This document shows positions 1-64,000 of a stretch of DNA of 64,000 bases, one piece after another (positions within the stretch are counted from its first letter, which is position 1; the number at the start of each line of letters is the position of its first letter). Under the pieces are notes generated by a model. It was given only the letters and a program-made list of their open reading frames with translations. It did no database searches and had not been told where the DNA came from. Source of the DNA: an uncultured Verrucomicrobiae bacterium (GTDB taxonomy: Bacteria; Verrucomicrobiota; Verrucomicrobiia; Limisphaerales; Palsa-1400); assembly GCA_963764165.1 (NCBI GenBank), contig CAVXRD010000001.1:1309959-1373958 (forward strand). Reading direction: 5' to 3'. Both the position numbers and the translations under genes were made by a program.

Positions 1-284
1 TCCTGCCGGGCATAACCGTAAAATGGAAGCACCGCGGTAAGCCGCATCGCGCTGGCCCGCCGCACTGCATCCATCATGATGAACAGTTCCATCAGATTGT
101 GATTGGTGGGCGGCGAGGTGGACTGAACTATATAGACGTCCTCCCCGCGAACGTTCTCCTCGATTTTGACAAACGTCTCGCCGTCGGGAAAGGACGAGAC
201 CGTGCATTTGCCAAGTTCCATGCCGATGGACTCGGCGATGCTCTTGGCCAGCGCGGGATTGGAAGTGCCGGAAAAAATCTTCAC
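1..284 (-). CDS. prs: ribose-phosphate pyrophosphokinase (PRPP synthetase), N-terminal 94 codons; the gene runs off the left edge
   Basis: Not in the ORF track (GTG start at 284, open at the window edge). My minus-strand translation is [94 protein letters not shown]. It follows the Prs N-terminal pattern (F.G..N..LA..IA, F.DGE, NVRG.DV.I.QST, N..LMEL, DA.RRASA, Y.GYARQ). The + strand ORFs 99..383 and 166..348 are antisense shadows. Confidence 0.85.
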
Positions 285-461
285 AAAATGTCAATCAATG
301 AGACGAAAAAGCCACCCGAAGGCGGCTCTGCGTGTGGCAGAACTGTAACAACGGCGCGTCGGGGCGCAAGAACTATTAAATAGCAAGTTTCGCCAGCCAT
401 ATAACAAAAAACGCCCGAAAGCACAAAGTGCTTTCATTGCGGCTCACGCTCTGATACTGGA

Positions 462-1427
462 TTGGCAAAGATGCGTAGATTCATCCTTTCGTTCATTTGC
501 GGCTTCGTCGTGGCCACATCGGCTGCGATGGCGGGAACCTTTCCATTGACAGACGGCTCCAAGATCAGCGGCAGCCCCGATTCGATCCAGGATAAAGGCG
601 TTGTGTTCCAACTGGACGGCGGCGATCTCTCCCCCCGGATAAGCTGGGATCGTTTCACCGGCGATGCATTGAAGGAACTAATGGCCGAGGCCAAAACCGA
701 AGCGCAACGCGAAATGCTCCGCCCCATGATCGAAAGCCTGCCGGAGGAAGTTGCCAAGCGCAAAGAAATCTCCGTCAAACCCGTCGAGACGCCGCCCCGC
801 CCGAAACAAGCCACCGGCATCTTTGGGCTGTTCGGAAGCCCGGTCGGGTGGTTTATAATGATCGTTCTTTACGGGGCGAATTTGTTCGCCGCCTACGAAG
901 TTTGCATTTATCGCCGCCAGCCCCTTGGGTTGGTCATGGGACTCGCCGCCATTCCGTTTCTTGGCGTGGTCAGCCCCATTGTTTTCGGTGCGATGAAGAC
1001 GCAGCGTCCTCCTCCCGAGCCGGTGGTGGTGGCTCCCACGGCGGAGGAAGCCGCCGCCCAGGCTGAGGCGCAGGCCGCCGCCATCGAGGAAGCCAAAGTG
1101 GCCGAAGCCGCCGCGCAAGCTGCCGCCGCGCCCAGCAAACCCGTCCTGCCGGAGCCCATTGTTTACAAGCGCGGCGAAACTTCCTTCAATCGCCGTTTCT
1201 TCGAGGGGAAGTTCGCGGGTTTCTTCCGCGTCGTGCCAAGCGAGTCGGAAAAAGATTTAGTGCTGGCGATTGCCACGGCACGTGGTAATTTCGTCGGACG
1301 CCGAATTTCAAAGATCACGCAAACCGAGCTTTATTTGCAGGTCACTGTCAACAATGCGAGCTCGGAGGAAATGATTCCGTTTACGGAAATTTCCGAGGTC
1401 CAGGTTCGGCACAAAGACCTTAAGTAA
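462..1427 (+). CDS. hypothetical membrane protein (signal peptide, two central TM helices, Ala/Glu/Pro-rich linker)
   Basis: 321-aa ORF. Signal-like N-terminus MAKMRRFILSFICGFVVATSAAMA. Hydrophobic helices WFIMIVLYGANLFAAYEV and LVMGLAAIPFLGVVSPIVFGA. Low-complexity AEEAAAQAEAQAAAIEEAKVAEAAAQAAAA. No family recognised. Confidence 0.6.
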   Translation: MAKMRRFILSFICGFVVATSAAMAGTFPLTDGSKISGSPDSIQDKGVVFQLDGGDLSPRISWDRFTGDALKELMAEAKTEAQREMLRPMIESLPEEVAKRKEISVKPVETPPRPKQATGIFGLFGSPVGWFIMIVLYGANLFAAYEVCIYRRQPLGLVMGLAAIPFLGVVSPIVFGAMKTQRPPPEPVVVAPTAEEAAAQAEAQAAAIEEAKVAEAAAQAAAAPSKPVLPEPIVYKRGETSFNRRFFEGKFAGFFRVVPSESEKDLVLAIATARGNFVGRRISKITQTELYLQVTVNNASSEEMIPFTEISEVQVRHKDLK

Positions 1428-1521
1428 ACATCGTGATGTCCAGGCTTAAACAGGAGTCCATCCTGTGCGCCATCGCCGCCTGCCGGCGTTGCGCGCGCGT
1501 TGTCTCCACCACCGGTAACCA

Positions 1522-2100
1522 ATGAAAATTCGCACTGTCCTTTTATTCGGCGCACCTGGTTCCGGCAAGGGAACGCAGGGCAAAATCCTTGGCAGCATTC
1601 CAAACTTTTACCACTTTTCGTGCGGGGAAGTTTTCCGCAACCTGACGCCGGATTCGGCGCTGGGCCGGATTTTTATCGATTACTCCAGCCGCGGCCAATT
1701 GGTCCCGGCCGAGCCTACCGTCCGGCTCTGGCACAACAATATTGAATCCGCAGAGCAAGCCGGGCGCTTCAATCGCAAGACCGACACGCTCGTGCTGGAT
1801 GGGATTCCGCGCAACATCGAGCAGGCGAAAATGCTGCACAGCCTCGTGAATGTGCATCACATTTTCTACCTGCGCTGCATGGACATGAAAAAGCTGGTGG
1901 CCCGCCTGCAGCGGCGCGCCTTGCGCGAAAATCGTCTTGACGACGCCAACATCCAGGTGATCCGCGAGCGGCTCGAGACTTACGAGCGCGAAACGCATCC
2001 GGTGCTGGAGTATTACGGGCCGAAATTGGTGCGCACGATCGATTCAACCCAGAAGCCCGTCGCTGTCCTGCGGGAAATCCTGGCCCTGATTGCGAAGTAG
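1522..2100 (+). CDS. adk: adenylate kinase family nucleoside-monophosphate kinase (short type, no zinc lid)
   Basis: 192 aa. P-loop FGAPGSGKGTQ near the N-terminus, LVLDGIPR NMP-kinase motif, LETYERETHPVLEYY C-terminal pattern. Confidence 0.8.
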   Translation: MKIRTVLLFGAPGSGKGTQGKILGSIPNFYHFSCGEVFRNLTPDSALGRIFIDYSSRGQLVPAEPTVRLWHNNIESAEQAGRFNRKTDTLVLDGIPRNIEQAKMLHSLVNVHHIFYLRCMDMKKLVARLQRRALRENRLDDANIQVIRERLETYERETHPVLEYYGPKLVRTIDSTQKPVAVLREILALIAK

Positions 2101-2347
2101 CGGAGCGTTTCGCGCAGCGGAAAAAAGAGTGTTCCTCGATGATTTCGGTGGAATAGCGGCGGCAAATTTGATTCATTTCGGCGAGGAAACTCTGCGCTCT
2201 CCGCGCCTCTGCGTTTAATGCACTTTTGTTTTTGGCCAGGAGCAGATCAAGCGCGAGGATTACACACGTCGTCATGGGCTGCCAGAGGGAAAAGAATTCT
2301 CGCGCAGAGAAGAGGAGTGCGCGAACTGCCAAAAGAGGCCACTAATC

Positions 2348-3292
2348 ATGCCGTTGCGAATCGTTTTCATGGGAACCGCCGAGCTGGCTTGCGCCAGCCT
2401 TCGCGCGTTGCTGCGTTCTGAAGCTTTTCAGATGATCGCCGTCGTCACGCAGCCCGACCGCCCAAGAGGCCGGCACAACCAAGCGATGAAATCCGCAGTG
2501 AAACTCGCGGCCGAGGAAGCCTCCCTGCCCGTCCTGCAGCCGGAACGCGCCCGCGACCCGGCCTTTGTAACTGAACTGGCTGGGCTGAAGCCGGATGTCA
2601 TCGTGGTTGCCGCTTACGGGCAGATTCTTCCGCAATCCATTTTGGATTTGCCGCGGTTCGGATGCGTCAATGTCCATGCCTCCATCCTGCCGAAATATCG
2701 CGGCGCGGCTCCCATTCAATGGGCCATCCTCAACAACGAGACCGTCACCGGAATTTCCATCATGAAAATGGCCGCCGGTCTCGACACAGGCGATGTGCTG
2801 AGCATCCGCGAAACGCCAATTGGAGACAACGACACGTCAGCCACATTGCACGACCGCCTCGCGCTGATGGGAGGAGAATTGTTGACAGAAACTCTGCCAA
2901 AATTCGTGGCCGGGGAAATCACGCCGCAGCCGCAGGATCACGCCGCCTCGACCTACGCGCGGAAAATCGTCAAAGCCGACGGCAAAATCGATTGGACGCT
3001 GCCCGCAAGGGAAATTCGCACGCGCATTCGGGCGTTCACGCCGTGGCCGGGAGCTTTCGTGGAATGGAATCTCAAAGGCAAGCCGCGCCTCGTCAAAATC
3101 TGGCAGACGCAAGTCGTGGATGGCCGCGGAAATCCTGGAGAAATCCTGGAAGCCGAGCGCGCCAGTCTCGTTGTAGCCTGCGGTCAACAGGCGTTGAAAA
3201 TCGAACAGTTGCAAGTCGAAGGCAGCCGCAAAATGTCCGCCGCTGAATTTCTGCCCGGGTACGGCAAACCTGAGCGAGAGACGTCGCGGTAA
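2348..3292 (+). CDS. fmt: methionyl-tRNA formyltransferase
   Basis: 314 aa. MPLRIVFMGT start, VVTQPDRPRGR, NVHASILPKYRGAAPIQWAI (formyltransferase core), C-terminal FTPWPGAF domain. Confidence 0.9.
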   Translation: MPLRIVFMGTAELACASLRALLRSEAFQMIAVVTQPDRPRGRHNQAMKSAVKLAAEEASLPVLQPERARDPAFVTELAGLKPDVIVVAAYGQILPQSILDLPRFGCVNVHASILPKYRGAAPIQWAILNNETVTGISIMKMAAGLDTGDVLSIRETPIGDNDTSATLHDRLALMGGELLTETLPKFVAGEITPQPQDHAASTYARKIVKADGKIDWTLPAREIRTRIRAFTPWPGAFVEWNLKGKPRLVKIWQTQVVDGRGNPGEILEAERASLVVACGQQALKIEQLQVEGSRKMSAAEFLPGYGKPERETSR

Positions 3293-3340
3293 GAATGGCG
3301 GCATCGTCCCAGATCGGAACCGAAATGCCCCAAAAGCCTC

Positions 3341-4483
3341 TCAGCCCGACGAGGCCATCGCCAGGCGCAATTCTCCGGGAGAGACGAACGAGATTTTCAG
3401 ACCGTCCTGAACCCGCTCATAAAGAGGGCTTGTCAGCGGACTAACGACAAAGTTCTTTCCTTTGGGATATTGTTCGCGAAACGCCGCCAGCCCACGACTT
3501 TCAAATGCCTGTGGATTCCATTTGCATTCAATGGCGTCTACCGTGTCGCGCTCGCGCGGCAGAACAAAGTCCACCTCACGCTGCTGTTTGTCGCGCCAAA
3601 AATGAATCTTTGGCAACCCGGCGGCAATCAGGGTGTCGAGCACGAGGTGCTCCCATAATAGGCCGCAATCCTCCGCGCGCAACTGATCCCAACCGCGGGA
3701 ATAACAGACCATTCCGGTATCGAACCCAAACACCTTCGGCTGCGCCACAATCTCACGTCGACCCCCTGCGGAATACGGGCGCACTAGATGCGCCACGTGG
3801 GTGATTTGAAAAACATCCAACCAGTTAGTAACAGTGGGCCGGCTAATCTGGCTTTCGCCAGCCAGCTTGGAAACGTCGAGCATCCCGCCGCTTTGCCGCA
3901 TCAGCAATTCCAGCACCCGCAGAAATCCGGCGCGTTTTTCCAACCGGAACAGCTCCTGCACGTCGCGGGCAAAGTAGGAATCCTGCCACTCGGCGTAAAA
4001 TTCAGGATTGTGCTTTTCAGCGAGCAACGCGGGCGGCAATCCCCCGCGCAACAAGCGCAGCCGCAAATCAGTCACACCAAAGGCCGTAAGTTCCTCATGC
4101 AACACGGGCGCCAGTTCAACAACGCGCTTGCGCCCCGTCAGGCTGTCGCGGAATTTTTGCGTGGCCGCGAGCGTGGAGGAACCCGTCGCCAGTATTCTCA
4201 ATCGGGAAAACCCATCCGCTCCAATCTTTAACAGCCTGCTCGGATCGGGAAGCTGATGCACTTCGTCGAACACCACCCACCTTCGCTTCAGCGATCGGTA
4301 AAAGCTTTCTGGATCACGCAATCGCTCCGCCACACTGGGCAGATCACAGTTCAGAAACTCAGCGTCCGGCAGGCCCTGCGCCAGCACCGTTTTGCCCGCG
4401 CGCCTCGGCCCCGTCAGCCAGACAATGGGCGCCTGCTTCCACGCGGCCACCAGACGCTGGGTCCAAAAAGGTCTGTCGATCAT
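3341..4483 (-). CDS. AAA+ ATPase with C-terminal DUF4143-like domain
   Basis: 380 aa. Walker A LTGPRRAGKT, VVFDEVHQLP Walker-B-like motif, C-terminal REVDFVL...DAIECKW pattern typical of the ATPase/DUF4143 family. Confidence 0.8.
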   Translation of the reverse strand: MIDRPFWTQRLVAAWKQAPIVWLTGPRRAGKTVLAQGLPDAEFLNCDLPSVAERLRDPESFYRSLKRRWVVFDEVHQLPDPSRLLKIGADGFSRLRILATGSSTLAATQKFRDSLTGRKRVVELAPVLHEELTAFGVTDLRLRLLRGGLPPALLAEKHNPEFYAEWQDSYFARDVQELFRLEKRAGFLRVLELLMRQSGGMLDVSKLAGESQISRPTVTNWLDVFQITHVAHLVRPYSAGGRREIVAQPKVFGFDTGMVCYSRGWDQLRAEDCGLLWEHLVLDTLIAAGLPKIHFWRDKQQREVDFVLPRERDTVDAIECKWNPQAFESRGLAAFREQYPKGKNFVVSPLTSPLYERVQDGLKISFVSPGELRLAMASSG

Positions 4484-4646
4484 TGCAACCCAATTTTACA
4501 TATAGACGTCTAAATGTAAAGTGTAGTTTCTGACGAATTTATTGAGGCAAATCGTCTCAGCAGCTTTGAGGCAATTTCGGCGAGGCGCCACCTTGGGGAG
4601 GACCCGCGCCCTCGCGCGTCGCGCCTCACTCACTTGAGGACCCGCC

Positions 4647-5153
4647 CTACTTGACACGAAGTTCGTAATAGATCAACGGAGTGTTGCGATACGTCACGCG
4701 CCCAACCTCGGTGTATCCACAGCGCGCGTAAAAGGGGCCGGCTCCCGCTTTGGCGTCATAGGCGTCAAGTCGAATGGCGTCGGCGGGCCACTCTTTTGCG
4801 ATCCGCACGACTTCTTGCAAGCAGCCGCGGCCAATCCCTCGGCGTTGCCATGCAGGAGCAACGGCCATGGAGACAAGATAAAGGGGCTTCTGGCAGGGCA
4901 CGAAGTAACTTGTATCGATCGCCCACGGTTTCTTTTTGCCGAGGTGAAGCGTGGCTACGATATCCTTGCCGTGCCGCGCCACGAAAACAACCGAATTGCG
5001 CATCCGCATTGCGAACAGAACTCCCTTCTCGGAAGACTTGGTTGTCCAAGGTCCGGATCCGTGGAGGGCAGTCAGGTGTCCGGCGACGGCGTTATGCAAC
5101 GCCGCGAGCGCGGACGCATCAGAAGTCTCTCCAGGAAGAAGTTCAATGTCCAT
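4647..5153 (-). CDS. GNAT family N-acetyltransferase
   Basis: 168 aa. Acetyl-CoA binding motif VAPAWQRRGIGRGCLQEVV (Q/R-x-x-G-x-G/A) followed by FYARCGY. Confidence 0.75.
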   Translation of the reverse strand: MDIELLPGETSDASALAALHNAVAGHLTALHGSGPWTTKSSEKGVLFAMRMRNSVVFVARHGKDIVATLHLGKKKPWAIDTSYFVPCQKPLYLVSMAVAPAWQRRGIGRGCLQEVVRIAKEWPADAIRLDAYDAKAGAGPFYARCGYTEVGRVTYRNTPLIYYELRVK

Positions 5154-5201
5154 GCAAGGCGATAGATGTTGAATCCACTATGGCAAGCCTTCATCAAGGT
5201 A

Positions 5202-5220
5202 GACGCCTCGCCGAGGCGTC
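5202..5220. repeat. REP-like GC-rich perfect palindrome GACGCCTCGCCGAGGCGTC
   Basis: Perfect 19-bp palindrome between mdh and the GNAT gene. Near-identical palindromes (GGCGCCTCGGCGAGGCGCC, GGACGCCTCGGCGAGGCGTCC) recur at 16718..16738 and 16786..16806. Confidence 0.6.
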
Positions 5221-5270
5221 CGGGGCGCGAACGAAGCTGTCGTCCCTACCCTGAATACCCGCGTTGAGAG

Positions 5271-6263
5271 TTACTTGATGAGGCCCAATTCCGCGGCCAT
5301 TGTCTTTTCACCCTTCAATTCGTTGACAGACGCGTCGATCTTGGTGCGCGCGTAATCTGTCACTTGAATTCCCTGCACGATTTGCAATTTCTGCCCGACG
5401 TTGCGCACCGGGAACGAGCAAACCAATCCCGCTTCGATGCCGTAGCTGCCATCGGAAACGACGCACACGCTGTGGAAATCGCCCGCCGGTGTGGGCTGGA
5501 CAATGGAATGCACGCTGTCGATGGCGGCATTGGCGGCGCTGGCCGCGCTGCCGGCTTTGCGGGCGTTTAGAACAGACGTGCCGCGCTGGGCCACGGTCGT
5601 GACGAATTCGGTCTTGAGCCAGTTTTCGTCCTTGATGACATCCGTTGCCGGCTGCCCGTTGATTTTCGCGTGATAGAAATCGGGAAACATCGTCGGGCTG
5701 TGATTGCCCCAAACGCCGAGGTTTGAAACCGCCGAAACCGGGACGCCAGCCTTCCTGGCCAATTGCGCCTTGCCGCGATTTTCATCCAAACGCGTCATGG
5801 CAAACCAGCGATCAGCCGGGATGTCCTGGGCGTTGCTGCGGGCAATGAGGCAATTCGTGTTGCACGGATTTCCGACGACCAAAATGCGGATGTCGGAGGC
5901 CGCGTTCTTCTGCAAAGCCTGGGCTTGGCCGATAAAAATCTTGCCGTTAATTGCGAGAAGGTCTTTGCGTTCCATGCCCGGTTTGCGCGAAACGCTGCCG
6001 ATGAGCAGCGCCCAATTGATCCCGCGAAAACCTTCATTCAAGTCCGCCGTGGCGGTGAGCTTGTGCAAGGCCGGGGATGCGCAATCCTCCAATTCCATGA
6101 CGACGCCCTGAAGTATGGGCAGGGCGTCGGGAATATCGACCAGCGTGAGGTTGACGGGCTGTTCCGGCCCGAACAATTCGCCGGAAGCAATGCGAAAGAG
6201 GATGGAATAACCAATGGCGCCAGCGGCACCCGTGACTGCGACTGAAATGGGAGTCTTATTCAT
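5271..6263 (-). CDS. mdh: malate dehydrogenase (NAD-dependent, long LDH-like/cytosolic-type family)
   Basis: 330 aa. VAVTGAAGAIGYSILFRIASGELFG dinucleotide-binding N-terminus, ILVVGNPCNTNCLI, MTRLDENRGKAQLA, VWGNHSPTMFPD. Confidence 0.92.
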   Translation of the reverse strand: MNKTPISVAVTGAAGAIGYSILFRIASGELFGPEQPVNLTLVDIPDALPILQGVVMELEDCASPALHKLTATADLNEGFRGINWALLIGSVSRKPGMERKDLLAINGKIFIGQAQALQKNAASDIRILVVGNPCNTNCLIARSNAQDIPADRWFAMTRLDENRGKAQLARKAGVPVSAVSNLGVWGNHSPTMFPDFYHAKINGQPATDVIKDENWLKTEFVTTVAQRGTSVLNARKAGSAASAANAAIDSVHSIVQPTPAGDFHSVCVVSDGSYGIEAGLVCSFPVRNVGQKLQIVQGIQVTDYARTKIDASVNELKGEKTMAAELGLIK

Positions 6264-6639
6264 ATGTCAGGAGGTAAATGATGCTCCCCTCGCGAAAAGA
6301 AACAAGTGGAAATCGGAATGGCGGGATTTGAAATTGAACAGGAGGAAGGCCGAGGGCGCGTGTTGGAAAGATTTCCACATCTCGCCAGTCGCAGTTCCCA
6401 AGTTTTGATATGTTCTTCGAAGTTGGCCACAACACGATTCGTTTTCGGTTGTTTGAGGGTTGCTGCGGCTGGTCTTCGACACAGCCGCGCCTGTCGGACT
6501 GCGTCCACCACCCACTTTCCACCACACCTTTTTCTCTGTTCTCTCGGTTTTCCTCCTGTTTAATTTCAGGTTCCCGCCAAAACTTCTTGCCAATCCCCCA
6601 TTCGCGTCGTAAACGTTATTTGCTCTTTGAAAACGGCGG

Positions 6640-6805
6640 ACGATTTTGTTCGCCTTGAAAATGCAGTCGAATGTCAGGGAACCCGGTGTGAATCCGGGGC
6701 GGTTGCGCCACTGTAACGGCTACTAACTCCCAATGCCACTGTTCGCAAGAACGGGAAGGCGGGAGTGAGGTTTGAGGCCGAAGCCAGGATACCGGTTTGA
6801 TTGTG
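6640..6805 (+). promoter_or_regulatory. cobalamin (B12) riboswitch aptamer
   Basis: Conserved core strings on the + strand: cagGGAAcccGGTGtgAAtCCggggcggttgcGCCACTGTaacgg (6675..6718), GCCACTGttcgcaagaacGGGAAGGCggg (6735..6763), and B12-box-like gccgAAGCCAGGAtACCGGtt (6777..6797). It lies 240 nt upstream of the 7041 start on the same strand. Confidence 0.8.
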
Positions 6806-6900
6806 CTCGTCGCGGCTGGAGATTTCTCCAGCCAGCTTCTCCGCAAAGAGAAGGATGAGGCCAGTCCGCCCGAACTGTCTTTGGGCGGCTCGTCGAATTT

Positions 6901-6941
6901 CCTCCATTCCTCGTTTGCGAAGTCTGGAGGTTTTTTATTTT
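6901..6941 (+). terminator. intrinsic terminator, probable expression platform of the cobalamin riboswitch
   Basis: Stem CCTCCA (6901..6906) pairs with TGGAGG (6925..6930), followed directly by TTTTTTATTTT (6931..6941). It sits between the aptamer and the 7041 start codon. Confidence 0.55.
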
Positions 6942-7040
6942 GTCCTCAAAAACTTCCCCGGCTTCGCGCTGGTCTCTCAACACTAAAACTGTTCCGCGAA
7001 ATTCTATTGAATTCGCGGGACAAATTGAAAGATCAGCAGC

Positions 7041-9197
7041 ATGAAAAATGTTCGTTTCGCGCTGGCCATCGCCAGCTTGTTTCTCGTCTCCAAGTCCCCA
7101 GCGATTTCGCTGGATGACATTCAATTATGGACCGGCAGCGGCACCAATCGCGCCGCGCTTGTCATCGAATGGAATCCGCCGATTGTGTTTAATAACACCA
7201 CCGTTCCCGCGCCGGTCGCGAACAAGACCCTGGTGTGGGGTTATCGTTTCAATGGGGCGGCCACGGGAACCCAAATGTTCAATGCCATCGTTGCGGCCAA
7301 TCCACAACTTTATGCCGTGGAGACCTACGACCCGTCCTTGGGCACCGGCATCGAAGCCATCGGGTTCAATCTTGACGGCAGCGGATTGGCGGGTGTCAGC
7401 GATGGAACGAATACCTTCCTTTCTGATGCATTCACCAATGGAATTTTGACCAATCCGGATTTGGGGGCGGATGCCGCGTATTCGATAAACAGCGGCGATT
7501 TATTCTGGAGCAGTGATTACAACGGCCCGTATTGGCAGATTTGGAATGAGCTTGGCGACAGCGGCGCATTTTCAAATTCGCCAGAACGCGGAACCAACGC
7601 GTATTTTGATCCAAACACTTACAACCACGGCCAGTGGTCTTACGCTGACTTCGGTCCGGATGACCTGACGCTCACCAATGGTTCGTGGATAGGATTTTCA
7701 ATCGCACCGGACGGATACCCTGAAGACACGAACGCTCCAAGCTATTCCACGAACCTCTATATTTTCAACAATGACGTGCAAGCGCCGCCGTCGCCTGATG
7801 GCACTTATGTGGCTTACGTTTGCAACACCAATGATTTTGCGGTTCAAGTCGTCAGCACAAATGATATCGATGCCGCCGCTCCCTACAACCAGCCCGCGGC
7901 CGCGCTTGGACGTCCGACGCTGAAATTCATCGATCATTACATGCCGCATCAAACGAGCATCATTCACCGGACAAAGATCGTTGAAGCGCCCTACTGGACT
8001 GACCCGAACACCAATGATGTGATCACCGAAATTTCCAGCGGCGGGCAGATTACGGTGAACATGGGGCGCAAAGTTTTCGACGACCCGAATAATCCTTATG
8101 GCGTCGACCTCATTATTTACGGCAATTCGTTTTTCTCCGCTTCAGGATACGGCGGGTCGGAGGTGGATGACTTTGCGGATTTGGGCGTTGCCACGTTAAG
8201 CACTGGAATTTTTGGCCATTCGACGACGGTTTCAGTCAGCCAGGATGGCGCCAACTGGTATTCCTTCAGCAATCTCTCCGAAATTTTCCCGGACAATGCC
8301 TATCGTTGGGATGATCCCAATCATTCGTGGACAGACGAGCAACTGAATCCAACCAAACCGCTCAATCCATATATCTACACGAACAATTTCGGCGGCCAAA
8401 CTGTCGCCAGCGGCCTGGACCAATTCGTTGGCGAGGCGGGCGGCACGGGCTTTGATTTGAAGGCATCCGGCCTCCCTTGGATTCAATACATCCGCGTGCA
8501 GCCGGGAGCGGGCGCCTACACTGTCATTGACGCGATTGCGGCGGTTGACCCGGTGGTGGTGGGCGACGCGCTCTCGATTGCGCCTGACAATCTGACTTCC
8601 GGCCTCACGAATTTGCTTTTCCAAAACCCCGCCAATTCCAGCCAGAATCTGATTACCGTCACGTTTAATTCCGTGAACGCCGTCGCAAAGGTAAGCACAG
8701 TTAGTTTGAGCGATTTTTCCGCGTTCGCGCCAGTCATTGGCAATTTGTCCAGCGCGTATCAAATCACCGCAAAAGCGGTGACAGGGACGAACACCGTCAA
8801 CTACACGGCTGCGGTCGGATTGCGCGCGGGCGCAAATTACACCGGCAACGGCGGCGACTTGCGCGTCTATCAATGGAACGGCGGCAACTGGTTGCCGCAG
8901 GCGTTCAGCTTTGACGCGGCGAACCATGAAGCCCTCATCGCGGGCGTCACGAATTTTTCCGCCTTCGTGGTGTCTCAGATTGCGCCGCCGCAGTTGACGG
9001 CTGTGAGCGCATCGAATGGGTTCGTCTTAAAATTCACGCCGGTGGCGAACTGCCCGAACATCGTAGAACGCTCTGCCGATTTGATGATGTGGACTCCGAT
9101 CGCAACCAACATGCCAGCCAGCGCACAGCCTATCACGTTGCAAGATCCAAATGCGCCCGCAGGCAGCGCATTTTATCGCGTGCTTGCGCAACCCTGA
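7041..9197 (+). CDS. exported 718-aa protein of unknown function, cobalamin-riboswitch controlled; C-terminal FYR-ending beta domain
   Basis: Signal peptide [24 protein letters not shown]. Asn/Thr/Gly-rich beta-type sequence. Repeated W-x-Y...G-S-W-I-G-F style motifs ([29 protein letters not shown]). The C-terminus ...[35 protein letters not shown] is shared in pattern with three other exported proteins in the window. Confidence 0.8.
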
Positions 9198-9225
9198 TGC
9201 AAGAGCGACGATCAAGGAAATGTCG

Positions 9226-10092
9226 ATGAGGCGGCGACAGATCAGTCGTAGCGCAGGTTTCCAAACCTGCTGTATCGCAGGTTTCCAAGCCTGCATGCGA
9301 TGTCATGGCAAGCGGATTTGGAAATCCGCGACACAGCAGGTTTGGAAACCTGCGCTACGGCTTCGCCGGGCATTCACCTTGATTGAATTGCTCGTCGTCA
9401 TCGCCATCATCGCGATTCTTGCCGCATTGCTTTTGCCCGCGCTGGCAGGCGCCAAGGTTCACGCCAAGGGCATCCAATGCTTGAGCAACTTGCGGCAGAT
9501 GACCATCGCCGCGGAGGGTTATACCAGCGACAACGCCGGCTGTTATCCAATTGCGCAATACTGGGATGACGATCAAGGAACAACTGTTTGCTGGGACTTG
9601 ACAGTGGTTTATGATGTCAATAATAACGCTTCCGTGATTCCCGGCCTTCTTTGGGGAGGGCGCAGCAACATAAAAATTCAGCAATGCCCCTCGTTTGATG
9701 GCAGCGCCGATTGGGTGGACAATCCCTCCACCGGCTACAATTACAACACGAGCTATATTGGCCACGGCGAGGGAGAGGCGGTCGAAGAGCCGGCCGTCAT
9801 CTCCGCGCTCCAACATCCAGCGAAAACCGCCATTTTCGGGGACGGGCAGTATTCGGCGGGAGCGGACAAATTCATGCGCGCACCCTGGCCGAATCCCGGC
9901 GATGCGACCTTCAGCGGTCGATGGAGCGGCACGCAAGGTTTCCGCCACCAAAATCGCTGCAACGTCGGATTTTGCGATGGCCACGCCGAATCGTTGTCGG
10001 CGTGTTATACCAACAATGCCGACGGCGCGGCCAACGTCGCACCCGGCACGGGATTTCTTTCGGCGAGCAATTCGATGTATCAGCTCCAGTAA
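9226..10092 (+). CDS. prepilin-type N-terminal cleavage/methylation domain protein, DUF1559 / H-X9-DG family (pseudopilin-like)
   Basis: [43 protein letters not shown] prepilin helix. C-terminal H-X9-DG motif ([18 protein letters not shown]). The start is uncertain. ATG 9226 has AGGA 7 nt upstream. ATG 9295 is an alternative. The track start 9151 overlaps the upstream gene and is unlikely. Confidence 0.85.
9247..9359. repeat. 113-bp palindromic element with perfect 27-bp terminal inverted repeats
   Basis: cgtagcgcaggtttccaaacctgctgt (9247..9273) is the exact reverse complement of acagcaggtttggaaacctgcgctacg (9333..9359). Inner hairpins are gcaggtttccaagcctgc and gcggatttggaaatccgc. It lies inside the 5' end of the DUF1559 ORF. 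Confidence 0.8.
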
Positions 10093-10354
10093 CTGATCGA
10101 GTTCCAGATTCAATTAATCGCAGCCCGCGCAAGCACGGCGGCAATTTATGTTGTTCATTAGTCAATCATTGACTATAAAGGATCAGCACATTATGCCGAT
10201 AGTCAGTTAGCCGCCGTCAGCTTTTGAATTGCGGGATGCGAAACATGCCTGTTCGAACTGAAATAAGAATTCCGATGTTCGACGCGATAAGCCTTGAGCC
10301 GGTCGCCTTGGATTCTCCCGTGCAAGGACTGCGCCAGGCTGCGGGGTTGTTCTC

Positions 10355-12535
10355 ATGACCGCCGTTGACTATCCAAAGCTGGACGGTGTGAAAAACACGC
10401 GCATCCTGATCGTGGACGATAATCCCTCGATCCATGATGACATCCGCAAAATCTTATGCGGCAAGAGCGCATCCCGGCGGGCCCTGGGCAAAATTGAATC
10501 GCTCCTTTTTGACCAGGAAGAGCCGGAGCAGGAGGAAACGGCTTTTGAAATCGAGTCCGCTTTTCAAGGGCAGGAAGCGCTGCGAAAGGTGGAGCAAGCG
10601 GTGGAAAAGGGCGACCCCTACGCGGTCGCTTTTGTCGACGTGCGGATGCCCTCCGGCTGGGATGGCGTGGAAACGGTTCGGCACATCTGGGAGAACCATC
10701 CCGATCTTCAAATTGTCATATGCACAGCCTATTCCGATTATTCCTGGGAGCAAATGATCGAGCGCATCGGAAAATCCGATAATTTGCTCATCCTCAAAAA
10801 ACCCTTTGACAACCTGGAGGTGCTCCAGATGGCCCACGCGCTGACGGAAAAATGGCGTCTCGGCCACGAGTTGCAGGGGAGGCTGCGCGACCTTGATTCG
10901 CTTGTGCGGCTGCGCACGGCGGAATTGCAAACGGCCAATGGCCATCTCAAAAAAGAAATCGCGGAGCGGGCGGCCCTGGAAAGCGCGCTGCGCATGTCGG
11001 AGGAGCGCTTTTCCAAGGCGTTCAAGGCCAGCCCGCTGCCTGTTGCCATCCAGTCGCTTCGCGATGAAAAATTTATTGATGCCAATGAGGGATTTTCCGC
11101 CCTCACCGGCTACGAGCGGGAGGAATTGATGGGGCGCACCAGCGCTGAAATGCAACTGTGGGGCGGCCAGGCTGATAGCGCCGCCATTCTTCGGAAACTC
11201 CGCGAGGAACTGTCCGTGCGGAACCTGCCGTGCTCTCTTCTCACCAAACGCAAGGCACTCCGGCAAGTGCTGCTGTCGGTGGAATTGTTCGAGTTGATGG
11301 ACGGCCCTTACCTGCTGATCATCGCCACCGATGTCACCGAGCAGCTTGCGCTGGAGGAGCAATTGCGCCAGGCGCAAAAGATGGAAGCGGTCGGGCAGCT
11401 TGCCGCCGGAGTGGCGCACGATTTCAACAACATCCTCACTGTCATCCAGGGGCACGTCAGCCTGATTAGCGCCGACGAGCCACCGGAATCCGACCACCAA
11501 ACGTCCTTAAAGGCAGTGCTCCGCGCCGCGGAGCGGGCCACCAAGCTGGTAGCCCAATTGCTTGCCTTTAGCCGCAAGCAAATCATAAAAATCCGCCCGC
11601 TCAAGATTGACCAGACCTTGCGCACGCTCGAAGAAATGTTCAGGCGCGTCGTGCCGGAAAATGTGACAATCAAGGTTATCGCCAATGCCCCGCAGACTGA
11701 AGTCAACGCCGACGCAGCCATGCTCGACCAGTTGCTGATGAATCTCGTCGTCAACGCCCGGGATGCGATGCCGGACGGAGGTGAATTGACGCTTTCTTCG
11801 GAGACGCTTGATTTGGAGCCAAGAACGCTGCCGGATAATCCCGAATTGCGGCCAGGCAAATTCGTGCGCATCCGCGTGGCCGACACTGGCTGCGGCATCC
11901 CAAAGGAGCATTTGCCGAGGATTTTCGAGCCGTTCTTCACCACCAAACCTGTCGGCAAAGGCACTGGCCTCGGTTTGGCGGCTGTTTACGGCATTGCCAA
12001 ACAGCACGGCGGCTGGATCACGGTCGACAGCCAAGTTGGCAAGGGAACAAACTTTGATCTGTTTCTGCCGCTCCACGAATCCGTCAGGAAGGAGGTTGAG
12101 ACAAAGGTCGTCGCGCTGTCCCTCAAAGGCGGCACGGAAACTATTTTGGTCGTGGAGGATGACGAGGACGTCCTCTCGTTTGTCGTATCGGTCCTGGCCG
12201 GGCAGGGTTACAACATCATTCCCGCGCGGTCAGGCCGGCAGGCGAACGATATTTGGGCTGCCCGCACAGTCAAAATCCATCTTCTCCTCACGGATGTCAT
12301 CATGCCCGGCGGACTCAATGGGAGGCAGCTTGCCGAAAAGCTTTCAGCCGAAGATCCGGAACTTCGCGTGCTTTACACCAGCGGATACAGCGAAGATTTC
12401 GCGGGCAAAAAGTTGGTCGAACAAGGCAAGAGCGATTTTTTGAGCAAACCGTTCGAGGTGCCGGTTTTGATCCAGCGGGTCCGCGCCTGCCTTGATTCCG
12501 CCGGCAAAGGCGCAGCGCCTCCTGTGCAGACCTGA
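10355..12535 (+). CDS. hybrid sensor histidine kinase (REC-PAS-HisKA-HATPase-REC)
   Basis: 726 aa. N-terminal receiver ([14 protein letters not shown]...[12 protein letters not shown]), PAS region, H-box [15 protein letters not shown], ATPase boxes [26 protein letters not shown], and a C-terminal receiver ([10 protein letters not shown]...[14 protein letters not shown]). Confidence 0.88.
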
Positions 12536-12544
12536 TCAATCGGC

Positions 12545-15500
12545 ATGATCCGCGCGAGCCAAATTCGATCAACCCGGCGGAGCAGTTGGCTTCCATGCAT
12601 TTTGCTTCTGCCATGCATCGTGACGGGTCGCGCCGCGGGCCAGACAACAAGCCCAGATTTGATCAAGCCGAACGACCTTGACTGGATCGGTTTCTCCGCC
12701 GACGAGGCTCGCAAAAGTCATCCGGTCGAGTTGGAGGGCATCGTCCTTTGCTACGATTTCTCTTGGAACCAATTTTACGTTTCCGATCAAAAGTCCGCCA
12801 CCTACCTCAGCCCAAAAGCGTTTACCAACAGGTTCAATATCGGCCAGCATGTCAAAATACATGGCCTCACCACTTGGGATGGCTTGATGCCGGTTCTGAC
12901 CAACACCAGCGTCGAGAACCTCGGGCAGATGCGCCTGCCCGCGGCCGTGCCGTTGAAAATCTCGGAGTTGCGCACGCTGCAGGGGCAATGGATTCAAACT
13001 GTCGGCGAGGTGCGCATCGCGGAGGCCAGCCGCGGGCGGATCACCCTCGTGCTGCGCGACGGAAAGCAAACATGCTTTGTTTACATTCTTGAGACGACAG
13101 GGACAAACGCCTTTCGGCAGTTTGCGGACTGCCAGGTAAGCGTCCGCGGCATTAACGGCAGCCGCATCGTTGGAAATCAACTCGAAGCCGCCATTTTCTG
13201 CCCTTCGCTGGATTTTGCCACCGTAACTCTGAAACCCAATTCGCCCCGGTGGGCGATGCCGGTCACTTCTGTCGAGACGGCGGTGGGAGCGGCATCCACC
13301 ACCGGGAGGGATAAGCTGGTGCATTTGAATGGATTGGTGCGGTCCTGCGTGCCGGGGGCGTCCGTAACATTGCAGGATCCGACCGGCATCATTTCCGCAA
13401 AGGTAACTCAACTGACTCAGGTCGCGGCCGGCCAGCGCATCGATCTTTGGGGATATTGCGCTTTTGAGCACAACGCGCCATCTCTCATTGACGCCAGTTT
13501 CGAGGTCCTCGGCCCGAACCACAGTGAGCGGCCCAGGCCAAAAGCAAGAACTCCGCAGCTTGGAGAATCGGCGCTGACGAACATCAGCCAGATCCGGATG
13601 CTGTCCCGCGAGAAGGCGGACGAAAACCTGCCTGTCAGCGTCAGCGGCGTCGTCACCTTCGCCGACCCGCACTGGCACGTGACGTTTGTGCAGGACGCGA
13701 AGGACGCCGTTTTTGTTGACACAGGCGAGACCGAATTGATTTCGGGGCAGTTTGTCAAAGTAACAGCGCAAACCGACGGCTCGGGGTTCGCGCCCGGTCT
13801 TCTCAATGCCTCGGTCGAAGTCCTCGGCGTGACCAATCTTCCGGTTCCAATCAAGGCCAGCCTGCGTGACGCAGCCGACGGGCATCTGGACTCCGAATGG
13901 GTGGAAATGGAGGGCGTCGTGCATCACGCCACCGATGAAAGCGGGCGGCTGGAATTGAAGATCACCGGATACGATGGCAGCTTTGATGCAGTGGTCTTTG
14001 ATTCCCGGGGCCTGGACACGGCGCGCTTGATCGACTCGCTGGTGAGCATTCGCGGGGCCTGCGGATCGAGTGTCAACACTCGCGGGCAAATCAGCGGGGT
14101 GACGCTTCATGTGCCTTCGCAGGGCCAGATTGCGATTCTTGACGCCGGGCCTGGCGACCCTTTCGGCCTTCCAACTCGTTCGATTTCTTCGGTGGCCACA
14201 TTCAATCCGAACCAAATTACTTCCCGCCGCCTGAAAATCACCGGCGTCGTCAGCCTGGTCATGCGCAAAGAGGGCTTTTACTTGCAGGACCATTCCGGCG
14301 GATTGCGCGTGCCGTGCCAGATTACCAATGAGTTGAAGGCAGGGGATTGCGTTGAAGTCACCGGGTTTCCGGCCTTCTCGGAACATTCGCCGTGCGTCGA
14401 TGAAGCGGTGTATCGAGTGATTCGCCACGAGAATATTCCCGCCGCCAAAAAAACCACCGCGCTGGACATCCTGCGCGACGGCGTTCTCGGCGGGCAGGAA
14501 ATCGAATTGAGCGCACAGGTGCTGCAGAGCCAGTTCAACATGGCCCAGCGCCGCCTCGTGCTGCAGGACGGGCCGATCATCTTCACCGCCCAGGCGCTCT
14601 ATTCCGCCGGGGGCGGATCCATTTCCGAGCTGGAGCCGGGATGCATCGCGCGGGTGCGCGGCGTCTGCGCCATGCAATGGACGGACACCAGCGAACCGGA
14701 AAGCTTCCGCGTGTTCCTGCGCAGCGCCGGCGACGTTGCCGAAATTGAAGGCGCACCGTGGTGGACGCCGCGGCATTGGATGTTCGTCCTGTCCGGCGTG
14801 GCGGCGAGCTTCGTGATCGCCGGCAGTTGGGTGATTGCCCTCCGCCGCCGCGTCCGAGCCCAGACGGAAATCATCCGCGAAAAGCAAAAAGAGCTTCTCG
14901 ACGTTTCGCGCCGGGCCGGAATGGCGGAAGTCGCGACCAGCGTGCTCCACAACGTCGGCAACGTGCTCAACAGCGTCAACGTCAGCGCCACCATCGTCGC
15001 CGACAAGGTAAAAAACTCGTCCGTCTCCAGCATGGAGCGCGCGTGCGGCCTCCTCCAGGAGCATCGCGCGGATCTGGGAACATTCGTGACCGACCACCCC
15101 AAGGGCAGGCACCTTCCCACTTTTATCAGCGCCGTGACCGAGGATTGGCGGGCCGAAACCGACAGCCTCCGCAAGGAAGTCGAGTCGCTCCGCCACCATA
15201 TCGATCATGTCAATGAAATAGTCTCGATGCAGCAGAATTTTGCCACGGCGGCGGGCATCGTCGAAAGAGTCAAGCCGCGGGAAGTCGTCGAAGACGCCCT
15301 GCTGATGAATTCCGGGGCAGCCGCGCGCCATGAAATTTCAATCGTGCGTGAATACGACGAGAGCGTCGGATTCATCTCCGTCGAGCGCCACAAGCTGCTG
15401 CAGATTCTCGTCAACCTCGTCAACAACGCCAAGCACGCCTGCGTCTCCTGCGACGAGCCCGGGCGGGAGATCAGGCTTGGCGTCAAGAAGAATGCGGACA

Positions 15501-15751
15501 TGGTTCGCATTTCTGTTGTTGACAATGGAACGGGCATCAAGCCCGAGCATTTGCCGCTTATATTTAATTTTGGGTTCACCACCCGCCCGAACGGCCACGG
15601 TTTCGGCCTGCACAGCAGCGCCATCGCCGCCACCGAGATGGGCGGCAGGCTCGCCGTCAAAAGCGATGGCCCCGGCAAAGGCGCCTGCTTCACACTCGAT
15701 ATTCCTTGCTCGGCCACCCTCAAAGCAGGACAGAAAGACGCGCAAGCGTAA
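12545..15751 (+). CDS. sensor histidine kinase with very large (~740 aa) N-terminal extracytoplasmic domain
   Basis: 1068 aa. Signal/TM at the N-terminus. Second TM WMFVLSGVAASFVIAGSWVIAL. H-box-like VATSVLHNVGNVLNSV. ATPase boxes LVNLVNNAKHA, VVDNGTGI, GHGFGLHSSA. It starts 10 nt after the preceding kinase gene, which suggests an operon. Confidence 0.85.
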   Translation: MIRASQIRSTRRSSWLPCILLLPCIVTGRAAGQTTSPDLIKPNDLDWIGFSADEARKSHPVELEGIVLCYDFSWNQFYVSDQKSATYLSPKAFTNRFNIGQHVKIHGLTTWDGLMPVLTNTSVENLGQMRLPAAVPLKISELRTLQGQWIQTVGEVRIAEASRGRITLVLRDGKQTCFVYILETTGTNAFRQFADCQVSVRGINGSRIVGNQLEAAIFCPSLDFATVTLKPNSPRWAMPVTSVETAVGAASTTGRDKLVHLNGLVRSCVPGASVTLQDPTGIISAKVTQLTQVAAGQRIDLWGYCAFEHNAPSLIDASFEVLGPNHSERPRPKARTPQLGESALTNISQIRMLSREKADENLPVSVSGVVTFADPHWHVTFVQDAKDAVFVDTGETELISGQFVKVTAQTDGSGFAPGLLNASVEVLGVTNLPVPIKASLRDAADGHLDSEWVEMEGVVHHATDESGRLELKITGYDGSFDAVVFDSRGLDTARLIDSLVSIRGACGSSVNTRGQISGVTLHVPSQGQIAILDAGPGDPFGLPTRSISSVATFNPNQITSRRLKITGVVSLVMRKEGFYLQDHSGGLRVPCQITNELKAGDCVEVTGFPAFSEHSPCVDEAVYRVIRHENIPAAKKTTALDILRDGVLGGQEIELSAQVLQSQFNMAQRRLVLQDGPIIFTAQALYSAGGGSISELEPGCIARVRGVCAMQWTDTSEPESFRVFLRSAGDVAEIEGAPWWTPRHWMFVLSGVAASFVIAGSWVIALRRRVRAQTEIIREKQKELLDVSRRAGMAEVATSVLHNVGNVLNSVNVSATIVADKVKNSSVSSMERACGLLQEHRADLGTFVTDHPKGRHLPTFISAVTEDWRAETDSLRKEVESLRHHIDHVNEIVSMQQNFATAAGIVERVKPREVVEDALLMNSGAAARHEISIVREYDESVGFISVERHKLLQILVNLVNNAKHACVSCDEPGREIRLGVKKNADMVRISVVDNGTGIKPEHLPLIFNFGFTTRPNGHGFGLHSSAIAATEMGGRLAVKSDGPGKGACFTLDIPCSATLKAGQKDAQA

Positions 15752-16398
15752 TTCCACGGCCAACGCGGAGCGATTGCTGGGCGAGCACGGCATTCCCCAG
15801 GACAGCGCGGAAGAGCGCGCCAGTTCGCGTTGCGGATGGAGCGGAGGCGAGACGAAGGCGAAAGCGGCGATGCGCCTGCGGAAGGAAAAGACAGTGACCG
15901 TGAAATGGATAGCTATCTATTACTGATACTTTTAATGGCGTTAAATATGAGTCTGATGTGACCCATGATCGTTTAGCGAAATGCCCGGTTTGGAAAAAAA
16001 ATCAAGCGAATCCCCCCGTGAGTGTGAGGGATGCTACTCCGCTTCGAAAAAGGAGATCGGACAGCTGGTTCCAGATTCAGCCAAATGGAGTTTGTACTCG
16101 ATTCAGCTATGTCCGCTCCACGGCGAGAAGGCGTGGTACTATCTAGCAACATTTGAGCCCCCATACAATAAATTCGGAACGACAGGGCACCGGCATGTAC
16201 TTCAGGCAATTGTCCTTATGGACGGGGCTTCGGTTCATCCTAAAACGACCGTGATTAAACAGCCTCCGCATTGACGGTAAAATGAACAGGGCGATGACGC
16301 TGTGCCAAAAGAAATCATCGTATGAAGCAGAGGGGTTAGATCCACACAATCACATATTTTGCCTTGAGGGTGAATGAGCAAGGGCGCAAAGTTGGCGC

Positions 16399-16560
16399 AT
16401 GCCGCGCAAGATGCGTGTTGAATATCCAGGTGCTCTTTACCGCTTGATGAGGGCTTTGTGTTAACAGATAAGTGATCCGGGACGACTCTACGGCGTGATT
16501 CGGCAGCCACGATGGCGATGGAGAAACTTTCGTTTGCATTGAGCGGCACGCGAGTTATAT
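16399..16560 (+). pseudogene. decayed remnant of an IS200-like / REP-associated tyrosine (Y1) transposase
   Basis: ATG at 16399 encodes MPRKMRVEYPGALYRLMRALC then a stop at 16462. The first 14 residues match the family N-terminus M-[AP]-R-x-x-R-[IV]-x-[YF]-PGA-x-Y-H. Downstream frames keep only weak traces (WR.F.LH, ..RH..Y). It lies in a visibly AT-richer patch (about 15900-16600). Confidence 0.35.
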
Positions 16561-16717
16561 TGGCTCAGGTTAAAGACTCAACTTGGATCCAAGGCTAAAA
16601 GTCGGGGAATTGAGAGATCAGCGCCGATAATTCAAGCAAGTTGCCGCCGCAAAATCCTTGCGCGCCACCCGACCTGGCAACGAGAGCCTTTAACCGATTT
16701 TTTTGAGTGTAAGGTGG

Positions 16718-16806
16718 GGGCGCCTCGGCGAGGCGCCCGAGTGCGGTGGCGTTTTCCGAACGCGTTCGGATTGGTGAGAGTCCCCGGACGCCTCGGCGAG
16801 GCGTCC
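16718..16806. repeat. two REP-like GC-rich palindromes (same family as 5202..5220)
   Basis: gggcgcctcggcgaggcgccc (16718..16738) and ggacgcctcggcgaggcgtcc (16786..16806), each a perfect palindrome around CTCGGCGAG. Confidence 0.6.
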
Positions 16807-16873
16807 CTGCCTGTTCCTTTCCCCATGTTGTCTTGATGCGAGAATGCTCTCGTGCTATTTGGCTGTTGGCCGC

Positions 16874-17197
16874 ATGCGCGCTTTCTTTCGCCACTGTTGG
16901 ATGTGGATGGCAACATTTTTGTTGCTGGCCGGGTGCTCTGACTCGATCGATAAACTCGACGTGAAACCCGCCGGGGCCCGGATGACACCGCGCGAGGTCC
17001 TTCATCTCGCCCACATTGTCTCCGAGCAACAGGGAATCAACCTGCGCCACTTCAACGAGCCGGAATGCAGTTATGAATCCGTGCGCCCGCGCACCTGGCA
17101 GGTCTTCTTTGGATCGAAAAGCACGCGCGATTGGAAGCCGTTTTTTGTTTACATCGAAGATCAGACCAGGGAAGCGCGCTTTATCGAAATGCCGTGA
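16874..17197 (+). CDS. small putative lipoprotein
   Basis: Internal start of ORF 16844..17197 gives MRAFFRHCWMWMATFLLLAGCSDS with the lipobox LLAGC. 107 aa. No family recognised. Confidence 0.45.
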   Translation: MRAFFRHCWMWMATFLLLAGCSDSIDKLDVKPAGARMTPREVLHLAHIVSEQQGINLRHFNEPECSYESVRPRTWQVFFGSKSTRDWKPFFVYIEDQTREARFIEMP

Positions 17198-17211
17198 CGC
17201 GCAGGCTTGTT

Positions 17212-19173
17212 TTAGCGAGCTTTGGAATCCTCCAGCACAAGCACCTCAAACGGTTGCATCGTCATGACGGAAGACTGGCCGGTTTTCAGGAGAGTGGGCG
17301 GTTGATTGCCGTCCTTTTTCCATGGGCTGCGCATGACGAAATGATCTTGGGATTCCGCCGGAAGCTCAAAAACCTTCGTGGCGTCCACTGTGAAACTCGA
17401 TGCCTTATCATCTGGATTGCGGAGCACGAGGACACTCTTGCGCGGCGACCACGCGGCGAAGCCATAAACCTCGCCCCGCCCTGGATCTCCGCCGATCCAA
17501 TGAATATCCGCCAGCACATCTGAATTGGTTTGAGACCATTTCGCGGCTTCCGCCAAATCGTCCCAATTCTGGCGATCCAGCAGCGATGGCGTGATGTACA
17601 TTTCCTGCAATTGCGTGCCCATTCCGAAAAACTCGCGGGCTTGCGCGGCAAAATCGTCGTCGCTCATCGTGTTGAGATTTATGGCATTGGTCGCGTAAAT
17701 CAAACCGTGCAACATGAGTGAATTGAGCGGATAAAGCGGCCCCTGTTTCACAACATTGTGGTAAGTTTCCGCGTCCCGATAGGTCATCCATCGCTGGCAT
17801 GGCGAACCTTTGCCGGCAAAGTCGTGGTCGGCTCCCCCACGCCAAGTGGAATCGACGTACAACAGCCAGAATGGCGAAGGCCATGTCCCGGTGGTTTCGT
17901 TGATGTAGATGTCCGGCTTGGCCGCGCGCAAGTCCGCGATGAGGCGCATCATGCCATCGCCGTCGCGCATCAATCCCTTTTCGCTGGCCTTGGAGCCTGC
18001 GGCCAGGCCGTCGAACTTGAACTGGTTGACGGCATATTTTTGCACCATCTCCAGGCAGATGTCGTGGAAACGCTGGTAATAGCGCGGGCCGGCCAGCGAG
18101 AAGCCGTTGGCATTGGTCTCATATCCCTGTTGGCAGCCGCATTGGATGCGTTGCTCCTTGGCACGACTGTAGCCGCCAAATGGCGAAAGCCAGACGCCGA
18201 TTCCAGCTCCGTAACTTTCCGCCGCCGCTTTCAACGGCGCGAATCCATTGGGGAAACCGCCGTGAAAATTCCACAGTGTCCGATTGTCGTCCCAGCCGTC
18301 GTCAAACAAATAGGAATCCAGCCGCACGCCCCGCTTCCTCTCCAGTTCGTCCCCGATCGCGCGGATGGCGGAAAGGCATTCCTGTTCATTGTATTTCCGC
18401 GTGTCCCAAGCAATGTCGAACCATGAGTTGTAATGCAAGAAGGGCCGGTAGGGATGCGCGCGTTCGCGCTCGATGTAAGCAAGGAATTCCCGGCGCAATT
18501 GGCCCGACCGCGTGACTCCGATGACAACACTTTGAGTCAGCGTCTCGCCAGCGCGCAGAACGGCGTTGCGAACAAAACTGCATCGCACTTCGCCGTCATC
18601 CTCGACGGTGTTATTCGCCATCGGATGCTCGTAACCAAAAAAGAAATTTCCAGCCACGACCGGCGAGCCGCCGACTGTTCCGAGAGTCTTCGCGCCCGGA
18701 ATTCTCTCGTCAAGAAGAATGATCTCCCGAACCAGGACATCTTTGCCGAGGGCGCGCAACGCCAGTTCCTGGCGGATATATGTCGAGCCATCGCGCAGGG
18801 ATGCGCGCCATTCGGCGGAGATTGCGTGATTCGTATCAACAAATTCAGCGACCCATTGCCTGCCGGGAAAACGACGTGAGACTATGGGCGATTTCGGTTC
18901 GGGCGCGAGCGGCCTTTCCTCCGGCGGGCTGATGAGATGAAAGTCGGATGCTTTCACAAGCGCACCGTCGCCCAACTTAAGTTGAAAGCATTCCCCGGTT
19001 AGCTTGAGTTTGCTGTGGTTCAGTTTATCTTCCACCTCCTCAGTGCGAAGCGTTCCATTGACAATATGCCAGCGCCAGGCGATGGCTTCGTTCTCAAGAG
19101 TTCCACCGGCCGGGCTGGCGAAACTGGCGATAATTCCCAGCGAAAGGACCACACTGACAAAGATTAATTTCAC
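17212..19173 (-). CDS. exported glycoside hydrolase, alpha-galactosidase-like (clan GH-D type TIM barrel)
   Basis: 653 aa. Signal peptide MKLIFVSVVLSLGIIASFA. LDSYLFDDGWDD (DDGW motif), NQFKFDGL, and a C-terminal beta domain. Last gene of the minus-strand operon, starting 3 nt after the upstream stop. Confidence 0.65.
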   Translation of the reverse strand: MKLIFVSVVLSLGIIASFASPAGGTLENEAIAWRWHIVNGTLRTEEVEDKLNHSKLKLTGECFQLKLGDGALVKASDFHLISPPEERPLAPEPKSPIVSRRFPGRQWVAEFVDTNHAISAEWRASLRDGSTYIRQELALRALGKDVLVREIILLDERIPGAKTLGTVGGSPVVAGNFFFGYEHPMANNTVEDDGEVRCSFVRNAVLRAGETLTQSVVIGVTRSGQLRREFLAYIERERAHPYRPFLHYNSWFDIAWDTRKYNEQECLSAIRAIGDELERKRGVRLDSYLFDDGWDDNRTLWNFHGGFPNGFAPLKAAAESYGAGIGVWLSPFGGYSRAKEQRIQCGCQQGYETNANGFSLAGPRYYQRFHDICLEMVQKYAVNQFKFDGLAAGSKASEKGLMRDGDGMMRLIADLRAAKPDIYINETTGTWPSPFWLLYVDSTWRGGADHDFAGKGSPCQRWMTYRDAETYHNVVKQGPLYPLNSLMLHGLIYATNAINLNTMSDDDFAAQAREFFGMGTQLQEMYITPSLLDRQNWDDLAEAAKWSQTNSDVLADIHWIGGDPGRGEVYGFAAWSPRKSVLVLRNPDDKASSFTVDATKVFELPAESQDHFVMRSPWKKDGNQPPTLLKTGQSSVMTMQPFEVLVLEDSKAR

Positions 19174-19176
19174 GTG

Positions 19177-20340
19177 TTACTGAACCAAACGATAGAATTG
19201 CGGTGATGGGCCGGCTTGAAAAACGTAAGGACTTGCCCCACCTGGCACATTAGTCCAGGAACCCGGACTTAAAGAGCCAGACTCTTGCAAAATGCCGGAG
19301 CCAGACCATGAAATTGTGATTTGGCTGCCGGCGCGAGAAATGGACAAAGGTCCCAGCACGGCGGGGGCCAAGGTATACGGGAGACCGGTGGCTATAGCAA
19401 TCTCGGGCCCACGGTCGTCCTGCAGCAAGATGCGGAAGGAATTTGTGCGGAACACCGGCGCGCCGCCAGGATATTGCGCGGAAAGCGAGACGCGAAACTC
19501 GAATTCATTTGTCGTTGCGGCGGGCGCAATGGCCCATCCCAGGTTGGAAGCGCTCCCGTCGTTGAATGATCCGTTCCGCTCGTCGTAACCGAACCCGCTT
19601 TCGATCATAAACTCCGCGCCAAACAGCGCTCCACTCACTTCGTAGCCGGTCTGGCTGTTGTCATCCGCATCAATAAATAAATGCGTGTAATAATCCGAAA
19701 ATGGCCGGCAGGATGAGAATAGCTTGAAGTGTCCGTAAAGGTAGTTGCTATCGTTGGCAAACTGTATCTGGGCAAAATTCACCGCATTCGTGTCCATCGC
19801 GCCTTGGTAGCTCCAAGGCACGCCCTCCCAATCGGAAAAATTGCCGTCAATCGTGATGGTGGCGTAGTTGCCGATGATCCCGCGTGTGCCCGGCGTCGCG
19901 GCGATGGCGACGATGTTGGTGTCTTCGTGCGATGGCGACGCGCTGTCGCTGGCGCGAATGGAAAAAAAGCAAGTGGCGCCGTTCGACAATCCTGTGATGG
20001 TGTATCCGTAAGGATAAAGCCCGGGGCCAGTTCCATTTGTATAGCTGGGCGGGAGAAACGGCACAACATTTGTCAATTTTACGGCGTTGGAAAAGTTCAT
20101 AGATGCGCCGGCAAAATAGTAAATGTTATATGTCACGGGCCTTGTCTGGTCGTCCGCAATGTCCCAGTACACCGTGGCGCTCTGAGAGCCAACCGTGACT
20201 TCCTGCACACCCACGCGCGGAGCCGGTGGTGCAGGCCCTTGGGCGGCGGTGCTGTTCCATACGGGAGCCTGCGTGTCGGCATTCGTCGCCAGCCATGCGG
20301 CTGAGTTTGTGCTCAGAGGTTCGTTCAAGGAAGGATTGGT
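19177..20340 (-). CDS. FN3-like + ~150-aa IDG..F.DW beta-sandwich (CBM-like) + FYR C-terminal domain; probably the C-terminal half of a frameshifted fusion with 20126..21460
   Basis: In the ORF 19177..20529 frame, protein-like sequence begins only at ..TNPSLNEPLSTNSAAWLATNADTQAPVW. It is followed by VQEVTVGSQSATVYWDIADDQTRPVTYNIYY (FN3-like), then TITIDGNFSDWEGVP...LFIDADDNSQTGY...GFGYDERNGSFNDG, then ...ITISWSGSGILQESGSLSPGSWTNVPGGASPYVFQAGPSPQFYRLVQ. The first ~60 codons of the track ORF are Arg/Ser-rich noise. Confidence 0.7.
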   Translation of the reverse strand, partial: TNPSLNEPLSTNSAAWLATNADTQAPVWNSTAAQGPAPPAPRVGVQEVTVGSQSATVYWDIADDQTRPVTYNIYYFAGASMNFSNAVKLTNVVPFLPPSYTNGTGPGLYPYGYTITGLSNGATCFFSIRASDSASPSHEDTNIVAIAATPGTRGIIGNYATITIDGNFSDWEGVPWSYQGAMDTNAVNFAQIQFANDSNYLYGHFKLFSSCRPFSDYYTHLFIDADDNSQTGYEVSGALFGAEFMIESGFGYDERNGSFNDGSASNLGWAIAPAATTNEFEFRVSLSAQYPGGAPVFRTNSFRILLQDDRGPEIAIATGLPYTLAPAVLGPLSISRAGSQITISWSGSGILQESGSLSPGSWTNVPGGASPYVFQAGPSPQFYRLVQ

Positions 20341-21460
20341 TCGGGTACAGCGGCCAGCCCTGAATCTCCATGCACTCGACATAATCCTGATTGACGATGG
20401 CCGCCGACTGAGGGGGTGTGTGATCGTAATCAATTGCAAATACCGTAAAGCCGTCCGGGCGCCCCGCTTCCGCGTTAATCTTCGGGGCAAAATCGTATTT
20501 GTTGTCCAGGAATGAGGGAGTAATGGCATTGGTGCTCGAATCGCTGTAATAGCTTTCGAACATCACCATGTCCAGGTAAGGCCGCAGGCAATAGGGGTAA
20601 GTCTTTAAGTTCGAATCATAAAAAAACAAACCTCGATTGCCCATGAGCAATTTGCCAACGTAGTTTGTGTGAATCCGCTGCACCAATGCCTGCATTCCAG
20701 GAGCCGTCCATTCGTATGCCAATCCCCATGTATTTGGCGCGGCGGTGTCGATGGTGTCGAGAAATAGGCCGTCGCAGTTGTAAGCGTTTCCAACGTTGGT
20801 GGTCAAAATCTCGTCCATCCCAGCCTGGCCGCTGCTGGCTTTAGTCATGTTCTTGATCACGTTCCACCAAGCGGGAGCGCCGGCGTTGACGTAATAACTT
20901 CCGAACGGTCCGTCTTCGTCCGGCTTCCCGGTCTGGTTTGTTCTTGCGTTAAGATAGTACGAGCCATAACCCGTTCCTCCTGCCGAGGGCAACCCGAGCG
21001 CATTGGTGATGCTGGACAGCGGGACGCTGTCCGAGGCACGAGGATCGACTCGCGGGCCAAGTCCGTCATCGACTAGCGGCACGCCATTTCTGTCATCTTC
21101 GCCAATTGACAAATAGGCCAGCACTTTCACGTCGTCCGCGGTTCCCAGCACACCATCCGGGCCGCTCCGAATGGTTGCGATTTGGGAAGCAGAAATGTTG
21201 CTCGCGGGGTGCAGTATCACAAGATGATAGTTGGTGCGGGCGAAGTTCACCATGGCTGCAGTCCAGTTGCCGTAGTAAATAAGGTACGGTGTCGTGGTGT
21301 TTAGGCCCGGGATCGGGCCGCTGCCGCTCGCGAGCAGTTTATTTTGTGGGAGTAATGGGAAGAATAGGAGGTAGGCGCATGCAGCAAGCCCGGCCAAGCT
21401 AATTTTGCCTGATACTGATTTCTTCCTCCCTTGGCCGCCCCTGAAAATGATCTGCTTCAT
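20126..21460 (-). CDS. exported TIM-barrel glycosidase, GH114 / TM1410-like (endo-alpha-1,4-polygalactosaminidase-like); the ORF tail past ~20345 is out of frame
   Basis: Signal/TM KISLAGLAACAYLLFFPLLP. VLAYLSIGEDD and DGLFLDTIDT motifs typical of the GH114/GHL family. After ...YVECMEIQGWPLY the frame degenerates (SRMAGDECRHAGSRMEQHRRPRACTTG), while the neighbouring frame becomes protein-like. Confidence 0.65.
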   Translation of the reverse strand: MKQIIFRGGQGRKKSVSGKISLAGLAACAYLLFFPLLPQNKLLASGSGPIPGLNTTTPYLIYYGNWTAAMVNFARTNYHLVILHPASNISASQIATIRSGPDGVLGTADDVKVLAYLSIGEDDRNGVPLVDDGLGPRVDPRASDSVPLSSITNALGLPSAGGTGYGSYYLNARTNQTGKPDEDGPFGSYYVNAGAPAWWNVIKNMTKASSGQAGMDEILTTNVGNAYNCDGLFLDTIDTAAPNTWGLAYEWTAPGMQALVQRIHTNYVGKLLMGNRGLFFYDSNLKTYPYCLRPYLDMVMFESYYSDSSTNAITPSFLDNKYDFAPKINAEAGRPDGFTVFAIDYDHTPPQSAAIVNQDYVECMEIQGWPLYPNQSFLERTSEHKLSRMAGDECRHAGSRMEQHRRPRACTTGSARGCAGSHGWLSERHGVLGHCGRPDKARDI

Positions 21461-22333
21461 CTATCTAGGGGCCGGAATCGCCGGCGGCACCACCCAGCCC
21501 GCGTGCCAATAAAGGTTCCACAGGCCAGTTAGCTTCACGTAAGCCGAATGTCCGTCGTAAAAGGTCATATTGATGCCGTTTTGCATGCTCGCGCTGGAAG
21601 TGATCGCCGTCGGAGCAACGCCGGGCGGCTGCGACCCGTGCCGCGCAATCGTGAATCGTCCCATGTCGAAGTTGGCATTGCCGTTGTAAAGATCCGCCGA
21701 GGGGCCTTCCGTTTCCTGCGGCCATCCGTCAACCCACATCGCATCGCCAAATATGGGCGTGTCGGTAACGTGCGCGACCGTGCTCGGGTTGGAGTATATC
21801 CAGCTCTCAGGCGCGCCTAGAAGGTCGGCAACAGAATACGTTCCGCTGTAGAGCCACCCGTTGTAAGCATAGCTTCCCGCATAATTAGTAACCGTCGGCG
21901 CCCATTTCCACATTTGAGTGGCATCGCCGTAGGTATATTCGGGGCTTGCCAGCGTCCGCGTCGTCGCCGCACTAGCCAGCGGGCAAACCCGGACCATGTT
22001 CACCTGCGCCTGATAACTCAGCAACATCGCCATCCAGAGATTCTCGTCTCCTGTGTATTGGAATTCCTTTCCAAAATCACCGACATACATGGAATGGGAG
22101 ACGCCCAATTGCTTGAGATTGCTGAGGCATTGCGTGCTGGACGCGCTCAATTTTGCCCGCGAAAGCGCCGGCAGCAGCAGCGCCGCTAGAATCGCGATGA
22201 TGGCAATCACCACCAATAACTCGACCAAAGTGAAGCCGCGCGGTCGAGGGATGAACCCCACCTCGGCGAATTTCATCGCATTCGGTGTTCGACCGATTGC
22301 GATAGGCGCAATGGCTAGCTCGTCGCGCGTCAT
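21461..22333 (-). CDS. prepilin-type N-terminal cleavage/methylation domain protein, DUF1559-like (pseudopilin-like)
   Basis: [43 protein letters not shown]; C-terminal [12 protein letters not shown]. The ATG at 22333 overlaps the upstream stop (ATGA). An alternative start is MKFAEVGF at 22276. The stop abuts the next gene's start (21460). Confidence 0.85.
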
Positions 22334-25020
22334 TGGGCGATGCGGAAGAATTGGGATTTGCCCGACTCGCTAACAACATACGGACTCGTGGCGCCGGAAA
22401 CATTCGTCCAACTCGGGTTGCTCAAATTGGTGCATGACTGCAACGAGCCGGGCGGATTCCAAATGATTGCAACGTTGCCGCCACTCAAATGAGCAATGTC
22501 CATCTTGCCCAGTGGCAATGGCGCGACGGAAGGAGGTGGAACGTTGGTGTAGCCGAGCGTCCCACCCTGCGCGGGCGCTGTGTTTTCGACTACAAACGAA
22601 GGCGTCATGCCCTCGAACAGGAACTGGAACGCGTTGGTCGTAAATAGCGCCGTGCCATCCTGGAATGTGGCGGACTGGGCAATTTGAAACTCGAAATTGG
22701 TCGAGGGCGATTGCGGCAGGCAAAGCCAATCCAATCCGCTGATGCTGACGCCGTCGTTGAAGTTCCCGTTCTTTTCCTGGTAGCTGTAGCCGCTTTGAAT
22801 CAGCATTTCCGATCCAATCGCGGAGTAACCCGTGTCCGGATTGTTGTCGGTGTCAAAGAACATGTTGACGTAATACGGGAATTGGCCGGAAGCGGGATCA
22901 ATGTCCGTCCACAGCGTCACCCTGAAGTAGTAGAAATTAGCGTCATTATATGCATAGATGGCGTTAAAGTCGGCCGCGTCCGTATTCCCACTCGGGGCGG
23001 TCGTGGTATAGATCGGCGCCAGGCCAATCCAATCGTTGAACGATCCGTCTATGGTAATGTCCCGCGTAAATTGACCTGAAGTGCCGGCGGCGTTGCCGTA
23101 AAGATCATCCACGCCACTCACGGTGAGGGTATAGACCGATCCAAAATTCATCGGCGCTCCCGTGGTCAGTGTCACTTGGGAAGGGTTGCTTGGGTTTTGC
23201 ACGGCGCCAATCACGCTGATTCCGCCAATGGTGTAATGAGACGCGTTTGCGGACGAGACCGGGTCCAGCGGCTTGGAGAAGGTCACAACCACTTGGGTAT
23301 AACTTGCTGTAATGCCCGTGAGCGCAGGAGGTATCCGATCCGCCAACACAGTCAGCGTCACCGGGACGCTGTTCGTTGTGTCAGCGGGGTTGCTTACTGT
23401 CACGTAATAGCTTCCAGCGTCCGACGGGGCAACGGAGGCAATAGTGTAAGACGCATTGGTGGCGCCCGCAATGTTGGTCGAGCTATGAAACCATTGATAC
23501 AAGATGGTTGGCGTGGCGGTGACCGACACGGTGAAAGCTGCCGGCGTGCCCTCGACAGCGACGACACTTGCGGGTTCGCTCGAAATGATCACGGGAGTGC
23601 TGCTTACCGTCAGCACGGCCGAGCGTGTCGTGACTCGGGAAGAGGCGTTGCTTACCACTAGAGTGTAAGTGCCCGCGTTATTGGTCAACAACGAAGGAAT
23701 GGTATAGGTGGAAGAGGTGGCTCCAGCAATGGCGTTTGTCCCATCGAATATCCATTGATAGGTCAACGGTCCGCTGCCGATAATATCCGAAGTGAATGTA
23801 ACCGATTTCCCGGCGAGCACAGTCTGATCGTAAGGCTGATTGGTATCCACATTATAAACCGGGTAGGTTACCGCCGCCGTCAGCGACAAGCCGAAGATCA
23901 TATCCGCACTGCTGTTGGCGGCCTGGTGAGCCTCAACTTCAAGAATATTGTCTCCGGCTTGGAGCGTTGCCCCATTCAAGCCGAAGATGCTGACCTGGCC
24001 GGCTGGCACATTTGTGCCGGTCGCCAGCGTGCCATATGAAACCGCTCCCGCCGGCATCCGGATGCTCGTGACTTCATTGCCGTTCAGATAAAAAACCGCG
24101 CCGTCGCTAATATAGTTGGAAACCACGAAGGCAATGTTGGCCGAGTCATTCGTCCATTGAAAGTGAGTGCGGAAGTAATACGTCTCCGGGCCGCTCGAAA
24201 GCGGTGTCTGAATGGGCGGATAGCTGGAAGGCGAAGGCGTGTATCCGAATAAACCGAGGCCGGAAGTCCATCCCGCCTGTGTGTCGTCGTAATTCTGGCC
24301 CAGCCAGTTCGTGCCGAGATCTGTGCCGGAGGCGTTCACTTCCCACGACGAGTTTTCAAGCGTGATCAACGGGGCGTTGGTTGCGACTGAACCCGGGTTT
24401 GCGGCAAAAGCGTAAACAAGCCCGCCGGATGGCGGAACGAACTCGCTGTTGGCGTAGGCGCTCGTGTCGCCTTCCAACAGGACAGCGATTGGACTGTTGG
24501 TGCTGAAAACCATTGTTCCGTCCGAGGCGTAAGTTGCGTTTAAGGAAATCGACATTTCGAAATCGAGGCTGTCCGCCGATCCCGCAACATTCCATCCGAG
24601 GTTATTTATGTCACCTTCGTTGAAACCACCGTTTTTCTCCTGATAGCCGCCGCCCCATTGGATGAGCATCTCCGAGCCAATGCCCCCGACTGGAAAACCA
24701 GTGGAAGCATTATCGTCGGCATCAATGAAGATATTATCGAACGAATTTTGGAAAGCGCTGGGACGGGCGGTGTAGAGCGTGACCTGGATGTAAAGATTGC
24801 TCTCGTCATTTGCCATGTAGACGTTCTCGTATTGGATGGCGTTGGCTGACCCTTCAGTCGCCGTATACGCCAATGGCACGCCGGTCCAGTCCGCGAACGA
24901 ACCGTCAATGGTGATATGCTTGAATGTTCCCGGCACCGCCACCTGGCATTGCGCGCGCACCGCGCAAAAGGTGAGAGCAGCGAAGGTGATGACTGCGCGA
25001 AAAAGCGATTTGCAATTCAT
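22330..25020 (-). CDS. giant exported protein: 2x IDG..F.DW beta-sandwich (CBM-like), lectin-like region, 2 Ig (I-set-like) domains, SbsA/Big_5-like Ig, FYR C-terminal domain
   Basis: Start chosen at [24 protein letters not shown] (signal peptide; the track start 25065 is 15 codons upstream). [14 protein letters not shown]...[12 protein letters not shown]...[14 protein letters not shown] recurs as [15 protein letters not shown]...[12 protein letters not shown]...[14 protein letters not shown]. Ig repeats: [21 protein letters not shown]...[10 protein letters not shown] and [20 protein letters not shown]...[10 protein letters not shown]. It ends ...[46 protein letters not shown]. Confidence 0.85.
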
Positions 25021-25119
25021 ATTTTTAATTGGATCCGGGCCAAGGTTTTTACTGAAATCGCCCATATTCTAGGCGATTGCCAAAATTTGTCATGTCGCGC
25101 AAATGAACTACGCCACCTG

Positions 25120-25752
25120 CTACGGACTCGATTGCATCAATTTCGCAACGGCCTGCGACCGCGAGTGGACGTGCAGTTTCTCGTAGATGCGCCGAATATG
25201 GGTGCGGACCGTTACAAAACTGATTCCCAATTGGTCCGCAATCTCTTTGATGAGATGCCCCTTCGAGAGCATCTTCAAGACCTCAGTTTCCCTCGCGGAA
25301 AGCTGGGCCGTCGCCTCGCTGGGCTTGCCGCCGTGGAAGAACTGAACGACTTTGCGCGCGATTTGGCTGCTCATGGGCGATCCACCGCGGTGCGCATCGC
25401 GGATCGCTTCCGGCAAGTTCTCCGAAAGCTGCTGCTTGAGCATATACCCGATGGCGCCCGCGCGCAGAGCGTCGAAAATTTGTTCCGGGTTTTCGTATAC
25501 CGTCAGCATGATGACACGGAGCGCCGGATCGATGGCGTGAAGTTTTTGGACGCATTCAACGCCGTTCATCGCTGGCAAATTGATGTCCATGAGCAGGATG
25601 TCGGGGCGCGCCCGCGGGATGTCGCGGAGCGCGGCTTCGGCGGATGAATAATTGGCCAGAAGGCGGAACTCGCTGGACTTGTCGAGCAGACGCACAAGTC
25701 CGGCACGAACACCGTCGTCGTCCTCAACTATGGAAACAGCAATGGGCACCAT
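25120..25752 (-). CDS. NarL/FixJ (LuxR-type HTH) response regulator
   Basis: Start moved to MVPIAVSIVEDDDG (25752). Receiver: ILLMDINLPAMNG, VIMLTVYE. LuxR HTH: LSARETEVLKMLSKGHLIKEIADQLGISFVTVRTHIRRIYEKLHV. The 108 upstream codons of the track ORF read through repeat elements (..IASLNHRLQARIPAGM..) and are rejected. Confidence 0.88.
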   Translation of the reverse strand: MVPIAVSIVEDDDGVRAGLVRLLDKSSEFRLLANYSSAEAALRDIPRARPDILLMDINLPAMNGVECVQKLHAIDPALRVIMLTVYENPEQIFDALRAGAIGYMLKQQLSENLPEAIRDAHRGGSPMSSQIARKVVQFFHGGKPSEATAQLSARETEVLKMLSKGHLIKEIADQLGISFVTVRTHIRRIYEKLHVHSRSQAVAKLMQSSP

Positions 25753-25861
25753 TGGATTGGTGCCGCCATTGTATACCGGAATGGGCGTCGTCCAATAAGA
25801 AAAGCGGTTTGTGGCTGTCGTGCAAATGAAGGACACGGCAGAAAGTGAGACGCGGTAGGGC

Positions 25862-25997
25862 GAGAATGCCAATGAACCTGTCCGATAAGCGGGGGTGGGC
25901 AGCATCCCGGCAGGGATGCGAGCTTGTAGCCGGTGGTTGAGCGAAGCGATACCACCGGAAACACGTCCGATAAACCCCTGCATCCTGGAAGGATGCC
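25862..25997 (+). repeat. structured repeat family A (hairpin, CCGGTGGTTGAGCGAAGCGAYACCACCGG hairpin, hairpin), copy 1
   Basis: gcatcccggcagggatgc-gagcttgtag-ccggtggttgagcgaagcgataccaccgg-aaacacg...-gcatcctggaaggatgc. About 90% identical by eye to the reverse complement of 28997..29094. The 5' part (gagaatgccaatgaac...) also matches 28788..28896 in direct orientation. Confidence 0.75.
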
Positions 25998-26010
25998 AGC
26001 ATGAACACTT

Positions 26011-26209
26011 GCGCCGCCACGCGTGGCGGGGAGAGAGAAGGAGAGAGGGGCTTTTCATAAAAATTTCGCGAAGCAATGCGAGTTGTAAGCGTTTGGGTTT
26101 CAGTTGTTTGCTAGACTCCCCCTCTCCCTAACCCTCTCCCCACTTCGCAGGGCGAGGGAATCAGAACGAGTCCTTCTGTTATTTGAATGCCATAAACTGA
26201 GATGCGCCC
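26011..26209. mobile_element. partial second copy of the 263-bp MITE found at 32485..32747 (opposite orientation, one end missing)
   Basis: Shares ccgccacgcgtggcggggagagagaaggagagaggggc, ccctctccctaaccctctccccacttcgcagggcgagggaa and the terminal aaactgagatgcgccc (ends 26209) with the reverse complement of the 32485..32747 element. The other terminus is replaced by the family-A repeat. Confidence 0.55.
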
Positions 26210-26289
26210 GCGAGCAAAAAATTCACATTAGGTTCTTGCTTTTGTGTCTATTCCCGGCTTTAAGTTTCCCGGCCTGTTGTCGGAGATGC

Positions 26290-28749
26290 ATGTTCATGCG
26301 TGGTCGTTCACATTGGAATCTGCTGGTCGGCATAAGCTGCTTATGGCTTTTTCTGGCTGCGCCACAGGTGTCGCGCTCCCAATCGTTCACCAACTCCGCC
26401 ACTCTGGCGGCTTCGACGGATGGGACGAATTTGATCATCAACTACTCCCTAGCTGCGGCGCAGGGATGGGTGACGCTCTTTTCGGCCTCCACGCCGCAAA
26501 TGCTTCTCACCAACGCCAAACCGGTGTGCTTGGCCGCTGCGACCCCTTCGCTTACCGGGCGGTTCACGGTTCCCATTCATTCAAACGCGCCTGTGCAATT
26601 TTATCGGCTCCTTCTCGAGCAATGGCCCACACGCGGGCAGGTGCTCGTCTTCACAAACGGCCCTATTGACTTTGCCGCCATGCTGGCAACGTATGGCAGT
26701 ATCACGAACAGTTCTCAGCCGTTTTTTGAAGGCAATGATGGTGATATAGAACCGACGAATTCCATCCCGATGATTTATACTCAACCGGTGGCCGTCTGGA
26801 TTGACAACCTCGGAACCTATAATACAAACGGCGCGTTAGTCGGTCCGAATGAAGGACTTTTGATTGGGAAATACGCGCAAACCTCGCTTGACACATTCAG
26901 CGATTGCGATTCCGATGCCTGTCCGGTCGCTCCCCTGTATTCGGCGAGTAACGATTTCCGCGTTCTTTACATGGGCGATTCAAACGTGACTGCAAGAGAA
27001 GGAGTTCTCTGGAGTTCTCAAGCGCAACTTTATTGCGACATCAATCGGTACCGCGAGCAATTCCTGAACGACGCCTTTATTGACAAATTGCAGTTGACGC
27101 CACAGATCGCAGCTAACTTAAAATACCTTCAATACCGACCGGACTTGATTAATCCATTTGATCTAGATCCCGACATTTATGCCGAGCCAACTATGGAAAT
27201 GTACGAGTTTTCTTTGCCAGATGGCATTCAGCTTTTCCCTGCCGAGAATATCGAAAGCGTCATCGTCAGAACCCGTGGCCCATTCAATAACGACGCATCT
27301 CTCCCACCGATTTCAGTTGCTTATGATTCAGGGGCCACCGTGGGGAATTATGCAACGCTGGCGGCGAATTGGATTCTCGGCACAAACACGGGAACTCCTT
27401 CAGATGCGTTTTACGGCTCAGCCGAACCGGGCGCGAATTGGGAGAACGATGTCCTTTCCCCTTTCGTCAACGGCCTATCTGCTTGGGTTGCCTATCGTCT
27501 CACCGGAACGAATGAGGTGTATACCCAACTTTCGTACATGCTCCGTATCTGGAATGGCTCGGCCTGCGGCGGGACCTGGATTCCCTGCGACAGAGGCCAA
27601 AACATCAGCAATGTAATGATGTTCAACGCCGCAGAAACGGACGCGGAAGGCGTCTTTCCCTTCACAGTGGCGGAAAATGTGACCTCTTACGACGGCCCTG
27701 TAGCCTCCGATCTTGCGGCTCTTTACTTCGGGGCCATTTTTTATGATATTGCCAATGAATCTGGATTGGGCTTGTACAAAACCGACTTGTTAATCTGGAA
27801 GACGCTCTCCCTTGTCACGAATGATCCGAACAGTTTGAGCATGGTTCAGTTTGGGGCCTACGTGCAGCAAGCGGCCCGCCTGCTTTGGCCCGACCTGCGC
27901 GAAGCCTATTCCGGTATGAGCCTTTACGAAAATGACCTCGTTGACGTCCTTGCCTCACGCGGGATTCCTATGAATGGGGTCTCCGATTTTCAGTCCAATT
28001 TACCGCCTTATATCGGCTCATATCCGGATACGCTGGAATACGACGGTCCCGGATTCGGTTCTAAGCATCCTGACATCCAAGCTCAAGTGAATGCCTACGG
28101 CGTTTATCAAGTCAATTACAACACTTTCACTTATTCAAACCCCGCGTCCTACGTCGCCTACCAGATCTATAAACACTCGAAGTATGGACCCTGCGATGAA
28201 GTCGCCATAACTGACGGAACCTTCACCATCAACCAGAACCCACCTTTCAATTGGTCCTATAATTACGACGGCACATTTTACACCGAGCTCTCGAATCGAT
28301 TCGGAAATTTGATTCTTTTTCTCCCAGGTACGGAGGTAAATTTTTTACGGAGCCGCCAGCGCTGCCCCGATGAGGCAACGGGTTCTTATGCCGAGGATGT
28401 GCAACCTTTTGGTTTTATTGTCACCCAAGCCATACCGAATGGATTTTCTTTCACTGTCTCCGCCCTGTCCTCAAACAGTGTTTTCAAAACCTATCAACTG
28501 ACGATTGTTGATCCCTCCACTAACACCCTGGGCGCCGCGAGTTACGCCTGGGCGTTCACGGATTACATGGGAAACATAGCCACCGTCTCCGGAAGCAGCG
28601 TCGAATACGACGCCAACATTGACGAGCCTTTCACCCTCAGCATTACCCGCACGCGCGGGAGCCAGAGCGACACGATTACCATGAGGGAGCGCGGCAATGA
28701 CCTCGACCGTGCCGGGGGCAATGCTTTCGTCAGGAACCTGGTGCCATAA
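26290..28749 (+). CDS. exported 819-aa protein of unknown function (N-terminal FYR-type beta domain)
   Basis: Start moved to MFMRGRSHWNLLVGISCLWLFLAAPQVSRSQS (signal peptide). The 62 upstream codons of track ORF 26104.. translate repeat DNA (PLSLTLSPLRRARE). The N-terminal domain ends ...RFTVPIHSNAPVQFYRLLLEQ. No HExxH or other catalytic motif was recognised. The gene looks AT-richer than its neighbours by eye. Confidence 0.8.
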   Translation: MFMRGRSHWNLLVGISCLWLFLAAPQVSRSQSFTNSATLAASTDGTNLIINYSLAAAQGWVTLFSASTPQMLLTNAKPVCLAAATPSLTGRFTVPIHSNAPVQFYRLLLEQWPTRGQVLVFTNGPIDFAAMLATYGSITNSSQPFFEGNDGDIEPTNSIPMIYTQPVAVWIDNLGTYNTNGALVGPNEGLLIGKYAQTSLDTFSDCDSDACPVAPLYSASNDFRVLYMGDSNVTAREGVLWSSQAQLYCDINRYREQFLNDAFIDKLQLTPQIAANLKYLQYRPDLINPFDLDPDIYAEPTMEMYEFSLPDGIQLFPAENIESVIVRTRGPFNNDASLPPISVAYDSGATVGNYATLAANWILGTNTGTPSDAFYGSAEPGANWENDVLSPFVNGLSAWVAYRLTGTNEVYTQLSYMLRIWNGSACGGTWIPCDRGQNISNVMMFNAAETDAEGVFPFTVAENVTSYDGPVASDLAALYFGAIFYDIANESGLGLYKTDLLIWKTLSLVTNDPNSLSMVQFGAYVQQAARLLWPDLREAYSGMSLYENDLVDVLASRGIPMNGVSDFQSNLPPYIGSYPDTLEYDGPGFGSKHPDIQAQVNAYGVYQVNYNTFTYSNPASYVAYQIYKHSKYGPCDEVAITDGTFTINQNPPFNWSYNYDGTFYTELSNRFGNLILFLPGTEVNFLRSRQRCPDEATGSYAEDVQPFGFIVTQAIPNGFSFTVSALSSNSVFKTYQLTIVDPSTNTLGAASYAWAFTDYMGNIATVSGSSVEYDANIDEPFTLSITRTRGSQSDTITMRERGNDLDRAGGNAFVRNLVP

Positions 28750-28787
28750 AAGCGGCGCGGCGGGCGGCGCCAGCCAAACGATTGGTG

Positions 28788-28896
28788 AGAAGTGCCAATG
28801 AACTAACTAAAGCGCCGGAGTGCGTCTGCGGAAGATGCCGGAGGCATCACAGCTTGCAGCCGGTGGTTGAGCGAAGCAACACCACCGGACACAACG
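28788..28896 (+). repeat. structured repeat family A, copy 2 (direct relative to copy 1)
   Basis: gagaagtgccaatgaac...gatgccggaggcatc-acagcttgcag-ccggtggttgagcgaagcaacaccaccgg-acacaacg. Collinear with 25862..25966. Confidence 0.7.
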
Positions 28897-28996
28897 ATAA
28901 TAATGACTCATCCCGGCAGGGATGACAGCGATGGGGTGCTGATGCGGCAGCCCATTTGACGAAACGGCGTGCCAAGTCCGCATTTCCGATGAGGCT

Positions 28997-29094
28997 GGCA
29001 TCCCTCCGGGATGCAGGAGGATTTTTGGGGCGTTTTTCCGGTGGTGTCGCTTCGCTCAACCACCGGCTACAAGCTCGCATCCCTGCCGGGATGC
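28997..29094 (-). repeat. structured repeat family A, copy 3 (inverted relative to copies 1 and 2)
   Basis: Its reverse complement reads gcatcccggcagggatgcgagcttgtagccggtggttgagcgaagcgacaccaccggaaaaacg...ctgcatcccggagggatgcc. That is nearly identical to 25902..25997. Confidence 0.75.
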
Positions 29095-29114
29095 TAACAA
29101 TTGAGTCCTGAAAT

Positions 29115-32100
29115 CTATCGCCCCAAATCAATCGTCAGCTTCACTGCCGCGCCACGCTCGGGCAGGCTTTCCCATTCGATCATCCCGGCGATGCTCTCAA
29201 TTCTCTTGCGCATGTTGGGCAGCCCGTTTCTGAGAGCAGACGATTCCGCACAGTTAGTCGCCGAATCCTGCGCAAAGCCCTTCCCGTTGTCGCGAATCAT
29301 CAGGATGAGCTTGCCGCGCTCGATCGCAATTTGAATCATGACCTCCGTGGCGGCGGCGTGTTTGACAATGTTATTCAGCGCCTCTTTGACGGTTAGAAAC
29401 AAATTATGCCGCACCTCGGCTGTCAAAAGAATTTCTGGCAGGAATTCCGGAACTTCCAACCGGCACGCGATCTTGGCAGTCTTCAAATACTCTTCGGCGA
29501 AGTTGCAGGTGTAAGTCACAAACTTCTCGAGGCTGTCGTTCGTTGGATTGACCGCCCAGACCACTTCATCCATGCGGCGCGTCAAGCTGCGCGCCTTGGC
29601 GGTGATCTTCTGCATGTCGGCCAGCACTTGAGCCGGTGAAGCGGACGGTTCCTGCGCAAATTCGCTCAGCAGCGCAATCTCCGTCAGGTTGGCTCCCAAG
29701 TCGTCGTGAATGTCACGCGCGATGCGCGAGCGCTCCCTTTCCACGGCACGTTCGCGCTCGGCCTGCTCCAAACGCCTGCGAACACGGCGGCGTTCGGAAT
29801 AGCGCACGGTCGAGAGAATGGCGGCAAGCCCGCCTGCCGTAGTCAATCCTAGAAACCACTTGGTCTCCCAGAAGTACGGGGCGGCCGCAATTTCAATCGT
29901 CGCCCCGGTATTGTTCCACACCCCATCTTCATTGCAGGCGATGACGTGGAATTGATAATTTCCGGGAGGAATGCGGCTGTAGACGGCGGTGCGTTTTGTT
30001 CCTGCGTCTTCCCAATCTTTGTCCAGATTTTCCAAACGATACTTGAATCGAACCCCATAAGGCGCAGCGAAGCTCAGAGCTGTATATTGAAATTCAACCC
30101 GGCGGTTGCCAGGCGCGAGAGTTATAATGCGCGGCAGCGTAAGCGTCGGCGTGGCATATCCGCTCGGCTGCGAATCCGCAGGCGTGTTTGTCAGGACGTC
30201 TTCGATCACGACGGTGGGTGGAAGCGTATTCCAGCCCACCGTTGCCGGATCCACCACGACCACTCCCTTCGTCGTGGGGAACCAAAGCCGGCCGTCGGGA
30301 GACTTGTAGCTCGAAGGTTGAAATCCACCCTGGCATTCAACGCTGGGAAGACCATCCTCCAAGGTGAAGGCGGCGCAACGCAGCGGTTCAACGCTGCCGG
30401 AGCCCGCCAACTCTTTCTTGCTGACTCTGAATACTCCACCGTAGGACCCGAGCCACAGATTCCCCAAGCTGTCGTCTTGAATCTGGCAAATCACATTATT
30501 GAGCAATCCGTTCTTGGTCGACCAGGTTTTGAAGTGTCCATTTTGCCAGCGGCTCAATCCGCCCCGGCATGATCCAACCCACAGAGTTCCTTCTCCATCA
30601 ACATAGAGGCACCAGATGGAATCGCTTTCCAGACCGTCTTTCCTGCCAAAGTGAGTGAACTTCCCGTCCCGCATTCGATACAACCCGTCCTCGCTGGTCC
30701 CCACCCACAAGTTGCCATCGTGATCTTCCACGATAGCCCGAACGTCGAGCGTGGCGGAAGTTCCCGGAATCTCGACCACGGTTCGTTCCGAATTGTGGAG
30801 GCGCGTAATGCCGCCAAAAGCCTGCTGGCCAATCCACAAATTGCTCTTGGAATCCTCAAAGATTGCCAGCACTTGCCAGCCGATGGTCTGCCCATCTGAC
30901 AGCCCGCTAAAACTGGCGCCATCCCACTTGTAAAGCCCGTCCCATGTGCCAGCCCAGACGGTTCCTCCGTGGTCTTGCACCACCGACCAAACATGCCCGT
31001 TTTTTAGTCCCTGGTTCGCGCCATAATGTTGAATTTCGCCGTTCCGGCAATGATCGAGTCCATCGCCATCGGTGCCAATCCAGACTCCGCCATCCTGCGC
31101 CCCCGCCACTGCCATCACTTGGTCGCTGGCCAATCCCTGCTTGCTTCCGAGCGTTTGAAATTTGGGGCGCTTCAAGCGGCACAGGCCACCTCCTTCCGTT
31201 CCGGCCCAAATATTCCCCTCTTTATCCTCCATCACGCAGCGAACGAAATCGGTGGGCAACCCATTATGCGAAGTGACGTGAAGCATCTGGCCATTGGTTT
31301 CATACCGAAACAAACCGTCGCCCAGAATCGCAACCCAAAGGCGGTTTTCCGCATCCTCGTACAAATCGTAGATCGGACGATTGGTCCATGAATAACTGCC
31401 GAGGTCAGCGGTCCAACGGCCTTCGGCGAATTTCCGCAATTGATTGTTGGCGGCGGCCCAAACTCCACCGGAGCGGCTGGAGGCCAGGAAATCCACTTGG
31501 AAACCGGCTTCGTTTGTCTGGCCCCACCTCGATTGAAACCGCCCATTCTGCAATACCGCCAGTTCGCTGGTGGTCCCGACCCAAATGCGGCCGCGATCAT
31601 CGCAGGCCAGCGCGTGGACCGCGCGGCTCGACAGATTCCAATCGTCCGAATCCACCTTGGACTGGCCGTTGAGGAATTTGATGAGCTGCCATTCGCACGA
31701 AACCTCCCACAAGGCGCCATCATGATCGCCGCAAAAATTGTGCGCGTATTCATGCGTGGTGCCGCGGCCGCGGGTTTCGAAGGCTGCGAATTGGCCGTCG
31801 CGAAGCCGCAAGAGCCCGCCGTGTTCCGTCCCCACCCAGAGCGTGCCGTCGTCGGTGCTCAGAAGCTGGACGATGCGGCTGTTTTTGATGGCCGGAGTGT
31901 TGTTCTCGTCGAAAACCTGAAATTTGACACCGTCAAAGCGAACCAGCCCGTTTTGTGTTCCCAGCCACAGGAATCCATCGGACGATTGCGAGATGCAGGT
32001 TACAGTGCTCTGGGGCAAGCCATCCTCAACCCGCCACGTTTTTGATTGGAATTCGGAGAGTGGCGCTGATTCGCCCGCGCGCAAATCATCCGCCACCAGG

Positions 32101-32189
32101 AAGAGCAGCATGCAGGAGATCCATTGAATGAGAATCCGGTCTGCCCACCTTGGCGGCGAGCCGGATTTGGGGGAAAGCTGAATAAACAT
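29115..32189 (-). CDS. sensor histidine kinase with periplasmic two-component-regulator beta-propeller repeats + Y_Y_Y domain, HisKA_3 + HATPase (NarL-partner type)
   Basis: Start chosen at MFIQLSPKSG...ILIQWISCMLLFLVA (32189). Many propeller repeats of the type GL....V..I..D..G.LW.GT..GL. Y_Y_Y segment VEFQYTALSFAAPYGVRFKYRLENLDKDWEDAG...YSRIPPGNYQFHVIACNEDGVWN. TM WFLGLTTAGGLAAILSTV. HisKA_3 box ERSRIARDIHDDLGANLTEIALL. ATPase IRDNGKGF. Confidence 0.88.
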   Translation of the reverse strand: MFIQLSPKSGSPPRWADRILIQWISCMLLFLVADDLRAGESAPLSEFQSKTWRVEDGLPQSTVTCISQSSDGFLWLGTQNGLVRFDGVKFQVFDENNTPAIKNSRIVQLLSTDDGTLWVGTEHGGLLRLRDGQFAAFETRGRGTTHEYAHNFCGDHDGALWEVSCEWQLIKFLNGQSKVDSDDWNLSSRAVHALACDDRGRIWVGTTSELAVLQNGRFQSRWGQTNEAGFQVDFLASSRSGGVWAAANNQLRKFAEGRWTADLGSYSWTNRPIYDLYEDAENRLWVAILGDGLFRYETNGQMLHVTSHNGLPTDFVRCVMEDKEGNIWAGTEGGGLCRLKRPKFQTLGSKQGLASDQVMAVAGAQDGGVWIGTDGDGLDHCRNGEIQHYGANQGLKNGHVWSVVQDHGGTVWAGTWDGLYKWDGASFSGLSDGQTIGWQVLAIFEDSKSNLWIGQQAFGGITRLHNSERTVVEIPGTSATLDVRAIVEDHDGNLWVGTSEDGLYRMRDGKFTHFGRKDGLESDSIWCLYVDGEGTLWVGSCRGGLSRWQNGHFKTWSTKNGLLNNVICQIQDDSLGNLWLGSYGGVFRVSKKELAGSGSVEPLRCAAFTLEDGLPSVECQGGFQPSSYKSPDGRLWFPTTKGVVVVDPATVGWNTLPPTVVIEDVLTNTPADSQPSGYATPTLTLPRIITLAPGNRRVEFQYTALSFAAPYGVRFKYRLENLDKDWEDAGTKRTAVYSRIPPGNYQFHVIACNEDGVWNNTGATIEIAAAPYFWETKWFLGLTTAGGLAAILSTVRYSERRRVRRRLEQAERERAVERERSRIARDIHDDLGANLTEIALLSEFAQEPSASPAQVLADMQKITAKARSLTRRMDEVVWAVNPTNDSLEKFVTYTCNFAEEYLKTAKIACRLEVPEFLPEILLTAEVRHNLFLTVKEALNNIVKHAAATEVMIQIAIERGKLILMIRDNGKGFAQDSATNCAESSALRNGLPNMRKRIESIAGMIEWESLPERGAAVKLTIDLGR

Positions 32190-32315
32190 TCTTGACACTT
32201 TGAGATTCAAGCCAGAGCGCGCGGCGCCGACCGTCCGCCCGAATTCTAGGGCCTCAGTCCGGCGAATATCGACAATAAAATGCGCCATCCGCCTTGGCCC
32301 CTCTTCGTTATCTTC

Positions 32316-32343
32316 ATAATACCACACAAGAGTGTAATTTCAA
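32316..32343 (-). promoter_or_regulatory. candidate sigma70-type promoter carried by repeat family B (TTGAAA-16 nt-TATTAT on the minus strand)
   Basis: The minus strand reads aaggTTGAAAttacactcttgtgtggTATTATgaag, which lies ~120 nt upstream of the kinase start at 32189. The paralogous copy (42690..42720) has a weaker version (catgta...cattat). Motif spotting only. Confidence 0.25.
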
Positions 32344-32484
32344 CCTTAATTGACAAAAGAGATTTTTCGGGCTTATGTTTCTCCCTGTCGCCGCCAGGGC
32401 GTGTTCTTTGACATTTTGCGGATTCCCTCGCCAGGGTATAGGGCAGCGGTGGTTTTTTAACGGGCTGTTCGGCAAGGCAGCTAA

Positions 32485-32747
32485 GGGCGCATCTCACTTT
32501 TTGGCAATCCCTTGCCGACGAAACGCGGTTTCCCTCGCCCTGCGAAGCGGGGAGAGGGTTAGGGAGAGGGGCGGTTAGGAAGCGACTTAAATCCATCGGC
32601 CTCAATGCGCATCGCCTCGCCTAGCATTAATGAGTTGCCCCTCTCTCCTTCTCTCTCCCCGCCAAGCGTGGCGGGGAGAGAGCGATCACTTGTCGCTCTG
32701 CGGAGCTTTTTGCAGAAGTCCGCCCTCACTAAAACTGAGATGCGCCC
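32485..32747. mobile_element. 263-bp MITE with terminal inverted repeats GGGCGCATCTCA(C/G)TTTT and 9-bp target-site duplication GGCAGCTAA
   Basis: The left end gggcgcatctcactttt (32485..) and right end aaaactgagatgcgccc (..32747) are inverted repeats. ggcagctaa occurs on both flanks (32476..32484 and 32748..32756). The paralogous family-B copy at 42507..42720 is uninterrupted at the equivalent position (an empty site). The interior is built of smaller GC-rich palindromes. Confidence 0.8.
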
Positions 32748-33054
32748 GGCAGCTAAATAAGTCATGATCGGGCATTGCGCGCTATTGCACCCTATTGCAC
32801 CCTTGGTTATTTGCGACTTGGCGGGTGCCCTCGCGGCCACTTAAATAGGGCCAACGCTTCCGCAGCGAAAATTTTGGGATGCCATACACTGCACCGTGTT
32901 TCATTGAATCGGCTCCAGCCGGAAGAAATGTAGCGGGTCTGTTGCGGGTCTGTAGCTATTTTTGTTGCGGGTTATCTGGTTGATAATCAACGATGTAGCG
33001 GGTGTAGCGGGTTTTTAGAGATTATAGCACATTCAATGCTGGAAGCACGGTGCC

Positions 33055-35901
33055 TTGCTCGGACTCTCCATGCGGTCTTCATTCGCGTCCAAAAAAGCTC
33101 GACCTGTCCGGCTCCGAGGGATTCATTATGCTGAAATAAATACGCCCCAACATCTTTCTGCGGAAAAAAGGATTCATGGCGCAACCCAAGGAGCGCGTCC
33201 GCTCGGGGCCACCTGTCTCTTCATGGCTTGCCTGATTTTGTGTGTGGCCGTTGGCAGAGCGCCTGGCGCGGTGGATTATATTTGGGTTGAAGGAGAGAAG
33301 CCGGTGACGCAGACGATGACCCGGCATCCCTGGTGGTATGACAAGGTGAAGAAGTACCAGCTTTCAGGCGGCGATTTCATATCCAATTGGAACGAAAAGC
33401 AGGCGGGGGAGGCGGCTTATGCGGTGCAAGCGCCAGCGGACAAGGATTACGTCTTTTGGATTCGCGCCAATCCGGTCGGGACGAAACTTTCCTACAAACT
33501 CGACGGCGGGGAATGGGCGTTGATCGATATGAACGGGGCTCAAGACACGGTCAACATCGCCGACGATGGAATGATTGATTTGCGTTTTTTGGCGTGGGCC
33601 AGAGTGGGCAAAGTCAGGCTGGCGCACGGACCGCATCGCATCGCTTTTCGGATGGACAGCGAGAATAACCATCACGGGATGCTGGATTGTTTTGTTTTCG
33701 CGAATGATACCTTCACACCCAGCGGAACTCACAAGCCGGGGGAAGACGCCAAGATTGCAGATGCGGCCAGCGAAGGAACTTGGGCATTCCATCCGCCGCG
33801 CGATGAGTTTTCTCCCGACGCCCTGCTGGACCTGCGTTCGCTGAATGAACATATCGCCGGAGAAAATGGCTTCGTGGGGCGCTCGCCAGAGGGAAGCGAT
33901 TTTGTGCTGGGCGATGGCAGGCCCGCGCGGTTTTGGGCCGTCAATGACGCGGCGTTTGGCACCGATCTCGCGCGTCACGCCCGCTTTCTAGCCAAGCGCG
34001 GCATCAACATGGTTCGTTTTCACTGCAACATCACCCCGACTGGGCATGACTTGATGGCCATTGATGAGCCGGATCGCGAGAAATTGTGGAAAGGAGTCGC
34101 GGCCATGAAAAAGGAAGGCATCTATGTGACTTACTCGCCGTATTGGGCGGGCGCGTCGCGCACAAAACCCGCGCTCGGATACCTTGACGATGGAGGCAAT
34201 CACAATTGGGGCTTGCTGTTTTTCGACGCCAAGCTCCAGGGGGCCTACAAGGCCTGGCTGAGGCAAGTATTGACAGAAAAAAACCCCTACACGGGCATTC
34301 CGCTGGCCGAGGATCCAGCGCTTGCGATCATCCAGATTCAGAACGAGGATTCGCTTTTGTTCTGGACGGAGCAAGGCATGAAGGTAGAGGCGCACAAGGA
34401 ATTGCGCCGCCAGTTTGCCGCGTTCGCCGCGAAAAAGTACGGCTCTCTTGAAACCGCGAAGTCGGCGTGGCAGAACGCTGAGCCATCCCCTGACCAGGAC
34501 GCTCCGGATGACTTTGCGCACCATGACGCCGCGTTGTACATCACATGGCAGCTGACGCAGCGCGGGGGAAGCGCCGGCCAGCAACAGCGCTGCGCCGATC
34601 AAATGCAATTCTTGACAGAGACGATGCGCCATTTCAATCAGATGATCGGCGATTACCTGAAAAACGAGCTTGGCTGCAAACAACTCGTCAACGCGGGCAA
34701 TTGGCGCACCGCCGACAACGTCACCATGCTTGATGCAGAGCGATGGTCTTACTCCGCCAACGACGTCATGGCGGTCAACCGCTACTACGACGGCGCCCAC
34801 GAAGGGGCGAACAGCGGCTGGGCGATCTGCACCGGCGACAAGTTCACAGATGATTCAGCATTGCTGCATCCGCGGGAATTGCCGCTGACACTCAAACAGG
34901 TGGCTGGATTTCCGATGATGGTTACCGAGAGTTCGTGGGTTCCGCCGCTGAGCCACCAATCCGAAGGGCCATTTCTAGTGGCCGCGTATCAATCGCTGAC
35001 CGGCATCGACGCCTATTTTTGGTTCGCGACGGGGGACGAAGATTGGCGGCAGCCGGGCTCGGCCAATGGATTTATGCCGTCAGAAGGCAAATGGGTTTGC
35101 GCCACGCCAATGCTTATGGGCCAATGGCCGGCAGCGGCGTTCATGCACCGCCTTGGTTACATCCAGCAAGGCGCGCCAGTCGTTTCCGAGCAGCGTCCAT
35201 TGGATGACCTGTGGCATCGGCAAATGCCAATCATCGCCGAGGACGCAGGCTACGACCCGAATCGTGACCAGGGCGCCCCAATGAAGCAGTCGAACATCAA
35301 AGCTGGCGTCAATCCCCTCGCCTACTTAGTCGGTCCCGTTGTTGCGAAGTATGGCGGGCCATCGGCTCCGAATAAAGCCGCGGACTTCAGCAATTATATT
35401 GACACCGAGCGCAAATCCATCCGCTCCATCACCCGCGAAATAACCCTGAACTACGGCAGCGGATGGTGCAGGCTGGACACACCCAAGGCACAAGGCGTGA
35501 CAGGTTTTCTGAAGGCTGCAGGCGTCTCGAAAATGGCCGATGTCGAAATTCGCTGCACGAATGATTACGCGACGGTGCTGGTCGTCGCGATGGACAACAA
35601 GCCGCTCAAGGACTCCGGCAAAATTCTGGTTCAAGTGGGAACGACCGAGCGCCCGCTCGGATGGAAGACAAAGCCCGCCACGGTTTTGGGCCGCGCCGGG
35701 GAGGAAGTTGTGAATTACGGCCACCCGCCGTGGATGATAGTCCGCGCCGATGTGGAAATTTCCGTGGCAAACCCGGGGCTCAAAACCGCCCGTGTGCTGG
35801 ATTGCAACGGAATGCCTGTGGGAGTGATTCCATTGGAGTCATTTGGCGGACGCGCGACGTTTAAATTTCCACCCGACGCGCTCTACGTGGTGCTTCAGTA
35901 G
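33055..35901 (+). CDS. exported glycoside hydrolase, clan GH-A TIM barrel (GH5/GH2/GH42-like) with N-terminal beta-sandwich
   Basis: 948-aa ORF. GINMVRFH, IYVTYSPYW and IIQIQNEDSLLFW (the N-E acid/base motif of clan GH-A). A hydrophobic signal-like segment ATCLFMACLILCVAVGRAPGA suggests the true start is near 33223 or a non-ATG codon just upstream. The start is uncertain. Confidence 0.7.
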   Translation: MLGLSMRSSFASKKARPVRLRGIHYAEINTPQHLSAEKRIHGATQGARPLGATCLFMACLILCVAVGRAPGAVDYIWVEGEKPVTQTMTRHPWWYDKVKKYQLSGGDFISNWNEKQAGEAAYAVQAPADKDYVFWIRANPVGTKLSYKLDGGEWALIDMNGAQDTVNIADDGMIDLRFLAWARVGKVRLAHGPHRIAFRMDSENNHHGMLDCFVFANDTFTPSGTHKPGEDAKIADAASEGTWAFHPPRDEFSPDALLDLRSLNEHIAGENGFVGRSPEGSDFVLGDGRPARFWAVNDAAFGTDLARHARFLAKRGINMVRFHCNITPTGHDLMAIDEPDREKLWKGVAAMKKEGIYVTYSPYWAGASRTKPALGYLDDGGNHNWGLLFFDAKLQGAYKAWLRQVLTEKNPYTGIPLAEDPALAIIQIQNEDSLLFWTEQGMKVEAHKELRRQFAAFAAKKYGSLETAKSAWQNAEPSPDQDAPDDFAHHDAALYITWQLTQRGGSAGQQQRCADQMQFLTETMRHFNQMIGDYLKNELGCKQLVNAGNWRTADNVTMLDAERWSYSANDVMAVNRYYDGAHEGANSGWAICTGDKFTDDSALLHPRELPLTLKQVAGFPMMVTESSWVPPLSHQSEGPFLVAAYQSLTGIDAYFWFATGDEDWRQPGSANGFMPSEGKWVCATPMLMGQWPAAAFMHRLGYIQQGAPVVSEQRPLDDLWHRQMPIIAEDAGYDPNRDQGAPMKQSNIKAGVNPLAYLVGPVVAKYGGPSAPNKAADFSNYIDTERKSIRSITREITLNYGSGWCRLDTPKAQGVTGFLKAAGVSKMADVEIRCTNDYATVLVVAMDNKPLKDSGKILVQVGTTERPLGWKTKPATVLGRAGEEVVNYGHPPWMIVRADVEISVANPGLKTARVLDCNGMPVGVIPLESFGGRATFKFPPDALYVVLQ

Positions 35902-35908
35902 GGAAAAA

Positions 35909-35985
35909 TGGTCGGGGCGGTGGGATTTGAACCCACGACCTCTTGGTCCCGAACCAAGCGCGCTACCAAGCTACGCTACGCCCCG
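35909..35985 (-). tRNA. tRNA-Pro (anticodon CGG), CCA encoded
   Basis: The minus strand reads CGGGGCGTAGCGTAGCTTGGTAGCGCGCTTGGTTCGGGACCAAGAGGTCGTGGGTTCAAATCCCACCGCCCCGACCA. It has a 7-bp acceptor stem CGGGGCG/CGCCCCG, an anticodon stem CTTGG/CCAAG with loop TTCGGGA, and a T-arm GTGGG TTCAAAT CCCAC. Confidence 0.92.
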
Positions 35986-36184
35986 CCAACCGACTGAGGA
36001 ACGTCAAGATGCCGCTCCTGACGAAGGATTGCAAAGGAATTCGCAAAAAGATTTGCGGCGCCTGCGGTGCCGCGAGGGACAATACATCTCTGCGCGAGGC
36101 CGAAACCTCGTTTTCAAAATTGAAACTGCGAGCGAGGAGGCGGCGCTTGCGCTCGCTGGCTTTAATGTTCCCTCAGCGCGGGAT

Positions 36185-36487
36185 CTATTTTGCCGCGACC
36201 GTCTTGGCCTTGCCTTTGCCCTTGCCTTTGGCTTCCGTCGCCAGGCGGTAGGTCAAGGTCGAATTGCGGCGGACAGAGCCTGAGTACTTCCGCGCCCATT
36301 CGCGATTTGCGACGGCGTGCTTCAGGCAGTGCCAGGCTGTGACCTTTGGCTCGCCGCAAATGACGCAGCGGCCTTCCTTGGCTCGGCGGAGCTGCCATTT
36401 TTGCTGGCGAGAGATCGGAAGCTCTGTGAACTCGTCCACAATTTTCTTCCGAGTGTATTCAGTAGTTTTCGTTTTTCCTTTTTTCAT
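36185..36487 (-). CDS. small basic hypothetical protein with CxxC...HCxxH zinc-ribbon-like motif
   Basis: Start chosen at MKKGKTKTTEYTRKKIVDEF. Contains CVICGEPKVTAWHCLKH and a Lys/Gly-rich tail (KGKGKGKAK). No family recognised. Confidence 0.5.
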   Translation of the reverse strand: MKKGKTKTTEYTRKKIVDEFTELPISRQQKWQLRRAKEGRCVICGEPKVTAWHCLKHAVANREWARKYSGSVRRNSTLTYRLATEAKGKGKGKAKTVAAK

Positions 36488-36684
36488 ATTTCGACAGTAG
36501 AGTTCTCCCCTTTTTCCCACCCGGAAATCGCCTCCGGGGCGTTATCAAGAGAACACAGGCTACGGCAATTTTTGAAAAAGAAAAGGACAAAATATGACTG
36601 TCGTGAAGAAATAAAAGCGCCCGCGCCTTGGCGCGAACGCTGTCAATTGCATTTATGGCCCGCGCCTGTTCGGCGCAAGGAGTC

Positions 36685-38418
36685 TCACGCCACCGGCGCG
36701 GGAGTTTCAGCGGGAGCCGGATTCTCCGCCGGAGCTTCCATCGGACCGTCAATCATATTCTCTCCCGGGGAATCGGTTGCCCCTTCGGCTGGAGTTTCCG
36801 CGGGAGCGGCTGCCTGCTCCGCAGAGGGGGCCGCGGCGGCTGCCCCGGCCGAGCTGGCGGCTTCGCCGCCGGGTGCGGGCGCGGGCTTGGCGCTGGCGGG
36901 TTTCTCCGGTTTCGGAGGCCGTGGCGCGGGCTTCTTGGCGGTTTCCAAAATCCCGTTGGCGTATTCAATGACGTGGCCTTCGTGGATCAGCCAGTGCAAA
37001 TCGCTGGCGAGGGCCGTCTGCTCGGGGGTGGCTGCGGGCTGAGCTGGCGCAACGGGCGCAGCAGGGGCGGCCGGGGCTGCGCCTTCCGCTCCTGGCGCTG
37101 TTTCAGCAGGTGCTGGGGCAGGAGCCGGAGCGGCGGCGGCCGCCGGGGCAGGCGCGGGAGCCAAAGTTTCCAACAATTTCTTGCGCGTGGCCTTCGCAGT
37201 GGAATTGATGAACTCCACGATGCGTTTGACACCTTCGGAAACCGGCGAGGCTTCCATGTCCAGATAGCGCGGCCGGGCCACCGACACGTGGGTGACCGTT
37301 TTGTTGACTTTGAAAAATTGCAGGCCAAACCCGGCGAATTGCTGGCTCAGCACGGTGGCCAGTTGCAGCGGAAAACGCCGCTGCTCTTCCCACGCGATGC
37401 GAACCGCGCGCTGCAATCCCTGCGAGCGGACCTGCTTGGCTGCGGCTCCACCCATCATGCACGTCTCGACCGGCTTGATGATATTGGGAAGGTGAACCGA
37501 GCGGAAGTGCGCGTTGACCTCGTCGCGGTTGGCCAATTTTTTCGGCTCGGGGACGTTCAGGCAATTGTATTCGGTTTTGAAGCTGTGGTCCTCAATCCAT
37601 TGCTTGACCACCGCCTCATCGCGGACGATTTTCACGCGCGCCTTGTAAACCTCGAACGGCATGTTGGAGAAGCGTTCGGAATGCAGCTTGTGCAACTGCG
37701 ATTGGTAATCGTGGTAGTTGGGAGGTCCGAGAACCTTGCCGCTCATGCCGCATTGGGCAACGAACGTGTAAGTTCCCTTGGGCGGCTCGGTGGCGGTGCG
37801 CTCCGGCTGGTAGAACATCTGGAAGTGCCGGCCCAGAACATGATTGACAGCCTCTTCCTCGCTCAGCCACAGGCTTTCGTCCACAGCGCAAAGATACATC
37901 AATTGAATGATTTTCCCCTCGGCGTCTTTCTTGACATCGAACCGGACCTGCTGCCGCTCCGGCTTCTGCAAAATAAGGCGGGCGATGTCAAAAAGCGGAT
38001 AGGCCCGGCCCGTGACGCGAATCTGCCGCGCGAGCGATTCCACGCCCTTCTCTTCCGGCAAAATCGAAACGGTTACCGGCGGCGGAAGCGGAGCTTCCTC
38101 ACGCGGCGCCGAACGATCCTGGCGCCGATCATCGGGACGGCCGCCCCGCCGGTCTCCACCGGGGCCGGCGAAGCCACCGCGTGGCTGCGGGCGTCCGCCA
38201 GCCGGACGAGGGCCGCCTTGGCCTTCGCGGCGCGGGCCGCCCTGCCCTTCGCGGCGCTGAGGACGGCGGCCGGGCCGGTCATCAAATTTTCGTTCCGACC
38301 GTTCCTCGCCCTGGAAATTGGCGTAACGGTTCGTTTGGGGCGCGTCCTGGGCCCAGGCGGGCAGGAACAGCTTTTCCAAGTCAAAATCGGGTTCAGAGGA
38401 CGTACTCATTGCTGACAT
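36685..38418 (-). CDS. conserved-looking hypothetical protein with RGG/Pro-rich N-terminus and Ala/Pro-rich C-terminus
   Basis: 577 aa. N-terminal DRPGRRPQRREGQGGPRREGQGGPRPAGGRPQPRGGFAGPGGDRRGGRPDDRR. The globular core (LFDIARLILQKPERQQVRFDVKKD...YTFVAQCGMSGKVLGPPNYHDYQSQL...) has normal composition. The overlapping + strand 595-aa ORF is Arg/Gly-rich antisense noise. Confidence 0.75.
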   Translation of the reverse strand: MSAMSTSSEPDFDLEKLFLPAWAQDAPQTNRYANFQGEERSERKFDDRPGRRPQRREGQGGPRREGQGGPRPAGGRPQPRGGFAGPGGDRRGGRPDDRRQDRSAPREEAPLPPPVTVSILPEEKGVESLARQIRVTGRAYPLFDIARLILQKPERQQVRFDVKKDAEGKIIQLMYLCAVDESLWLSEEEAVNHVLGRHFQMFYQPERTATEPPKGTYTFVAQCGMSGKVLGPPNYHDYQSQLHKLHSERFSNMPFEVYKARVKIVRDEAVVKQWIEDHSFKTEYNCLNVPEPKKLANRDEVNAHFRSVHLPNIIKPVETCMMGGAAAKQVRSQGLQRAVRIAWEEQRRFPLQLATVLSQQFAGFGLQFFKVNKTVTHVSVARPRYLDMEASPVSEGVKRIVEFINSTAKATRKKLLETLAPAPAPAAAAAPAPAPAPAETAPGAEGAAPAAPAAPVAPAQPAATPEQTALASDLHWLIHEGHVIEYANGILETAKKPAPRPPKPEKPASAKPAPAPGGEAASSAGAAAAAPSAEQAAAPAETPAEGATDSPGENMIDGPMEAPAENPAPAETPAPVA

Positions 38419-38509
38419 AGGGGCAAATGGTCATTCGTTGCATGTTTACATGAGGATGCGGCGGGAAAGGGCGGAATGCAAGCGCGGTTTGGGTGGAGAT
38501 TGTGCAACA

Positions 38510-40504
38510 TTATTCACCCTTGTAGCCCTCGGGGCCTTTCAATAGAAAAAGGCCATCGGGATCATGCTCCAATTTTTGCGCCTTGGTGGCTCGGGTGTCG
38601 GCGGCTTGCGCAAGATAAACAGGGTCGACGATGTCTTCGTGTATTTTTCCGAATTCAGCTTCCATCCCAGGAGACGGCTCGCGCCTCATCCCCCAGTACA
38701 TCCACATTTTCGCCGCCTCCAATTCGCCAAACTCGATCAGGTGCCGTCCCACCTGGATGTCAACATAGCAAAGGTTGGGGTCTAATTGCACCGCCTTCAC
38801 AAAATAGGGCGTCGCTTCATCCAGCTTGCCCATTCGATCCAGCGCCATGCCGCATCCCAGCGGGGCATACGCGTCGAAGGGATTCAACTCCATCGCCCGC
38901 AACAGCGCGTTCTTTGACTGTGTGAGGCGTTCTGTTTCATTTTGCCCTTCCGCGCCGCTCAAATCGAAAAGATAAGACGCTACTTCACGGTATGCGCTCC
39001 AGTCCATGGGTTCGGCATCCAGCGCTTTTTGGGCGTCGGCGGCAGCCAGATCGGGATGGCTGGAGTCATTGATCGATTGGTAAATCCAATAAACCTGCCT
39101 GCCCTGGCGCATTCCTTGAACCGCGAAAAATCCAATGAGCGAGAGGATTGCAGCCGGCAGGATCACTTTGCCAATTTTTCCGGGATTCATCCAGAAGCGC
39201 TCGGTGGCGAATCTCCACTGGCCCGCCAGCAACGCCATCAGCGCGATGGCGGCGGTCGCTATCCCGGGAACTTGCATGTTGAACTCCACAAAGCAATGAA
39301 TCATCAGGGACAGCAACCCGGCGGACGCGCCGAGCACGAAGGCCCGCCTGTCGCTCAGCCCCGAACTGGTATCGCGAGATGTCCGCCCCAGATCCTGCCA
39401 GACCCGGTATGCGCCCCAATACAGCAGTCCGATAAAGGCGGCGACGATAGCCATCCCGACGATCCCCCAATCGCACAGGGTATTCAGGTAGTCGTTATGG
39501 CAATAAACCGGCCGGGTTTGCACGTTGACCGTGCGCACGGTTGGGAATTTGATGTCGAAATGCCCTGGGCCAATCCCGAGCAGTTTGTGCTGGTTGAAAA
39601 GTTTGACAGCTCCAGCCCAATAAAACTCGCGGGAGTCCGTCCTCCCCTCGTAAGCCTCCATGCGGTGAAAGCGTTTTTCAATAGAGTCAAAGGAGAAATA
39701 GGCGATGATTCCGCCCGCCATCACCACCGCCAGCACACCGAGAGTTGGCTTCCAATAGTCGCGCTGCGTCAATAATACGGCGCAAAAGCCGAGCAATGCG
39801 ATGGCCGCCGCCACCATTCCCCCCCGGGAAACCGAAAACGCAATGCCAGCCAGCATCACAATCACGGCGTAGCCCAGGAAGACCTTCGTTATCACCGAGA
39901 GCCTCGACATCATCGTGTAGGCCAAAGCCAGTGGCACGGTCATCCCAAGAAACGCCGCCAGATGATTCGGGTTCATGAACGTTCCAGTTCCGCGCCCCGC
40001 GTATTGTGGCAATAATTCAACACCCCACACCTGCGGCGAATGCCTCGCCACCTGCAGAATTCCCAGCAGCGACAGAACAAATCCGAGCGAAACGAGGGCG
40101 AGGCTGACAATCGTGGCGGAATTCCGGCGATTCAGATTGTTGAGGGCGATAAAGAAAATCGCGCCGTAAACCAACACATGAATCAATGTCTGGCGCGCGG
40201 TGTACTCCACGGCCGCCGAAGGGTAGCGAAGAATGGCCAGTCCCATGAAGGCCAAAACGGGCCAGCAGACCGGCGGGCAAAGCAGCCGAAATGGCCGCTG
40301 CAACCACATTCGAACGATCCAAATGGCGAGCATCAAACTCGCGGCGATTAGAACGGCCAAAAACGATCCCCGAACGTTGCCGCCGAAATTCAGCGGGCTC
40401 CATAGCAGCACGAAAACGAAAAGGACAATGATCGCCCAAACGCAAATGACATCAATGCGCTCGCGCCGCCGGTCCCGCCCTTTCTCCTTGTTAGCTCCTT
40501 GCAC
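38510..40504 (-). CDS. O-antigen ligase (Wzy_C) family polytopic membrane protein with C-terminal TPR repeats
   Basis: 664 aa. About 10-12 hydrophobic helices, a Wzy_C-like loop (FSVSRGGMVAAAIALLGF...YWAGAVKLFNQHKLLGIGPGHF), and C-terminal TPR-like repeats (ALLRAMELNPFDAYAPLGCGMALDRMGKLDEATPYFVKAVQLDPN). Confidence 0.75.
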   Translation of the reverse strand: MQGANKEKGRDRRRERIDVICVWAIIVLFVFVLLWSPLNFGGNVRGSFLAVLIAASLMLAIWIVRMWLQRPFRLLCPPVCWPVLAFMGLAILRYPSAAVEYTARQTLIHVLVYGAIFFIALNNLNRRNSATIVSLALVSLGFVLSLLGILQVARHSPQVWGVELLPQYAGRGTGTFMNPNHLAAFLGMTVPLALAYTMMSRLSVITKVFLGYAVIVMLAGIAFSVSRGGMVAAAIALLGFCAVLLTQRDYWKPTLGVLAVVMAGGIIAYFSFDSIEKRFHRMEAYEGRTDSREFYWAGAVKLFNQHKLLGIGPGHFDIKFPTVRTVNVQTRPVYCHNDYLNTLCDWGIVGMAIVAAFIGLLYWGAYRVWQDLGRTSRDTSSGLSDRRAFVLGASAGLLSLMIHCFVEFNMQVPGIATAAIALMALLAGQWRFATERFWMNPGKIGKVILPAAILSLIGFFAVQGMRQGRQVYWIYQSINDSSHPDLAAADAQKALDAEPMDWSAYREVASYLFDLSGAEGQNETERLTQSKNALLRAMELNPFDAYAPLGCGMALDRMGKLDEATPYFVKAVQLDPNLCYVDIQVGRHLIEFGELEAAKMWMYWGMRREPSPGMEAEFGKIHEDIVDPVYLAQAADTRATKAQKLEHDPDGLFLLKGPEGYKGE

Positions 40505-40541
40505 AGCCGACTTTTAAACTGAAATGATCTTCCCTCAACTC

Positions 40542-41912
40542 TCAGCTAAGATAGTCGCGCGGATCGGTGATGTGGCCCGTTAACGCGCTCGCGGCCACGG
40601 TTGCAGGCGATGCCAGAAACACCTGGGACTCCTTGTGGCCCATGCGTCCCGGAAAATTTCGATTGGTGGCGCTGATGCATTTCAGCGGCGCGTTCATGCG
40701 GCCAAAAGTATCCACCGGCCCGCCCAGGCACGCCGCGCAGCCAGCGTTTTCGGTCATTTGCACGCCGGCGTCCACCAAAATTTGCCAGACCGTCTTTCCG
40801 TCCCAGCGCGCCGTTTGCAAGTCATGCACAATCTCCGGCGTGGCCGGAACGCCAAACGTATCAATCGTGACATGCTTGCCGCGAAGCACGCGGGCGAATT
40901 CCAAAAAGTCGCTCGTCTTGCCGCCTGTGCAGGAACCCACGTAAGCGCGATCAAGCCGGGTGCCGGTCAAGTTCCGCGCCAGGCTCCGGCGGCCTGGATC
41001 GGGATGGCAGGCGACGGTTGGCTCCAATTTCGAGAGATCCACTGTCATCTCGAAAACAAATTTCTCATCCGCATCGCGCTCGACCGGCTCGTAGGCCGCC
41101 TTCGTGCCGTTTAACTTGCACCGGGCATCGACAAACGCGCGGGTCTGGTCGTCGAATTCAAAAATGCCATTCTTGCCGCCCGCTTCAATAGCCATGTTCG
41201 CGACCGTCATGCGGTCGTCCATCGAAAGATGGCGCACGCCCTCGCCGTCGAATTGCATCGCGCGGTAAGTGGCGCCGTCGAAGCCGATTTCTCCAATGCA
41301 GTGCAATATGATATCCTTGGCCATCACGCCCGGCTGCATTTTCCCGACCAGGCGGAAGTGCATCGTTTCAGGAACTTTGAGCAGCAATTTGCCCGTGCCC
41401 ATCACGAATCCGGCGTCCGTATTGCCGATGCCCGTCGCAAATTCATTAAACGCCCCCGCCATGCATGTGTGCGAGTCCGTTCCAAACAGAATTTCGCCCG
41501 GCCGCGTATGCCCCTTCTGAGGCAACGCGGTATGGCACACACCGGCATAGTGAGAGCCATATTGGCGCGCCAGCGGCCCGCGCGAGGCATCGAACTTCCA
41601 CGAGCCATTGGCGTCATCAATGACGTCGTAGAAATAAGGCAGATTCTGCTCGCGCACGAAATCGCGCAGAACGTCGACATTCCGGTTTGATTTCGAGTCG
41701 GCGGTAAAAATGTAATGGTCGGGGATGATGACGACCTTGTTGCGATCCCAAACCTTGGCGTGGGCCCCGAACTCGCGCTTGAAGACGCCAATGGTGCCCG
41801 GCCCGCACACATCGTGCGTCATCAGGATATCCGCGCTGACCCAGACATTGTCGCCGGCCTGCACCGACTTTTTGCCTGCCGCCCGGGCCAGAATCTTTTC
41901 ACTTAGCGTCAT
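40542..41912 (-). CDS. leuC: aconitase-family dehydratase large subunit (3-isopropylmalate / homoaconitate dehydratase LeuC type)
   Basis: 456 aa. MTLSEKIL...LMTHDVCGP, FGTDSHTCMAGAFN, GSCTGG, and ATNRNFPGRMG (the Fe-S cluster and substrate motifs of the aconitase family). No small-subunit gene is adjacent. Confidence 0.8.
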   Translation of the reverse strand: MTLSEKILARAAGKKSVQAGDNVWVSADILMTHDVCGPGTIGVFKREFGAHAKVWDRNKVVIIPDHYIFTADSKSNRNVDVLRDFVREQNLPYFYDVIDDANGSWKFDASRGPLARQYGSHYAGVCHTALPQKGHTRPGEILFGTDSHTCMAGAFNEFATGIGNTDAGFVMGTGKLLLKVPETMHFRLVGKMQPGVMAKDIILHCIGEIGFDGATYRAMQFDGEGVRHLSMDDRMTVANMAIEAGGKNGIFEFDDQTRAFVDARCKLNGTKAAYEPVERDADEKFVFEMTVDLSKLEPTVACHPDPGRRSLARNLTGTRLDRAYVGSCTGGKTSDFLEFARVLRGKHVTIDTFGVPATPEIVHDLQTARWDGKTVWQILVDAGVQMTENAGCAACLGGPVDTFGRMNAPLKCISATNRNFPGRMGHKESQVFLASPATVAASALTGHITDPRDYLS

Positions 41913-42263
41913 AGGAGGGATAGATTAACCGAGCCTCACAGACACCGCAACCGCCAAACGTAACAATTCGGTTACGAGGGCGTGGGACAAACTTCTTCAT
42001 CTCCGCGTTGGCACTAAGCGCCCCGCGGCGCGGCACCTTTGTAGAAACGATCATTAAAAGATCTTTCGGCTCCGTCAGCGGCACTTTGCCGAGGACAGCC
42101 GGAAATGGGCAAGAGGATTGAACAGCAAGCTCACACGAAGAGGACGCTTCGGGAATCGTACTGGTTGGAATCGCAGCCCCCTGTCTCTTTTTGACCAACT
42201 TTGATCAGGAGGGTCTAAATCGACCATTTAGGTGGCATGTACAGTCATACCCCCCCTAAAAAG

Positions 42264-42345
42264 CCGTCACACCCGTCACAACGTTGTCCATCAACGACTT
42301 AGTCCGTCACAAAACCGTCACACGGGCCGACACAGACCCGTCACA
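42264..42345 (+). repeat. iteron-like array: five exact CCGTCACA copies plus one CCGACACA variant, all in one orientation
   Basis: Copies at 42264, 42273, 42304, 42315, (42327 variant) and 42338. The last four are spaced 11-12 bp apart, about one helical turn. It sits in the intergenic region between leuC and the PadR operon. Confidence 0.6.
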
Positions 42346-42506
42346 AACGCAGGGCAGACGCATCGTAATTCTTGTAATCTGCTTCGGATTTAAGATGCGT
42401 CTCCCCCTTGGTCACAAACGTTCTTCACAATTTAGTGGCGGATGGATATGTCTGTGTGTTCCTCTGCGCACTCATCTTCCCTGCGCGACCGTTCTCTGTC
42501 GCGAAA

Positions 42507-42720
42507 AACCAAGGGTGCAATAGGGTGAAATAGCGTGCAACGCCCCGATCACGGCTTATTTAGTTCCCGCACCCGACAGCCCGTTAAAAAACCAACTGCA
42601 TCCTGGCGCGGAAATCCGCAAAATATTAAAGAACACGCCCTGCTGGCGACAGGGAGAAGCATAAGGCCGAAAACCTCTCTGTCAATTAAGCATGTAATTG
42701 CACGCTGCTGTGGCATTATG
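42507..42720 (+). repeat. repeat family B (~215-bp gene-upstream element), intact copy
   Basis: See 32311..32808. This copy lies directly upstream of, and in the same orientation as, the PadR gene (start 42783). Confidence 0.7.
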
Positions 42721-42782
42721 GGGCGGCAACGAGTCCTTTTTTGATTTGGTTCTGGAATTTCCTTGATATACATTTCACTGCA

Positions 42783-43133
42783 ATGTATTCTCCTCTTGTG
42801 AAGTTGGAAAAGGAATTGGTGGCGGCTTCGTCGGCGCCGCTGGTGCTTTCGATCCTGGGTGAGGGCGATAGCTACGGCTATGCCATCATTCAGCGCGTCA
42901 GGACGATTTCCGATGGCAAGATCACGTGGACGGACGGAATGCTGTATCCCGTTTTGCACTGGCTGGAGGATCAAGGCCAGGTGGAAAGCCGCTGGGTTAC
43001 TGCCGAAAACGGACGGGAACGGAAATATTATGCGTTGACCGATAAAGGTCGGAAGGCGCTCCAAAAGCATCAGGAACAGTGGTCTGCCGTCAACTCGGCC
43101 TTGAATCAATTTTGGAAGCCGCGCCATGCCTGA
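42783..43133 (+). CDS. PadR family transcriptional regulator
   Basis: Start chosen at MYSPLVKLEKEL. Winged-helix PadR pattern LVLSILGEGDSYGYAIIQRV...GMLYPVLHWLEDQGQVESRW...RKYYALTDKGRKAL. Confidence 0.85.
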   Translation: MYSPLVKLEKELVAASSAPLVLSILGEGDSYGYAIIQRVRTISDGKITWTDGMLYPVLHWLEDQGQVESRWVTAENGRERKYYALTDKGRKALQKHQEQWSAVNSALNQFWKPRHA

Positions 43134-44139
43134 CATCGAGACACGGATCGCGGAGTGGCGCAGCCGGCTGATCTCGGCAGGCGTCAATACCGAGATTTGC
43201 AGGGAGCTCGAAAGCCATTTACGCGAGAAGGTGGACGAATTTCGGCGCTCGGGAGCCACGGAAACCGAGGCCTTGGAACGAGCCGCCGCGGAAGTGGGTT
43301 CGCCACCCGAGATTGCATCCGAATTCAAAAAACTCCGGCCGACCCTGTGGCTGCCTGTTAAAATCACGATGGCCATCGGGATCGCGTCGGGAATTCTGGT
43401 GGGCGCTCCGATGGCCGCCAGTCTTGATGGGGCCGAAAGCTTCCTAGCTCTGGGCCATATTTTCAACCTGACGCTCGGCTATATCGTCGCGCTTCTGGCG
43501 GGCGTGCTCGGTATTTGCTTTGTGTGCCAGAGAGTTTTTTCAAACTTCCCGCGGACGCGATTGCCCGCGTTAAGGCTTGTCACTTCGAGGTTTGTTTCCC
43601 TTGCTGCGGCGCTGACTGCTTGTGGTATTATTCTGGGCTTCGTCTTGATGCAAACGCAAGAGATGCGCGATCGAGGATGGAGACCCGCCATGCCAGGAAT
43701 GAACGCGCACGCCGTCCGGGGTCCAGTAATACGACGCGGAGGCAAGCGGATCGAAGGGGGAGTGATGCAAAGTCTTTCAATTTTTCCAATGTGGGCGGCT
43801 CGCCCGCCGGCGTGGCCGCCTTGGGTATACGAAGGAGATGTGGACTTGACGATCATGCACAACAACCGTCTCGCCACAGGATGGCTGATGAAAGGGAAGG
43901 CCGCGGCTTCGGTGTGCGTGCTGTTGTGGCTGGTTTTGGTGCTGGCCGTCCAGCGCTCCCGCAGCCTGGACGAGCGTGGAATTCAGCTCTTAAACATTCT
44001 AAGCATCGGCTTGGTTGGCCTGGCAACACTTGGGCCGTTTCTGCCGCCGATAGTGCTAAGCCTCGTCTTTTTCCTCATTGGGCTCGCTCCAGAGAGATGG
44101 TTTCGCCGGTCACTGTCATTCGCGGCGTCTCCTCAGTAG
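43126..44139 (+). CDS. membrane protein with PadR-associated N-terminal 'permease prefix'-like helix domain
   Basis: 337 aa. It overlaps the PadR stop by 8 nt. N-terminus MPDIETRIAEWRSRL...ELESHLREKVDEFRRSGATETEALERAAAEVGSPPEIASEFKK, then several TM helices. Confidence 0.65.
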   Translation: MPDIETRIAEWRSRLISAGVNTEICRELESHLREKVDEFRRSGATETEALERAAAEVGSPPEIASEFKKLRPTLWLPVKITMAIGIASGILVGAPMAASLDGAESFLALGHIFNLTLGYIVALLAGVLGICFVCQRVFSNFPRTRLPALRLVTSRFVSLAAALTACGIILGFVLMQTQEMRDRGWRPAMPGMNAHAVRGPVIRRGGKRIEGGVMQSLSIFPMWAARPPAWPPWVYEGDVDLTIMHNNRLATGWLMKGKAAASVCVLLWLVLVLAVQRSRSLDERGIQLLNILSIGLVGLATLGPFLPPIVLSLVFFLIGLAPERWFRRSLSFAASPQ

Positions 44140-45162
44140 TCATCGATGCGCGGAGCAATGCTGTTGGAGCCACACGATATCCTGATCGTTTGGCACCGAA
44201 TCGGATGTCCACGAATAATAGGTATTGGGAATCATAGGGGGTTCGGTTCGGGGATCCAGCCATCGATGAACTTCCGAGTGTCCGTCCGCAAACGAAATGC
44301 CGCTGCAGCCGTTATGATAGTTGGCCGGAATATTGGCGAATCGGGCATTGGCGTTTGTGGCCGTCATCGACACGACAAAATAGGCGTCATTAATGGAGTC
44401 CGCTCTTTCGTCGATAAACACGAACGCATTTGCCGGACCGGGATTCTGAATGCTCGAGAGCTTGCCGGGATTGTTAAAATCAGCAACCGGGGCGGTGCTA
44501 TAATCGCCGCCATTCATCCTCATGTTCATGGAAACAGAGCGGACGCGGGATTGGATGGACCCGTTGATATAGACCGTGCTGGGATCCGAAGGGCACACAT
44601 AGAGCGGCAACGATTTGGAATAGGGCCAAAGCAAGCCTTTCGGACTCATTAGATTAGTGACGCTGGTATTGTCAGAGTCGGTCGGGTTGGACCAATCCAT
44701 CCAGCCTGCCGCCCAACTGTTCGTGTTGTAGGTCAAAACGTCGTCACCCAGCGTGTTAGTGACCAGCAAATCGGCGGAATCGCCGGCGTATAACGTCCAG
44801 GCGATGCTTAATTGTTTCATGTTGGATGAGCATTTGATTCCCTTCGCCTGTTCTTTGGATTTCGCTAATGCCGGAAGCAGCAACGACGCCACGATGGCAA
44901 TGATGGCAATAACCACCAGCAATTCGATCAGGGTGAATGCTTTCGTGTCCGCAACCCTGAGCCGGATGGTTTGGGGAGCGCACGCGCCTCGCGTGCCGTG
45001 TTCCGCGCCCTCGCGGAACACATTCGATGCCTGAACCGTTCGGTTGGACGAATTTGCCAAAGGCGACTGGCGAGGCGCCAGTCGTCCACACCCGAGGGCG
45101 GGTGTGCTCCCCGTGAAATGAACCGCATCGTCCCGGCTAAGTTTTTGCCATGATGCCTTCAT
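44140..45162 (-). CDS. prepilin-type N-terminal cleavage/methylation domain protein, DUF1559 / H-X9-DG family (pseudopilin-like)
   Basis: [46 protein letters not shown]9-DG motif [17 protein letters not shown]. The 80-codon leader before the prepilin helix contains a GC-rich palindromic element (44973..45021), and no other in-frame ATG/GTG lies closer, so the start is uncertain. Confidence 0.8.
44973..45021. repeat. GC-rich REP-like element (GGGGAGCGCACGCGCC core plus the palindrome GTGTTCCGCG..CGCGGAACAC)
   Basis: ggggagcgcacgcgcctcgcgtgc matches ggggagcgcacgcgcccccgcgtgc at 52010..52034. It is followed by the hairpin gtgttccgcgccctcgcggaacac (44998..45021). Confidence 0.55.
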
Positions 45163-45186
45163 GATTTAGTTGTATTTTTTTTGGTA

Positions 45187-46926
45187 TTACTCTGGCCAAA
45201 CCGCGTCGCAATCCTTGCTCTGAAAGGCGGGGCCTCGCACGCCGCCCTTGTCCGTCCCGCCCCATCCCATTGAGTAAAGAATAAACGTGCCATCAGCGGC
45301 GCGGTGATAATGAGGAGGCTGTCCACCGATGACATCCCGCGGGATTTTATCAATGAACTGCGGGGAAAGAGCGTCAAGGGTTTCGGGATATTCGCCGTGG
45401 GCCAGCCGGTGGCGTTCGAGGGCGCAGACAATGAGCGCCTGATTCACCTGCGTCTGGCTGTGGGCGGCATTTTGACAAATCCGGAGGAAATTAATTGTGC
45501 CCAGGCTGGCAATCGCGGCATATGGCGTCCCGTTTGTAAACGACCGCGCCTTCATCATGGCAGCCTCGACTTTGTCCGGGAAAATGAAGGATCTTGCGGC
45601 ATCGAGGCCCGATGCAAATTCCAGTTCAATGTTAATCCGGGCGGCCATTTTCTGGTAGCCCCAGCCTGCCGGGAAGACCCCACCAATGGCTGCGCTGCTC
45701 GGCGTTGTCCAGGTATTGGTGTTGCGATCCAGGGCGTTGCACGTCTGCATTCGGTCGATATCGAAGGCTTGTTGCACCGGCGGCAGGATTTGGATTGTTT
45801 TGAGCTGCTCTTCGAGCACGGCCAATTGCGGTTCGCGCCAGGCTTTCAAGCGGACGCCCTCCGAGACTTGCGTCGCGTAAAGTCCTCTGATGGCTGAGTT
45901 AATCATTGCCCCCAGCCACATCATCGGCTTGTTCGCTTCGAAGACGGGGTGGCAAAAATCATGCGCCAGCGTCAGGTCGCGCAGCGATTCCCCGGGCTGG
46001 CCCAAAAGAAAATGACATTCCGCTCTGGCGGCCAGAATTTGCGCAAGGTGCCGGGCGGAGACGAAATTAGGCGTTGGAACGGTCTGCTGATACTCATAGG
46101 AGCCCGCCATCCTTGCTTTTGGACGCAGCAATGCCTGGCGTATCAATGCGAATTGGGGCTCGAGCTTGTCACTCCACGCCAGATAATCATCCACTCTCGC
46201 GAGAACAGGCATGGTTAAACGATAGGAACCGCCGCCACCCGGCTCAATCTTCAGCACCCGCTCGGACAAATCCGGTTTTGCGCGCAGGATGGAGTCGGGC
46301 AGAAAATTCTGCAGATCCTTTTCAGTCGGCGCAGCCTGGCATTGCAAAAAAATTCGCGCCGCATGGACCTCCTCTGGCCGCCGCAGCATCAACCCCACAC
46401 CGATCGAAGATTCCGGCGCGGTGGCCGTAGGCCCGATGGCATTTGTCACCAACCGCGCGGCTTCCGCCGACGCCGCCTTATCGTCCCACCGCAGTGCCAC
46501 AGCGCCGTCAGGCGCTGCCCCTCCCGCCAGGCCAACGGTCAGTTCGGCAACAGTGATGCGCGCGGCATTGCTGTCGATGTTAATCCCCGGATAAGTCGGA
46601 GAGGACAATTCCTTTGACAAGTCGTTCCATCCTCCGTCGCCTCGTCCGACAAACCATTTTTGCATCTCGGGAACGCCGAAGAAGTTTTCATCCGCGGGCA
46701 CCGGCTCGGGAATGGTCTCGGCCCAATTCTGCTTGACACCTTGGCTTGCCAGGCGGCGCTTGCAATTTTCCCAAGCCCGCCGCCCGCGCCAATTTTCCTC
46801 TGCGTAAAGGAGCCCGATCAAGCCCGCGCAAAACGCGAAGCCGAGAAAACGAAGCAGGAGTATTTTCCTGCCTCTCGTTCGTTCAGCACCCGCCGAGGGT
46901 TTTCGCCCGTCGTTCATGCGCATCAA
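45187..46926 (-). CDS. N-terminally anchored hypothetical protein with GspG-like C-terminal motif
   Basis: 579 aa. TM ILLLRFLGFAFCAGLIGLLY, then ENWRGRRAWENCKRRL. The C-terminus IPRDVIGGQPPHYHRAADGTFILYSMGWGGTDKGGV...DCDAVWPE recalls the P.DPWG.PY.Y....G.F.L.S.G.DG..GG...D...W ending of major T2SS pseudopilins. It lies directly upstream of a DUF1559 gene. Confidence 0.7.
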   Translation of the reverse strand: MMRMNDGRKPSAGAERTRGRKILLLRFLGFAFCAGLIGLLYAEENWRGRRAWENCKRRLASQGVKQNWAETIPEPVPADENFFGVPEMQKWFVGRGDGGWNDLSKELSSPTYPGINIDSNAARITVAELTVGLAGGAAPDGAVALRWDDKAASAEAARLVTNAIGPTATAPESSIGVGLMLRRPEEVHAARIFLQCQAAPTEKDLQNFLPDSILRAKPDLSERVLKIEPGGGGSYRLTMPVLARVDDYLAWSDKLEPQFALIRQALLRPKARMAGSYEYQQTVPTPNFVSARHLAQILAARAECHFLLGQPGESLRDLTLAHDFCHPVFEANKPMMWLGAMINSAIRGLYATQVSEGVRLKAWREPQLAVLEEQLKTIQILPPVQQAFDIDRMQTCNALDRNTNTWTTPSSAAIGGVFPAGWGYQKMAARINIELEFASGLDAARSFIFPDKVEAAMMKARSFTNGTPYAAIASLGTINFLRICQNAAHSQTQVNQALIVCALERHRLAHGEYPETLDALSPQFIDKIPRDVIGGQPPHYHRAADGTFILYSMGWGGTDKGGVRGPAFQSKDCDAVWPE

Positions 46927-47038
46927 TCACCGGCGTCCGCAAAAAGTCTTAAGTTTTCATTTTATGGCATTATTTTGACAAGATGGACTGCAGAGCGTCA
47001 CGCGCCGGGTGTGAGACAGAATTCTACTGGCGGTCTTT

Positions 47039-47250
47039 TCATTAACACACCGCTTCAGCGGGGTGGTCCGTGGCCGCGAAAGGAGAAACCGTTTTAACGG
47101 TTTCCGGCGTTGCCTTGGCTTGCGTCACCGCCTGAATGTGTTCTGTTTCTGTCCATTCCCCCTCCCGTAAGTGGCGCGATGACAAAACCGTTAAAACGGT
47201 TTTTGTGGCTCCGGCTGCGCCCACACCCCGCTGAAGCGGTGTGTTAATGA
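47039..47250. mobile_element. 212-bp MITE-like element with perfect 27-bp terminal inverted repeats
   Basis: tcattaacacaccgcttcagcggggtg (47039..47065) is the exact reverse complement of caccccgctgaagcggtgtgttaatga (47224..47250). Internal palindromes aaaccgttttaacggttt and aaaccgttaaaacggttt. Confidence 0.8.
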
Positions 47251-47407
47251 AATGCACGGTGAGCGCAAAATATGCGGCCGTATATAAATTCGTCCGGCTA
47301 CCATGAGGGAAATTACGCTCGAAGAATTTTGCCTCACAACCTCTGGCGCGAGGCAACATGTTTTATCCTGTTCATCTTGTCCAAGAATCTGGATAATTAC
47401 CAATCAT

Positions 47408-47779
47408 ATGTCTGTTTCGATTTACTACAGCGCCAAGCGGCGGACCCCGCTGACGGCGTCGGAAAAGGAGATTGTCGGCGCGATTGTCCGCTGGTTCTCT
47501 GTTGATAAGAAAATAGAGAAGTATATGCAGTCGGGCGAGGGACTGAATTGGGAATCTTTTTGCGTTTACGACAAGCCGTCGGCCCCGGATGTGATATTTG
47601 AGGGAGCAACGAAGCTGCCCGACAACACCAAAGAAGCAGTGTGGACTGGCGTTTGGCACTGGTGTTCCCTGCTTTCATTCATCCGGCTCGTGTTGCACGA
47701 CGCCGAGTGGCGGGTTGCAGTCGAGAATCACCGTATCAAATGGAACGAGCAGGAGCGAAGATACGATCCTCGCACCTAA
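47408..47779 (+). CDS. hypothetical protein (123 aa)
   Basis: Internal start MSVSIYYSAKRRTPLTASEKEIVGAIV of ORF 47303..47779. Ordinary amino-acid composition. No family recognised. It lies between repeat elements. Confidence 0.4.
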   Translation: MSVSIYYSAKRRTPLTASEKEIVGAIVRWFSVDKKIEKYMQSGEGLNWESFCVYDKPSAPDVIFEGATKLPDNTKEAVWTGVWHWCSLLSFIRLVLHDAEWRVAVENHRIKWNEQERRYDPRT

Positions 47780-47870
47780 CCGCGAAAGGGCGGTGGTTAG
47801 CCTGCATTCGAATCTTGCAGGCCGCGAGCCCTTACGCGGCGGACGCCGGGTCAGTGGACCTGGCTAAACC

Positions 47871-47930
47871 GAATCCCGGCGGGATGCCGGATTGCAGCCG
47901 GTGGTTGAGCGGCAGCGACACCACCGGATT
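47871..47930 (+). repeat. structured repeat family A, copy 4
   Basis: gaatcccggcgggatgccggattgcagccggtggttgagcggcagcgacaccaccggatt. Confidence 0.65.
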
Positions 47931-48048
47931 ATGATTTAGAACTGGCATGCACCCCGAAAGCGGGTGCCAGAATCCGGCGTAAAAAACGACGCACGGTATT
48001 TGGACGGCGATGGGACGCCTTTCAGGGTCCGGGAGATTTTTGACATTG

Positions 48049-48107
48049 TTTCCGGTGGTGTCGCTGCCGCTCAACCACCAGCTACAATCTTCGATGCCTC
48101 CGGCATC
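48049..48107 (-). repeat. structured repeat family A, copy 5 (inverted partner of copy 4)
   Basis: tttccggtggtgtcgctgccgctcaaccaccagctacaatcttcgatgcctccggcatc, the reverse orientation of the family core. Confidence 0.65.
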
Positions 48108-48190
48108 CGTAGCGGCATCTCCAGCGGGCGGCGTCCATGGGTTTCGCATTCTTAAATCGCTTGTTCTAACCATCTATTCCTGCTCTCATT

Positions 48191-48395
48191 CAGAGCGTGT
48201 TTGGAAAATAGCTTGGGTAAGGGATTGCGAGCGCGGCGGGGCGGATGGCGAGGCAGCCCGCAGAGCGGGCAGCTATTAATTTGTTCTGACTCGACGAAGG
48301 AAAATATCCCTCATGGATCTTCGACTGAGGAGCAACGAAGCCAGCCGCCCCGCCCCGCCGCAACACCGCCCAAGCTATTTTCAAAACACGCTCTC
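48191..48395. mobile_element. 205-bp MITE-like hairpin element (25/27 matching terminal inverted repeats)
   Basis: cagagcgtgtttggaaaatagcttggg (48191..48217) against cccaagctattttcaaaacacgctctc (48369..48395). Internal arms gcggcggggcgg / ccgccccgccccgccgc are also complementary. It ends 12 nt before the 48407 start codon. Confidence 0.7.
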
Positions 48396-48406
48396 AGTCA
48401 AATCCC

Positions 48407-49570
48407 ATGAAAAAGCGTCCATTCTGCGCCATCTTGTTAAGTCTGCTGGCCGGGCTTTGCGTCACCCGCGGCTTTGCGGATGACAAAGCGACCGCGAGTC
48501 CGGAGGTGGCGGCTGCCATGCAGCCTTACTTTGACAGCTATAAGCTGGCTGGGGTCATCGCCATTATTGCCGACAAGACCGGAAGGGTTCATTACAAAAA
48601 CCTGCTCGGCTATGCAGATGTCGAGGCAAAAAAACCGATGAGCGAAGACAACGTATTTTGGGTGGCTTCCATGACCAAGATGTTCGCCGGGGCGTCCATC
48701 ATGATGCTGGCAGATGAAGGCAAAGTCAGACTGGATGATCCCGTCACCAACTACATCCCGCAACTATCGAAATGGATGGTTGTGGAAGAAAAGGATGAGA
48801 ATCACGTGCTGCTAAAGCCTTTGGTTCGTCCCGTGACAATTCGGCATTTGCTAAGCCACACCAGCGGCCTGACAGCAATGTCAGAGCTTCAGCAAGTGAC
48901 TGGCGCGGACAGCACACCATTGAAGGCCCGCGCATTGAGTTCCGTCACCGGCCCGCTCCAATCGCAGCCGGGCGACAAATACGCCTATGGCAATCAGGGC
49001 ATGAACATCGCCGCGCGTGTTGTCGAAATCGTCAGCGGCATGGCTTACGAGGGTTTTTTGCAAAAGCGTTTTTTTGATCCATTGAAAATGACCGAGACAA
49101 CTTTTTGGCCCAGCGACGCGCAGATCGCGAGGCTGGCCGGCGCTTACGGCCCAAATAAGTCCAAGGACGGTTACGCCAAAGGCGGCATTGGCTTTCTTAC
49201 GAAGCCATTCCATGACCGCGTCCGCCGTTTTCCTGAAGCCGCAGGCGGCTTGTTCTCCACCACGCACGATGTTTTCCGCTATGGCCTTATGCTGGCCAAT
49301 GAAGGGGAACTGGACGGCCAGCGCTATCTTTCCCACGCTGCCATGGATGAATTGCGAAGGAAGCAGACCGGAGCGACCGACGTAGGTTACAGCCTGGGTT
49401 ACCACTTGCGAAACGGAATGTTCGGCCACGACGGGGCCTACGGCACCGATTTGTCCGTCAACCCCACAAATGGCATGGTGGCCATCTTCATGGTCCAATG
49501 CACGAGTGGCGACCAATGGGCCGCGCGTGACTTGTTTCTCAAAACAGCCACCGAAGTATTTCAAAAATGA
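48407..49570 (+). CDS. serine hydrolase, beta-lactamase/penicillin-binding (class C-like) family
   Basis: 387 aa. Signal peptide MKKRPFCAILLSLLAGLCVTRGFA. S-x-x-K motif VASMTKMF. LLSHTSGL and HDGAYGT motifs. Confidence 0.85.
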   Translation: MKKRPFCAILLSLLAGLCVTRGFADDKATASPEVAAAMQPYFDSYKLAGVIAIIADKTGRVHYKNLLGYADVEAKKPMSEDNVFWVASMTKMFAGASIMMLADEGKVRLDDPVTNYIPQLSKWMVVEEKDENHVLLKPLVRPVTIRHLLSHTSGLTAMSELQQVTGADSTPLKARALSSVTGPLQSQPGDKYAYGNQGMNIAARVVEIVSGMAYEGFLQKRFFDPLKMTETTFWPSDAQIARLAGAYGPNKSKDGYAKGGIGFLTKPFHDRVRRFPEAAGGLFSTTHDVFRYGLMLANEGELDGQRYLSHAAMDELRRKQTGATDVGYSLGYHLRNGMFGHDGAYGTDLSVNPTNGMVAIFMVQCTSGDQWAARDLFLKTATEVFQK

Positions 49571-49607
49571 GGCGCTGAATCAGAACGTTCGCAAATGATC
49601 AGTTCTC

Positions 49608-49775
49608 AAATTAAATAATCTGGAACGCCCGAATGCTGGAAAAGAGGCCGGAGTCGTTTTGCAAGTGATGGGCGGTGAGATGAATTAAGGCTCAGTGCCG
49701 GATCCGAAGTCACGATGCGTGTGAATCCGCCTTCATCTCTTTTCCTGAGTTCGGTCGTTCCAGATTCAATTTTTC
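49608..49775 (+). repeat. repeat family C (~170-bp self-complementary element), copy 1, downstream flank of the toxin-antitoxin pair
   Basis: aaattaaataatctggaacgcccgaatgctggaaaagag...ctcttttcctgagttcggtcgttccagattcaatttttccc. The two ~29-nt arms are inverted repeats. It is collinear with 50448..50622 at about 75% identity by eye. Confidence 0.75.
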
Positions 49776-49823
49776 CCATTTTTTCTCCAAAAAACCACGG
49801 CGTCCCGCATTGACTTGCATTGG

Positions 49824-50135
49824 TCAGGACTCCATTTTCATCACGACCAGATTCATCGTGCCGGAACGAACTCGATAAAAAACAACATCTTTCGCCGGGG
49901 TGACGGAATAGAAAATGAGCCAGCGCGCGAAGCCATTCCCCCGCCAGGAACGGATGCCAACCGGGGATAAATCCTTACGCTCCCGTCCAATATGTGGATT
50001 CTCCTCAATGAACTCAATTGTTGCGAGCAAGGCTTGATACCACCGCTCCGCAACGTCCGCGCCCGCGTTCTCGTTGAGCCAGATTAGCTCCTCGGCCAAG
50101 TCTGCCAGGAAGTGCGGGCGTTTGCGGGCGCTCAC
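49824..50135 (-). CDS. type II toxin, RelE/ParE family
   Basis: 103 aa. ...AERWYQALLATIEFIEENPHIGRERKDLSPVGIRSWRGNGFARWLIFYSVTPAKDVVFYRVRSG fits the ParE/RelE plasmid-stabilisation pattern. It has a 4-nt overlap with the upstream antitoxin gene. Confidence 0.8.
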   Translation of the reverse strand: MSARKRPHFLADLAEELIWLNENAGADVAERWYQALLATIEFIEENPHIGRERKDLSPVGIRSWRGNGFARWLIFYSVTPAKDVVFYRVRSGTMNLVVMKMES

Positions 50136-50386
50136 CTCTTGCCCTTTAACACCCGATCACGGATGGCCTCCATTTCCTTTCTGGTCAAGGGCGTGGCCGG
50201 ACCGCTGGCGACGGCCTCATCAATCCATTGTTGGTCGCGCTTGGTGGTCAGCGCGGCGTCAATCTGGAAGGTTCGTTCCAGGCGGCTCATGGCCTCCTGG
50301 GTGAGGCTGCGGAAATTCGCGGCCGCTTCCCTTTTCAACTGCGCGTGCAGTTCGATCGGGATGTCTTTCAACGTAATGCTCGCCAT
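50132..50386 (-). CDS. ribbon-helix-helix (Arc/FitA-like) antitoxin
   Basis: Start chosen at MASITLKDIPIELHAQLKREAAANFRSLTQEAMSRLERTF (an RHH beta-strand plus two helices). 84 aa. Confidence 0.7.
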   Translation of the reverse strand: MASITLKDIPIELHAQLKREAAANFRSLTQEAMSRLERTFQIDAALTTKRDQQWIDEAVASGPATPLTRKEMEAIRDRVLKGKR

Positions 50387-50447
50387 ACACCGCAACCATA
50401 ACGGCACCACACTGGTTTGACAAGCTGACTCGACAGCTGGCAAAGGG

Positions 50448-50622
50448 AAAATTAAATAATCAGGAACGCCCGAACGCAGGAAAAGAAGGCCGAAGTCCTT
50501 TCGCAGGTGATGGATGGTGAGACTAGTTTCGGCTCAGCGCCTGACCCGAATCAACGGCGCGCATGGACGACAAGTTCAGTCTCTTTTTCTGCGTTCGGGC
50601 GTTCCTGATTCAATTTTTCCCC
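50448..50622 (+). repeat. repeat family C, copy 2, upstream flank of the toxin-antitoxin pair
   Basis: aaattaaataatcaggaacgcccgaacgcaggaaaagaa...tctttttctgcgttcgggcgttcctgattcaatttttcccc. The arms at 50457..50485 and 50582..50610 are near-perfect inverted repeats. Confidence 0.75.
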
Positions 50623-50750
50623 ACCTCTTCGTTATCTTCGTTCCCTTCTGTTCAACATCAGATGCAGGCAGGGTCTCGCCTCTCGAAGTTGTTCCGAACG
50701 AAGCCGAATTCGGAATTGCGCCCCGGGTTTCCGCAAACGATAATTCCAAC

Positions 50751-51812
50751 GTGACAGCCAATTCTTCAACGCTCGCCGGACGCGGCACGGCCAGCAATCC
50801 GGCCAACCGCTTCGAGCAGATCACCGTCGAGCGCGATCCGGATTGGAATCCGGAGGAGGACGTTGCGCCGCGAACACAATTCCTCCGCGACGCCTCGCAA
50901 ACGGCCATCACTTACAACGACAGCCCCGACATCCCATTCAACGCCAGCATCAACCCCTACCGCGGCTGCGAGCATGGCTGTGTCTATTGTTATGCGCGGC
51001 CGTTTCACGAATTTCTCGGATTTTCGGCGGGGCTCGATTTCGAGACGAAAATCATGGTGAAGGAAAATGCGCCCCAGCTTTTGCGCAAGGAACTCGGTTC
51101 GAAAAAATGGAAGCCGCAAGTTATTTGCATGAGCGGCGTGACGGATTGTTACCAACCCGCGGAGCGGAAGTTCCGGTTGACGCGCGGCTGCCTCGAAGTC
51201 CTGGCGGAATGCCGCAATCCGGTCGGCATCATCACGAAAAATTTCCTCGTGACACGCGACATCGACGTCTTGCAGGAGCTGGCGAAATATCACGCAGCCA
51301 GCGTTTGCGTCTCCGTCACCACGCTGGATTCCGATTTGGCGCGCGCGCTGGAGCCCCGCACGTCCTCGCCGCGGCAGCGTTTGCAGGCGATTGAAATGCT
51401 GGCCAAAGCCGGAATTCATGTGGGCGTCAACGTGGCGCCGATCATCCCGGGCCTGACCGATCACGAAATTCTGCCCATCGTGCAAGCCTGCGCGGATGCG
51501 GGGGCGAATTTTGCGGGCTACACGATCGTGCGCTTGCCGTATGCCGTGAAAGATTTGTTCGAGCAATGGCTGGACGCCCACGCGCCCGGCAAAAAGGAAA
51601 AAGTGCTCAACCGCATTCGCTCGATGCGCGACGGAAAACTAAACGTCTCCGACTTCGGACGCCGCATGTCTGGCGAAGGGATTTTCGCCGATCAAATCCG
51701 GCAATCCTTCGCCGTCGCCCGCCGCAAAGCCGGATTGAACGGAGACCGTTATGAGCTTTCGAGCGCCGCCTTTCGGCGGCCACAGGGAGCGCAGTTGGGG
51801 TTGGATTTATGA
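50751..51812 (+). CDS. radical SAM protein, PA0069 / SplB-like (DNA photolyase-like) family
   Basis: CxxxCxxC cluster motif INPYRGCEHGCVYCYARPFHEFLGF. The family N-terminus GRGTASNPANRF begins just after the GTG at 50751, the start chosen here. The track start 50514 lies inside repeat family C. Confidence 0.8.
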   Translation: MTANSSTLAGRGTASNPANRFEQITVERDPDWNPEEDVAPRTQFLRDASQTAITYNDSPDIPFNASINPYRGCEHGCVYCYARPFHEFLGFSAGLDFETKIMVKENAPQLLRKELGSKKWKPQVICMSGVTDCYQPAERKFRLTRGCLEVLAECRNPVGIITKNFLVTRDIDVLQELAKYHAASVCVSVTTLDSDLARALEPRTSSPRQRLQAIEMLAKAGIHVGVNVAPIIPGLTDHEILPIVQACADAGANFAGYTIVRLPYAVKDLFEQWLDAHAPGKKEKVLNRIRSMRDGKLNVSDFGRRMSGEGIFADQIRQSFAVARRKAGLNGDRYELSSAAFRRPQGAQLGLDL

Positions 51813-53908
51813 GGCGCTTTTTCAGCTCCGCTAGGAGCGACATAGATGTAGATAACCGACATCATGAGAACCAAAAGCTCCGCAGGAGCGGCACATTCCG
51901 TTTGGCGTCAATTCAGGCGCCGCCTCTCTGCTGCATTGCGGAAGATGCGGTCGGCGGGGGCGCCGACCGCGACACGCGAGGGCGCATGTGCTCCCCAGAC
52001 TCTGATTCCGGGGAGCGCACGCGCCCCCGCGTGCAGCGGGACGCGCCTCGCGGCCCGCATCAGGAATGCGCAGAAATTCAGAAATCTGCAACGTGCGCCA
52101 TTGCCATCTCTGTAATCGCGTTTTATTTCTTTTCGCTTGGTTGCACTGCCCTAGCTCAACTCTCCTCGACCGAAGAAAAAGAGCCGCGCTCCGCGTTGCA
52201 AGACGTCATCCTCCATGTAAACCAAGTGGCTTACGATCAAATGGCCCCAAAATTTGCCGTGGTGGAGACCGCCGAACGGCTTCCGGAATCGAGCGCATTT
52301 CGAGTGAAGGACGCGCTGAGTTCTTCGACGGCTTTCGAAGGAAAGTTGGAGGCAAGCCAGAAGTGCGCGGAATGGTTTCCTGGAAGATATTTTTATCGGG
52401 CTGACTTCTCCTCATTGCAGCAGCCGGGCCATTTCAAGCTCGCTATCGCGCAGAATGGAAAGGAACGCGAGTCCTATGATTTCGAAATCGGGAAAAGCGC
52501 GCTGGCCACGCAAACCGTGCCAGCCATTATCCAATATTACCGTCATCAGCGGGCGAATTCGCCGGAAGAATTGAAGGCAGACGAGCATGTGCTTCTCTAC
52601 GGCAGCACCAACCGGGTTGATTTGCGCGGAGGCTGGTGTGACGCTTCGGGGGATGTCAGCAAATACTTTTCGCATTTGGCCTACGCCAATTTCATGTCGC
52701 CCCAGCAGACGCCCCTGGTGGTTTGGTCCATGGTCAATGCAGTGGACACCGCTCCCGCCCTGCTCGACAGCTTGCGACAAAAAACACCGTTGATGGATGA
52801 AGCCATCTACGGCGCCGATTACGTCATGCGTTCGCTCTCGCCGGGAGATTATTTTTACATGACGCTGTTCAGCTATTTTAAAAAAGATCCTGAGGAGCGC
52901 CGGGTCGTCGGGCTGCTGGCGGACAGCAAAACGACCGCGGATTACCAATGCGCGTTTCGCGAAGGAGGCGGGATGGCCATCGCCGCCTTGGCCCGCATTT
53001 CGCAATGGAAGAAAGACGGGCAATTTTCGTCGGGGCAATATCTGGACGGCGCGGTGCGGGCGTTCGCGCATTTGCTTGTCAACAACACAAAATACGACGA
53101 TGATGGCAAAGAGAATATCATTGACGATTACTGCGCCTTGATGGCGGCCACCGAATTATGGATGGCGACGGACAAGGCCCTCTATCGCGACGAAGCGAGG
53201 AAACGCGCGAAAAATCTTGCCGGAAGAATGTCGACGGAAGGATACTTCATCGCCAATGACGGCGGGCGCCCCTTCTGGCACGCGTCGGACGCCGGGCTGC
53301 CGGTCATTGCCTTGGCGCGTTATCTTGACAAGGAAAATGACCTGCCCTCCCGGCAGAAGGCGCTCGGCACGATCAAGAAATTCCTGGATTACCAATTGCG
53401 GGTCACCACGAATGCCAGCAATCCTTTTGGGTATGCGCGCCAGTCGTTTCTGTTTCGCGGGCAGGTCAAGGATGGCTTTTTCATCCCGCATGAAAACGAA
53501 AGCGGCTGGTGGTGGCAGGGGGAAAATGCGCGCTTGGCATCTCTTGCGGCGGCCGCGATTGTCGGAGGGCGGCTGGTTTATCCAGGATCGGGCGCGTTCG
53601 GAGTCAAACCAGAGTTGGCCAATTTTGCCAGCGACCAGTTGGCGTGGATATTGGGCAAAAATCCCTTTGATATGTGTTTCATGTATCAGTTCGGACGCAA
53701 CAATGTCCCTTACATGAGTTCCAGTTTTGGCCACGGCTCGGGCCGGGGTGGGATTTCCAACGGCATCACCGGCAAAGATGGCAGTCCGGATGGTTCAGGC
53801 ATTGACTTCAAAACGCACGCCAACGGCAACGAATGGCGCTGGACTGAGCAATGGCTGCCGCATTCCGCGTGGTTCCTGCAGGCGGTGGCTGCGATGTCCA
53901 CACAATGA
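51809..53908 (+). CDS. glycoside hydrolase family 9-like (N-terminal Ig-like CelD_N domain + (alpha/alpha)6 barrel)
   Basis: VNQVAYDQMAPKFAVV...DFSSLQQPGHFKLAI...SYDFEI (Ig-like N domain). DLRGGWCDASGDVSKY corresponds to GH9 GGWYDAGDHVKF. NPFDMCFMYQFGRNNVPY and WTEQWLPHSAWFL are C-terminal GH9-like motifs. The ATG at 51809 overlaps the upstream stop (ATGA), but the first ~85 codons cross a GC-rich hairpin repeat. The hydrophobic segment AIAISVIAFYFFSLGCTALA suggests a later, unidentified start. Confidence 0.7.
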   Translation: MRRFFSSARSDIDVDNRHHENQKLRRSGTFRLASIQAPPLCCIAEDAVGGGADRDTRGRMCSPDSDSGERTRPRVQRDAPRGPHQECAEIQKSATCAIAISVIAFYFFSLGCTALAQLSSTEEKEPRSALQDVILHVNQVAYDQMAPKFAVVETAERLPESSAFRVKDALSSSTAFEGKLEASQKCAEWFPGRYFYRADFSSLQQPGHFKLAIAQNGKERESYDFEIGKSALATQTVPAIIQYYRHQRANSPEELKADEHVLLYGSTNRVDLRGGWCDASGDVSKYFSHLAYANFMSPQQTPLVVWSMVNAVDTAPALLDSLRQKTPLMDEAIYGADYVMRSLSPGDYFYMTLFSYFKKDPEERRVVGLLADSKTTADYQCAFREGGGMAIAALARISQWKKDGQFSSGQYLDGAVRAFAHLLVNNTKYDDDGKENIIDDYCALMAATELWMATDKALYRDEARKRAKNLAGRMSTEGYFIANDGGRPFWHASDAGLPVIALARYLDKENDLPSRQKALGTIKKFLDYQLRVTTNASNPFGYARQSFLFRGQVKDGFFIPHENESGWWWQGENARLASLAAAAIVGGRLVYPGSGAFGVKPELANFASDQLAWILGKNPFDMCFMYQFGRNNVPYMSSSFGHGSGRGGISNGITGKDGSPDGSGIDFKTHANGNEWRWTEQWLPHSAWFLQAVAAMSTQ
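51973..52032. repeat. GC-rich REP-like hairpin (23-nt arms)
   Basis: acgcgagggcgcatgtgctcccc (51973..51995) against ggggagcgcacgcgcccccgcgt (52010..52032), near-perfect inverted repeats. The right arm matches 44973..44996. Confidence 0.6.
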
Positions 53909-54699
53909 AACTAAGAATCCTCATAATCCGATTTGCGGCTGTCCTGTTGGCCATGGCTGCTTTTCCAATATTGGCCCAAGATGCTACAAACCGATTTCGC
54001 GCACTTGTCCTGGCAGAACGCGGAGACCAGCACGAAGCCTTTGTGGTTGCCGCGCTGGAATGGCTCAAGATCACGGCGGCTAAGGATCATTTCACAATGG
54101 ATGTTTTCGAGAATCCAAACCAATTCACCAAAGCGTTCCTAGCCAAGTACCAGTTGGTGATTCAGCTAAATTATCCTCCTTACCGTTGGAGCGACGAGGC
54201 CAAGGCCGCTTTCCAAAATTACATCGAGCAGGGAAAAGGAGGATGGGTTGGACTGCATCACGCCACCTTGCTGGGCGAGTTCGACGGTTACGCCATGTGG
54301 CCATGGTTCTCTGACTTCATGGGCGGAATTCGATTCAAGAGCTACATCGCCAAGCGAGTCGCGGGAACGGTCGTGGTCGAGGACGCGGCGCATCCGTGCC
54401 TGAAGGGAGTGCCTGCGACGTTTGTGGTCAAAGAAGAAGAATGGTACACCTACGACAAGGACCCGCGCCCCAACGTGCATGTTTTGGCCCGCGTGGACGA
54501 ATCGTCTTACCAGCCTTCATCAGATGTCAAGATGGGAGACCATCCGGTGATTTGGACAAATGAAAAAATGAAGGCCCGCAATATCTACATTCTGATGGGC
54601 CACCACCCCACCCTGTTTGCAAACGAGAACTACAAAACCCTGCTGCGCAATGCCATTCTGTGGGCAGGCGGCGCAAGCGAAACGAATATTGTCAAATAA
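53905..54699 (+). CDS. ThuA domain-containing protein (exported), paralog 1
   Basis: Start MKLRILIIRFAAVLLAMAAFPILAQ overlaps the GH9-like stop (ATGA). ThuA-like motifs GGWVGLHHA, DHPVIWTNE, NAILWAGG. Confidence 0.8.
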   Translation: MKLRILIIRFAAVLLAMAAFPILAQDATNRFRALVLAERGDQHEAFVVAALEWLKITAAKDHFTMDVFENPNQFTKAFLAKYQLVIQLNYPPYRWSDEAKAAFQNYIEQGKGGWVGLHHATLLGEFDGYAMWPWFSDFMGGIRFKSYIAKRVAGTVVVEDAAHPCLKGVPATFVVKEEEWYTYDKDPRPNVHVLARVDESSYQPSSDVKMGDHPVIWTNEKMKARNIYILMGHHPTLFANENYKTLLRNAILWAGGASETNIVK

Positions 54700-55551
54700 A
54701 TGCACTCAACCAAACTCACAACCATTATCCGGCGGGGAATTGGATTCAGCGCGGTCATTTTGTGTTGCGCCAGCCTCCACGCCCAAAGTCCGGCGCCGCA
54801 GTTCAAGGTCGTGGCCTTCTATACCGGCAAAAACGATCTGGCGCATATCAGTTTTGTAAAAGAGGCCAACCGCTGGTTTCCGAAGATGGCTGCCAAGTAT
54901 AATTTCGATTACGAAGCGACCACGAATTGGAATCAATTAAACGCGGCCTTTCTCTCCCGGTATCAAGTCGTGCTTTTCCTGGATACGCGGCCGGATGTTC
55001 CGGCCCAGCGCAAGGCCTTTGAGGATTACATGGATCATGGCGGGGCCTGGATGGGATTTCACTATGCCGCATTTGCTTTGACGCCTTCGGACGATCCGCA
55101 GAATTGGGATTGGTATCACGAGAAGTTTCTGGGGTCGGGCGAGTATCTTAGCAACACGTGGCGGCCCACCTCAGCAGTCTTGCGCGTCGAAAACAGCCAT
55201 CATCCAGCCACCAGCAGTTTGCCGGCGACATTCAAGTCGGCTCCGAACGAGTGGTATAGGTGGAAGAATAATTTGCGCGCCAACCCCGACATCAGAGTGC
55301 TCCTCTCCATCGATCCGGCCAGCTTTCCATTGGGGACCGGCCCCAAGACAAATGAAATCTGGCACAGCGGCGATTACCCGGTGGTGTGGACCAATCAGAA
55401 ATACAAAATGATCTATCTGAACATGGGCCATAACGACATGGATTACGAGCACAAGACCAACAAGGAGCTGTCATCCACTTTTGAAAGCGAAGCGCAAAAC
55501 CAGTTAATTATTGACAGCCTCCTTTGGCTGGGTGGCGGCAAAAAGCAATGA
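54700..55551 (+). CDS. ThuA domain-containing protein (exported), paralog 2
   Basis: 283 aa, starting immediately after the previous stop. GGAWMGFHYA, DYPVVWTNQ and DSLLWLGG parallel the paralog 1 motifs. Confidence 0.8.
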   Translation: MHSTKLTTIIRRGIGFSAVILCCASLHAQSPAPQFKVVAFYTGKNDLAHISFVKEANRWFPKMAAKYNFDYEATTNWNQLNAAFLSRYQVVLFLDTRPDVPAQRKAFEDYMDHGGAWMGFHYAAFALTPSDDPQNWDWYHEKFLGSGEYLSNTWRPTSAVLRVENSHHPATSSLPATFKSAPNEWYRWKNNLRANPDIRVLLSIDPASFPLGTGPKTNEIWHSGDYPVVWTNQKYKMIYLNMGHNDMDYEHKTNKELSSTFESEAQNQLIIDSLLWLGGGKKQ

Positions 55552-55632
55552 TGTTTGATTTCTATTGGCATCTCCAGGAAGCGGTGCTTGAATTCCCATG
55601 CGACTCAATTGTGTCAATACTCGGAGGACATT

Positions 55633-57318
55633 ATGTCGAAGATACTTTTCATCATTGTTTTCAGCGGCATCATTGAATTCTTGACCGCGACACCCGCCGC
55701 CGCAGACGGGACCAATGGCGCGTGCGTCACGCCGCCCTCGGGTCTTGTTGGCTGGTGGAAGGGGGAAGACAACGCGAATGACAGCGCGGGCGCCGACAAC
55801 GGCGCGCTCTCGCCAACCGGCGCGACTTACGCGCCGGGGATGGTTGGGCAGGCGTTCCATTTTGACGGCAGCAACGGCTTCGTGCAAATTCCAGATTCCG
55901 CGGCTCTTAAGCCCGCCGCCGTCACGATTGAAGCGTGGGTCTGGCTGGACCCAGGTTTGACCAACCACGGCGGTGAACAAATCGTCTTCAAGAAAAACAC
56001 CTGGTCCGCCTATTTCGAAGGTTACAGCCTGTTGAAATACGGCGACGGAATTTCCCCCGACGTTTTCGAGTTTTGTGTTTCAAGCCACGGCGACCAGGTG
56101 CCCGTATATGGGCTAACAGCCGTGCAGCGCGGGGCTTGGTATCACGTCGCCGCTACTTACGACGGCAGCGAAGCCATCCTTTACGTCAATGGTGTTGCGG
56201 ACGGTTCGGCAACGGCAGGCTTTCCTCTGGATTACGACACCACGCCGCTTTTCATCGGCACGACGGGCACGTGGCCACCATACTTGAGCATGTTCGGCGG
56301 CGTTATTGATGAGGTTTCCTTATACGATCGGGCATTGTCGCCCGAGGAGATTAAGGCCCTCTACAGCGCGGACTCCGCGGGCAAATGCCCACCCGGCTGC
56401 ACGACGCCGCCATCAGGATTGGTGGCGATGTGGAAGGGCGAAGACAATGTCATTGACAGCACCGGCACGAACAATGGCACGCTCTCGGCCTCCGGCGCAA
56501 CCTACGGGCCGGGAATGGTTGGGCGGGCTTTCCGTTTTGATGGAACCAATGGCTTTGCGCAAATCCCCGACTCACCCGTTCTGAAGCCCGCCGCGGTCAG
56601 CATCGAAGCGTGGGTCTGGCTCGATCCAAGCCTTCCCGCCGAGCAAGGCGGAGAGCAGATCGTGTTCAAAAAAAATACCTGGTCCGCCTATTTCGAAGGC
56701 TACAGCCTCTTGAAATACAGTGACGGAATTGACCCCGATGTCTTCGAGTTTTGTGTTTCGCGAAACGGCGATCAAAGGACCCTTTATTCGCAGACGATTG
56801 CGGAACGCGGAGTTTGGCATCACGTCGCTGCGACTTATGACGGGACAAACATCGCGCTTTACATCAACGGCGAAGTGGAAGATTCGGGAGTGGCGCCATT
56901 CCCGCTGGATTATGACACCACTCCACTTTTCATCGGCACCACGGGCACGTGGCAGCCTTACCTGAACATGTTCGGCGGCATGATTGACGAGGTTTCCATT
57001 TACAGCCGGGCGCTGTCGTCCAACGAAATTGCCGCCATTTACTCCGCTGGCGCTTATGGCAAGTGCGTGCCGGAAACGGCGCAAGACAAATTCTTAAATC
57101 CCCAAAATGCTGGCGGTAATTTGAATGCCGAATTCGCGGGCGCGCCGGGAGTGACGTACACGATTGAATCCGCCGTCAGTCTTGGCGGGCCCTGGACCAA
57201 GGTGGCGAATTTTCAATCACCCTTAACCGATCAAGGATTGGGCGCGGGGGTTTTTGCATTCTCGACCCCCGCCACAAACAGCGCGCAGTTTTTCCGCGCA
57301 GTATGTCCTGCTTATTGA
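55633..57318 (+). CDS. exported protein with two tandem LamG / concanavalin-A-like (Laminin_G_3) modules and an FYR-type C-terminal domain
   Basis: Start MSKILFIIVFSGIIEFLTATPAAA with GGAGGA 5 nt upstream. Each module carries ...FDGSNGF.QIPDS..LKPAAV.IEAWVWLDP...W.HVAATYDG....LY.NG...IDEVS.Y.RALS. The C-terminus is ...YTIESAVSLGGPWTKVANFQSPL...NSAQFFRAVCPAY. Confidence 0.8.
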   Translation: MSKILFIIVFSGIIEFLTATPAAADGTNGACVTPPSGLVGWWKGEDNANDSAGADNGALSPTGATYAPGMVGQAFHFDGSNGFVQIPDSAALKPAAVTIEAWVWLDPGLTNHGGEQIVFKKNTWSAYFEGYSLLKYGDGISPDVFEFCVSSHGDQVPVYGLTAVQRGAWYHVAATYDGSEAILYVNGVADGSATAGFPLDYDTTPLFIGTTGTWPPYLSMFGGVIDEVSLYDRALSPEEIKALYSADSAGKCPPGCTTPPSGLVAMWKGEDNVIDSTGTNNGTLSASGATYGPGMVGRAFRFDGTNGFAQIPDSPVLKPAAVSIEAWVWLDPSLPAEQGGEQIVFKKNTWSAYFEGYSLLKYSDGIDPDVFEFCVSRNGDQRTLYSQTIAERGVWHHVAATYDGTNIALYINGEVEDSGVAPFPLDYDTTPLFIGTTGTWQPYLNMFGGMIDEVSIYSRALSSNEIAAIYSAGAYGKCVPETAQDKFLNPQNAGGNLNAEFAGAPGVTYTIESAVSLGGPWTKVANFQSPLTDQGLGAGVFAFSTPATNSAQFFRAVCPAY

Positions 57319-57336
57319 ATGGGGGCGGCAAAAGCA

Positions 57337-59181
57337 TCACTGCCCTTTTGACAACAGCTTTTCGAGCAGCGCATTTAAGCGCGTCACCATCGCGCTGGGG
57401 TCTTCCAGCAAGCCGGCGGCGACGCGCGCGTTGTCAAGCAGTTGCTCCGCCACGCTGCCAGCCAGCGCGGCATCCGTCTGCCGCATCGCATCGAGGCGGG
57501 CGATGATGGGATGCGCGGGGTTGATTTCAAAATCATGTTTGACAGCGGGAAGATCCGGGCCGTCCTGCTTCATCGCTTTCATGATGCGCCTCATGCTGCC
57601 AGTCATGAATTTGTCCGCATCCACCACCATGGCGGGGCTGCCGACGAGCCGTTGCGAGACGCGCACTTCGTTGACTTTGTCGCCCAGGCTTTCCTTGAGC
57701 CATTTGGCCAATTCCTTCGCGGCTTCTTCTGACAACGGGCTGTCCTTCTTTCCAGCTAGATTCAATTCCGCTTTTTCCGCGAGACGCAGCGGCTTGCCGT
57801 CGAACTCGCGCAGATGTTCCATCACAAATTCATCCCACGGATCGGAAAGGAAGAGCACTTCCCATTTGCGCTCGTTAAACACTTCGAAATACGGACTGGC
57901 CTCGGCCGCGGCGCGATTGGCGGCCAGCAGGCAATAGATTTCCTTTTGGTCGGAGGGCATGCGCTTTACGTAATCGGCGAACGATGTGAGCTTGCCCTTC
58001 TCCAGCGTCGAGGATTCGTAGCGCAGCAATTTGCCGAGGGCTTCCTTGTGCGTGAAATCCGTGACGACACCCTCTTTGAGAAACCGCTGATATTCGTGAT
58101 AAAACTTCTCGTAAGCCTCGGCTTCCTTCTGCGATTGATCGTCCAGGAATTTCAAGAAACGGCTCGTCAATACTTTGTTCAACTTCTGCATCAGCGAGGT
58201 GTCCTGCATCGTCTCGCGGGAAATGTTCAGCGGCAAATCTTCGCTGTCCACCACGCCCTTCAGAAAGCGCAGCCATTCTGGGAAAAGTCCTTTGGCCTTG
58301 GCCTGGATGAGCACCTTGCGGCAATACAGGCTCACCTCCGACTCCATCCGCCCCATGCCAAGCGTCTCGAAATTGCGCGGCGGAACGAATAGCAGCGCCT
58401 GGATCATCAGCGGCGCGTCGGCGGAAAAATGCAGGCGGAATAGCGGTTTTTCGTGATCGTGACCGATGAATTCGTAGAACTCATTGTATTCCTCCTCTTT
58501 GATTTCGTTTTTGTTCCGCGCCCAAATCGCCTGCACGGTGTTCAGCCGTTTCCCATTTAATTCAATGGGGAATGGCACGAAACTGGAATACCGCTTGATG
58601 ATTCGCTCGATGGTATCAGCCTGCGAGAATTCCTTGGCGTCGTCCTTGAGTTCGAGCGTGATTTTGGTGCCGCGCGGCAGGTCGGCGGCAGGGGATATAT
58701 CGTAGCCGCCCATGCCTTCGCTGGTCCATTCGGATCCCTCCCCCTCCGGCTCAAACGAGCGGCTCAGCACGGTGACTCGCTTGGCGGCCATGAACGCTGA
58801 ATAAAAGCCCACGCCGAACTGCCCGATCAAATTCACGTCGGGCTTTTTGTTCTCGGCCAATTGCTTGAGGAATGCTTTGGTGCCCGAATGCGCAATCGTG
58901 CCGAGGTTCTCGACCAATTGGTCACGCGTCATGCCGCATCCGGAGTCAGTGATGGTCACGGTGCCGGCTTTGTCATCGGTCGTTACCGCGATGATTGGCG
59001 CGGTGTCCGGCTGAAAAACCGGCTGGCCCGAGGCTTGGCTGAACCGCAATTTCTCGCAGGCATCCGCCGCGTTGGAAATCAACTCCCGGACGAAGATTTC
59101 TTTGTCCGTGTAGAGTGAATGAATGACGATGTCCAGCAACTGCTGGATTTCCGCTTGGAAATGATGTGATTCTTTCTGCAT
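57337..59181 (-). CDS. htpG: molecular chaperone HtpG (Hsp90)
   Basis: 614 aa. FQAEIQQLLDIVIHSLYTDKEIFVRELISNAADACEKLRF, GTIAHSGTKAF, GQFGVGFYSAFM. Confidence 0.95.
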   Translation of the reverse strand: MQKESHHFQAEIQQLLDIVIHSLYTDKEIFVRELISNAADACEKLRFSQASGQPVFQPDTAPIIAVTTDDKAGTVTITDSGCGMTRDQLVENLGTIAHSGTKAFLKQLAENKKPDVNLIGQFGVGFYSAFMAAKRVTVLSRSFEPEGEGSEWTSEGMGGYDISPAADLPRGTKITLELKDDAKEFSQADTIERIIKRYSSFVPFPIELNGKRLNTVQAIWARNKNEIKEEEYNEFYEFIGHDHEKPLFRLHFSADAPLMIQALLFVPPRNFETLGMGRMESEVSLYCRKVLIQAKAKGLFPEWLRFLKGVVDSEDLPLNISRETMQDTSLMQKLNKVLTSRFLKFLDDQSQKEAEAYEKFYHEYQRFLKEGVVTDFTHKEALGKLLRYESSTLEKGKLTSFADYVKRMPSDQKEIYCLLAANRAAAEASPYFEVFNERKWEVLFLSDPWDEFVMEHLREFDGKPLRLAEKAELNLAGKKDSPLSEEAAKELAKWLKESLGDKVNEVRVSQRLVGSPAMVVDADKFMTGSMRRIMKAMKQDGPDLPAVKHDFEINPAHPIIARLDAMRQTDAALAGSVAEQLLDNARVAAGLLEDPSAMVTRLNALLEKLLSKGQ

Positions 59182-59285
59182 AAGATATTTCGATTACAAA
59201 ATCGCGGAACGTCTTCCCGCGAGTCAATGCATTCGTTCGTAAATTCCTTCGCTCGGCGCCATCAGATTTTCGCAGGCAATTTTGA

Positions 59286-59597
59286 TCAGAAGCCTAACCG
59301 ATGGCGAAGGCGGCTCGCCAAGTCCATGTTCACATGCAACACCGCGAGAATCAACGGACATTGCCTTTGCCGGACAAGGTGGAACACGAAGTGATGCTGG
59401 ACTCTTGAAACACGCAAATCAGGGCGATGCTTAAAAAACACCCGTGTCCGCGCCGTCCGGCGCCCGATGGCGCGGAAGTGGCTTTCGAGAATTGCATCGT
59501 AGCGGCGAGCCTGTTCCATTCCCCACGTCTTAATTGTGTATCGGACGATCGCTTGAATGTCCGCATCAGCCGCTTCGGTCAATTCATAAGCGGTCAC
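59286..59597 (-). CDS. type II toxin, ParE family
   Basis: 103 aa. MTAYELTEAADADIQAIVRYTIKTWGMEQARRYDAILESHFRAI...HHFVFHLV...ILAVLHVNMD fits ParE. It starts 1 nt after the antitoxin stop. Confidence 0.8.
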   Translation of the reverse strand: MTAYELTEAADADIQAIVRYTIKTWGMEQARRYDAILESHFRAIGRRTARTRVFFKHRPDLRVSRVQHHFVFHLVRQRQCPLILAVLHVNMDLASRLRHRLGF

Positions 59598-59598
59598 G

Positions 59599-59856
59599 TC
59601 ATTTTTTTGGCTCGCGGTAGACGCTCTCGAATATCTCGTGAACGGTTCGCTGGCTGATTGATCCCTTTTTTGCGCTGCGGATGCGCTCGTCTAGGAATGC
59701 TTCAAGTTCCGCCATCGCGGCAGCATCATTTGCGTCCTCTCCCCCGCCGATGGTGCGCTCGATGACAAAGTCTTTGATAGACTTGCCTTGCAAGGCGGCC
59801 ATCGCCTTGAGTTTTTGGTGCTCGTGGGCGGTTACGTCAATGGAAATGCGACTCAT
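59599..59856 (-). CDS. ribbon-helix-helix antitoxin (ParD/CopG-like)
   Basis: 85 aa. MSRISIDVTAHEHQKLKAMAALQGKSIKDFVIERT is a typical RHH N-terminus. Confidence 0.75.
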   Translation of the reverse strand: MSRISIDVTAHEHQKLKAMAALQGKSIKDFVIERTIGGGEDANDAAAMAELEAFLDERIRSAKKGSISQRTVHEIFESVYREPKK

Positions 59857-59898
59857 AAAATGTTCCTATTATTTCACTTCCTAGAAGCTGCCAGAAAG

Positions 59899-59929
59899 CC
59901 CACATTTGTGCAATATACATTAATGTGGG
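59899..59929. promoter_or_regulatory. candidate operator palindrome of the ParE/RHH operon
   Basis: cccacatt-(15 nt)-aatgtggg inverted repeat located 43-73 nt upstream of the antitoxin start (minus strand). RHH antitoxins usually autoregulate through such palindromes. Confidence 0.35.
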
Positions 59930-60092
59930 TCGAACGCCCAATGTGATTTCCCAGTGAAAAACTCGGAAGCGATAGGCTGGAGATCACTTGGATCCGGATG
60001 GAAATCCAGGGAATTTGAACACGACGCCGCAAAAAACGCTTCTTGATTTCCCCGGCGCACGGTCTATTTCTTTAGGCCAATTTTTTTACGAC

Positions 60093-61409
60093 ATGGCTTA
60101 TAAAAACATCACTCCTCCGGAGGGCGGAAAAATCACCATCGCCCAAGGCAAACTCAATGTTCCTGAAAATCCGATCATTCCGTTCATCCGCGGCGACGGC
60201 ACCGGCCCCGATATCTGGGCGGCCAGCGTCCGTGTCTTTGATGCGGCGGTGCAAAAGGCCTACGGGGGCAAACGCAAGGTGTCGTGGTTCGAGGTTTTCG
60301 CGGGCGAAGAATCGTTCAAGCGATTCAACTCGTGGCTGCCCGAGGAAACCATCGAGGCGTTCAAGGAATTTCTCGTCGGCATCAAAGGGCCGCTCACAAC
60401 GCCCGTCGGCGGCGGCATACGCTCGCTGAATGTCGAATTGCGCCAGCAGCTCGATCTCTACGTCTGCCTGCGCCCGGTGCAGTATTTTCAGGGCGTCCCC
60501 TCCCCTGTCAAACATCCGGAGAAAGTGGAGATGGTCATCTTCCGTGAAAATACAGAGGACATTTACGCGGGCATCGAATACGCGGCCGGAACGCCGGAAT
60601 CGCAAAAGATGCTGGATTTCCTGGCCAAGGAATTTCCCAAGGCTTTCGCGAAAATCCGCTTTGGCACCAAGGAAAAGGCGGAGCAATTCTGGACGGCGGT
60701 CGGCGCAAAGGATTTTCCGACGGATGTGCGCGTCGGCATTGGCATCAAGCCGATGAGCTACAGCGGCTCGGTGCGCCTGATTCACAGCGCCATCAGTTAC
60801 GCGGTTAAATTCAAACGCAAGAGCGTCACCCTCGTGCATAAAGGCAACATCATGAAGTTCACCGAGGGCGCGTTCCGCGATTGGGGTTACCAGACGGCGA
60901 AGGAACATTTCGGCGCAGTGGAAATCGACGGCGGCCCGTGGTGCAAAATTCCCGAGGGCAAACCCGGAGCGGGCATTGTCATCAAGGACGCCATCGCGGA
61001 TATCACCTTGCAGCAAGTGCTCACGCGGCCCGAAGATTTCGACGTCATCGCGACGCCGAATTTGAACGGCGATTATCTAAGCGACGCGCTGGCGGCCCAG
61101 GTCGGCGGCATCGGCATCGCGCCCGGCGGCAACGTCAATTATATTACGGGCCACGCCATTTTCGAAGCCACCCACGGGACCGCGCCGAAGTACGCTAACC
61201 AGGACCGGGTCAATCCGGGCAGCGTGATCCTCAGCGGCGAAATGATGCTGCGCCATCTCGGCTGGATCGAGGCTGCGGACATGATTTTAAAGGGATTGAA
61301 CGGCGCGATTGCGTCGAAAAAAGTCACTTACGATTTCGCGCGATTGATGCCCGGAGCGACCGAAATCAAATGCTCGGCGTTCGGCGATAACATTATCGAA
61401 CACTTGTGA
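60093..61409 (+). CDS. icd: isocitrate dehydrogenase (NADP-dependent, prokaryotic homodimeric type)
   Basis: Start chosen at [76 protein letters not shown]. Confidence 0.93.
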
Positions 61410-61442
61410 GCGCCAGACCGTTGGACAATTAAGTTGCTCAGG

Positions 61443-61990
61443 ATAGGGGTAGGGACGAGGGATTGAACCTCGCCCCTCCCTCCAAACCGGACGGGCCCGT
61501 TTCGGGCATCCGGCTTTCCAGTCAGTGGTTTCTCTTGCGAGATTGGATCGCTTCATGGTGGGCCAAGGCCAGGGAGATTAGCCCCAATTCGGCGAAGTAG
61601 GCGTTGGGCCAGCGTTGATGATCGAGTCCGCGTGCGCGTCCGTGTCCTTTGTGCCGTTTTCGCAGGATGGCCCTCAGTCGTCCGCGCACCCAGCTGTCTT
61701 CCTTGGTGAACACGTTTGGAAGACTGTGTTTGAAGTATTCAAACCAGCCTCGCAAGGTCAGGTTCACTTCTTTGCTGATTTCCTCCATGCTGTCGGCTCT
61801 CAAACGTCGGGTCTTTTGCCGTATCGTAGCCTTTGAGGTCGGCATCCACCACCCACACGCGGCCCGTGTCAAGCAGTTGGTCCACCCGCCGGAGCGCGTC
61901 TCTGGCCCCGCGTCGCGGCCTGAATCCATAGCTGTGTTCGGCAAAGATGTTCTCGAATATGCCATGAGGAATCAGCCGCTTCAGTTTTGG
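61443..61990 (-). mobile_element. group II intron remnant: 3' end with intact-looking domains V/VI and a gutted RT/maturase ORF; 5' domains missing
   Basis: The minus strand at 61516..61484 reads AAGCCGGAUGCCCGAAACGGGCCCGUCCGGUUU. This is a domain V-type hairpin with the AGC triad, a 2-nt bulge and a GAAA-like loop. It is followed by a domain VI-like hairpin and ...CCCCUAU ending near 61443, 34 nt after the icd stop. RT fragments are listed under 61522..62005. Confidence 0.75.
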
Positions 61991-62005
61991 GATTCGACCA
62001 CACAC
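61522..62005 (-). pseudogene. group II intron reverse transcriptase/maturase, frameshifted and internally deleted
   Basis: ORF 61739..62005 carries RT motifs 1-3 (FAEHSYGFRPRRGARDALRRVDQLLDTGRVWVVDADLKGY). ORF 61522..61965, in another frame, carries the thumb/maturase end (IRQKTRRLRADSMEEISKEVNLTLRGWFEYFKHS...WVRGRLRAILRKR...RWPNAYFAELGLISLALAH). RT motifs 4-7, including the YADD catalytic loop, are absent. Confidence 0.75.
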
Positions 62006-62872
62006 GAGCTGGTGGCCGAAGTCCGCGCGCTGCCGGAAGTGGGCTCAAGCGTCACCTACAGCCCGGATGGTTCGCTGGCGGTTTTCGTTGGCGGCTACTC
62101 GGAGGGCTTTTGCCTGGATGCAAAGTCGCGGAAGGTCATCCATAGATTCCACAAGCCCCGGGAGGATGGAGGGAGCCATGCCCCGAGTTGGCCCGTCTTT
62201 ACCGCCGATGGCCGCCATCTCTTGCTGCAATATGACGAGGATCTCGCCATTTTTGACACTGCAAGCTGGCAGCAAGTTCCAAGTCTGCCCGAAATTCCTC
62301 GAGGAGCCGTGCAATATATTCCTTCGCCAGACACCAACCGTGCCGTCGTCACGTTCAAAACTGGCGGCGTTGAACTATGGGATGTTCCGCATTTTCGCCC
62401 GATGGCGACGCTGGCAAAAAATGTCCGACTGACGAAAGTCTCGTTCTCGCCCGATGGCCTGCTTTTCGCGACGGTCGCGGTCAGCACCAATGATGTCTCC
62501 AATCTTTCGCCTTCGCTCTTTCAGATTTGGAAATCCGCCAGCGGCGAGCTCGCGATGGAAATCTCTTTGGATGGCAAATCCGCCTGGCCGGAGATTCTCG
62601 ATCATCTGCTTTGGTCGCCGGACGGAAAGTATCTGCTTGCTGCTGCCCGCGCTCCTGGCTTCGGGAGCCAAATCGATGTATTTAATGTGTTCAATGTCGA
62701 ATCTGGCCGTCTCCGCGCCGGATTACCGGGACCCGTCGGCGAGATTAACGGGCTTGCACTCAAGCCCGATGGCCAACTCGTCGCCGGTGGCAATGACGGG
62801 AAAATCTACTTTTGGGATTTCACCGCCGTGATGGACAAGGTGAAGGCATTCGAACGTTCACTTGCAGACTGA
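61964..62872 (+). CDS. WD40/PD40-like beta-propeller repeat protein, apparently 5'-truncated at the intron remnant
   Basis: Protein-like sequence starts at MRNQPLQFWDSTTHELVAEVRALPEVGSSVTYSPDGS. Repeats of the type V.FSPDG..LA......I..WD. The upstream 105 codons of track ORF 61649.. are antisense to the RT remnant. There is no signal peptide or recognisable N-terminal domain. Confidence 0.6.
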   Translation: MRNQPLQFWDSTTHELVAEVRALPEVGSSVTYSPDGSLAVFVGGYSEGFCLDAKSRKVIHRFHKPREDGGSHAPSWPVFTADGRHLLLQYDEDLAIFDTASWQQVPSLPEIPRGAVQYIPSPDTNRAVVTFKTGGVELWDVPHFRPMATLAKNVRLTKVSFSPDGLLFATVAVSTNDVSNLSPSLFQIWKSASGELAMEISLDGKSAWPEILDHLLWSPDGKYLLAAARAPGFGSQIDVFNVFNVESGRLRAGLPGPVGEINGLALKPDGQLVAGGNDGKIYFWDFTAVMDKVKAFERSLAD

Positions 62873-62970
62873 GCCGGGCAGCAAGAGAAACATTGGCTTT
62901 GGGGCAAGGTGTCCTTGAATAAATATTTACATTCCATCGTCAACCGGGGACGTTCTTGGTGAATCTCGAA

Positions 62971-64000
62971 ATGAAATCGAAACTATTGCCCCTCATCGCC
63001 GCGATTTGCGCTCCCGCGTTCGTCCAGGCCCAAACCTCGCCCGCGCCCGAATTAAAGCCCGGCGATCACGTGGCCATCATCGGCGGCACGCTGGCGGACC
63101 GGTTCCAGCATTCCGGCTGGCTGGAAACGTACCTTTACACCAAATATCCCGATTGTAATTTGGTCTTTCGCGATCTCGCTGTGCCCGCGGACGAAGTTGC
63201 GCTGCGGCTCCGCCCGGCCGGGTTCGGCACGCCGGATGATTGGCTGACGAAGGTGCAGGCGGATGTCGTTTTCGCGTTTTTCGGATATAACGAATCGTTC
63301 CAAGGCAAGGATGGCTTGGACAAATTCAAATCCGACCTCGATTCATTCCTGAAAACAACCGCGGCGAAAAATTACTCCAGCAACGGGCATCCGCGCATTG
63401 TGCTCTTTTCGCCAATCGCCAATGAACGCACGGTCGATCCGAATTTTCCCGACCCCACCAAAAACAACGCGAATATCCGCCTTTACGCCGAAGCGATGGC
63501 GGAAGTCGCCCGCAAGGATGGCGTGCCGTTTGTGGATTTGTTTGGTCCGTCCGAACAAATGTTCGCCGAGGCGGCCAAGAGCAAACATTCGCTGACCATC
63601 AACGGAGCGTATTTATCGGATGAGGGCGACAAGGAACTGGCCAGCGCCATTACCCGCGCCTTCGCGGGCGTGCATTCCACCGCGCCCGCGGGCGAGGTCA
63701 ACGATCCTGAGCATGAGCGGCTGCGCGCGGCAATCAATGACAAGAACGCGCAGTGGGAAAACCGCTATCGCACGATCGACGGCAACAACGTCTACGGCGG
63801 GCGCTCCGATCTTTCGTATGCTCCCGGAAAAAGCATGGTATCAGACAGAAATGCGCCTGCTCCATACGTCTCCAATTTCAAAGTCATGGCGGAGGAAATG
63901 ACCCAGCGCGACACGCTGACGGCCAACCGCGACAAACGCATTTGGGCGCTGGCCAACGGGCGTGATCTCACAGTGGACGATTCCAATTTGCCGCCAGTGG
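62971..64000 (+). CDS. exported SGNH/GDSL-like hydrolase domain protein, N-terminal 343 codons; the gene runs off the right edge
   Basis: Not in the ORF track (open at the window end). My translation: MKSKLLPLIAAICAPAFVQAQTSPAPELKPGDHVAIIGGTLADRFQHSGWLETYLYTKYP...ADVVFAFFGYNESFQG...PRIVLFSPIANE...VPFVDLF...INGAYLSDEGDKELA... There is no stop through 64000. The blocks resemble the SGNH N-terminal domain of large PVC-type multidomain proteins. Confidence 0.6.
   Translation, partial: MKSKLLPLIAAICAPAFVQAQTSPAPELKPGDHVAIIGGTLADRFQHSGWLETYLYTKYPDCNLVFRDLAVPADEVALRLRPAGFGTPDDWLTKVQADVVFAFFGYNESFQGKDGLDKFKSDLDSFLKTTAAKNYSSNGHPRIVLFSPIANERTVDPNFPDPTKNNANIRLYAEAMAEVARKDGVPFVDLFGPSEQMFAEAAKSKHSLTINGAYLSDEGDKELASAITRAFAGVHSTAPAGEVNDPEHERLRAAINDKNAQWENRYRTIDGNNVYGGRSDLSYAPGKSMVSDRNAPAPYVSNFKVMAEEMTQRDTLTANRDKRIWALANGRDLTVDDSNLPPV

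Follow-up and report, generated by a model that had tools for sequence, protein, structure and literature searches.

Structure of the locus and of its host repeat

The window, by which we mean the whole stretch of 64,000 nucleotides (64 kb) analysed here, contains a histidine-kinase gene on the minus strand (29115..32317) and an ORF on the plus strand (33055..35901), and between them lies one copy, B1, of an intergenic repeat designated B. This copy is interrupted between positions 32484 and 32748 by a 263-bp element, a size compatible with the range of MITEs (Table 1). The left end of the element, GGGCGCATCTCACTTTT (32485-32501), and its inverted partner at the right end, AAAACTGAGATGCGCCC (32731-32747), match at 16 of 17 positions. 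Each terminus directly adjoins a copy of the 9-mer GGCAGCTAA, which has just these two occurrences in the 64-kb window. An earlier note made from the bare sequence had described a MITE with inverted termini and a clean 9-bp target duplication, nested inside a second repeat, and our analysis confirmed each part of this description.

Table 1. Coordinates of the MITE copies, their host repeats and the neighbouring promoter-like motifs in the window.
Feature	Position	Strand	Basis or remarks
MITE, 263 bp	32485..32747	.	Stops in all six frames; fold z = -5.8; no transposase similarity
Left terminal inverted repeat	32485..32506	+	17 nt pair with the right end; family 22-nt consensus GGGCGCATCTCAGTTTYTTGCA
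Right terminal inverted repeat	32726..32747	-	Terminus search; family logo
Left 9-bp target-site duplication copy, GGCAGCTAA	32476..32484	+	9-mer search of the window
Right 9-bp target-site duplication copy, GGCAGCTAA	32748..32756	+	9-mer search of the window
GC-rich hairpin module 1 (CCCTCGCCCTGCGAAGCGGGGAGAGGGTTAGGGAGAGGGG)	32532..32572	+	Generic palindrome, widespread without these termini
GC-rich hairpin module 2 (GCCCCTCTCTCCTTCTCTCTCCCCGCCAAGCGTGGCGGGGAGAGAG)	32637..32682	+	Partial pairing with module 1; kept in the second copy
Promoter-like target TTGCGC (32775-80), 17 nt, CACCCT (32798-803)	32775..32803	+	Offset 28, the family mode
Host repeat B1, split by the MITE (32315-32484 plus 32748-32817)	32315..32817	+	Alignment with B2
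Host repeat B2, uninterrupted; empty site TTAGTTCCC at 42560-42568	42498..42720	-	83% identity to B1
One-ended truncated MITE copy	26011..26209	-	Intact terminus 26193-26209; 77% identity over 193 aligned nt
Promoter-like motif TTGCTT, 17 nt, TTTAAG	26236..26264	+	Faces the intact end of the truncated copy; offset 27

A search of the 64 kb with the terminal 17-mer, allowing up to three mismatches, returned four matches as compared to 0.40 expected from shuffled sequences, and three of the four are element ends. A terminus-like match at 54839 (two mismatches) lies inside a coding sequence with no element surrounding it and was dismissed as a chance match. The sole mismatch between the termini of the 263-bp element falls on position 13, which is polymorphic throughout the family (G 72%, C 28% among the matches listed). 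The element has no coding capacity, with stops in all six frames, and tblastn with the cognate transposase described below revealed no similarity to it. Rfam searches of the whole window and, with a permissive threshold, of positions 32250-33100 gave nothing above noise for the MITE or for repeat B, the sole matches being hairpin-like miRNA chance matches far below threshold.

Besides the complete element, the window contains one truncated copy. As the earlier note had stated, this copy is one-ended: it retains a terminus and about 195 nt of the interior, and the final 67 nt or so are missing together with the opposite terminus. Its broken end lies a few bases from family A, an unrelated palindromic repeat that is represented there by a solo arm.

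Repeat B is present in two copies in the window, B1 and B2, which lie on opposite strands and align with 83% identity. B2 crosses the junction without a break and carries one single GGGAACTAA. As the site occurs there only once, the duplicated 9-mer does not belong to the consensus of the host repeat, a possibility that the original observation had named as a potential objection. The single 9-mer and the lack of any interruption also mean that the paralog serves as the empty site, as had been proposed. BLAST of repeat B against all loci retrieved (see below) revealed no further B copies.

The comparison of B1 and B2 can also be read with reversed polarity, meaning that the ancestor of repeat B already contained the element and that it disappeared from B2, through precise excision or through recombination of the 9-bp repeats with each other. 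The apparent empty site would then have arisen by scar-free deletion and would not represent the state before insertion. An insert can indeed be removed, with one repeat copy left behind, when short direct repeats recombine, and with two B copies only there is no outgroup for polarity. We nevertheless regard this history as improbable, for Mutator-like and IS256-type elements form circular intermediates and their donor site is normally not restored (PMC3942029), and the 9-mer of B2 and the duplicated one disagree at 2 of 9 positions, in line with the overall B1/B2 divergence of 17%. Loss from B2 would moreover still need an original insertion with a 9-bp duplication, and the nature of the element would be unchanged. 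Insertion of the MITE into B1 is thus the preferred reading. Its description as a recent event is not supported: the two MITE copies of the window are only 77% identical, and the intact 9-bp duplication is a weak clock, as an insertion as old as the B1/B2 split (17% diverged) would keep a perfect duplication (9/9) about one time in five.

Termini, cognate transposase and interior of the element

An exact-match scan of public genomes, one per species, with GGGCGCATCTCASTTT yielded at least 117 loci; the genome of the window was not among them, and an exact look-up of the PadR protein encoded in the window matched just one 2.5-kb Logan contig (ERR11523676). Among the matches listed, these loci belong overwhelmingly to Verrucomicrobiota MAGs (Opitutae, Verrucomicrobiia, Limisphaerales). 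When two mismatches were allowed in the partner terminus, 43 paired terminus matches were found among those listed, comprising 40 short elements of 82-629 bp, two IS copies of 1473 bp and one of 1495 bp. The 9-mers flanking these 43 listed pairs were identical in 14 cases and differed by one mismatch in 9 and by two mismatches in 3, so that at most one mismatch was seen in 23, while control 9-mers taken 20 nt further out always showed at least four mismatches. A sequence logo of the 136 listed termini revealed that conservation begins sharply at G1, with none outside, and fades past position 22. This 22-nt end, GGGCGCATCTCAGTTTYTTGCA, is the only part common to the 40 listed short elements; their interiors are unrelated between genomes, every one being a different set of GC-rich palindromes. 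Thus, the question raised beforehand, whether other copies have conserved termini and flanking duplications, was answered positively by family members in other genomes. Terminus pairs about 2 kb apart at two loci (L035 and L076) showed neither a duplication nor a transposase and were rejected as single elements; each pair probably consists of two independent solo ends.

Two loci from one MAG (L062, 4013-5485, and L063, 1885-3357) contain identical 1473-bp elements which have the same ends as the MITE and are flanked by perfect 9-bp duplications, GTGGCGGAC in L062 and CCCATTGGG in L063. The first 16 nt of the MITE ends are identical to the ends of this IS, and the 22-nt consensus is common to both. 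Each 1473-bp element carries one single ORF of 473 aa, and the encoded protein scored 226 bits (cutoff 205) against the NCBIfam model NF033572, 'ISKra4 family transposase', over model positions 10-422 of 422. Against the ISLre2 model the same protein reached 67 bits (cutoff 200), and its score against ISH6 was likewise far below the cutoff. Partial or frameshifted copies of the transposase adjoin the same terminus at six other loci (L104, L016, L006, L002, L090 and L034). The nearest annotated plasmid genes encode cyanobacterial ISKra4 transposases with about 29-31% identity; the transposase of the L062 type therefore represents a distant ISKra4 lineage. No ISKra4 transposase was detected in the 64-kb window (best tblastn E = 1.6), and for this reason we infer mobilisation in this organism from other genomes.

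The ISKra4 group, termed p-MULT4, belongs to the prokaryotic Mutator-like DDE elements (Guerillot et al. 2014, PMC3942029). The p-MULT elements have inverted repeats of 18-39 bp and direct repeats of 8-9 bp, and the ISKra4-group entries in Table S1 of that survey start with GGGCG... or GGGTG... and have direct repeats of 9; Verrucomicrobia are missing from the phyla listed (PMC3942029). The ends of the MITE show the same pattern, namely inverted repeats within 18-39 bp, a GGG start, a final C and 9-bp direct repeats. The earlier note had expected the 9-bp duplication to point to a transposase family, and it does so in combination with the termini, which also bound the ISKra4-encoding 1473-bp IS with its own 9-bp duplications.

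Mobilisation by another transposase family that duplicates 9 bp, for example IS4/Tn5-like, IS1, IS256 or ISLre2, would require that the identity of the ends with an ISKra4-type IS is coincidental or that the ends were borrowed. A 9-bp duplication by itself identifies no family, and the L062 transposase also gave weak partial matches to the ISLre2 and ISH6 models, which represent related Mutator-like families. Such an origin is nonetheless very unlikely. The first 16 nt are identical to those of an IS whose sole ORF passes the ISKra4 equivalog cutoff, and the scores for ISLre2 and ISH6 remain far below theirs; MITEs and IS have the 22-nt consensus and the length of the duplication in common; and GGG ends with a direct repeat of 9 agree with the ISKra4-group rows of Table S1 (PMC3942029).

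Folded as single-stranded DNA, the 263-bp element forms a long hairpin with a minimum free energy of -66.4 kcal/mol (z = -5.8 relative to shuffled sequences). The GC-rich motifs of its interior are confined, within the window, to the two element copies, and in frame -1 they give the 'PLSLTLSP...' pseudo-peptides that had been attributed to a palindromic GC-rich interior. The pseudo-ORFs 32246..32605 and 32559..32840 overlap repeat sequence, and gene annotations should leave them out. The core 23-mer GGGGAGAGGGTTAGGGAGAGGGG of module 1 was found in at least 120 metagenome contigs, and 40-nt matches to the MITE reached 95-97.5% identity. Among the matches listed, only 4 of 120 loci with the 23-mer had any ISKra4-type terminus; the scan therefore detected a generic hairpin module and no additional MITE copies. 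A metagenome scan for the terminus followed by a gap of 25-55 nt and the first palindrome, the arrangement of this MITE sub-family, gave 0 matches, and the longest pseudo-peptide that can be read through the MITE, when searched against a protein database, gave no candidates for other copies. To judge from these comparisons, the body of the element is a cargo of generic hairpin modules that occur independently, and no remnant of an IS.

That the element is no product of a DDE transposon at all, and consists of REP-like GC-rich palindromes placed by a RAYT/REPIN-type mechanism or by recombination with fortuitous terminal repeats and flanking 9-mers, would fit the occurrence of the generic module, apart from these termini, on at least 120 metagenome contigs and the presence of an unrelated REPIN-like family (family A) in the window, but it is effectively refuted by the exact duplicated 9-mer confined to the two junctions, by the occurrence of the 17-mer far above chance, and by the same sharp-bounded termini with 9-bp duplications, which enclose unrelated interiors in dozens of genomes and also a transposase gene.

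Position of the insertions relative to TTG motifs

The position of the insertions was analysed in 136 flanks, read outward from the termini and drawn from the matches listed. The trinucleotide TTG was present at outward offset 28, that is 27 nt outside the terminus, in 30 of the 136 listed flanks. At other offsets it occurred 2.5 times on average (sd 1.7, maximum 8), and the Poisson tail for offset 28 is about 3e-22. The extended motif TTGnnn-N16-18-TAnnnT was found 12 times at offsets 27-29 as compared to about 0.1 per offset elsewhere in the same 136 listed flanks. The 30 TTG-bearing flanks come from many different MAGs and their sequences are unrelated.

Among the matches listed, 23 of 47 paired elements had at least one side with a TTG at offsets 27-29; as this is only about half, the preference is not absolute. 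For solo ends, the proportion was 27 of 74 (36%), again among the matches listed. One-ended relics may preferentially keep the end which faces the promoter. The two end variants showed no orientation bias relative to the TTG (Fisher p = 0.83). Long outward ORFs behind TTG-bearing flanks were found in 81% versus 75% of cases, by a crude test that is not discriminating at this G+C content.

Both copies in the window fit the pattern, with 27 bp between the complete element and TTGCGC and 26 bp between the truncated copy and TTGCTT. The TTGCGC motif next to the complete element is kept in B2 as TTGCAC, and the associated CACCCT is a weak -10 motif by the E. coli consensus. The motif at 26236 sits just upstream of an ORF with the likely start ATG 26290. 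From their sequence and position, we infer that the TTG motifs near both copies are working promoters. Downstream of the two copies lie ORFs of 819 aa and 948 aa, which are not paralogs of each other.

Some IS of the ISKra4 group insert 13-17 bp upstream of sigmaA promoters, and those with near-perfect inverted repeats do so with either side facing the promoter (PMC3942029). The published spacing of 13-17 bp to the sigmaA -35 was not observed here; the fixed-distance TTG signal lies at 27 bp instead, which is behaviour of the same type displaced outward by roughly one helical turn. [quoted passage not shown] Since the 27-bp spacing is unlike the published one, the reading as promoter targeting rests on motif statistics.

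Interpretation and comparison with known systems

The observed ends, the duplication, the empty site, the terminus family, the matching autonomous IS elsewhere and the positional TTG enrichment are very probably accounted for by a MITE with ISKra4-type ends that was mobilised in trans and integrated with a 9-bp stagger at a preferred position upstream of a promoter. According to this model, the MITE would carry just the ends, about 22 nt each, of an IS of the ISKra4 family (prokaryotic Mutator-like DDE, p-MULT4). An ISKra4-type transposase supplied in trans would bind both GGGCGCATCTCA ends, and a 9-bp staggered cut at integration would give rise to the duplication of GGCAGCTAA. The lineage would insert non-randomly, with one of its ends 27 bp upstream of a sigma-70-type -35 TTG, a distance made up of the 9-bp duplication and 18 further bp, and either element end could face the promoter. 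The target would presumably be recognised via the transcription machinery, as was proposed by Guerillot et al. 2014 for related elements (PMC3942029).

Such a preference for 27 bp would explain the location of the complete copy inside B1, at 27 bp from TTGCGC, and that of the truncated copy, at 26 bp from TTGCTT-N17-TTTAAG ahead of the next gene. Insertion would leave the promoter intact and move the DNA upstream of it 272 bp away. Between the histidine-kinase gene and the ORF at 33055, the intergenic region now contains these 272 bp of inserted DNA, which divide it immediately ahead of a probable promoter.

The element is an ISKra4-derived MITE in a verrucomicrobium, a placement of the organism that follows from nucleotide matches to Verrucomicrobiia MAGs and from the taxa in which the terminus family occurs. 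As a MITE it is of an ordinary kind, apart from one notable feature, the choice of its target. The analysis connects the MITE family, whose members come mostly from Verrucomicrobiota MAGs, with its transposase family, and it provides a further example, with a spacing not reported before, of a prokaryotic Mutator-like element that apparently homes to sites near promoters. For a specialist, perhaps only the fixed 27-bp relation to -35-like motifs is new. On balance, we lean somewhat towards the view that the termini mark an undescribed Verrucomicrobiota ISKra4 lineage together with a swarm of MITEs sharing only the 22-nt ends, which home exactly 27 bp upstream of the sigma-70-type -35 TTG. If this is true, the element ends would be natural promoter markers in a phylum with almost unmapped promoters and could help to find promoters in Verrucomicrobiota MAGs. 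The different spacing would then limit the ways in which Mutator-like transposases can sense the transcription machinery, and the lineage could provide a point of comparison for the interaction proposed between transposase and RNA polymerase.

Among known systems, IS of the ISKra4 family have GGGCG... ends, inverted repeats of 18-39 bp and a 9-bp duplication, as found here, and some of them likewise occupy sites at a constant distance ahead of sigma-70-type promoters, towards which either end may point (PMC3942029). The autonomous partner of the present family is about 1.47 kb long and encodes one transposase, about 470 aa in length, which scores above the NF033572 cutoff. Unlike these IS, the 263-bp element in the window has no ORF, is non-autonomous and has a body unrelated to the IS; the preferred spacing to the -35 is 27 bp in its family as compared to the 13-17 bp reported for the ISKra4 group.

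The TnGBS integrative conjugative elements and ISLre2 (p-MULT3) are also Mutator-like DDE elements with 9-bp duplications, and they insert upstream of the sigmaA -35 and leave the promoter intact (PMC3942029). They use another transposase family, keep to one orientation at 15-17 bp from the -35 and occur mostly in Firmicutes, whereas the present element is a MITE whose family shows no orientation bias and inserts about one helical turn further upstream. Pack-MULEs of eukaryotes belong to the same transposase superfamily, generate 9-bp duplications, are non-autonomous and insert preferentially at gene 5' ends (discussion of PMC3942029). They differ from the present family in being eukaryotic, in their long inverted repeats, in the gene fragments they carry and in having no fixed distance to a -35 box.

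Classical bacterial MITEs such as the Correia/NEMIS elements of Neisseria and the IS-derived MITEs of cyanobacteria are short intergenic elements with terminal inverted repeats, a target duplication and a long hairpin fold; they contain no transposase, and a cognate IS acts in trans. Correia elements duplicate TA, and both their ends and the length of their duplication differ from those of the present family. In contrast to classical MITEs, members of this family share the 22-nt ends only, and the palindromes that make up the body are particular to each genome. It is in these interior modules that the element looks like REP/REPIN palindromes, which give the same pseudo-peptides in ORF callers. 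REP/REPIN sequences, palindromic units linked to a RAYT gene, are without such terminal inverted repeats or 9-bp duplications, whereas the present element has sharp inverted termini and a 9-bp duplication; its cargo alone resembles them, as palindromes enclosed within DDE-type ends.

Termini, hairpin module and reading frames of the MITE

Solo ends, for which only one terminus was found, are common in the ISKra4-type family: among the matches listed from genome loci L001–L117, mostly Verrucomicrobiota MAGs, they make up 74 of the 138 exact termini, and for 40 of these 74 the inward sequence could be followed over 700 nt or more. Among the same matches, 36% of the solo ends face a TTG (-35-like) at offsets 27–29, counted outward from the element end. 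This rate is about twice the per-end rate of paired elements, in which both termini were found, and suggests that decaying copies preferentially keep the end facing the putative promoter.

The 40-nt hairpin module of the MITE is near-identical across at least 120 metagenome contigs (L119–L238), where it is present independently of ISKra4-type ends and in many cases has very GC-rich flanks.

The two ORFs crossing the MITE are almost certainly spurious. The truncated MITE, a one-ended second copy at 26011–26209 (-), contains the listed start, TTG 26104 (+), of an 881-aa ORF. The true start of this ORF is probably ATG 26290, beyond the segment 26104–26289 and with GGAG ahead of it.

Features located in the window; Rfam matches were counted when above the gathering score
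Feature	Position	Strand	Remark
Repeat family A	25901–26003; 28834–29095; 47870–48109		three places
Repeat B	32315–32817; 42498–42720		two copies only, 83% identical
40-nt hairpin module	32532–32572		CCCTCGCCC(C/T)GCGAAGCGGGGAGAGGGTTAGGGAGAGGGG; also in metagenome loci
ORF crossing MITE, 119 aa	32246–32605	-	
ORF crossing MITE, 93 aa	32559–32840	-	
Near-perfect palindrome	9244–9362		59-nt arms of GCAGGTTTCCAAACCTGC units
Cobalamin riboswitch	6629–6814	+	Rfam
tRNA	35912–35985	-	Rfam
Group II intron catalytic domain	61443–61518	-	Rfam

Repeat B and repeat family A

Both copies of repeat B are intergenic and lie between divergent, unrelated genes, the first between a histidine kinase and a 948-aa ORF, the second between PadR and ORFs upstream of a leuC-like gene. 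Conserved in the repeat is TTGACA-N16-18-TATGYT, on the strand directed away from the kinase and PadR genes, followed by a hairpin CCCTGTCGCC..CAGGG; a tandem CTATTGCACC x2 is also present. Repeat B had no match in Rfam, and no copy of it was found among the fetched loci.

An arm of family A (about 100 nt) consists of three hairpins with the motifs GCATCCCGG..GGGATGC and CCGGTGGT..ACCACCGG. Two copies are arranged as inverted pairs, which look REPIN-like. The solo arm 25901–26003 adjoins the truncated MITE and shows 91% identity to arm 28994–29095 on the reverse strand; these two arms flank the ORF 26290–28749 on both sides. One relative was found in a metagenome locus (L202).

Further repeats and shared stretches

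The DNA on either side of the group II intron match (60147–61419 and 63040–63933) is 76–79% identical to two Verrucomicrobiota MAG loci (L050 and L104). The stretch 9370–9500, which follows the near-perfect palindrome, may represent a further conserved repeat or RNA, because it is 76–86% identical to loci of three other MAGs (L038, L039 and L102). Two copies of a ~170-nt palindromic element stand 841 nt apart (49608–49777 and 50449–50621) and share blocks of 87–90% identity, and a tandem duplication at 55729–57066 (two copies of a ~675-nt unit, 74–78% identical) probably corresponds to repeated domains inside one gene. Two ORFs have a 68-nt stretch in common (22167–22234 and 44870–44937), which reads as encoding a putative hydrophobic prepilin-type N-terminal segment and would agree with the taxon inferred for the window. 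Such segments are typical of Verrucomicrobiota and Planctomycetota proteomes.

Follow-up and report, generated by a model that had tools for sequence, protein, structure and literature searches.

The window, by which we mean the whole stretch of 64,000 nucleotides that was analysed, carries two copies of a repeat, each in a divergent intergenic region. Copy A lies between leuC and a padR-family regulator gene (42783..43133, forward strand; Pfam PadR, E 1e-24), which is followed by a 337-aa gene with a weak HAAS-domain match (43126-44139, forward strand). This latter gene has no relatives in GTDB representatives, and a search of 5.8 billion proteins gave no orthologues. Copy B lies between a 948-aa ORF (33055-35901) and a sensor histidine kinase gene (29115..32189, reverse strand) whose product matches Pfam Reg_prop five times as well as Y_Y_Y, HisKA_3 and HATPase_c. 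The wider context is ordinary, with genes for sensors and metabolism, and the window also holds DUF1559/N-methyl genes. Pfam scans of the larger window ORFs, several of which matched nothing, identified no transposase, integrase or invertase family. Exact records of the window LeuC, or of the kinase as read from the ATG at 32189, were not found; LeuC homologues that are 85-91% identical carry the labels Limisphaerales, Verrucomicrobiae or Verrucomicrobiota, which, taken with the DUF1559/N-methyl genes, would assign the window to Verrucomicrobiota.

Copies A and B are real, and their similarity is far above chance. When copy A was aligned to the window with BLASTN, positions 42498-42569 matched 32817-32747 (86% over 72 nt, E 1e-17) and positions 42576-42720 matched 32468-32315 (81% over 154 nt, E 1e-34). 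A repeat search of the window recovered the same two arms. Once a nested 263-bp MITE is removed from copy B, total homology spans 42498-42746 on the forward strand and 32817-32290 on the reverse strand. No copies beyond A and B were found in the 64-kb window with BLAST and nhmmer profiles. Three short blocks stand out. The first, CAGCCCGTTAAAAAACCA, is exact in both copies (42577..42594, forward strand, and 32450..32467, reverse strand), where 0.03 matches are expected by chance. The second is the hairpin block GAACACGCCCTG..GGCGACAGGGAG, likewise exact in both. The third, a tandem pair of GGTGCAATAG, matches exactly in B and differs at one position in A (GGTGAAATAG). The initial annotation had described two end-to-end homologous copies sharing these blocks, and this description holds apart from the mismatch in the tandem of copy A. 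The span it gave to the element, 42507..42720, is homologous, but homology begins at 42498 and fades at ~42746, and those coordinates omit a further module, here called U, upstream of both copies.

The nested insert (32485-32747) splits copy B between its upstream module, T, and the downstream core, and lies outside the repeat family. Three features bear out its designation as a MITE: inverted repeats of 12 bp at its termini (GGGCGCATCTCA/TGAGATGCGCCC), a duplication of the 9-bp target GGCAGCTAA on either side (32476-32484 and 32748-32756), and a second, partial copy at 26014-26211.

When metagenome contigs were scanned for the hairpin pattern, five were recovered (L002-L006), all from one project (VFSW01), and the copies in them were then defined by BLAST and nhmmer profiles. 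The window and these contigs together hold eight core, five T and four U copies. The cores are A, B, L002, L003, L004, L005, L006c1 and L006c2, so that six of the eight come from VFSW01; the core of L005 is cut by the contig end, leaving seven full copies. A long form, consisting of T, a middle segment and the core, occurs in A, B, L002 and L006c2, and variants of the CAGCCCGTTAAAAAACCA block, which sits between T and the core, are present in the latter two as well. The short form begins just 5' of GCAAAAT and is represented by L003, L004, L005 and L006c1. The 5' limits are specific to each form (GTCGCG... for the long one, GAAATGAAC-GCAAAAT for the short one), and the 3' limit varies by copy from ~10 to ~85 nt past the -10 hexamer. 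A leader stretch is common to L003, L004 and L006c1 over different lengths.

Module order is shuffled as well. Copy A reads U-X-T-core, and L004 reads U-T-X; other repeats follow its U and T, and a second, oppositely oriented core faces them. The gap between T and the core holds a MITE in B and also in L006c2, where the insertion has an 8-bp duplication (CACGATTT); because of these insertions, the spacing of T and core is unconstrained. In structure, the family is a modular mosaic intergenic repeat and not a discrete transposon.

The repeat family is lineage-restricted. The hairpin pattern had no matches in GTDB representative genomes, nothing related to the repeat turned up in viral, plasmid or phage collections, and degenerate patterns for U and T matched only unrelated AT-rich phage contigs. 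The leuC loci of three relatives (LeuC 89-91% identical, 31 kb) contain no U, T or core module. Because upstream synteny is not conserved there, these loci are no true empty sites, and what the absence of the modules shows is lineage restriction. A literature search found no Verrucomicrobia repeat of such kind described, and nothing published on VFSW01 or ERR11523676.

The T module of copy A (42498..42569, forward strand) is 86% identical to that of copy B (32748..32817, reverse strand). It opens with GTCGCGAAAAACCAAGG, continues with three repeats at 10-bp phase (GGTGCAATAG, GGTGAAATAG and CGTGCAACG) and ends with TTATTTAG; the module of copy B contains GGTGCAATAG twice and CGCGCAATG. The X module of copy A (GTGTTCCTCTGCGCACTCATCTTC..., 42431..42495, forward strand) is a fragment of another repeat family that abuts T. 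BLAST matches to X occur at 84-91% identity in L003 (3-49), L004 (4230-4287) and L006 (62-113), and X adjoins different modules in different copies.

The U module is ~115 nt long and lies 40-290 nt upstream of T in A, B, L004 and L006c2. U and its left flank span 42178..42347 (forward strand; nhmmer E 9e-28) in copy A, with the array proper at 42235-42347, and this region is 84% identical to L004 3553-3720. Copy B has its U at 32923..33039 (reverse strand; nhmmer E 2e-29) on the same scaffold. All four copies carry six direct repeats of 8-9 nt at offsets 0, 9, 40, 51/52, 62/63 and 74/75, with a GTTG..CAAC palindrome after the second repeat, and the scaffold is conserved in the four-copy alignment. 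The 8-nt repeat of copy A, CCGTCAC(A), is exact at 42264, 42273, 42304, 42315 and 42338; a sixth, degenerate repeat (CCGACACA) lies near 42327, and the palindrome reads CGTTG..CAACG. The word of copy B, CCGCTACA/CCGCAACA, occurs at 33010, 33001, 32970, 32947 and 32936. Both words are concentrated at their arrays: the whole window contains 15 matches to CCGTCAC, five of them inside a single 80-nt stretch of copy A U, and five of nine window-wide CCGC[TA]ACA matches cluster in an 80-nt stretch of copy B U.

The repeat word changes in concert between copies, being CCGTCACA in A and L004, CCGCWACA in B and GTGGCAACA in L006c2. This concerted iteron swap and the invariant 51-nt block of the core, described below, are the odd details of the family. 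The short direct repeats of U, in helical phase, are those of an iteron array, and the sequence of U suggests an operator or iteron array whose specificity varies from copy to copy. No cognate DNA-binding protein is common to the neighbours of U, which are leuC/padR, the 948-aa ORF/kinase pair and a Kelch-repeat protein.

The core is ~135 bp long and its conservation is uneven. It contains a nearly invariant 51-nt block, GCAAAAT.T.AAAGAACACGCCCTG-N7-CAGGGAGAA.CATAAGGCC, located at 42618..42668 (forward strand) in copy A and 32369..32419 (reverse strand) in copy B. The block contains a CCCTG-N7-CAGGG palindrome (arms at 42638-42642 and 42650-42654 in A; 32383-32399 in B) whose stem and loop GGCGA are invariant in the seven copies. 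In the seven-copy alignment, sliding column identity is 0.87-1.0 in the block versus 0.45-0.65 in the adjoining segments. The ~15 nt 3' of the block are poorly conserved and length-variable; after them come TGTCAATT, invariant in six of seven copies, and then TTG.A..T.CAC..T...GTGG.AT. Such unevenness (0.9-1.0 versus ~0.5) argues for selection and against uniform decay. The block exceeds typical operator length, and even the loop does not vary.

Two predicted sigma-70-like promoters lie back to back in the core, with their -35 hexamers 6 bp apart. The leftward one reads TTGACA-16-TATGCT in copy A (42658..42685, reverse strand) and TTGACA-18-TATGTT in copy B (32350..32379, forward strand), where it faces the 948-aa ORF; each has 10/12 consensus matches. 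Its -35 is TTGACA in six of the seven full copies and TTGACC in one, its -10 is TAT(G/T)(T/C)T, and in six copies the spacer keeps a length of 16-18 nt despite indels. The script placed the L004 site at 13 nt with CATTAT, which we re-read by eye as TATTTT at a 16-nt spacing. Conservation is lowest in the sequence of the spacer, as would be expected of a promoter.

The rightward promoter has the consensus TTG(A/T/C)A(A/C), a fixed 16-nt spacer, an invariant GTGG giving a TG-extended -10, and a TATTAT-like hexamer in the six copies matched by the scan. It is best in copy B (TTGAAA-16-TATTAT with TG, 10/12; 32316..32343, reverse strand), where it faces the kinase. It is weak in L003 (TTGCAC/TATTTG) and in copy A, where it faces padR (42692..42719, forward strand); the site there, ATGTAA-16-(TGTGG)CATTAT, was missed by the per-copy and consensus scans and is a by-eye reading. 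The predicted early rightward transcript of copy A (42720..42746, forward strand) comprises ~25 nt (ATGGGGCGGCAACGAG...) that are weakly conserved, with the hmm match ending at 42746. Across the family the leftward promoter is better conserved than the rightward one.

The promoter scans record consensus matches only. The hexamers and their 16-18-nt spacing, kept across copies, are of sigma-70 type, for A and L004 by our own reading; sigma-54 and ECF readings of the conserved blocks were rejected, by reading, on spacing. The initial annotation had reported promoter-like sequence at the 3' end of the element. The rightward promoter is indeed there, including TTGAAA-16-TATTAT in the kinase copy (now with TG, 32343-32316), but the better-conserved TTGACA promoter on the opposite strand had been missed. 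The distances that the initial annotation gave to the two regulator genes are confirmed, with the -10 of copy A ending at 42719 before the ATG at 42783 and that of copy B ending at 32316 before the ATG at 32189.

The palindrome begins 2-3 nt past the leftward -10 and so contains the predicted leftward start; measured from its centre, the predicted rightward start is ~80 bp downstream. Judged from the hexamers and the palindrome, the core would be laid out as two divergent promoters with an operator.

A quite different view of the same conserved sequence is that it encodes a structured non-coding RNA, either a forward 5' leader or an RNA of ~150-190 nt transcribed from the leftward promoter, across the A-rich block and T, as far as the U-run at the T boundary. 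For the reverse orientation, family homology spans a consensus promoter to a U-rich boundary (CCCUUGGUUUUUCG), and the hairpin with its T-rich tail was flagged as terminator-like on the reverse strand of both window copies. Rfam searches, however, gave no relevant match at the gathering threshold for the window, at E≤10 for copy A, at E≤1 for copy B or at E≤0.1 for L002-L006. For the seven cores RNAalifold gave ~-10 kcal/mol whichever strand was folded, and the covariation terms were -0.3 and +0.45 kcal/mol. One double change was seen among ten pairs on the forward strand (five of them invariant) and one among 24 pairs on the reverse strand, a comparison to which seven copies lend low power, and the hairpin pairs never vary and are uninformative for covariation. 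Folding z-scores ranged from -0.7 to +0.9 for the reverse 5' part, from -1.2 to +0.3 for the full reverse strand and from -2.2 to +0.3 for the forward strand, and the predicted folds are inconsistent between copies. The predicted leftward start sits in the 5' arm of the hairpin, and MITEs break the putative RNA in two of the four long copies. For the forward strand, ~190 of the ~215 nt are upstream of the predicted rightward start and hence not in the padR or kinase leader. We consider an RNA very improbable.

The suggestion of a shared 5' leader RNA is accordingly not upheld, as Rfam, covariation and folding energy are all negative; compensatory substitutions, which had been named as one of the tests, are lacking, with covariation of about zero in RNAalifold on the seven cores. 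That the element is unlike known Rfam motifs was rightly noted, the Rfam search having produced no relevant match. Coding readings fare no better. A forward mini-ORF (M-A/T-S/N-E..SIVQ) has frameshifts and lacks an ATG in L002, and a reverse ORF (MFLPVAVRACS..) lacks an ATG in three of eight copies and varies at second codon positions. Six-frame translations of the copies contain no conserved ORF, and a six-frame profile of the seven cores found nothing in a protein database.

The arrangement of T and the promoters also bears on whether the element is an invertible, phase-variable promoter. A T-like GTGCAAT word lies inverted in the rightward promoter spacer; it is a 9-nt perfect match to the third T repeat in A and L002, and matches at 9/11 in B and 6/9 in L006c2. 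The segment between AGCGTGCAA in T and TTGCACGCT in the promoter spacer could then flip, aiming the TTGACA promoter at padR or the kinase. The inverted repeat measures 9-11 nt, with 157-177 nt between its arms, in A, L002 and imperfectly B, and fimS uses 9-bp repeats. The stronger promoter, moreover, now points away from the neighbouring regulator gene. Yet all four long copies (A, B, L002 and L006c2) have one internal orientation, the repeat is degenerate in L006c2, the short-form copies L005 and L006c1 have no T nearby, and the L003 and L004 contigs end just upstream. An identical 2.5-kb Logan contig passes the right-hand repeat unbroken, and no invertase family appeared in the Pfam scans of the larger window ORFs. 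Inversion is thus an extremely unlikely explanation.

Dispersal raises the question of how the copies spread. The initial annotation had offered a promoter-delivering mobile element; the copies are indeed dispersed (eight cores, two sources) and bear promoters, but terminal inverted repeats, target duplications and discrete ends are lacking. No terminal inverted repeats were found at the homology boundaries; the only inverted repeats are the internal matches of 9-11 nt between a T repeat and the promoter spacer, and homology extends 34 nt and >40 nt past them. Target-site duplications were not found at the T or core boundaries, and a 12-nt direct pair at 42183/42733 lies within sequence shared with L004.

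One form of mobility would be a selfish non-autonomous element whose hairpin block and subterminal GTGCAAT/iteron repeats are recognition sites for a transposase or HUH-type enzyme encoded elsewhere, with promoter hexamers that are incidental or serve the element. This fits copies dispersed in unrelated contexts from two sources, in repeat-rich intergenic regions and at contig ends. It also fits conservation concentrated in a hairpin with an invariant loop, short words that are repeated close to one end and recur inverted close to the other, and the three relatives (LeuC 89-91%) that have no module near leuC. The ends, however, are ragged and copy-specific, without boundary inverted repeats or target duplications, and the stem is only 5 bp, without a GTAG/CGTC tag, unlike REP (PMC3733652). 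The 64 kb hold only two copies, and among the larger window ORFs the Pfam scans revealed neither a transposase nor an integrase family. On balance we think a selfish element rather unlikely. Spread by recombination or duplication of intergenic cassettes seems likelier than cut-and-paste transposition.

The ragged limits could also mark a decaying remnant of a larger ancestral unit, with shared descent and no present function. Candidates would be an old segmental duplication of an intergenic region, or the regulatory end of an IS, a prophage or a genomic island. Ragged 5' and 3' limits, shuffled module order and MITE insertions within copies are in line with such decay, and the leader shared to different lengths by L003, L004 and L006c1 is what truncations predict. 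Uniform decay, on the other hand, would not leave a 51-nt block ~95% identical beside segments of ~50%, nor would it hold both promoter spacers at 16-18 nt. A full-length 'master' copy with genes was not found. We regard a remnant as unlikely.

The genes next to the copies are less uniform than the window suggests. Both window copies have a co-directional gene start 60-125 nt downstream, and in each the rightward promoter faces a regulator. The proposal that the element stands directly 5' of a co-directional regulator gene is correct for these two copies but not for most of the extra ones. L006c2 has a FecR-serpin gene ~500 nt downstream. Downstream of L006c1, at a distance of 290 nt, lies a fragment that resembles an IS110 transposase N-terminus by eye and has no Pfam match. 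L003 faces a UPF0175 gene on the opposite strand, with cysK ~1 kb off, L004 runs into MITEs and a convergent gene, and L002 begins 11 nt past the stop codon of a hybrid kinase. Random orientation of additional copies relative to genes had been set beforehand as grounds for rejection; across the extra copies, the downstream gene is heterogeneous or absent and no consistent orientation is seen. An IS110 bridge RNA was considered for L006c1 and rejected, as conservation lies upstream of the start and the other copies lack that gene.

Our preferred reading, held tentatively and at a little less than an even chance, is that A and B are members of a modular dispersed intergenic family whose conserved core is a DNA-level promoter/operator cassette. 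The core would consist of two sigma-70-type promoters back to back and a 51-bp palindrome block. This block would cover the leftward start and lie ~80 bp upstream of the rightward start, a position suited to an operator or activator site. The T repeats and the inverted word in the promoter spacer are probably additional sites bound by one protein. From its position the rightward promoter could transcribe the padR operon, with a leader of ~57 nt, and the kinase, with a leader of ~120 nt, and the leftward promoter would read back through T toward the divergent gene. The cassette probably drives the padR operon and the sensor kinase in the window. Weighing against this reading are the weak rightward hexamers of some copies, the several extra copies with no co-directional gene close by, a block that exceeds usual operator length and has an unvarying loop, and the MITEs that lie between T and the core in B and L006c2; nor did a candidate binding protein emerge. 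We infer that either promoter may fire and that a protein may bind the palindrome or the repeats.

A bolder and quite doubtful extension is that U-T-core forms a portable regulatory cassette, in which a shared operator, made up of the invariant palindrome and the GTGCAAT words, would govern the promoter pair and swapped iteron words would key the copies to different DNA-binding proteins. If true, it would represent a chromosomal, dispersed analogue of the partition or replication control regions of plasmids. Another novel but equally doubtful possibility is that Verrucomicrobiota have here a family of invertible promoters subject to phase variation.

The repeat is a previously undescribed example of a promoter-bearing dispersed repeat and not a new RNA class. 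The regulatory DNA of Verrucomicrobiota is almost uncharacterised, and the family offers a testable lineage consensus of TTGACA-17-TATGYT, TTGAAA-16-TGnTATTAT and the 51-bp invariant block. The family may also exemplify the copying of regulatory sequence ahead of regulator genes, here padR and a two-component kinase. The copy-specific words of U would provide a natural experiment in DNA-binding specificity if the binding protein is found. The element bears on no long-standing open question, and its value is moderate.

Several known systems share parts of this design. R1 parC and the pSM19035 omega sites are iteron or heptad operator arrays of plasmid control regions. U resembles them in having six short direct repeats next to promoters, four of them at ~11-bp phase, and in combining a constant scaffold with a variable word, a pattern to be expected if the sites are matched to different binding proteins. 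It differs in being chromosomal, with no adjacent ParR- or omega-like gene and no plasmid or phage match, so that the likeness is in form only. The invertible promoters of E. coli fimS and of the Bacteroides fragilis polysaccharide loci are likewise promoter segments of ~200 bp upstream of several loci, with short flanking inverted repeats, whereas the element here has one orientation in four copies, imperfect repeats of 9-11 bp and no invertase nearby.

Like the present family, the Correia elements (CREE/NEMIS) of Neisseria are repeats of ~100-200 bp scattered through intergenic DNA, and individual copies can provide promoter hexamers and protein-binding sites beside unrelated genes. They differ in numbering hundreds of copies and in having sharp ends, 26-bp terminal inverted repeats and a TA target duplication, features that were not found here. 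BOX elements of Streptococcus pneumoniae and BIMEs of E. coli are also built of separable intergenic modules in varied combinations and order; their spread is unknown or indirect, as here, and effects on neighbouring expression have been suggested. They have no sequence relation to the present family, whose modules are longer and form a promoter pair and an iteron array instead of REP-type palindromes. REP superfamilies are GTAG/CGTC-tagged palindromes with stems of 8-9 bp or longer, often arranged as inverted dimers (PMC3733652). By contrast with REPs and REPINs, the hairpin described here has a 5-bp stem, CACG/AGAA flanks and a single unit per copy. Of the systems compared, the Correia repeats come closest to the element in how it works, and the BOX and BIME mosaics in how it looks.

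The upstream module U of the intergenic repeat family is an iteron-like array of six direct repeats of 8-9 nt each, at offsets conserved between copies. It occurs twice in the window (42235-42347, plus strand; 32923-33039, minus strand) and on two metagenome contigs carrying further family copies, L004 (3609-3725) and L006 (4261-4377). The scaffold is kept between copies and the repeat word changes in concert (CCGTCACA, CCGCWACA or GTGGCAACA).

Other repeats are interspersed with the family. Copy B, the family member preceding the sensor kinase gene, carries a nested 263-bp MITE (32485-32747) with terminal repeats GGGCGCATCTCA and a 9-bp target duplication, whose long hairpin gives sub-threshold matches to miRNA precursors in Rfam. 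Part of the same MITE is found again close to the response-regulator gene (26014-26211). The U module in L006 is adjoined by one end of another MITE-like repeat, of ~175 bp with inverted ends (GGGAAAAATTGAATCTGGAACG...), found in two copies in the window (49608-49777 and 50449-50621). These two copies flank a minus-strand coding stretch at about 49890-50390 that may be a candidate two-gene module. L006 also has a coding fragment (MTTKLMAGIDLHSNN...; 661-870, plus strand) located 290 nt 3' of a short-form core, one that lacks the three-repeat module T. The fragment has no Pfam match but looks like the N-terminal part of an IS110-family transposase that, judging from sequence, appears to be cut off by another repeat.

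The kinase (29115-32189, minus strand) is likely the partner of a NarL-type response regulator (25120-26076, minus strand). Between the two genes, 77-nt inverted repeats (25901-29095, 92% complementary) enclose a segment of about 3.0 kb, which carries an 881-aa ORF without a Pfam hit and may be an insertion that splits a two-component operon.

Matches to Rfam families of structured RNA also occur in the window. A cobalamin riboswitch (6629-6814, plus strand; Rfam RF00174, 82 bits) precedes a 718-aa ORF (7041-9197) with no Pfam match. A group II intron catalytic-domain match (61443-61518, minus strand; RF00029, 50 bits) sits in the interval separating the gene for an isopropylmalate/isocitrate dehydrogenase from the next ORF. 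A Laminin_G_3 (concanavalin-like) protein gene (55555-57318) contains a tandem duplication of ~675 nt (55729-57066, 74-78% identity).

Gene order on the upstream side of leuC is not conserved within the lineage, since the closest leuC relative has there a gene (L016, 2-835, minus strand) that looks by eye like part of a Cas9-like protein.

The locus of copy A and padR is represented on only one other public contig, from Logan (ERR11523676), which is 100% identical to 42511-44994 and ends within the first T repeat. The repeat may have induced an assembly break there; if so, this hints at additional T copies in the genome. A palindrome (ATACATTTCA/TGCAATGTAT; 42768-42788) spans the padR start codon. 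It may be a putative padR autoregulatory site, distinct from the intergenic repeat, and is similar to PadR operators of the ATGT/ACAT type.

Follow-up and report, generated by a model that had tools for sequence, protein, structure and literature searches.

The genes located at positions 44140..46926 on the minus strand of the studied genome fragment constitute a conserved, tightly spaced two-gene unit rather than a chance adjacency. The fragment, referred to below as the window, spans 64,000 nt from an uncultured Verrucomicrobiae bacterium (assembly GCA_963764165.1, contig CAVXRD010000001.1, positions 1,309,959-1,373,958 of the forward strand). The upstream gene of the unit, named here X (45187..46926, minus strand), encodes a protein of 579 aa from a TTG start or 578 aa from the ATG at 46923, the latter being the start of its 100% identical database twin P0001 (578 aa). 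X ends in a domain that is a homolog of the globular head of GspG, the major type II secretion pseudopilin. Gene X is followed on the same strand, after 24 nt, by a gene (44140..45162, minus strand; maximal ORF of 340 aa, with a mature part of 266 aa from F76) encoding a true prepilin-type, H-X9-DG/DUF1559-like protein with a class III signal peptide. We tentatively propose that X is a pseudopilin-mimic envelope sensor or docking protein acting on the neighboring prepilin-like protein, a reading that we consider plausible but short of probable.

The downstream prepilin gene and conservation of the pair

The protein encoded at 44140..45162 matches the N_methyl domain (PF07963; E=8e-7, 28.8 bits against a cut-off of 21.2) and the TIGR02532 model (26.8 bits against a cut-off of 16.3). 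Its DUF1559 membership is marginal, as the PF07596 match reaches 25.5 bits against a cut-off of 23.3 and covers only the N-terminal half of the profile (positions 4-132 of 268). The class III signal-peptide cleavage/methylation motif, FTLIELLVV, with KA ahead of the cleavage site, and the hydrophobic helix were located at 44878..44943 (minus strand) from Pfam, NCBIfam and the sequence itself. The H-X9-DG motif is present by regular expression on the translation (residues 283-294; 44281..44316, minus strand), although the TIGR04294 model gives no match at E<=0.1. Alignment with the 85% identical ortholog from locus L082 revealed a 216-nt in-frame insertion in the prepilin leader (44937..45152, minus strand), which is flanked by GAAGGCAT and GAAAGCAT; the insertion-free reading in L082 is ATGAAGGCA joined directly to TTCAC. 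The window leader comprises 75 aa via the insertion, or 28 aa from the GTG at 45021, and the leaders of all prepilin orthologs are short (about 3-16 aa). The short positively charged leader that is expected of prepilins is thus lacking in the window protein, and the insertion may impair its processing. Repeat elements abound in the intergenic DNA surrounding the pair.

The window copy of X and its relatives from L082, L084, L086, L088, and L116 form one clade (200/200 neighbor-joining bootstraps), and each of the six carries an orthologous prepilin gene (67-85% identity) 4-70 nt after X. The window prepilin is 85% identical to the ortholog that follows X in L082, 67% to those in L084 and L086, and 70% to that in L116; the L084 ortholog carries the motif AFMLIELL, which departs from FTL[IV]ELLVV. 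The flanks are unrelated in each genome, namely beta-lactamase/PadR, F5_F8_type_C/Lactamase_B, GH172/UbiB, SulP/Rex-like, a paralog with sigma/anti-sigma genes, and Rrf2/IscS-like. Sigma/anti-sigma neighbors are absent from five of the six sampled clade genomes, having been lost there while the orthologous prepilin was retained; in L088, the order on one strand is sigma, anti-sigma, X-paralog, X, and prepilin. The retention of the prepilin in 6/6 members outside the sigma/anti-sigma context argues for a specific two-protein relationship and not for mere co-regulation.

Two more juxtapositions were found elsewhere in the family. Locus L117 has the order sigma, zf-HC2 anti-sigma, X, and prepilin, its X belonging to a different clade and its prepilin being only 37% identical to that of the window, and in L020 the sigma, anti-sigma, and X genes are followed by a short prepilin of 127 aa. 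Altogether, a prepilin gene is found downstream of X in only 8 of ~125 distinct sampled family loci, and thus, judged by gene order alone, prepilin binding cannot be an obligate function of the family. Among 80 species-representative X loci only one has a prepilin after X, a count that suggested chance adjacency; this explanation was dropped after the closest relatives had been examined and the tree had been built.

Domain organization of protein X

The GspG-like pseudopilin globular domain of X occupies residues 478-579 (~100 aa; 45190..45495, minus strand), as supported by profile, Pfam, and Foldseek comparisons. In it, a long helix that corresponds to alpha1C is combined with three strands and a loop rich in D and G. 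A profile of relatives (A2) compared with PDB matches GspG proteins only, with E=7.8e-4 for 2kep (XcpT/GspG) and E=0.23 for 3gn9 (EpsG), and the alignment spans alpha1C through the strands. The Pfam T2SSG domain (PF08334) is detected in 27 of 33 X relatives (best E=6.9e-7) and in 19 of 47 full-length relatives; the window head alone scores E=0.038 and 14.5 bits, under the 21-bit cut-off. The relation is visible only with profiles of relatives and not with the single X sequence, for which searches against Pfam, NCBIfam, and PDB gave no useful match; the 117 relatives of X are all annotated as hypothetical. In the AlphaFold model of the head (pLDDT 84.6), the top Foldseek match in PDB is EpsG (4lw9_A, probability 0.99, E=0.029, TM 0.49/0.43), followed by type IV pilins; with this E-value and TM of ~0.45-0.49 the fold match is statistically weak. 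In the loop equivalent to the GspG C-terminal calcium-binding loop, residues D559, G561, G562, D574, and W575-W577 vary little or not at all. The GspG resemblance that the first-pass annotation had noticed in the C-terminal segment IPRDVIGGQPPHYHRAADGTFILYSMGWGGTDKGGV...DAVWPE, which we found in the translation as quoted, is thus real at the level of both profile (2kep, T2SSG) and fold (EpsG). The same annotation had placed the ORFs of this pair, its third, at positions that agree exactly with the ORF listing, and had correctly described X as having an N-terminal anchor and no prepilin helix.

Indeed, Pfam, NCBIfam, and the translation reveal no prepilin motif in X: there is no class III signal peptide, as judged by N_methyl (PF07963), TIGR02532, and FTLIE-type motif. 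Its only hydrophobic helix lies ~440 residues ahead of the head, and the helix that precedes the head (residues 480-510) is amphipathic. This hydrophobic segment is the N-terminal signal-anchor ILLLRFLGFAFCAGLIGLLYA (residues 22-42; 46801..46863, minus strand), which in the model lies inside one long predicted helix (residues 12-61). Directly after the anchor, there is a near-invariant Y-x-E-E-x-W-R-G motif, with Y41, E43, E44, W46, R47, and G48 invariant or nearly so among 47 relatives. The charge distribution suggests an N-in/C-out topology.

The AlphaFold2 model of full-length X (pLDDT 87.1, pTM 0.86) contains two further domains. The alpha/beta domain delimited by the secondary structure of the model (approximately residues 120-250; 46177..46569, minus strand) has no significant PDB fold or sequence match and no recognizable relatives. 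The helical-repeat, TPR-like domain (approximately residues 288-470; 45517..46065, minus strand; model helices 288-464) is accompanied by weak TPR_12, TPR_2, and TPR_1 matches in 10-17 of 47 relatives, and a Foldseek search of PDB with the full-length model returned only non-significant TPR/ARM-type helical matches (E>0.3). A low-probability fold match of this model to the anti-sigma factor DdvA was not counted as evidence. Matches to the STN domain in long members of the family are below the cut-off and give a hint only.

Genomic context of the X family and of other prepilin genes

The X family comprises 3,811 clusters at 50% identity (E<=1e-30) from Verrucomicrobiota, all unannotated. In 83 of 129 sampled family genes, X is the third gene of an operon for an ECF sigma factor and a putative anti-sigma factor; among the 80 species-representative loci, the putative anti-sigma gene lies upstream on the same strand in 50 and the ECF sigma gene in 46. 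The identity of the sigma neighbors is given by Sigma70_r2/r4_2 domains, with zf-HC2, at L085, L088, and L117 and by a match to TIGR02937 (sigma70-ECF). The protein in the anti-sigma position is a small single-pass membrane protein, whose putative assignment comes from gene position and from weak matches, as zf-HC2 is detected in a subset only and the NF052375 'antisigma' model gives E of ~1e-5 to 1e-6, far under its cut-off. It carries a conserved periplasmic tail (Q.RLLAEL ... P.PRSE), to which X may bind as to a ligand. Upstream of the sigma gene, 27/78 loci have a dyad resembling an ECF-type promoter, TTTGAACC-N14-CGGGGATT, whereas no single dyad exceeded a count of 4 in shuffled sequences. 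Tandem repeats of the sigma/anti-sigma/X unit and side-by-side X paralogs occur in L022, L025, L028, L040, and L088. The inner-membrane anchoring of X and the location of most of its family in ECF operons point to signaling or docking and not to export.

The window itself contains no sigma or anti-sigma genes or remnants thereof, as tested by tblastn with more than 100 sigma/anti-sigma neighbors of relatives, and no promoter-like dyad was found upstream of the window X. A scan for generic sigma-70 promoters and terminators gave numbers at or below shuffle expectation and was uninformative. Genes for a secretion ATPase, platform, secretin, or prepilin peptidase are absent from the window, and no gspC-M, secretin, or ATPase Pfam families were found among the window genes scanned or in the neighborhoods of relatives.

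A six-frame scan of the window identified exactly three FTL[IV]ELLVV genes, at 9373 (plus strand), 22234 (minus strand), and 44937 (minus strand). As had been claimed from the initial inspection, each directly follows, on the same strand, the gene for a large protein that carries a signal or anchor at its N-terminus: a 718-aa signal-peptide protein (7041-9197), a 911-aa signal-peptide protein with Ig domains (22330-25065), and X (45187-46926). The first pair (7041..10092, plus strand) ends with a prepilin/H-X9-DG gene running from 9220 or 9226 to 10092, and the second (21461..25065, minus strand) with a prepilin gene at 21461-22333; depending on the start codon, the gaps are ~23-29 nt in the first pair, -4 to +54 nt in the second, and 24 nt in the third. 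The label DUF1559, which had been given to all three prepilins, suits them as a general kind; however, only the third passes the Pfam cut-off, whereas that of the first pair scores 19 bits, under the cut-off, and passes the TIGR04294 H-X9-DG model, and that of the second has an N_methyl domain only.

Since only ~8-10 of ~45 window genes are large with an N-terminal hydrophobic segment, three such pairs out of three are unlikely by chance, although this test is post hoc; the real evidence beyond chance is the conservation of each pair in other genomes. Both homologs of the first partner that were checked, P0144 (65%) and P0232 (58%), are followed at 0-2 nt by an orthologous prepilin (59-61% identical). 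For the second partner, the pair is kept in one of the two genomes checked: the homolog P0267 (64%) has an orthologous prepilin next to it (49% identical), and no prepilin gene follows P0346 (60%). The partners in these two pairs have an invariant extreme C-terminal tail [FY][FY]R[VL], found in 120/120 and 114/120 homologs, respectively, which could be a sorting signal; the tail is found in 0/117 relatives of X. An additional exported-protein-then-prepilin pair was met in L068. Prepilin motifs are rare in related loci (5 in 889 kb, ~0.06 per 10 kb), and among five incidental prepilin genes met in unrelated loci, just one has an upstream neighbor on the same strand that encodes an exported protein. 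Thus, the proposed recurring module holds in that each window prepilin is co-inherited with its own upstream partner (in 6/6 genomes for X, 2/2 for the first pair, and 1/2 for the second), but the pairing is not general (8 of ~125 family loci and 1/5 incidental prepilins).

Proposed role of X and comparison with known systems

Under the reading that we favor, X-family proteins would be envelope sensors or modulators of ECF signaling modules, that is, a third periplasmic component comparable to CnrX or RseB. The head would serve as a pseudopilin mimic that docks onto pilin-type proteins without polymerizing, because the N-terminal assembly helix is missing. In the window clade, the docking target would be the co-encoded prepilin-like protein, which X may bind, retain, or monitor in or at the inner membrane. 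Ancestrally, X would have reported to the sigma factor, and in the window lineage X and the prepilin may act as an autonomous pair. Against this reading, both the sigma/anti-sigma genes and the promoter-like dyad are missing from the window pair. A broader formulation, which we regard as doubtful, is that the family represents a new class of envelope sensors, in which the pseudopilin-mimic head reads the inventory of prepilin-like (DUF1559/H-X9-DG) proteins or the state of the pseudopilus and is coupled to the ECF sigma factor via the small membrane anti-sigma; the window clade would then be derived and committed to a single cognate prepilin-like ligand, and individual DUF1559-type prepilins would each serve one specific envelope or exported protein as its dedicated partner instead of being interchangeable filament subunits.

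The sensor role of X is suggested by gene position only, and a position behind a sigma/anti-sigma pair is just as compatible with a gene being a regulated output. X could be an envelope structural or assembly factor expressed under the ECF sigma factor, such as an inner-membrane platform accessory that handles pilin-type proteins, with the prepilin being a member of the same regulon or operon without one-to-one binding. The order sigma, anti-sigma, X fits an autoregulated operon with the effector last, the tandem units and adjoining X paralogs (in the five loci listed above) agree with it, and a pilin-like head could insert at the pseudopilus base; however, a specific orthologous prepilin stays beside X in 6/6 clade members outside the sigma/anti-sigma context, and the conserved periplasmic tail of the protein in the anti-sigma position needs a partner. 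We consider this explanation rather unlikely. The adjacency in the window could also lack functional meaning, if abundant prepilin genes land beside all kinds of genes, as may be suggested by the presence of three of them in 64 kb, by ~117 of 125 X-family loci without a prepilin neighbor, by the repeat-rich intergenic DNA around the pair, and by the insertion inside the prepilin gene. The synteny data largely refute this explanation, which appears very improbable: with prepilin motifs as rare as 5 in 889 kb of related loci, an orthologous prepilin nevertheless follows X at 4-70 nt in 6/6 clade members with different flanks, and two further independent juxtapositions exist in L117 and L020.

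The first-pass annotation had viewed the DUF1559-type prepilins as pseudopilins specific to a cargo or adaptor. Under this model, they would belong to a type II secretion or type IV filament machine, and each would be co-expressed with an exported protein in order to push it out or display it, which would make X a client or adaptor. All three window prepilins follow a large exported or anchored protein, the first two pairs are conserved with orthologous prepilins, their partners combine signal peptides with the possible sorting signal [FY][FY]R[VL], and L068 adds a further such pair. This explanation fits the third pair poorly, as X is no free, soluble cargo but an inner-membrane-anchored protein that lacks the C-terminal tail and whose family is tied mostly to sigma/anti-sigma genes (83/129) and not to prepilins. 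In addition, 4/5 incidental prepilin genes have no such partner, one homolog of the second pair has no prepilin, and the window encodes none of the secretion machinery searched for (ATPase, platform, secretin, or prepilin peptidase); altogether, we find the cargo explanation improbable.

The pair provides a testable lead on the role of many unexplained pilin-like genes in these bacteria. Planctomycetota and Verrucomicrobiota have tens to hundreds of prepilin-like DUF1559/H-X9-DG genes, which constitute the largest paralog group and include two essential members in Planctopirus (PMC10632474). The window prepilin resembles the H-X9-DG/DUF1559 families of Planctomycetota, Verrucomicrobiota, and Lentisphaerota (PF07596, TIGR04294, TIGR02532) in having FTLIELLVV, a partial DUF1559 domain, and the H-X9-DG motif; what is added here is the conserved one-to-one pairing of single orthologs with specific upstream partners. 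Pairing is absent from the majority of both X-family members and incidental prepilin genes. One partner family combines a pseudopilin-fold head, without the prepilin helix, with wiring to ECF sigma/anti-sigma genes. This family is very large and has no Pfam or NCBIfam model; its definition could build on the T2SSG-like domain at the C-terminus and on the motif Y-x-E-E-x-W-R-G near the N-terminus.

The last ~100 residues of X can be aligned with GspG/PulG/XcpT/EpsG (PF08334, TIGR01710) over alpha1C, the beta-strands, and the C-terminal loop rich in D and G. Unlike these proteins, X lacks a class III signal peptide and a hydrophobic assembly helix joined to the head, the head terminates a 480-residue unrelated protein encoded outside a gsp operon, and the window copy scores under the family cut-offs; these differences preclude X from being a filament subunit of the usual type. 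Neither the X family nor its pairing was found described in the literature on DUF1559, H-X9-DG, and pseudopilins together with ECF or anti-sigma factors. Some ECF modules, such as CnrH-CnrY-CnrX and RpoE-RseA-RseB, have three components, one of them an additional sensor or modulator in the periplasm, and 50 of the 80 X loci similarly combine an ECF sigma factor, a small single-pass protein, and an anchored or periplasmic third protein. However, X is not known to be related to CnrX or RseB in sequence or fold, and the window X, unlike these modules, has lost its sigma/anti-sigma neighbors. PilS of Pseudomonas aeruginosa, a histidine kinase, uses transmembrane segments to sense PilA, and X would resemble it in concept by monitoring pilin-type proteins from the membrane and passing the signal on to transcription; in X, however, the candidate contact is the periplasmic pilin-like head, and the putative output is an ECF sigma factor.

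Gene X and its GspG-like C-terminal head

Gene X (45187-46926, reverse strand) encodes a membrane-anchored protein of 579 aa from a TTG start, and its database twin P0001 is identical but starts at the next codon (ATG), giving 578 aa. Both X and the prepilin-type gene that follows it lie exactly where the first-pass annotation had placed them. The N-terminus of X is basic, residues 22-42 form a hydrophobic segment, and the C-terminus reads IPRDVIGG...DAVWPE, as quoted in that annotation. X alone gave no Pfam or NCBIfam match, and no Pfam domain is on record among the 117 relatives found, all of which are annotated as "hypothetical" and come mostly from Verrucomicrobiota MAGs. Searched against 1.84 billion cluster representatives, a profile gave 3,811 matches with E<=1e-30 and 19,984 with E<=1e-10, which makes this a very large family. 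The predicted full-length model (pLDDT 87.1, pTM 0.86) consists of an N-terminal helix of 50 residues, within which the anchor lies, an alpha/beta domain (approximately residues 120-250), a helical repeat (approximately residues 288-470, with weak TPR matches in relatives), and a pilin-like C-terminal head. Cysteines C304 and C501 may form a disulfide, and the head may hold a calcium site of the GspG type. In the 700-aa members, an inserted segment of ~100 aa weakly resembles the STN domain (Secretin/TonB N-terminal), with scores of 18-21 bits that stay below the cut-off of 28.4, as in the long homologues P0102 and P0108 at approximately residues 211-240. In FecA-type transducers, the STN domain communicates with anti-sigma regulators.

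The C-terminal block is the best-conserved part of the family in an alignment of 47 relatives, with the consensus QT.VNQALIACALERYRLAHG.YPETLDAL.PQF.D.IP.D.IGGQP.HYRR..DG.F.LYSIGWN..DDGG...GDWVWP. The profile of this block, A2, matched only two proteins among all PDB sequences, both of them major pseudopilins, namely XcpT/GspG (2kep, E=7.8e-4) and EpsG (3gn9, E=0.23), and the alignment spans alpha1C through the strands. Pfam T2SSG is matched by 27 of 33 relatives (best E=6.9e-7), while the X protein of the window itself falls below the cut-off (E=0.038, 14.5 bits, cut-off 21). The AlphaFold2 model of the head domain (pLDDT 84.6) has one long helix and three strands; its best Foldseek match in PDB is Vibrio cholerae EpsG (4lw9_A; probability 0.99, E=0.029, TM 0.49/0.43), and type IV pilins rank after it. 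Each of these lines is modest singly; however, profile, T2SSG and predicted fold agree, which argues that the GspG resemblance claimed in the first-pass annotation is real. The absence of a prepilin helix, also claimed there, is borne out by the lack of a class III signal peptide in X, and thus X is not a pseudopilin. Sequence profiles and models together show a predicted pseudopilin fold without the prepilin helix, that is, a pseudopilin head grafted onto another protein.

The X-prepilin gene pair is conserved

The prepilin-type gene (44140-45162, reverse strand) is located 24 nt downstream of X. Its product contains a prepilin cleavage/methylation domain (PF07963, E=8e-7; also TIGR02532) and an H-X9-DG motif, and its match to DUF1559 is marginal (25.5 bits, cut-off 23.3, half of the profile matched). 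Our first neighbourhood sample comprised 80 loci from species-representative genomes with 33-55% identity to X, and a prepilin motif was found downstream of X in one of them (L020), such motifs being rare (five in all across the 889 kb of these loci); this first test therefore spoke against the pair as a unit. Chance adjacency, considered on these grounds, was countered by the closest relatives of X, which are followed by orthologous prepilin genes. In loci L082, L084, L086, L088, and L116, the X proteins are 83, 59, 57, 60, and 59% identical to that of the window, respectively, and the next genes, starting 4-70 nt after X, are orthologues of the window's prepilin (67-85% identical). The flanks of the pair differ in all six genomes: beta-lactamase and PadR in the window, F5_F8_type_C and Lactamase_B in L082, GH172 and UbiB in L084, a sulfate transporter and a Rex-like gene in L086, an X paralogue with sigma/anti-sigma genes in L088, and Rrf2 and an aminotransferase in L116. 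These six X proteins form a clade on the NJ tree (200/200 bootstraps). The adjacency has a single origin in this clade and was kept while its surroundings changed, a hallmark of two genes that function together as a unit. Outside the clade, prepilin-type genes are also present downstream of X in L117 (~37% identical to the window's) and in L020 (a short 127-aa form), thus the X-prepilin association has more than one origin.

The leader-coding part of the window's prepilin gene contains a 216-nt insertion (44937-45152, reverse strand), as judged against the L082 orthologue (85% identical), which reads ATG AAG GCA / TTC ACA, or MKA/FTLIE. The insertion is in frame, stop-free, and flanked by an imperfect 8-bp direct repeat, GAAGGCAT/GAAAGCAT. 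Leaders are short in all orthologues of this gene; with the insertion, the leader would reach 75 aa, the mature part then starting at F76 of the ORF, or 28 aa if an internal GTG serves as the start. This sequence may be a mobile element of small size, with possible effects on how the prepilin is processed. The start of the insertion recurs in L081, an independent Logan contig. Elsewhere in the window, the two arms of a palindromic repeat (51945-52053) are ~80% identical to nt 130-184 of the insertion; this repeat sits in the 5' part of the maximal ORF of a GH9 cellulase gene (51809-53908), whose true start may lie downstream of it.

The 1.5 kb upstream of X (46927-48406) contain three inverted-repeat pairs (47037-47252, 47870-48109, and 48192-48394) with arms of 29-59 nt located 122-158 nt apart, which are MITE-like elements; their translation yields recurrent INTPLQRG and WLSGSDTTG peptides in spurious ORFs. 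On the other side, a PadR-family regulator that overlaps by 8 nt with a 337-aa membrane protein with "permease prefix domain 1" (NF038403) constitutes a typical PadR-plus-membrane-protein pair (42741-44139, forward strand), which converges on the prepilin gene with no base between the stop codons (44139/44140). At 36628-38418, two near-full-length antisense ORFs of 595 aa (forward) and 577 aa (reverse) occupy one 1.8-kb stretch, both lacking a Pfam match.

The X family is linked to ECF sigma factor genes

Clustering of the X neighbours across the 80 loci revealed two recurrent same-strand upstream genes, encoding a ~190-aa ECF sigma factor (46 loci) and a ~150-aa single-pass membrane protein in the anti-sigma position (50 loci). 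Overall, 83 of 129 sampled X family genes are linked to sigma/anti-sigma genes, showing a family-wide linkage to ECF sigma and putative anti-sigma genes. The domains on record or found in these neighbours are Sigma70_r2/r4_2 and TIGR02937, as well as zf-HC2 in some loci. The proteins in the anti-sigma position combine a transmembrane segment with a conserved predicted periplasmic tail (Q.RLLAEL ... P.PRSE); a zinc-finger anti-sigma motif is present only in a subset of them, and thus the "anti-sigma" label is positional. A dyad, TTTGAACCTTTyCG-N8-CGGGGATTGATA, precedes the start codon of the sigma genes by ~10 nt in 27 of 78 loci, including L085 (2782), L088 (450), L020 (4683), and 24 others, whereas no dyad in shuffled controls exceeded 4 occurrences. 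This promoter-like element, also written TTTGAACC-N14-CGGGGATT, looks like a candidate autoregulated ECF promoter, which, if used, would give a nearly leaderless mRNA.

The gene order is sigma, anti-sigma, X paralogue, X, prepilin in L088; sigma, anti-sigma, X, prepilin in L117; and sigma, anti-sigma, X, short prepilin in L020. At X in the window, the sigma/anti-sigma genes and the dyad are both absent; a loose dyad match occurs at 25873 (forward strand), between a response-regulator gene and ORF 26104-28749. Loci L022, L025, L028, L040, L034, and L011 carry two or three tandem copies of the sigma, anti-sigma, X unit, and X paralogues are adjacent in L088 and L014. The family expands by local duplication.

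Three prepilin pairs and possible roles of X

The first-pass annotation described three pairs of a large exported partner and a DUF1559 gene. A six-frame scan found only three prepilin-type genes in the 64-kb window, at 9373 (forward), 22234 (reverse), and 44937 (reverse), each directly following a same-strand large protein with an N-terminal signal or anchor: a 718-aa protein with no Pfam match in pair 1 (7041-9197, forward), a 911-aa protein with Ig domains in pair 2 (22330-25065, reverse), and X in pair 3. The pairing is thus confirmed, but the DUF1559 label fits only the third prepilin, which formally passes the threshold that the first two do not reach. Both the 718-aa and the 911-aa partner are well conserved in Verrucomicrobiia; each has >120 clusters at 56% identity or more. 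For both 718-aa homologues checked (65 and 58% identical), the next gene, 0-2 nt downstream, is the orthologous first prepilin (59-61% identical), and the upstream malate/lactate dehydrogenase gene is syntenic as well; one of two 911-aa homologues checked is followed by the orthologous second prepilin (49% identical), the other is not. The pairs are conserved while the window prepilins share only ~30% identity beyond the N-terminal helix, thus a specific prepilin with a specific partner is a recurring, evolutionarily maintained arrangement. An exported protein precedes just one (L068) of five prepilin genes met by chance at unrelated loci, so the pairing is not universal; the proposed recurring two-gene module holds as conserved synteny (the pair 3 clade, 2/2 for pair 1, 1/2 for pair 2) and not as a general rule.

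Pair 2 lies downstream of a LuxR-type response regulator (25120-26076) in a reverse-strand cluster (17212-26076), and its prepilin is followed by same-strand genes with no or weak Pfam matches (GH114-like 20126-21460; 19177-20529; 17212-19173). This long run of co-directional genes recurs at the homologous locus L113, which places pair 2 within a larger operon.

We tentatively propose that X-family proteins would be partners of ECF modules on the extracytoplasmic side, acting as sensor or modulator, that the X head would act as a non-polymerising pseudopilin mimic docking onto pilin-type proteins, and that its docking target in the window's clade would be the co-encoded prepilin-like protein; this joint reading is possible, at somewhat below even chances. 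That X is a mere sigma-regulated output appears doubtful, and a meaningless X-prepilin adjacency is highly improbable, being largely excluded by the synteny data. The earlier suggestion that the prepilins are cargo- or adaptor-specific pseudopilins is unlikely overall; however, it is a better fit for pairs 1 and 2, whose partners have signal peptides and, although otherwise unrelated, an invariant [FY][FY]R[VL] tail 4-7 residues from the C-terminus (9150-9197 and 22330-22380). This tail, which may be a C-terminal sorting signal common to exported Verrucomicrobiota proteins, is present in 120/120 and 114/120 of their homologues, respectively (P0118-P0357), but in 0/117 members of the X family, and a cargo-specific pseudopilin is probably not the best description of pair 3.

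The sensor or modulator reading of X, if true, raises the significance of the X-prepilin pair. In the literature searched, neither the X family nor this pairing is described, and DUF1559 is mentioned solely as an extensive set of paralogues with no assigned function, two of which are essential in Planctopirus (PMC10632474). X would represent the reuse of a pseudopilin fold in a membrane protein that is linked to ECF modules and tied to a prepilin-like partner.
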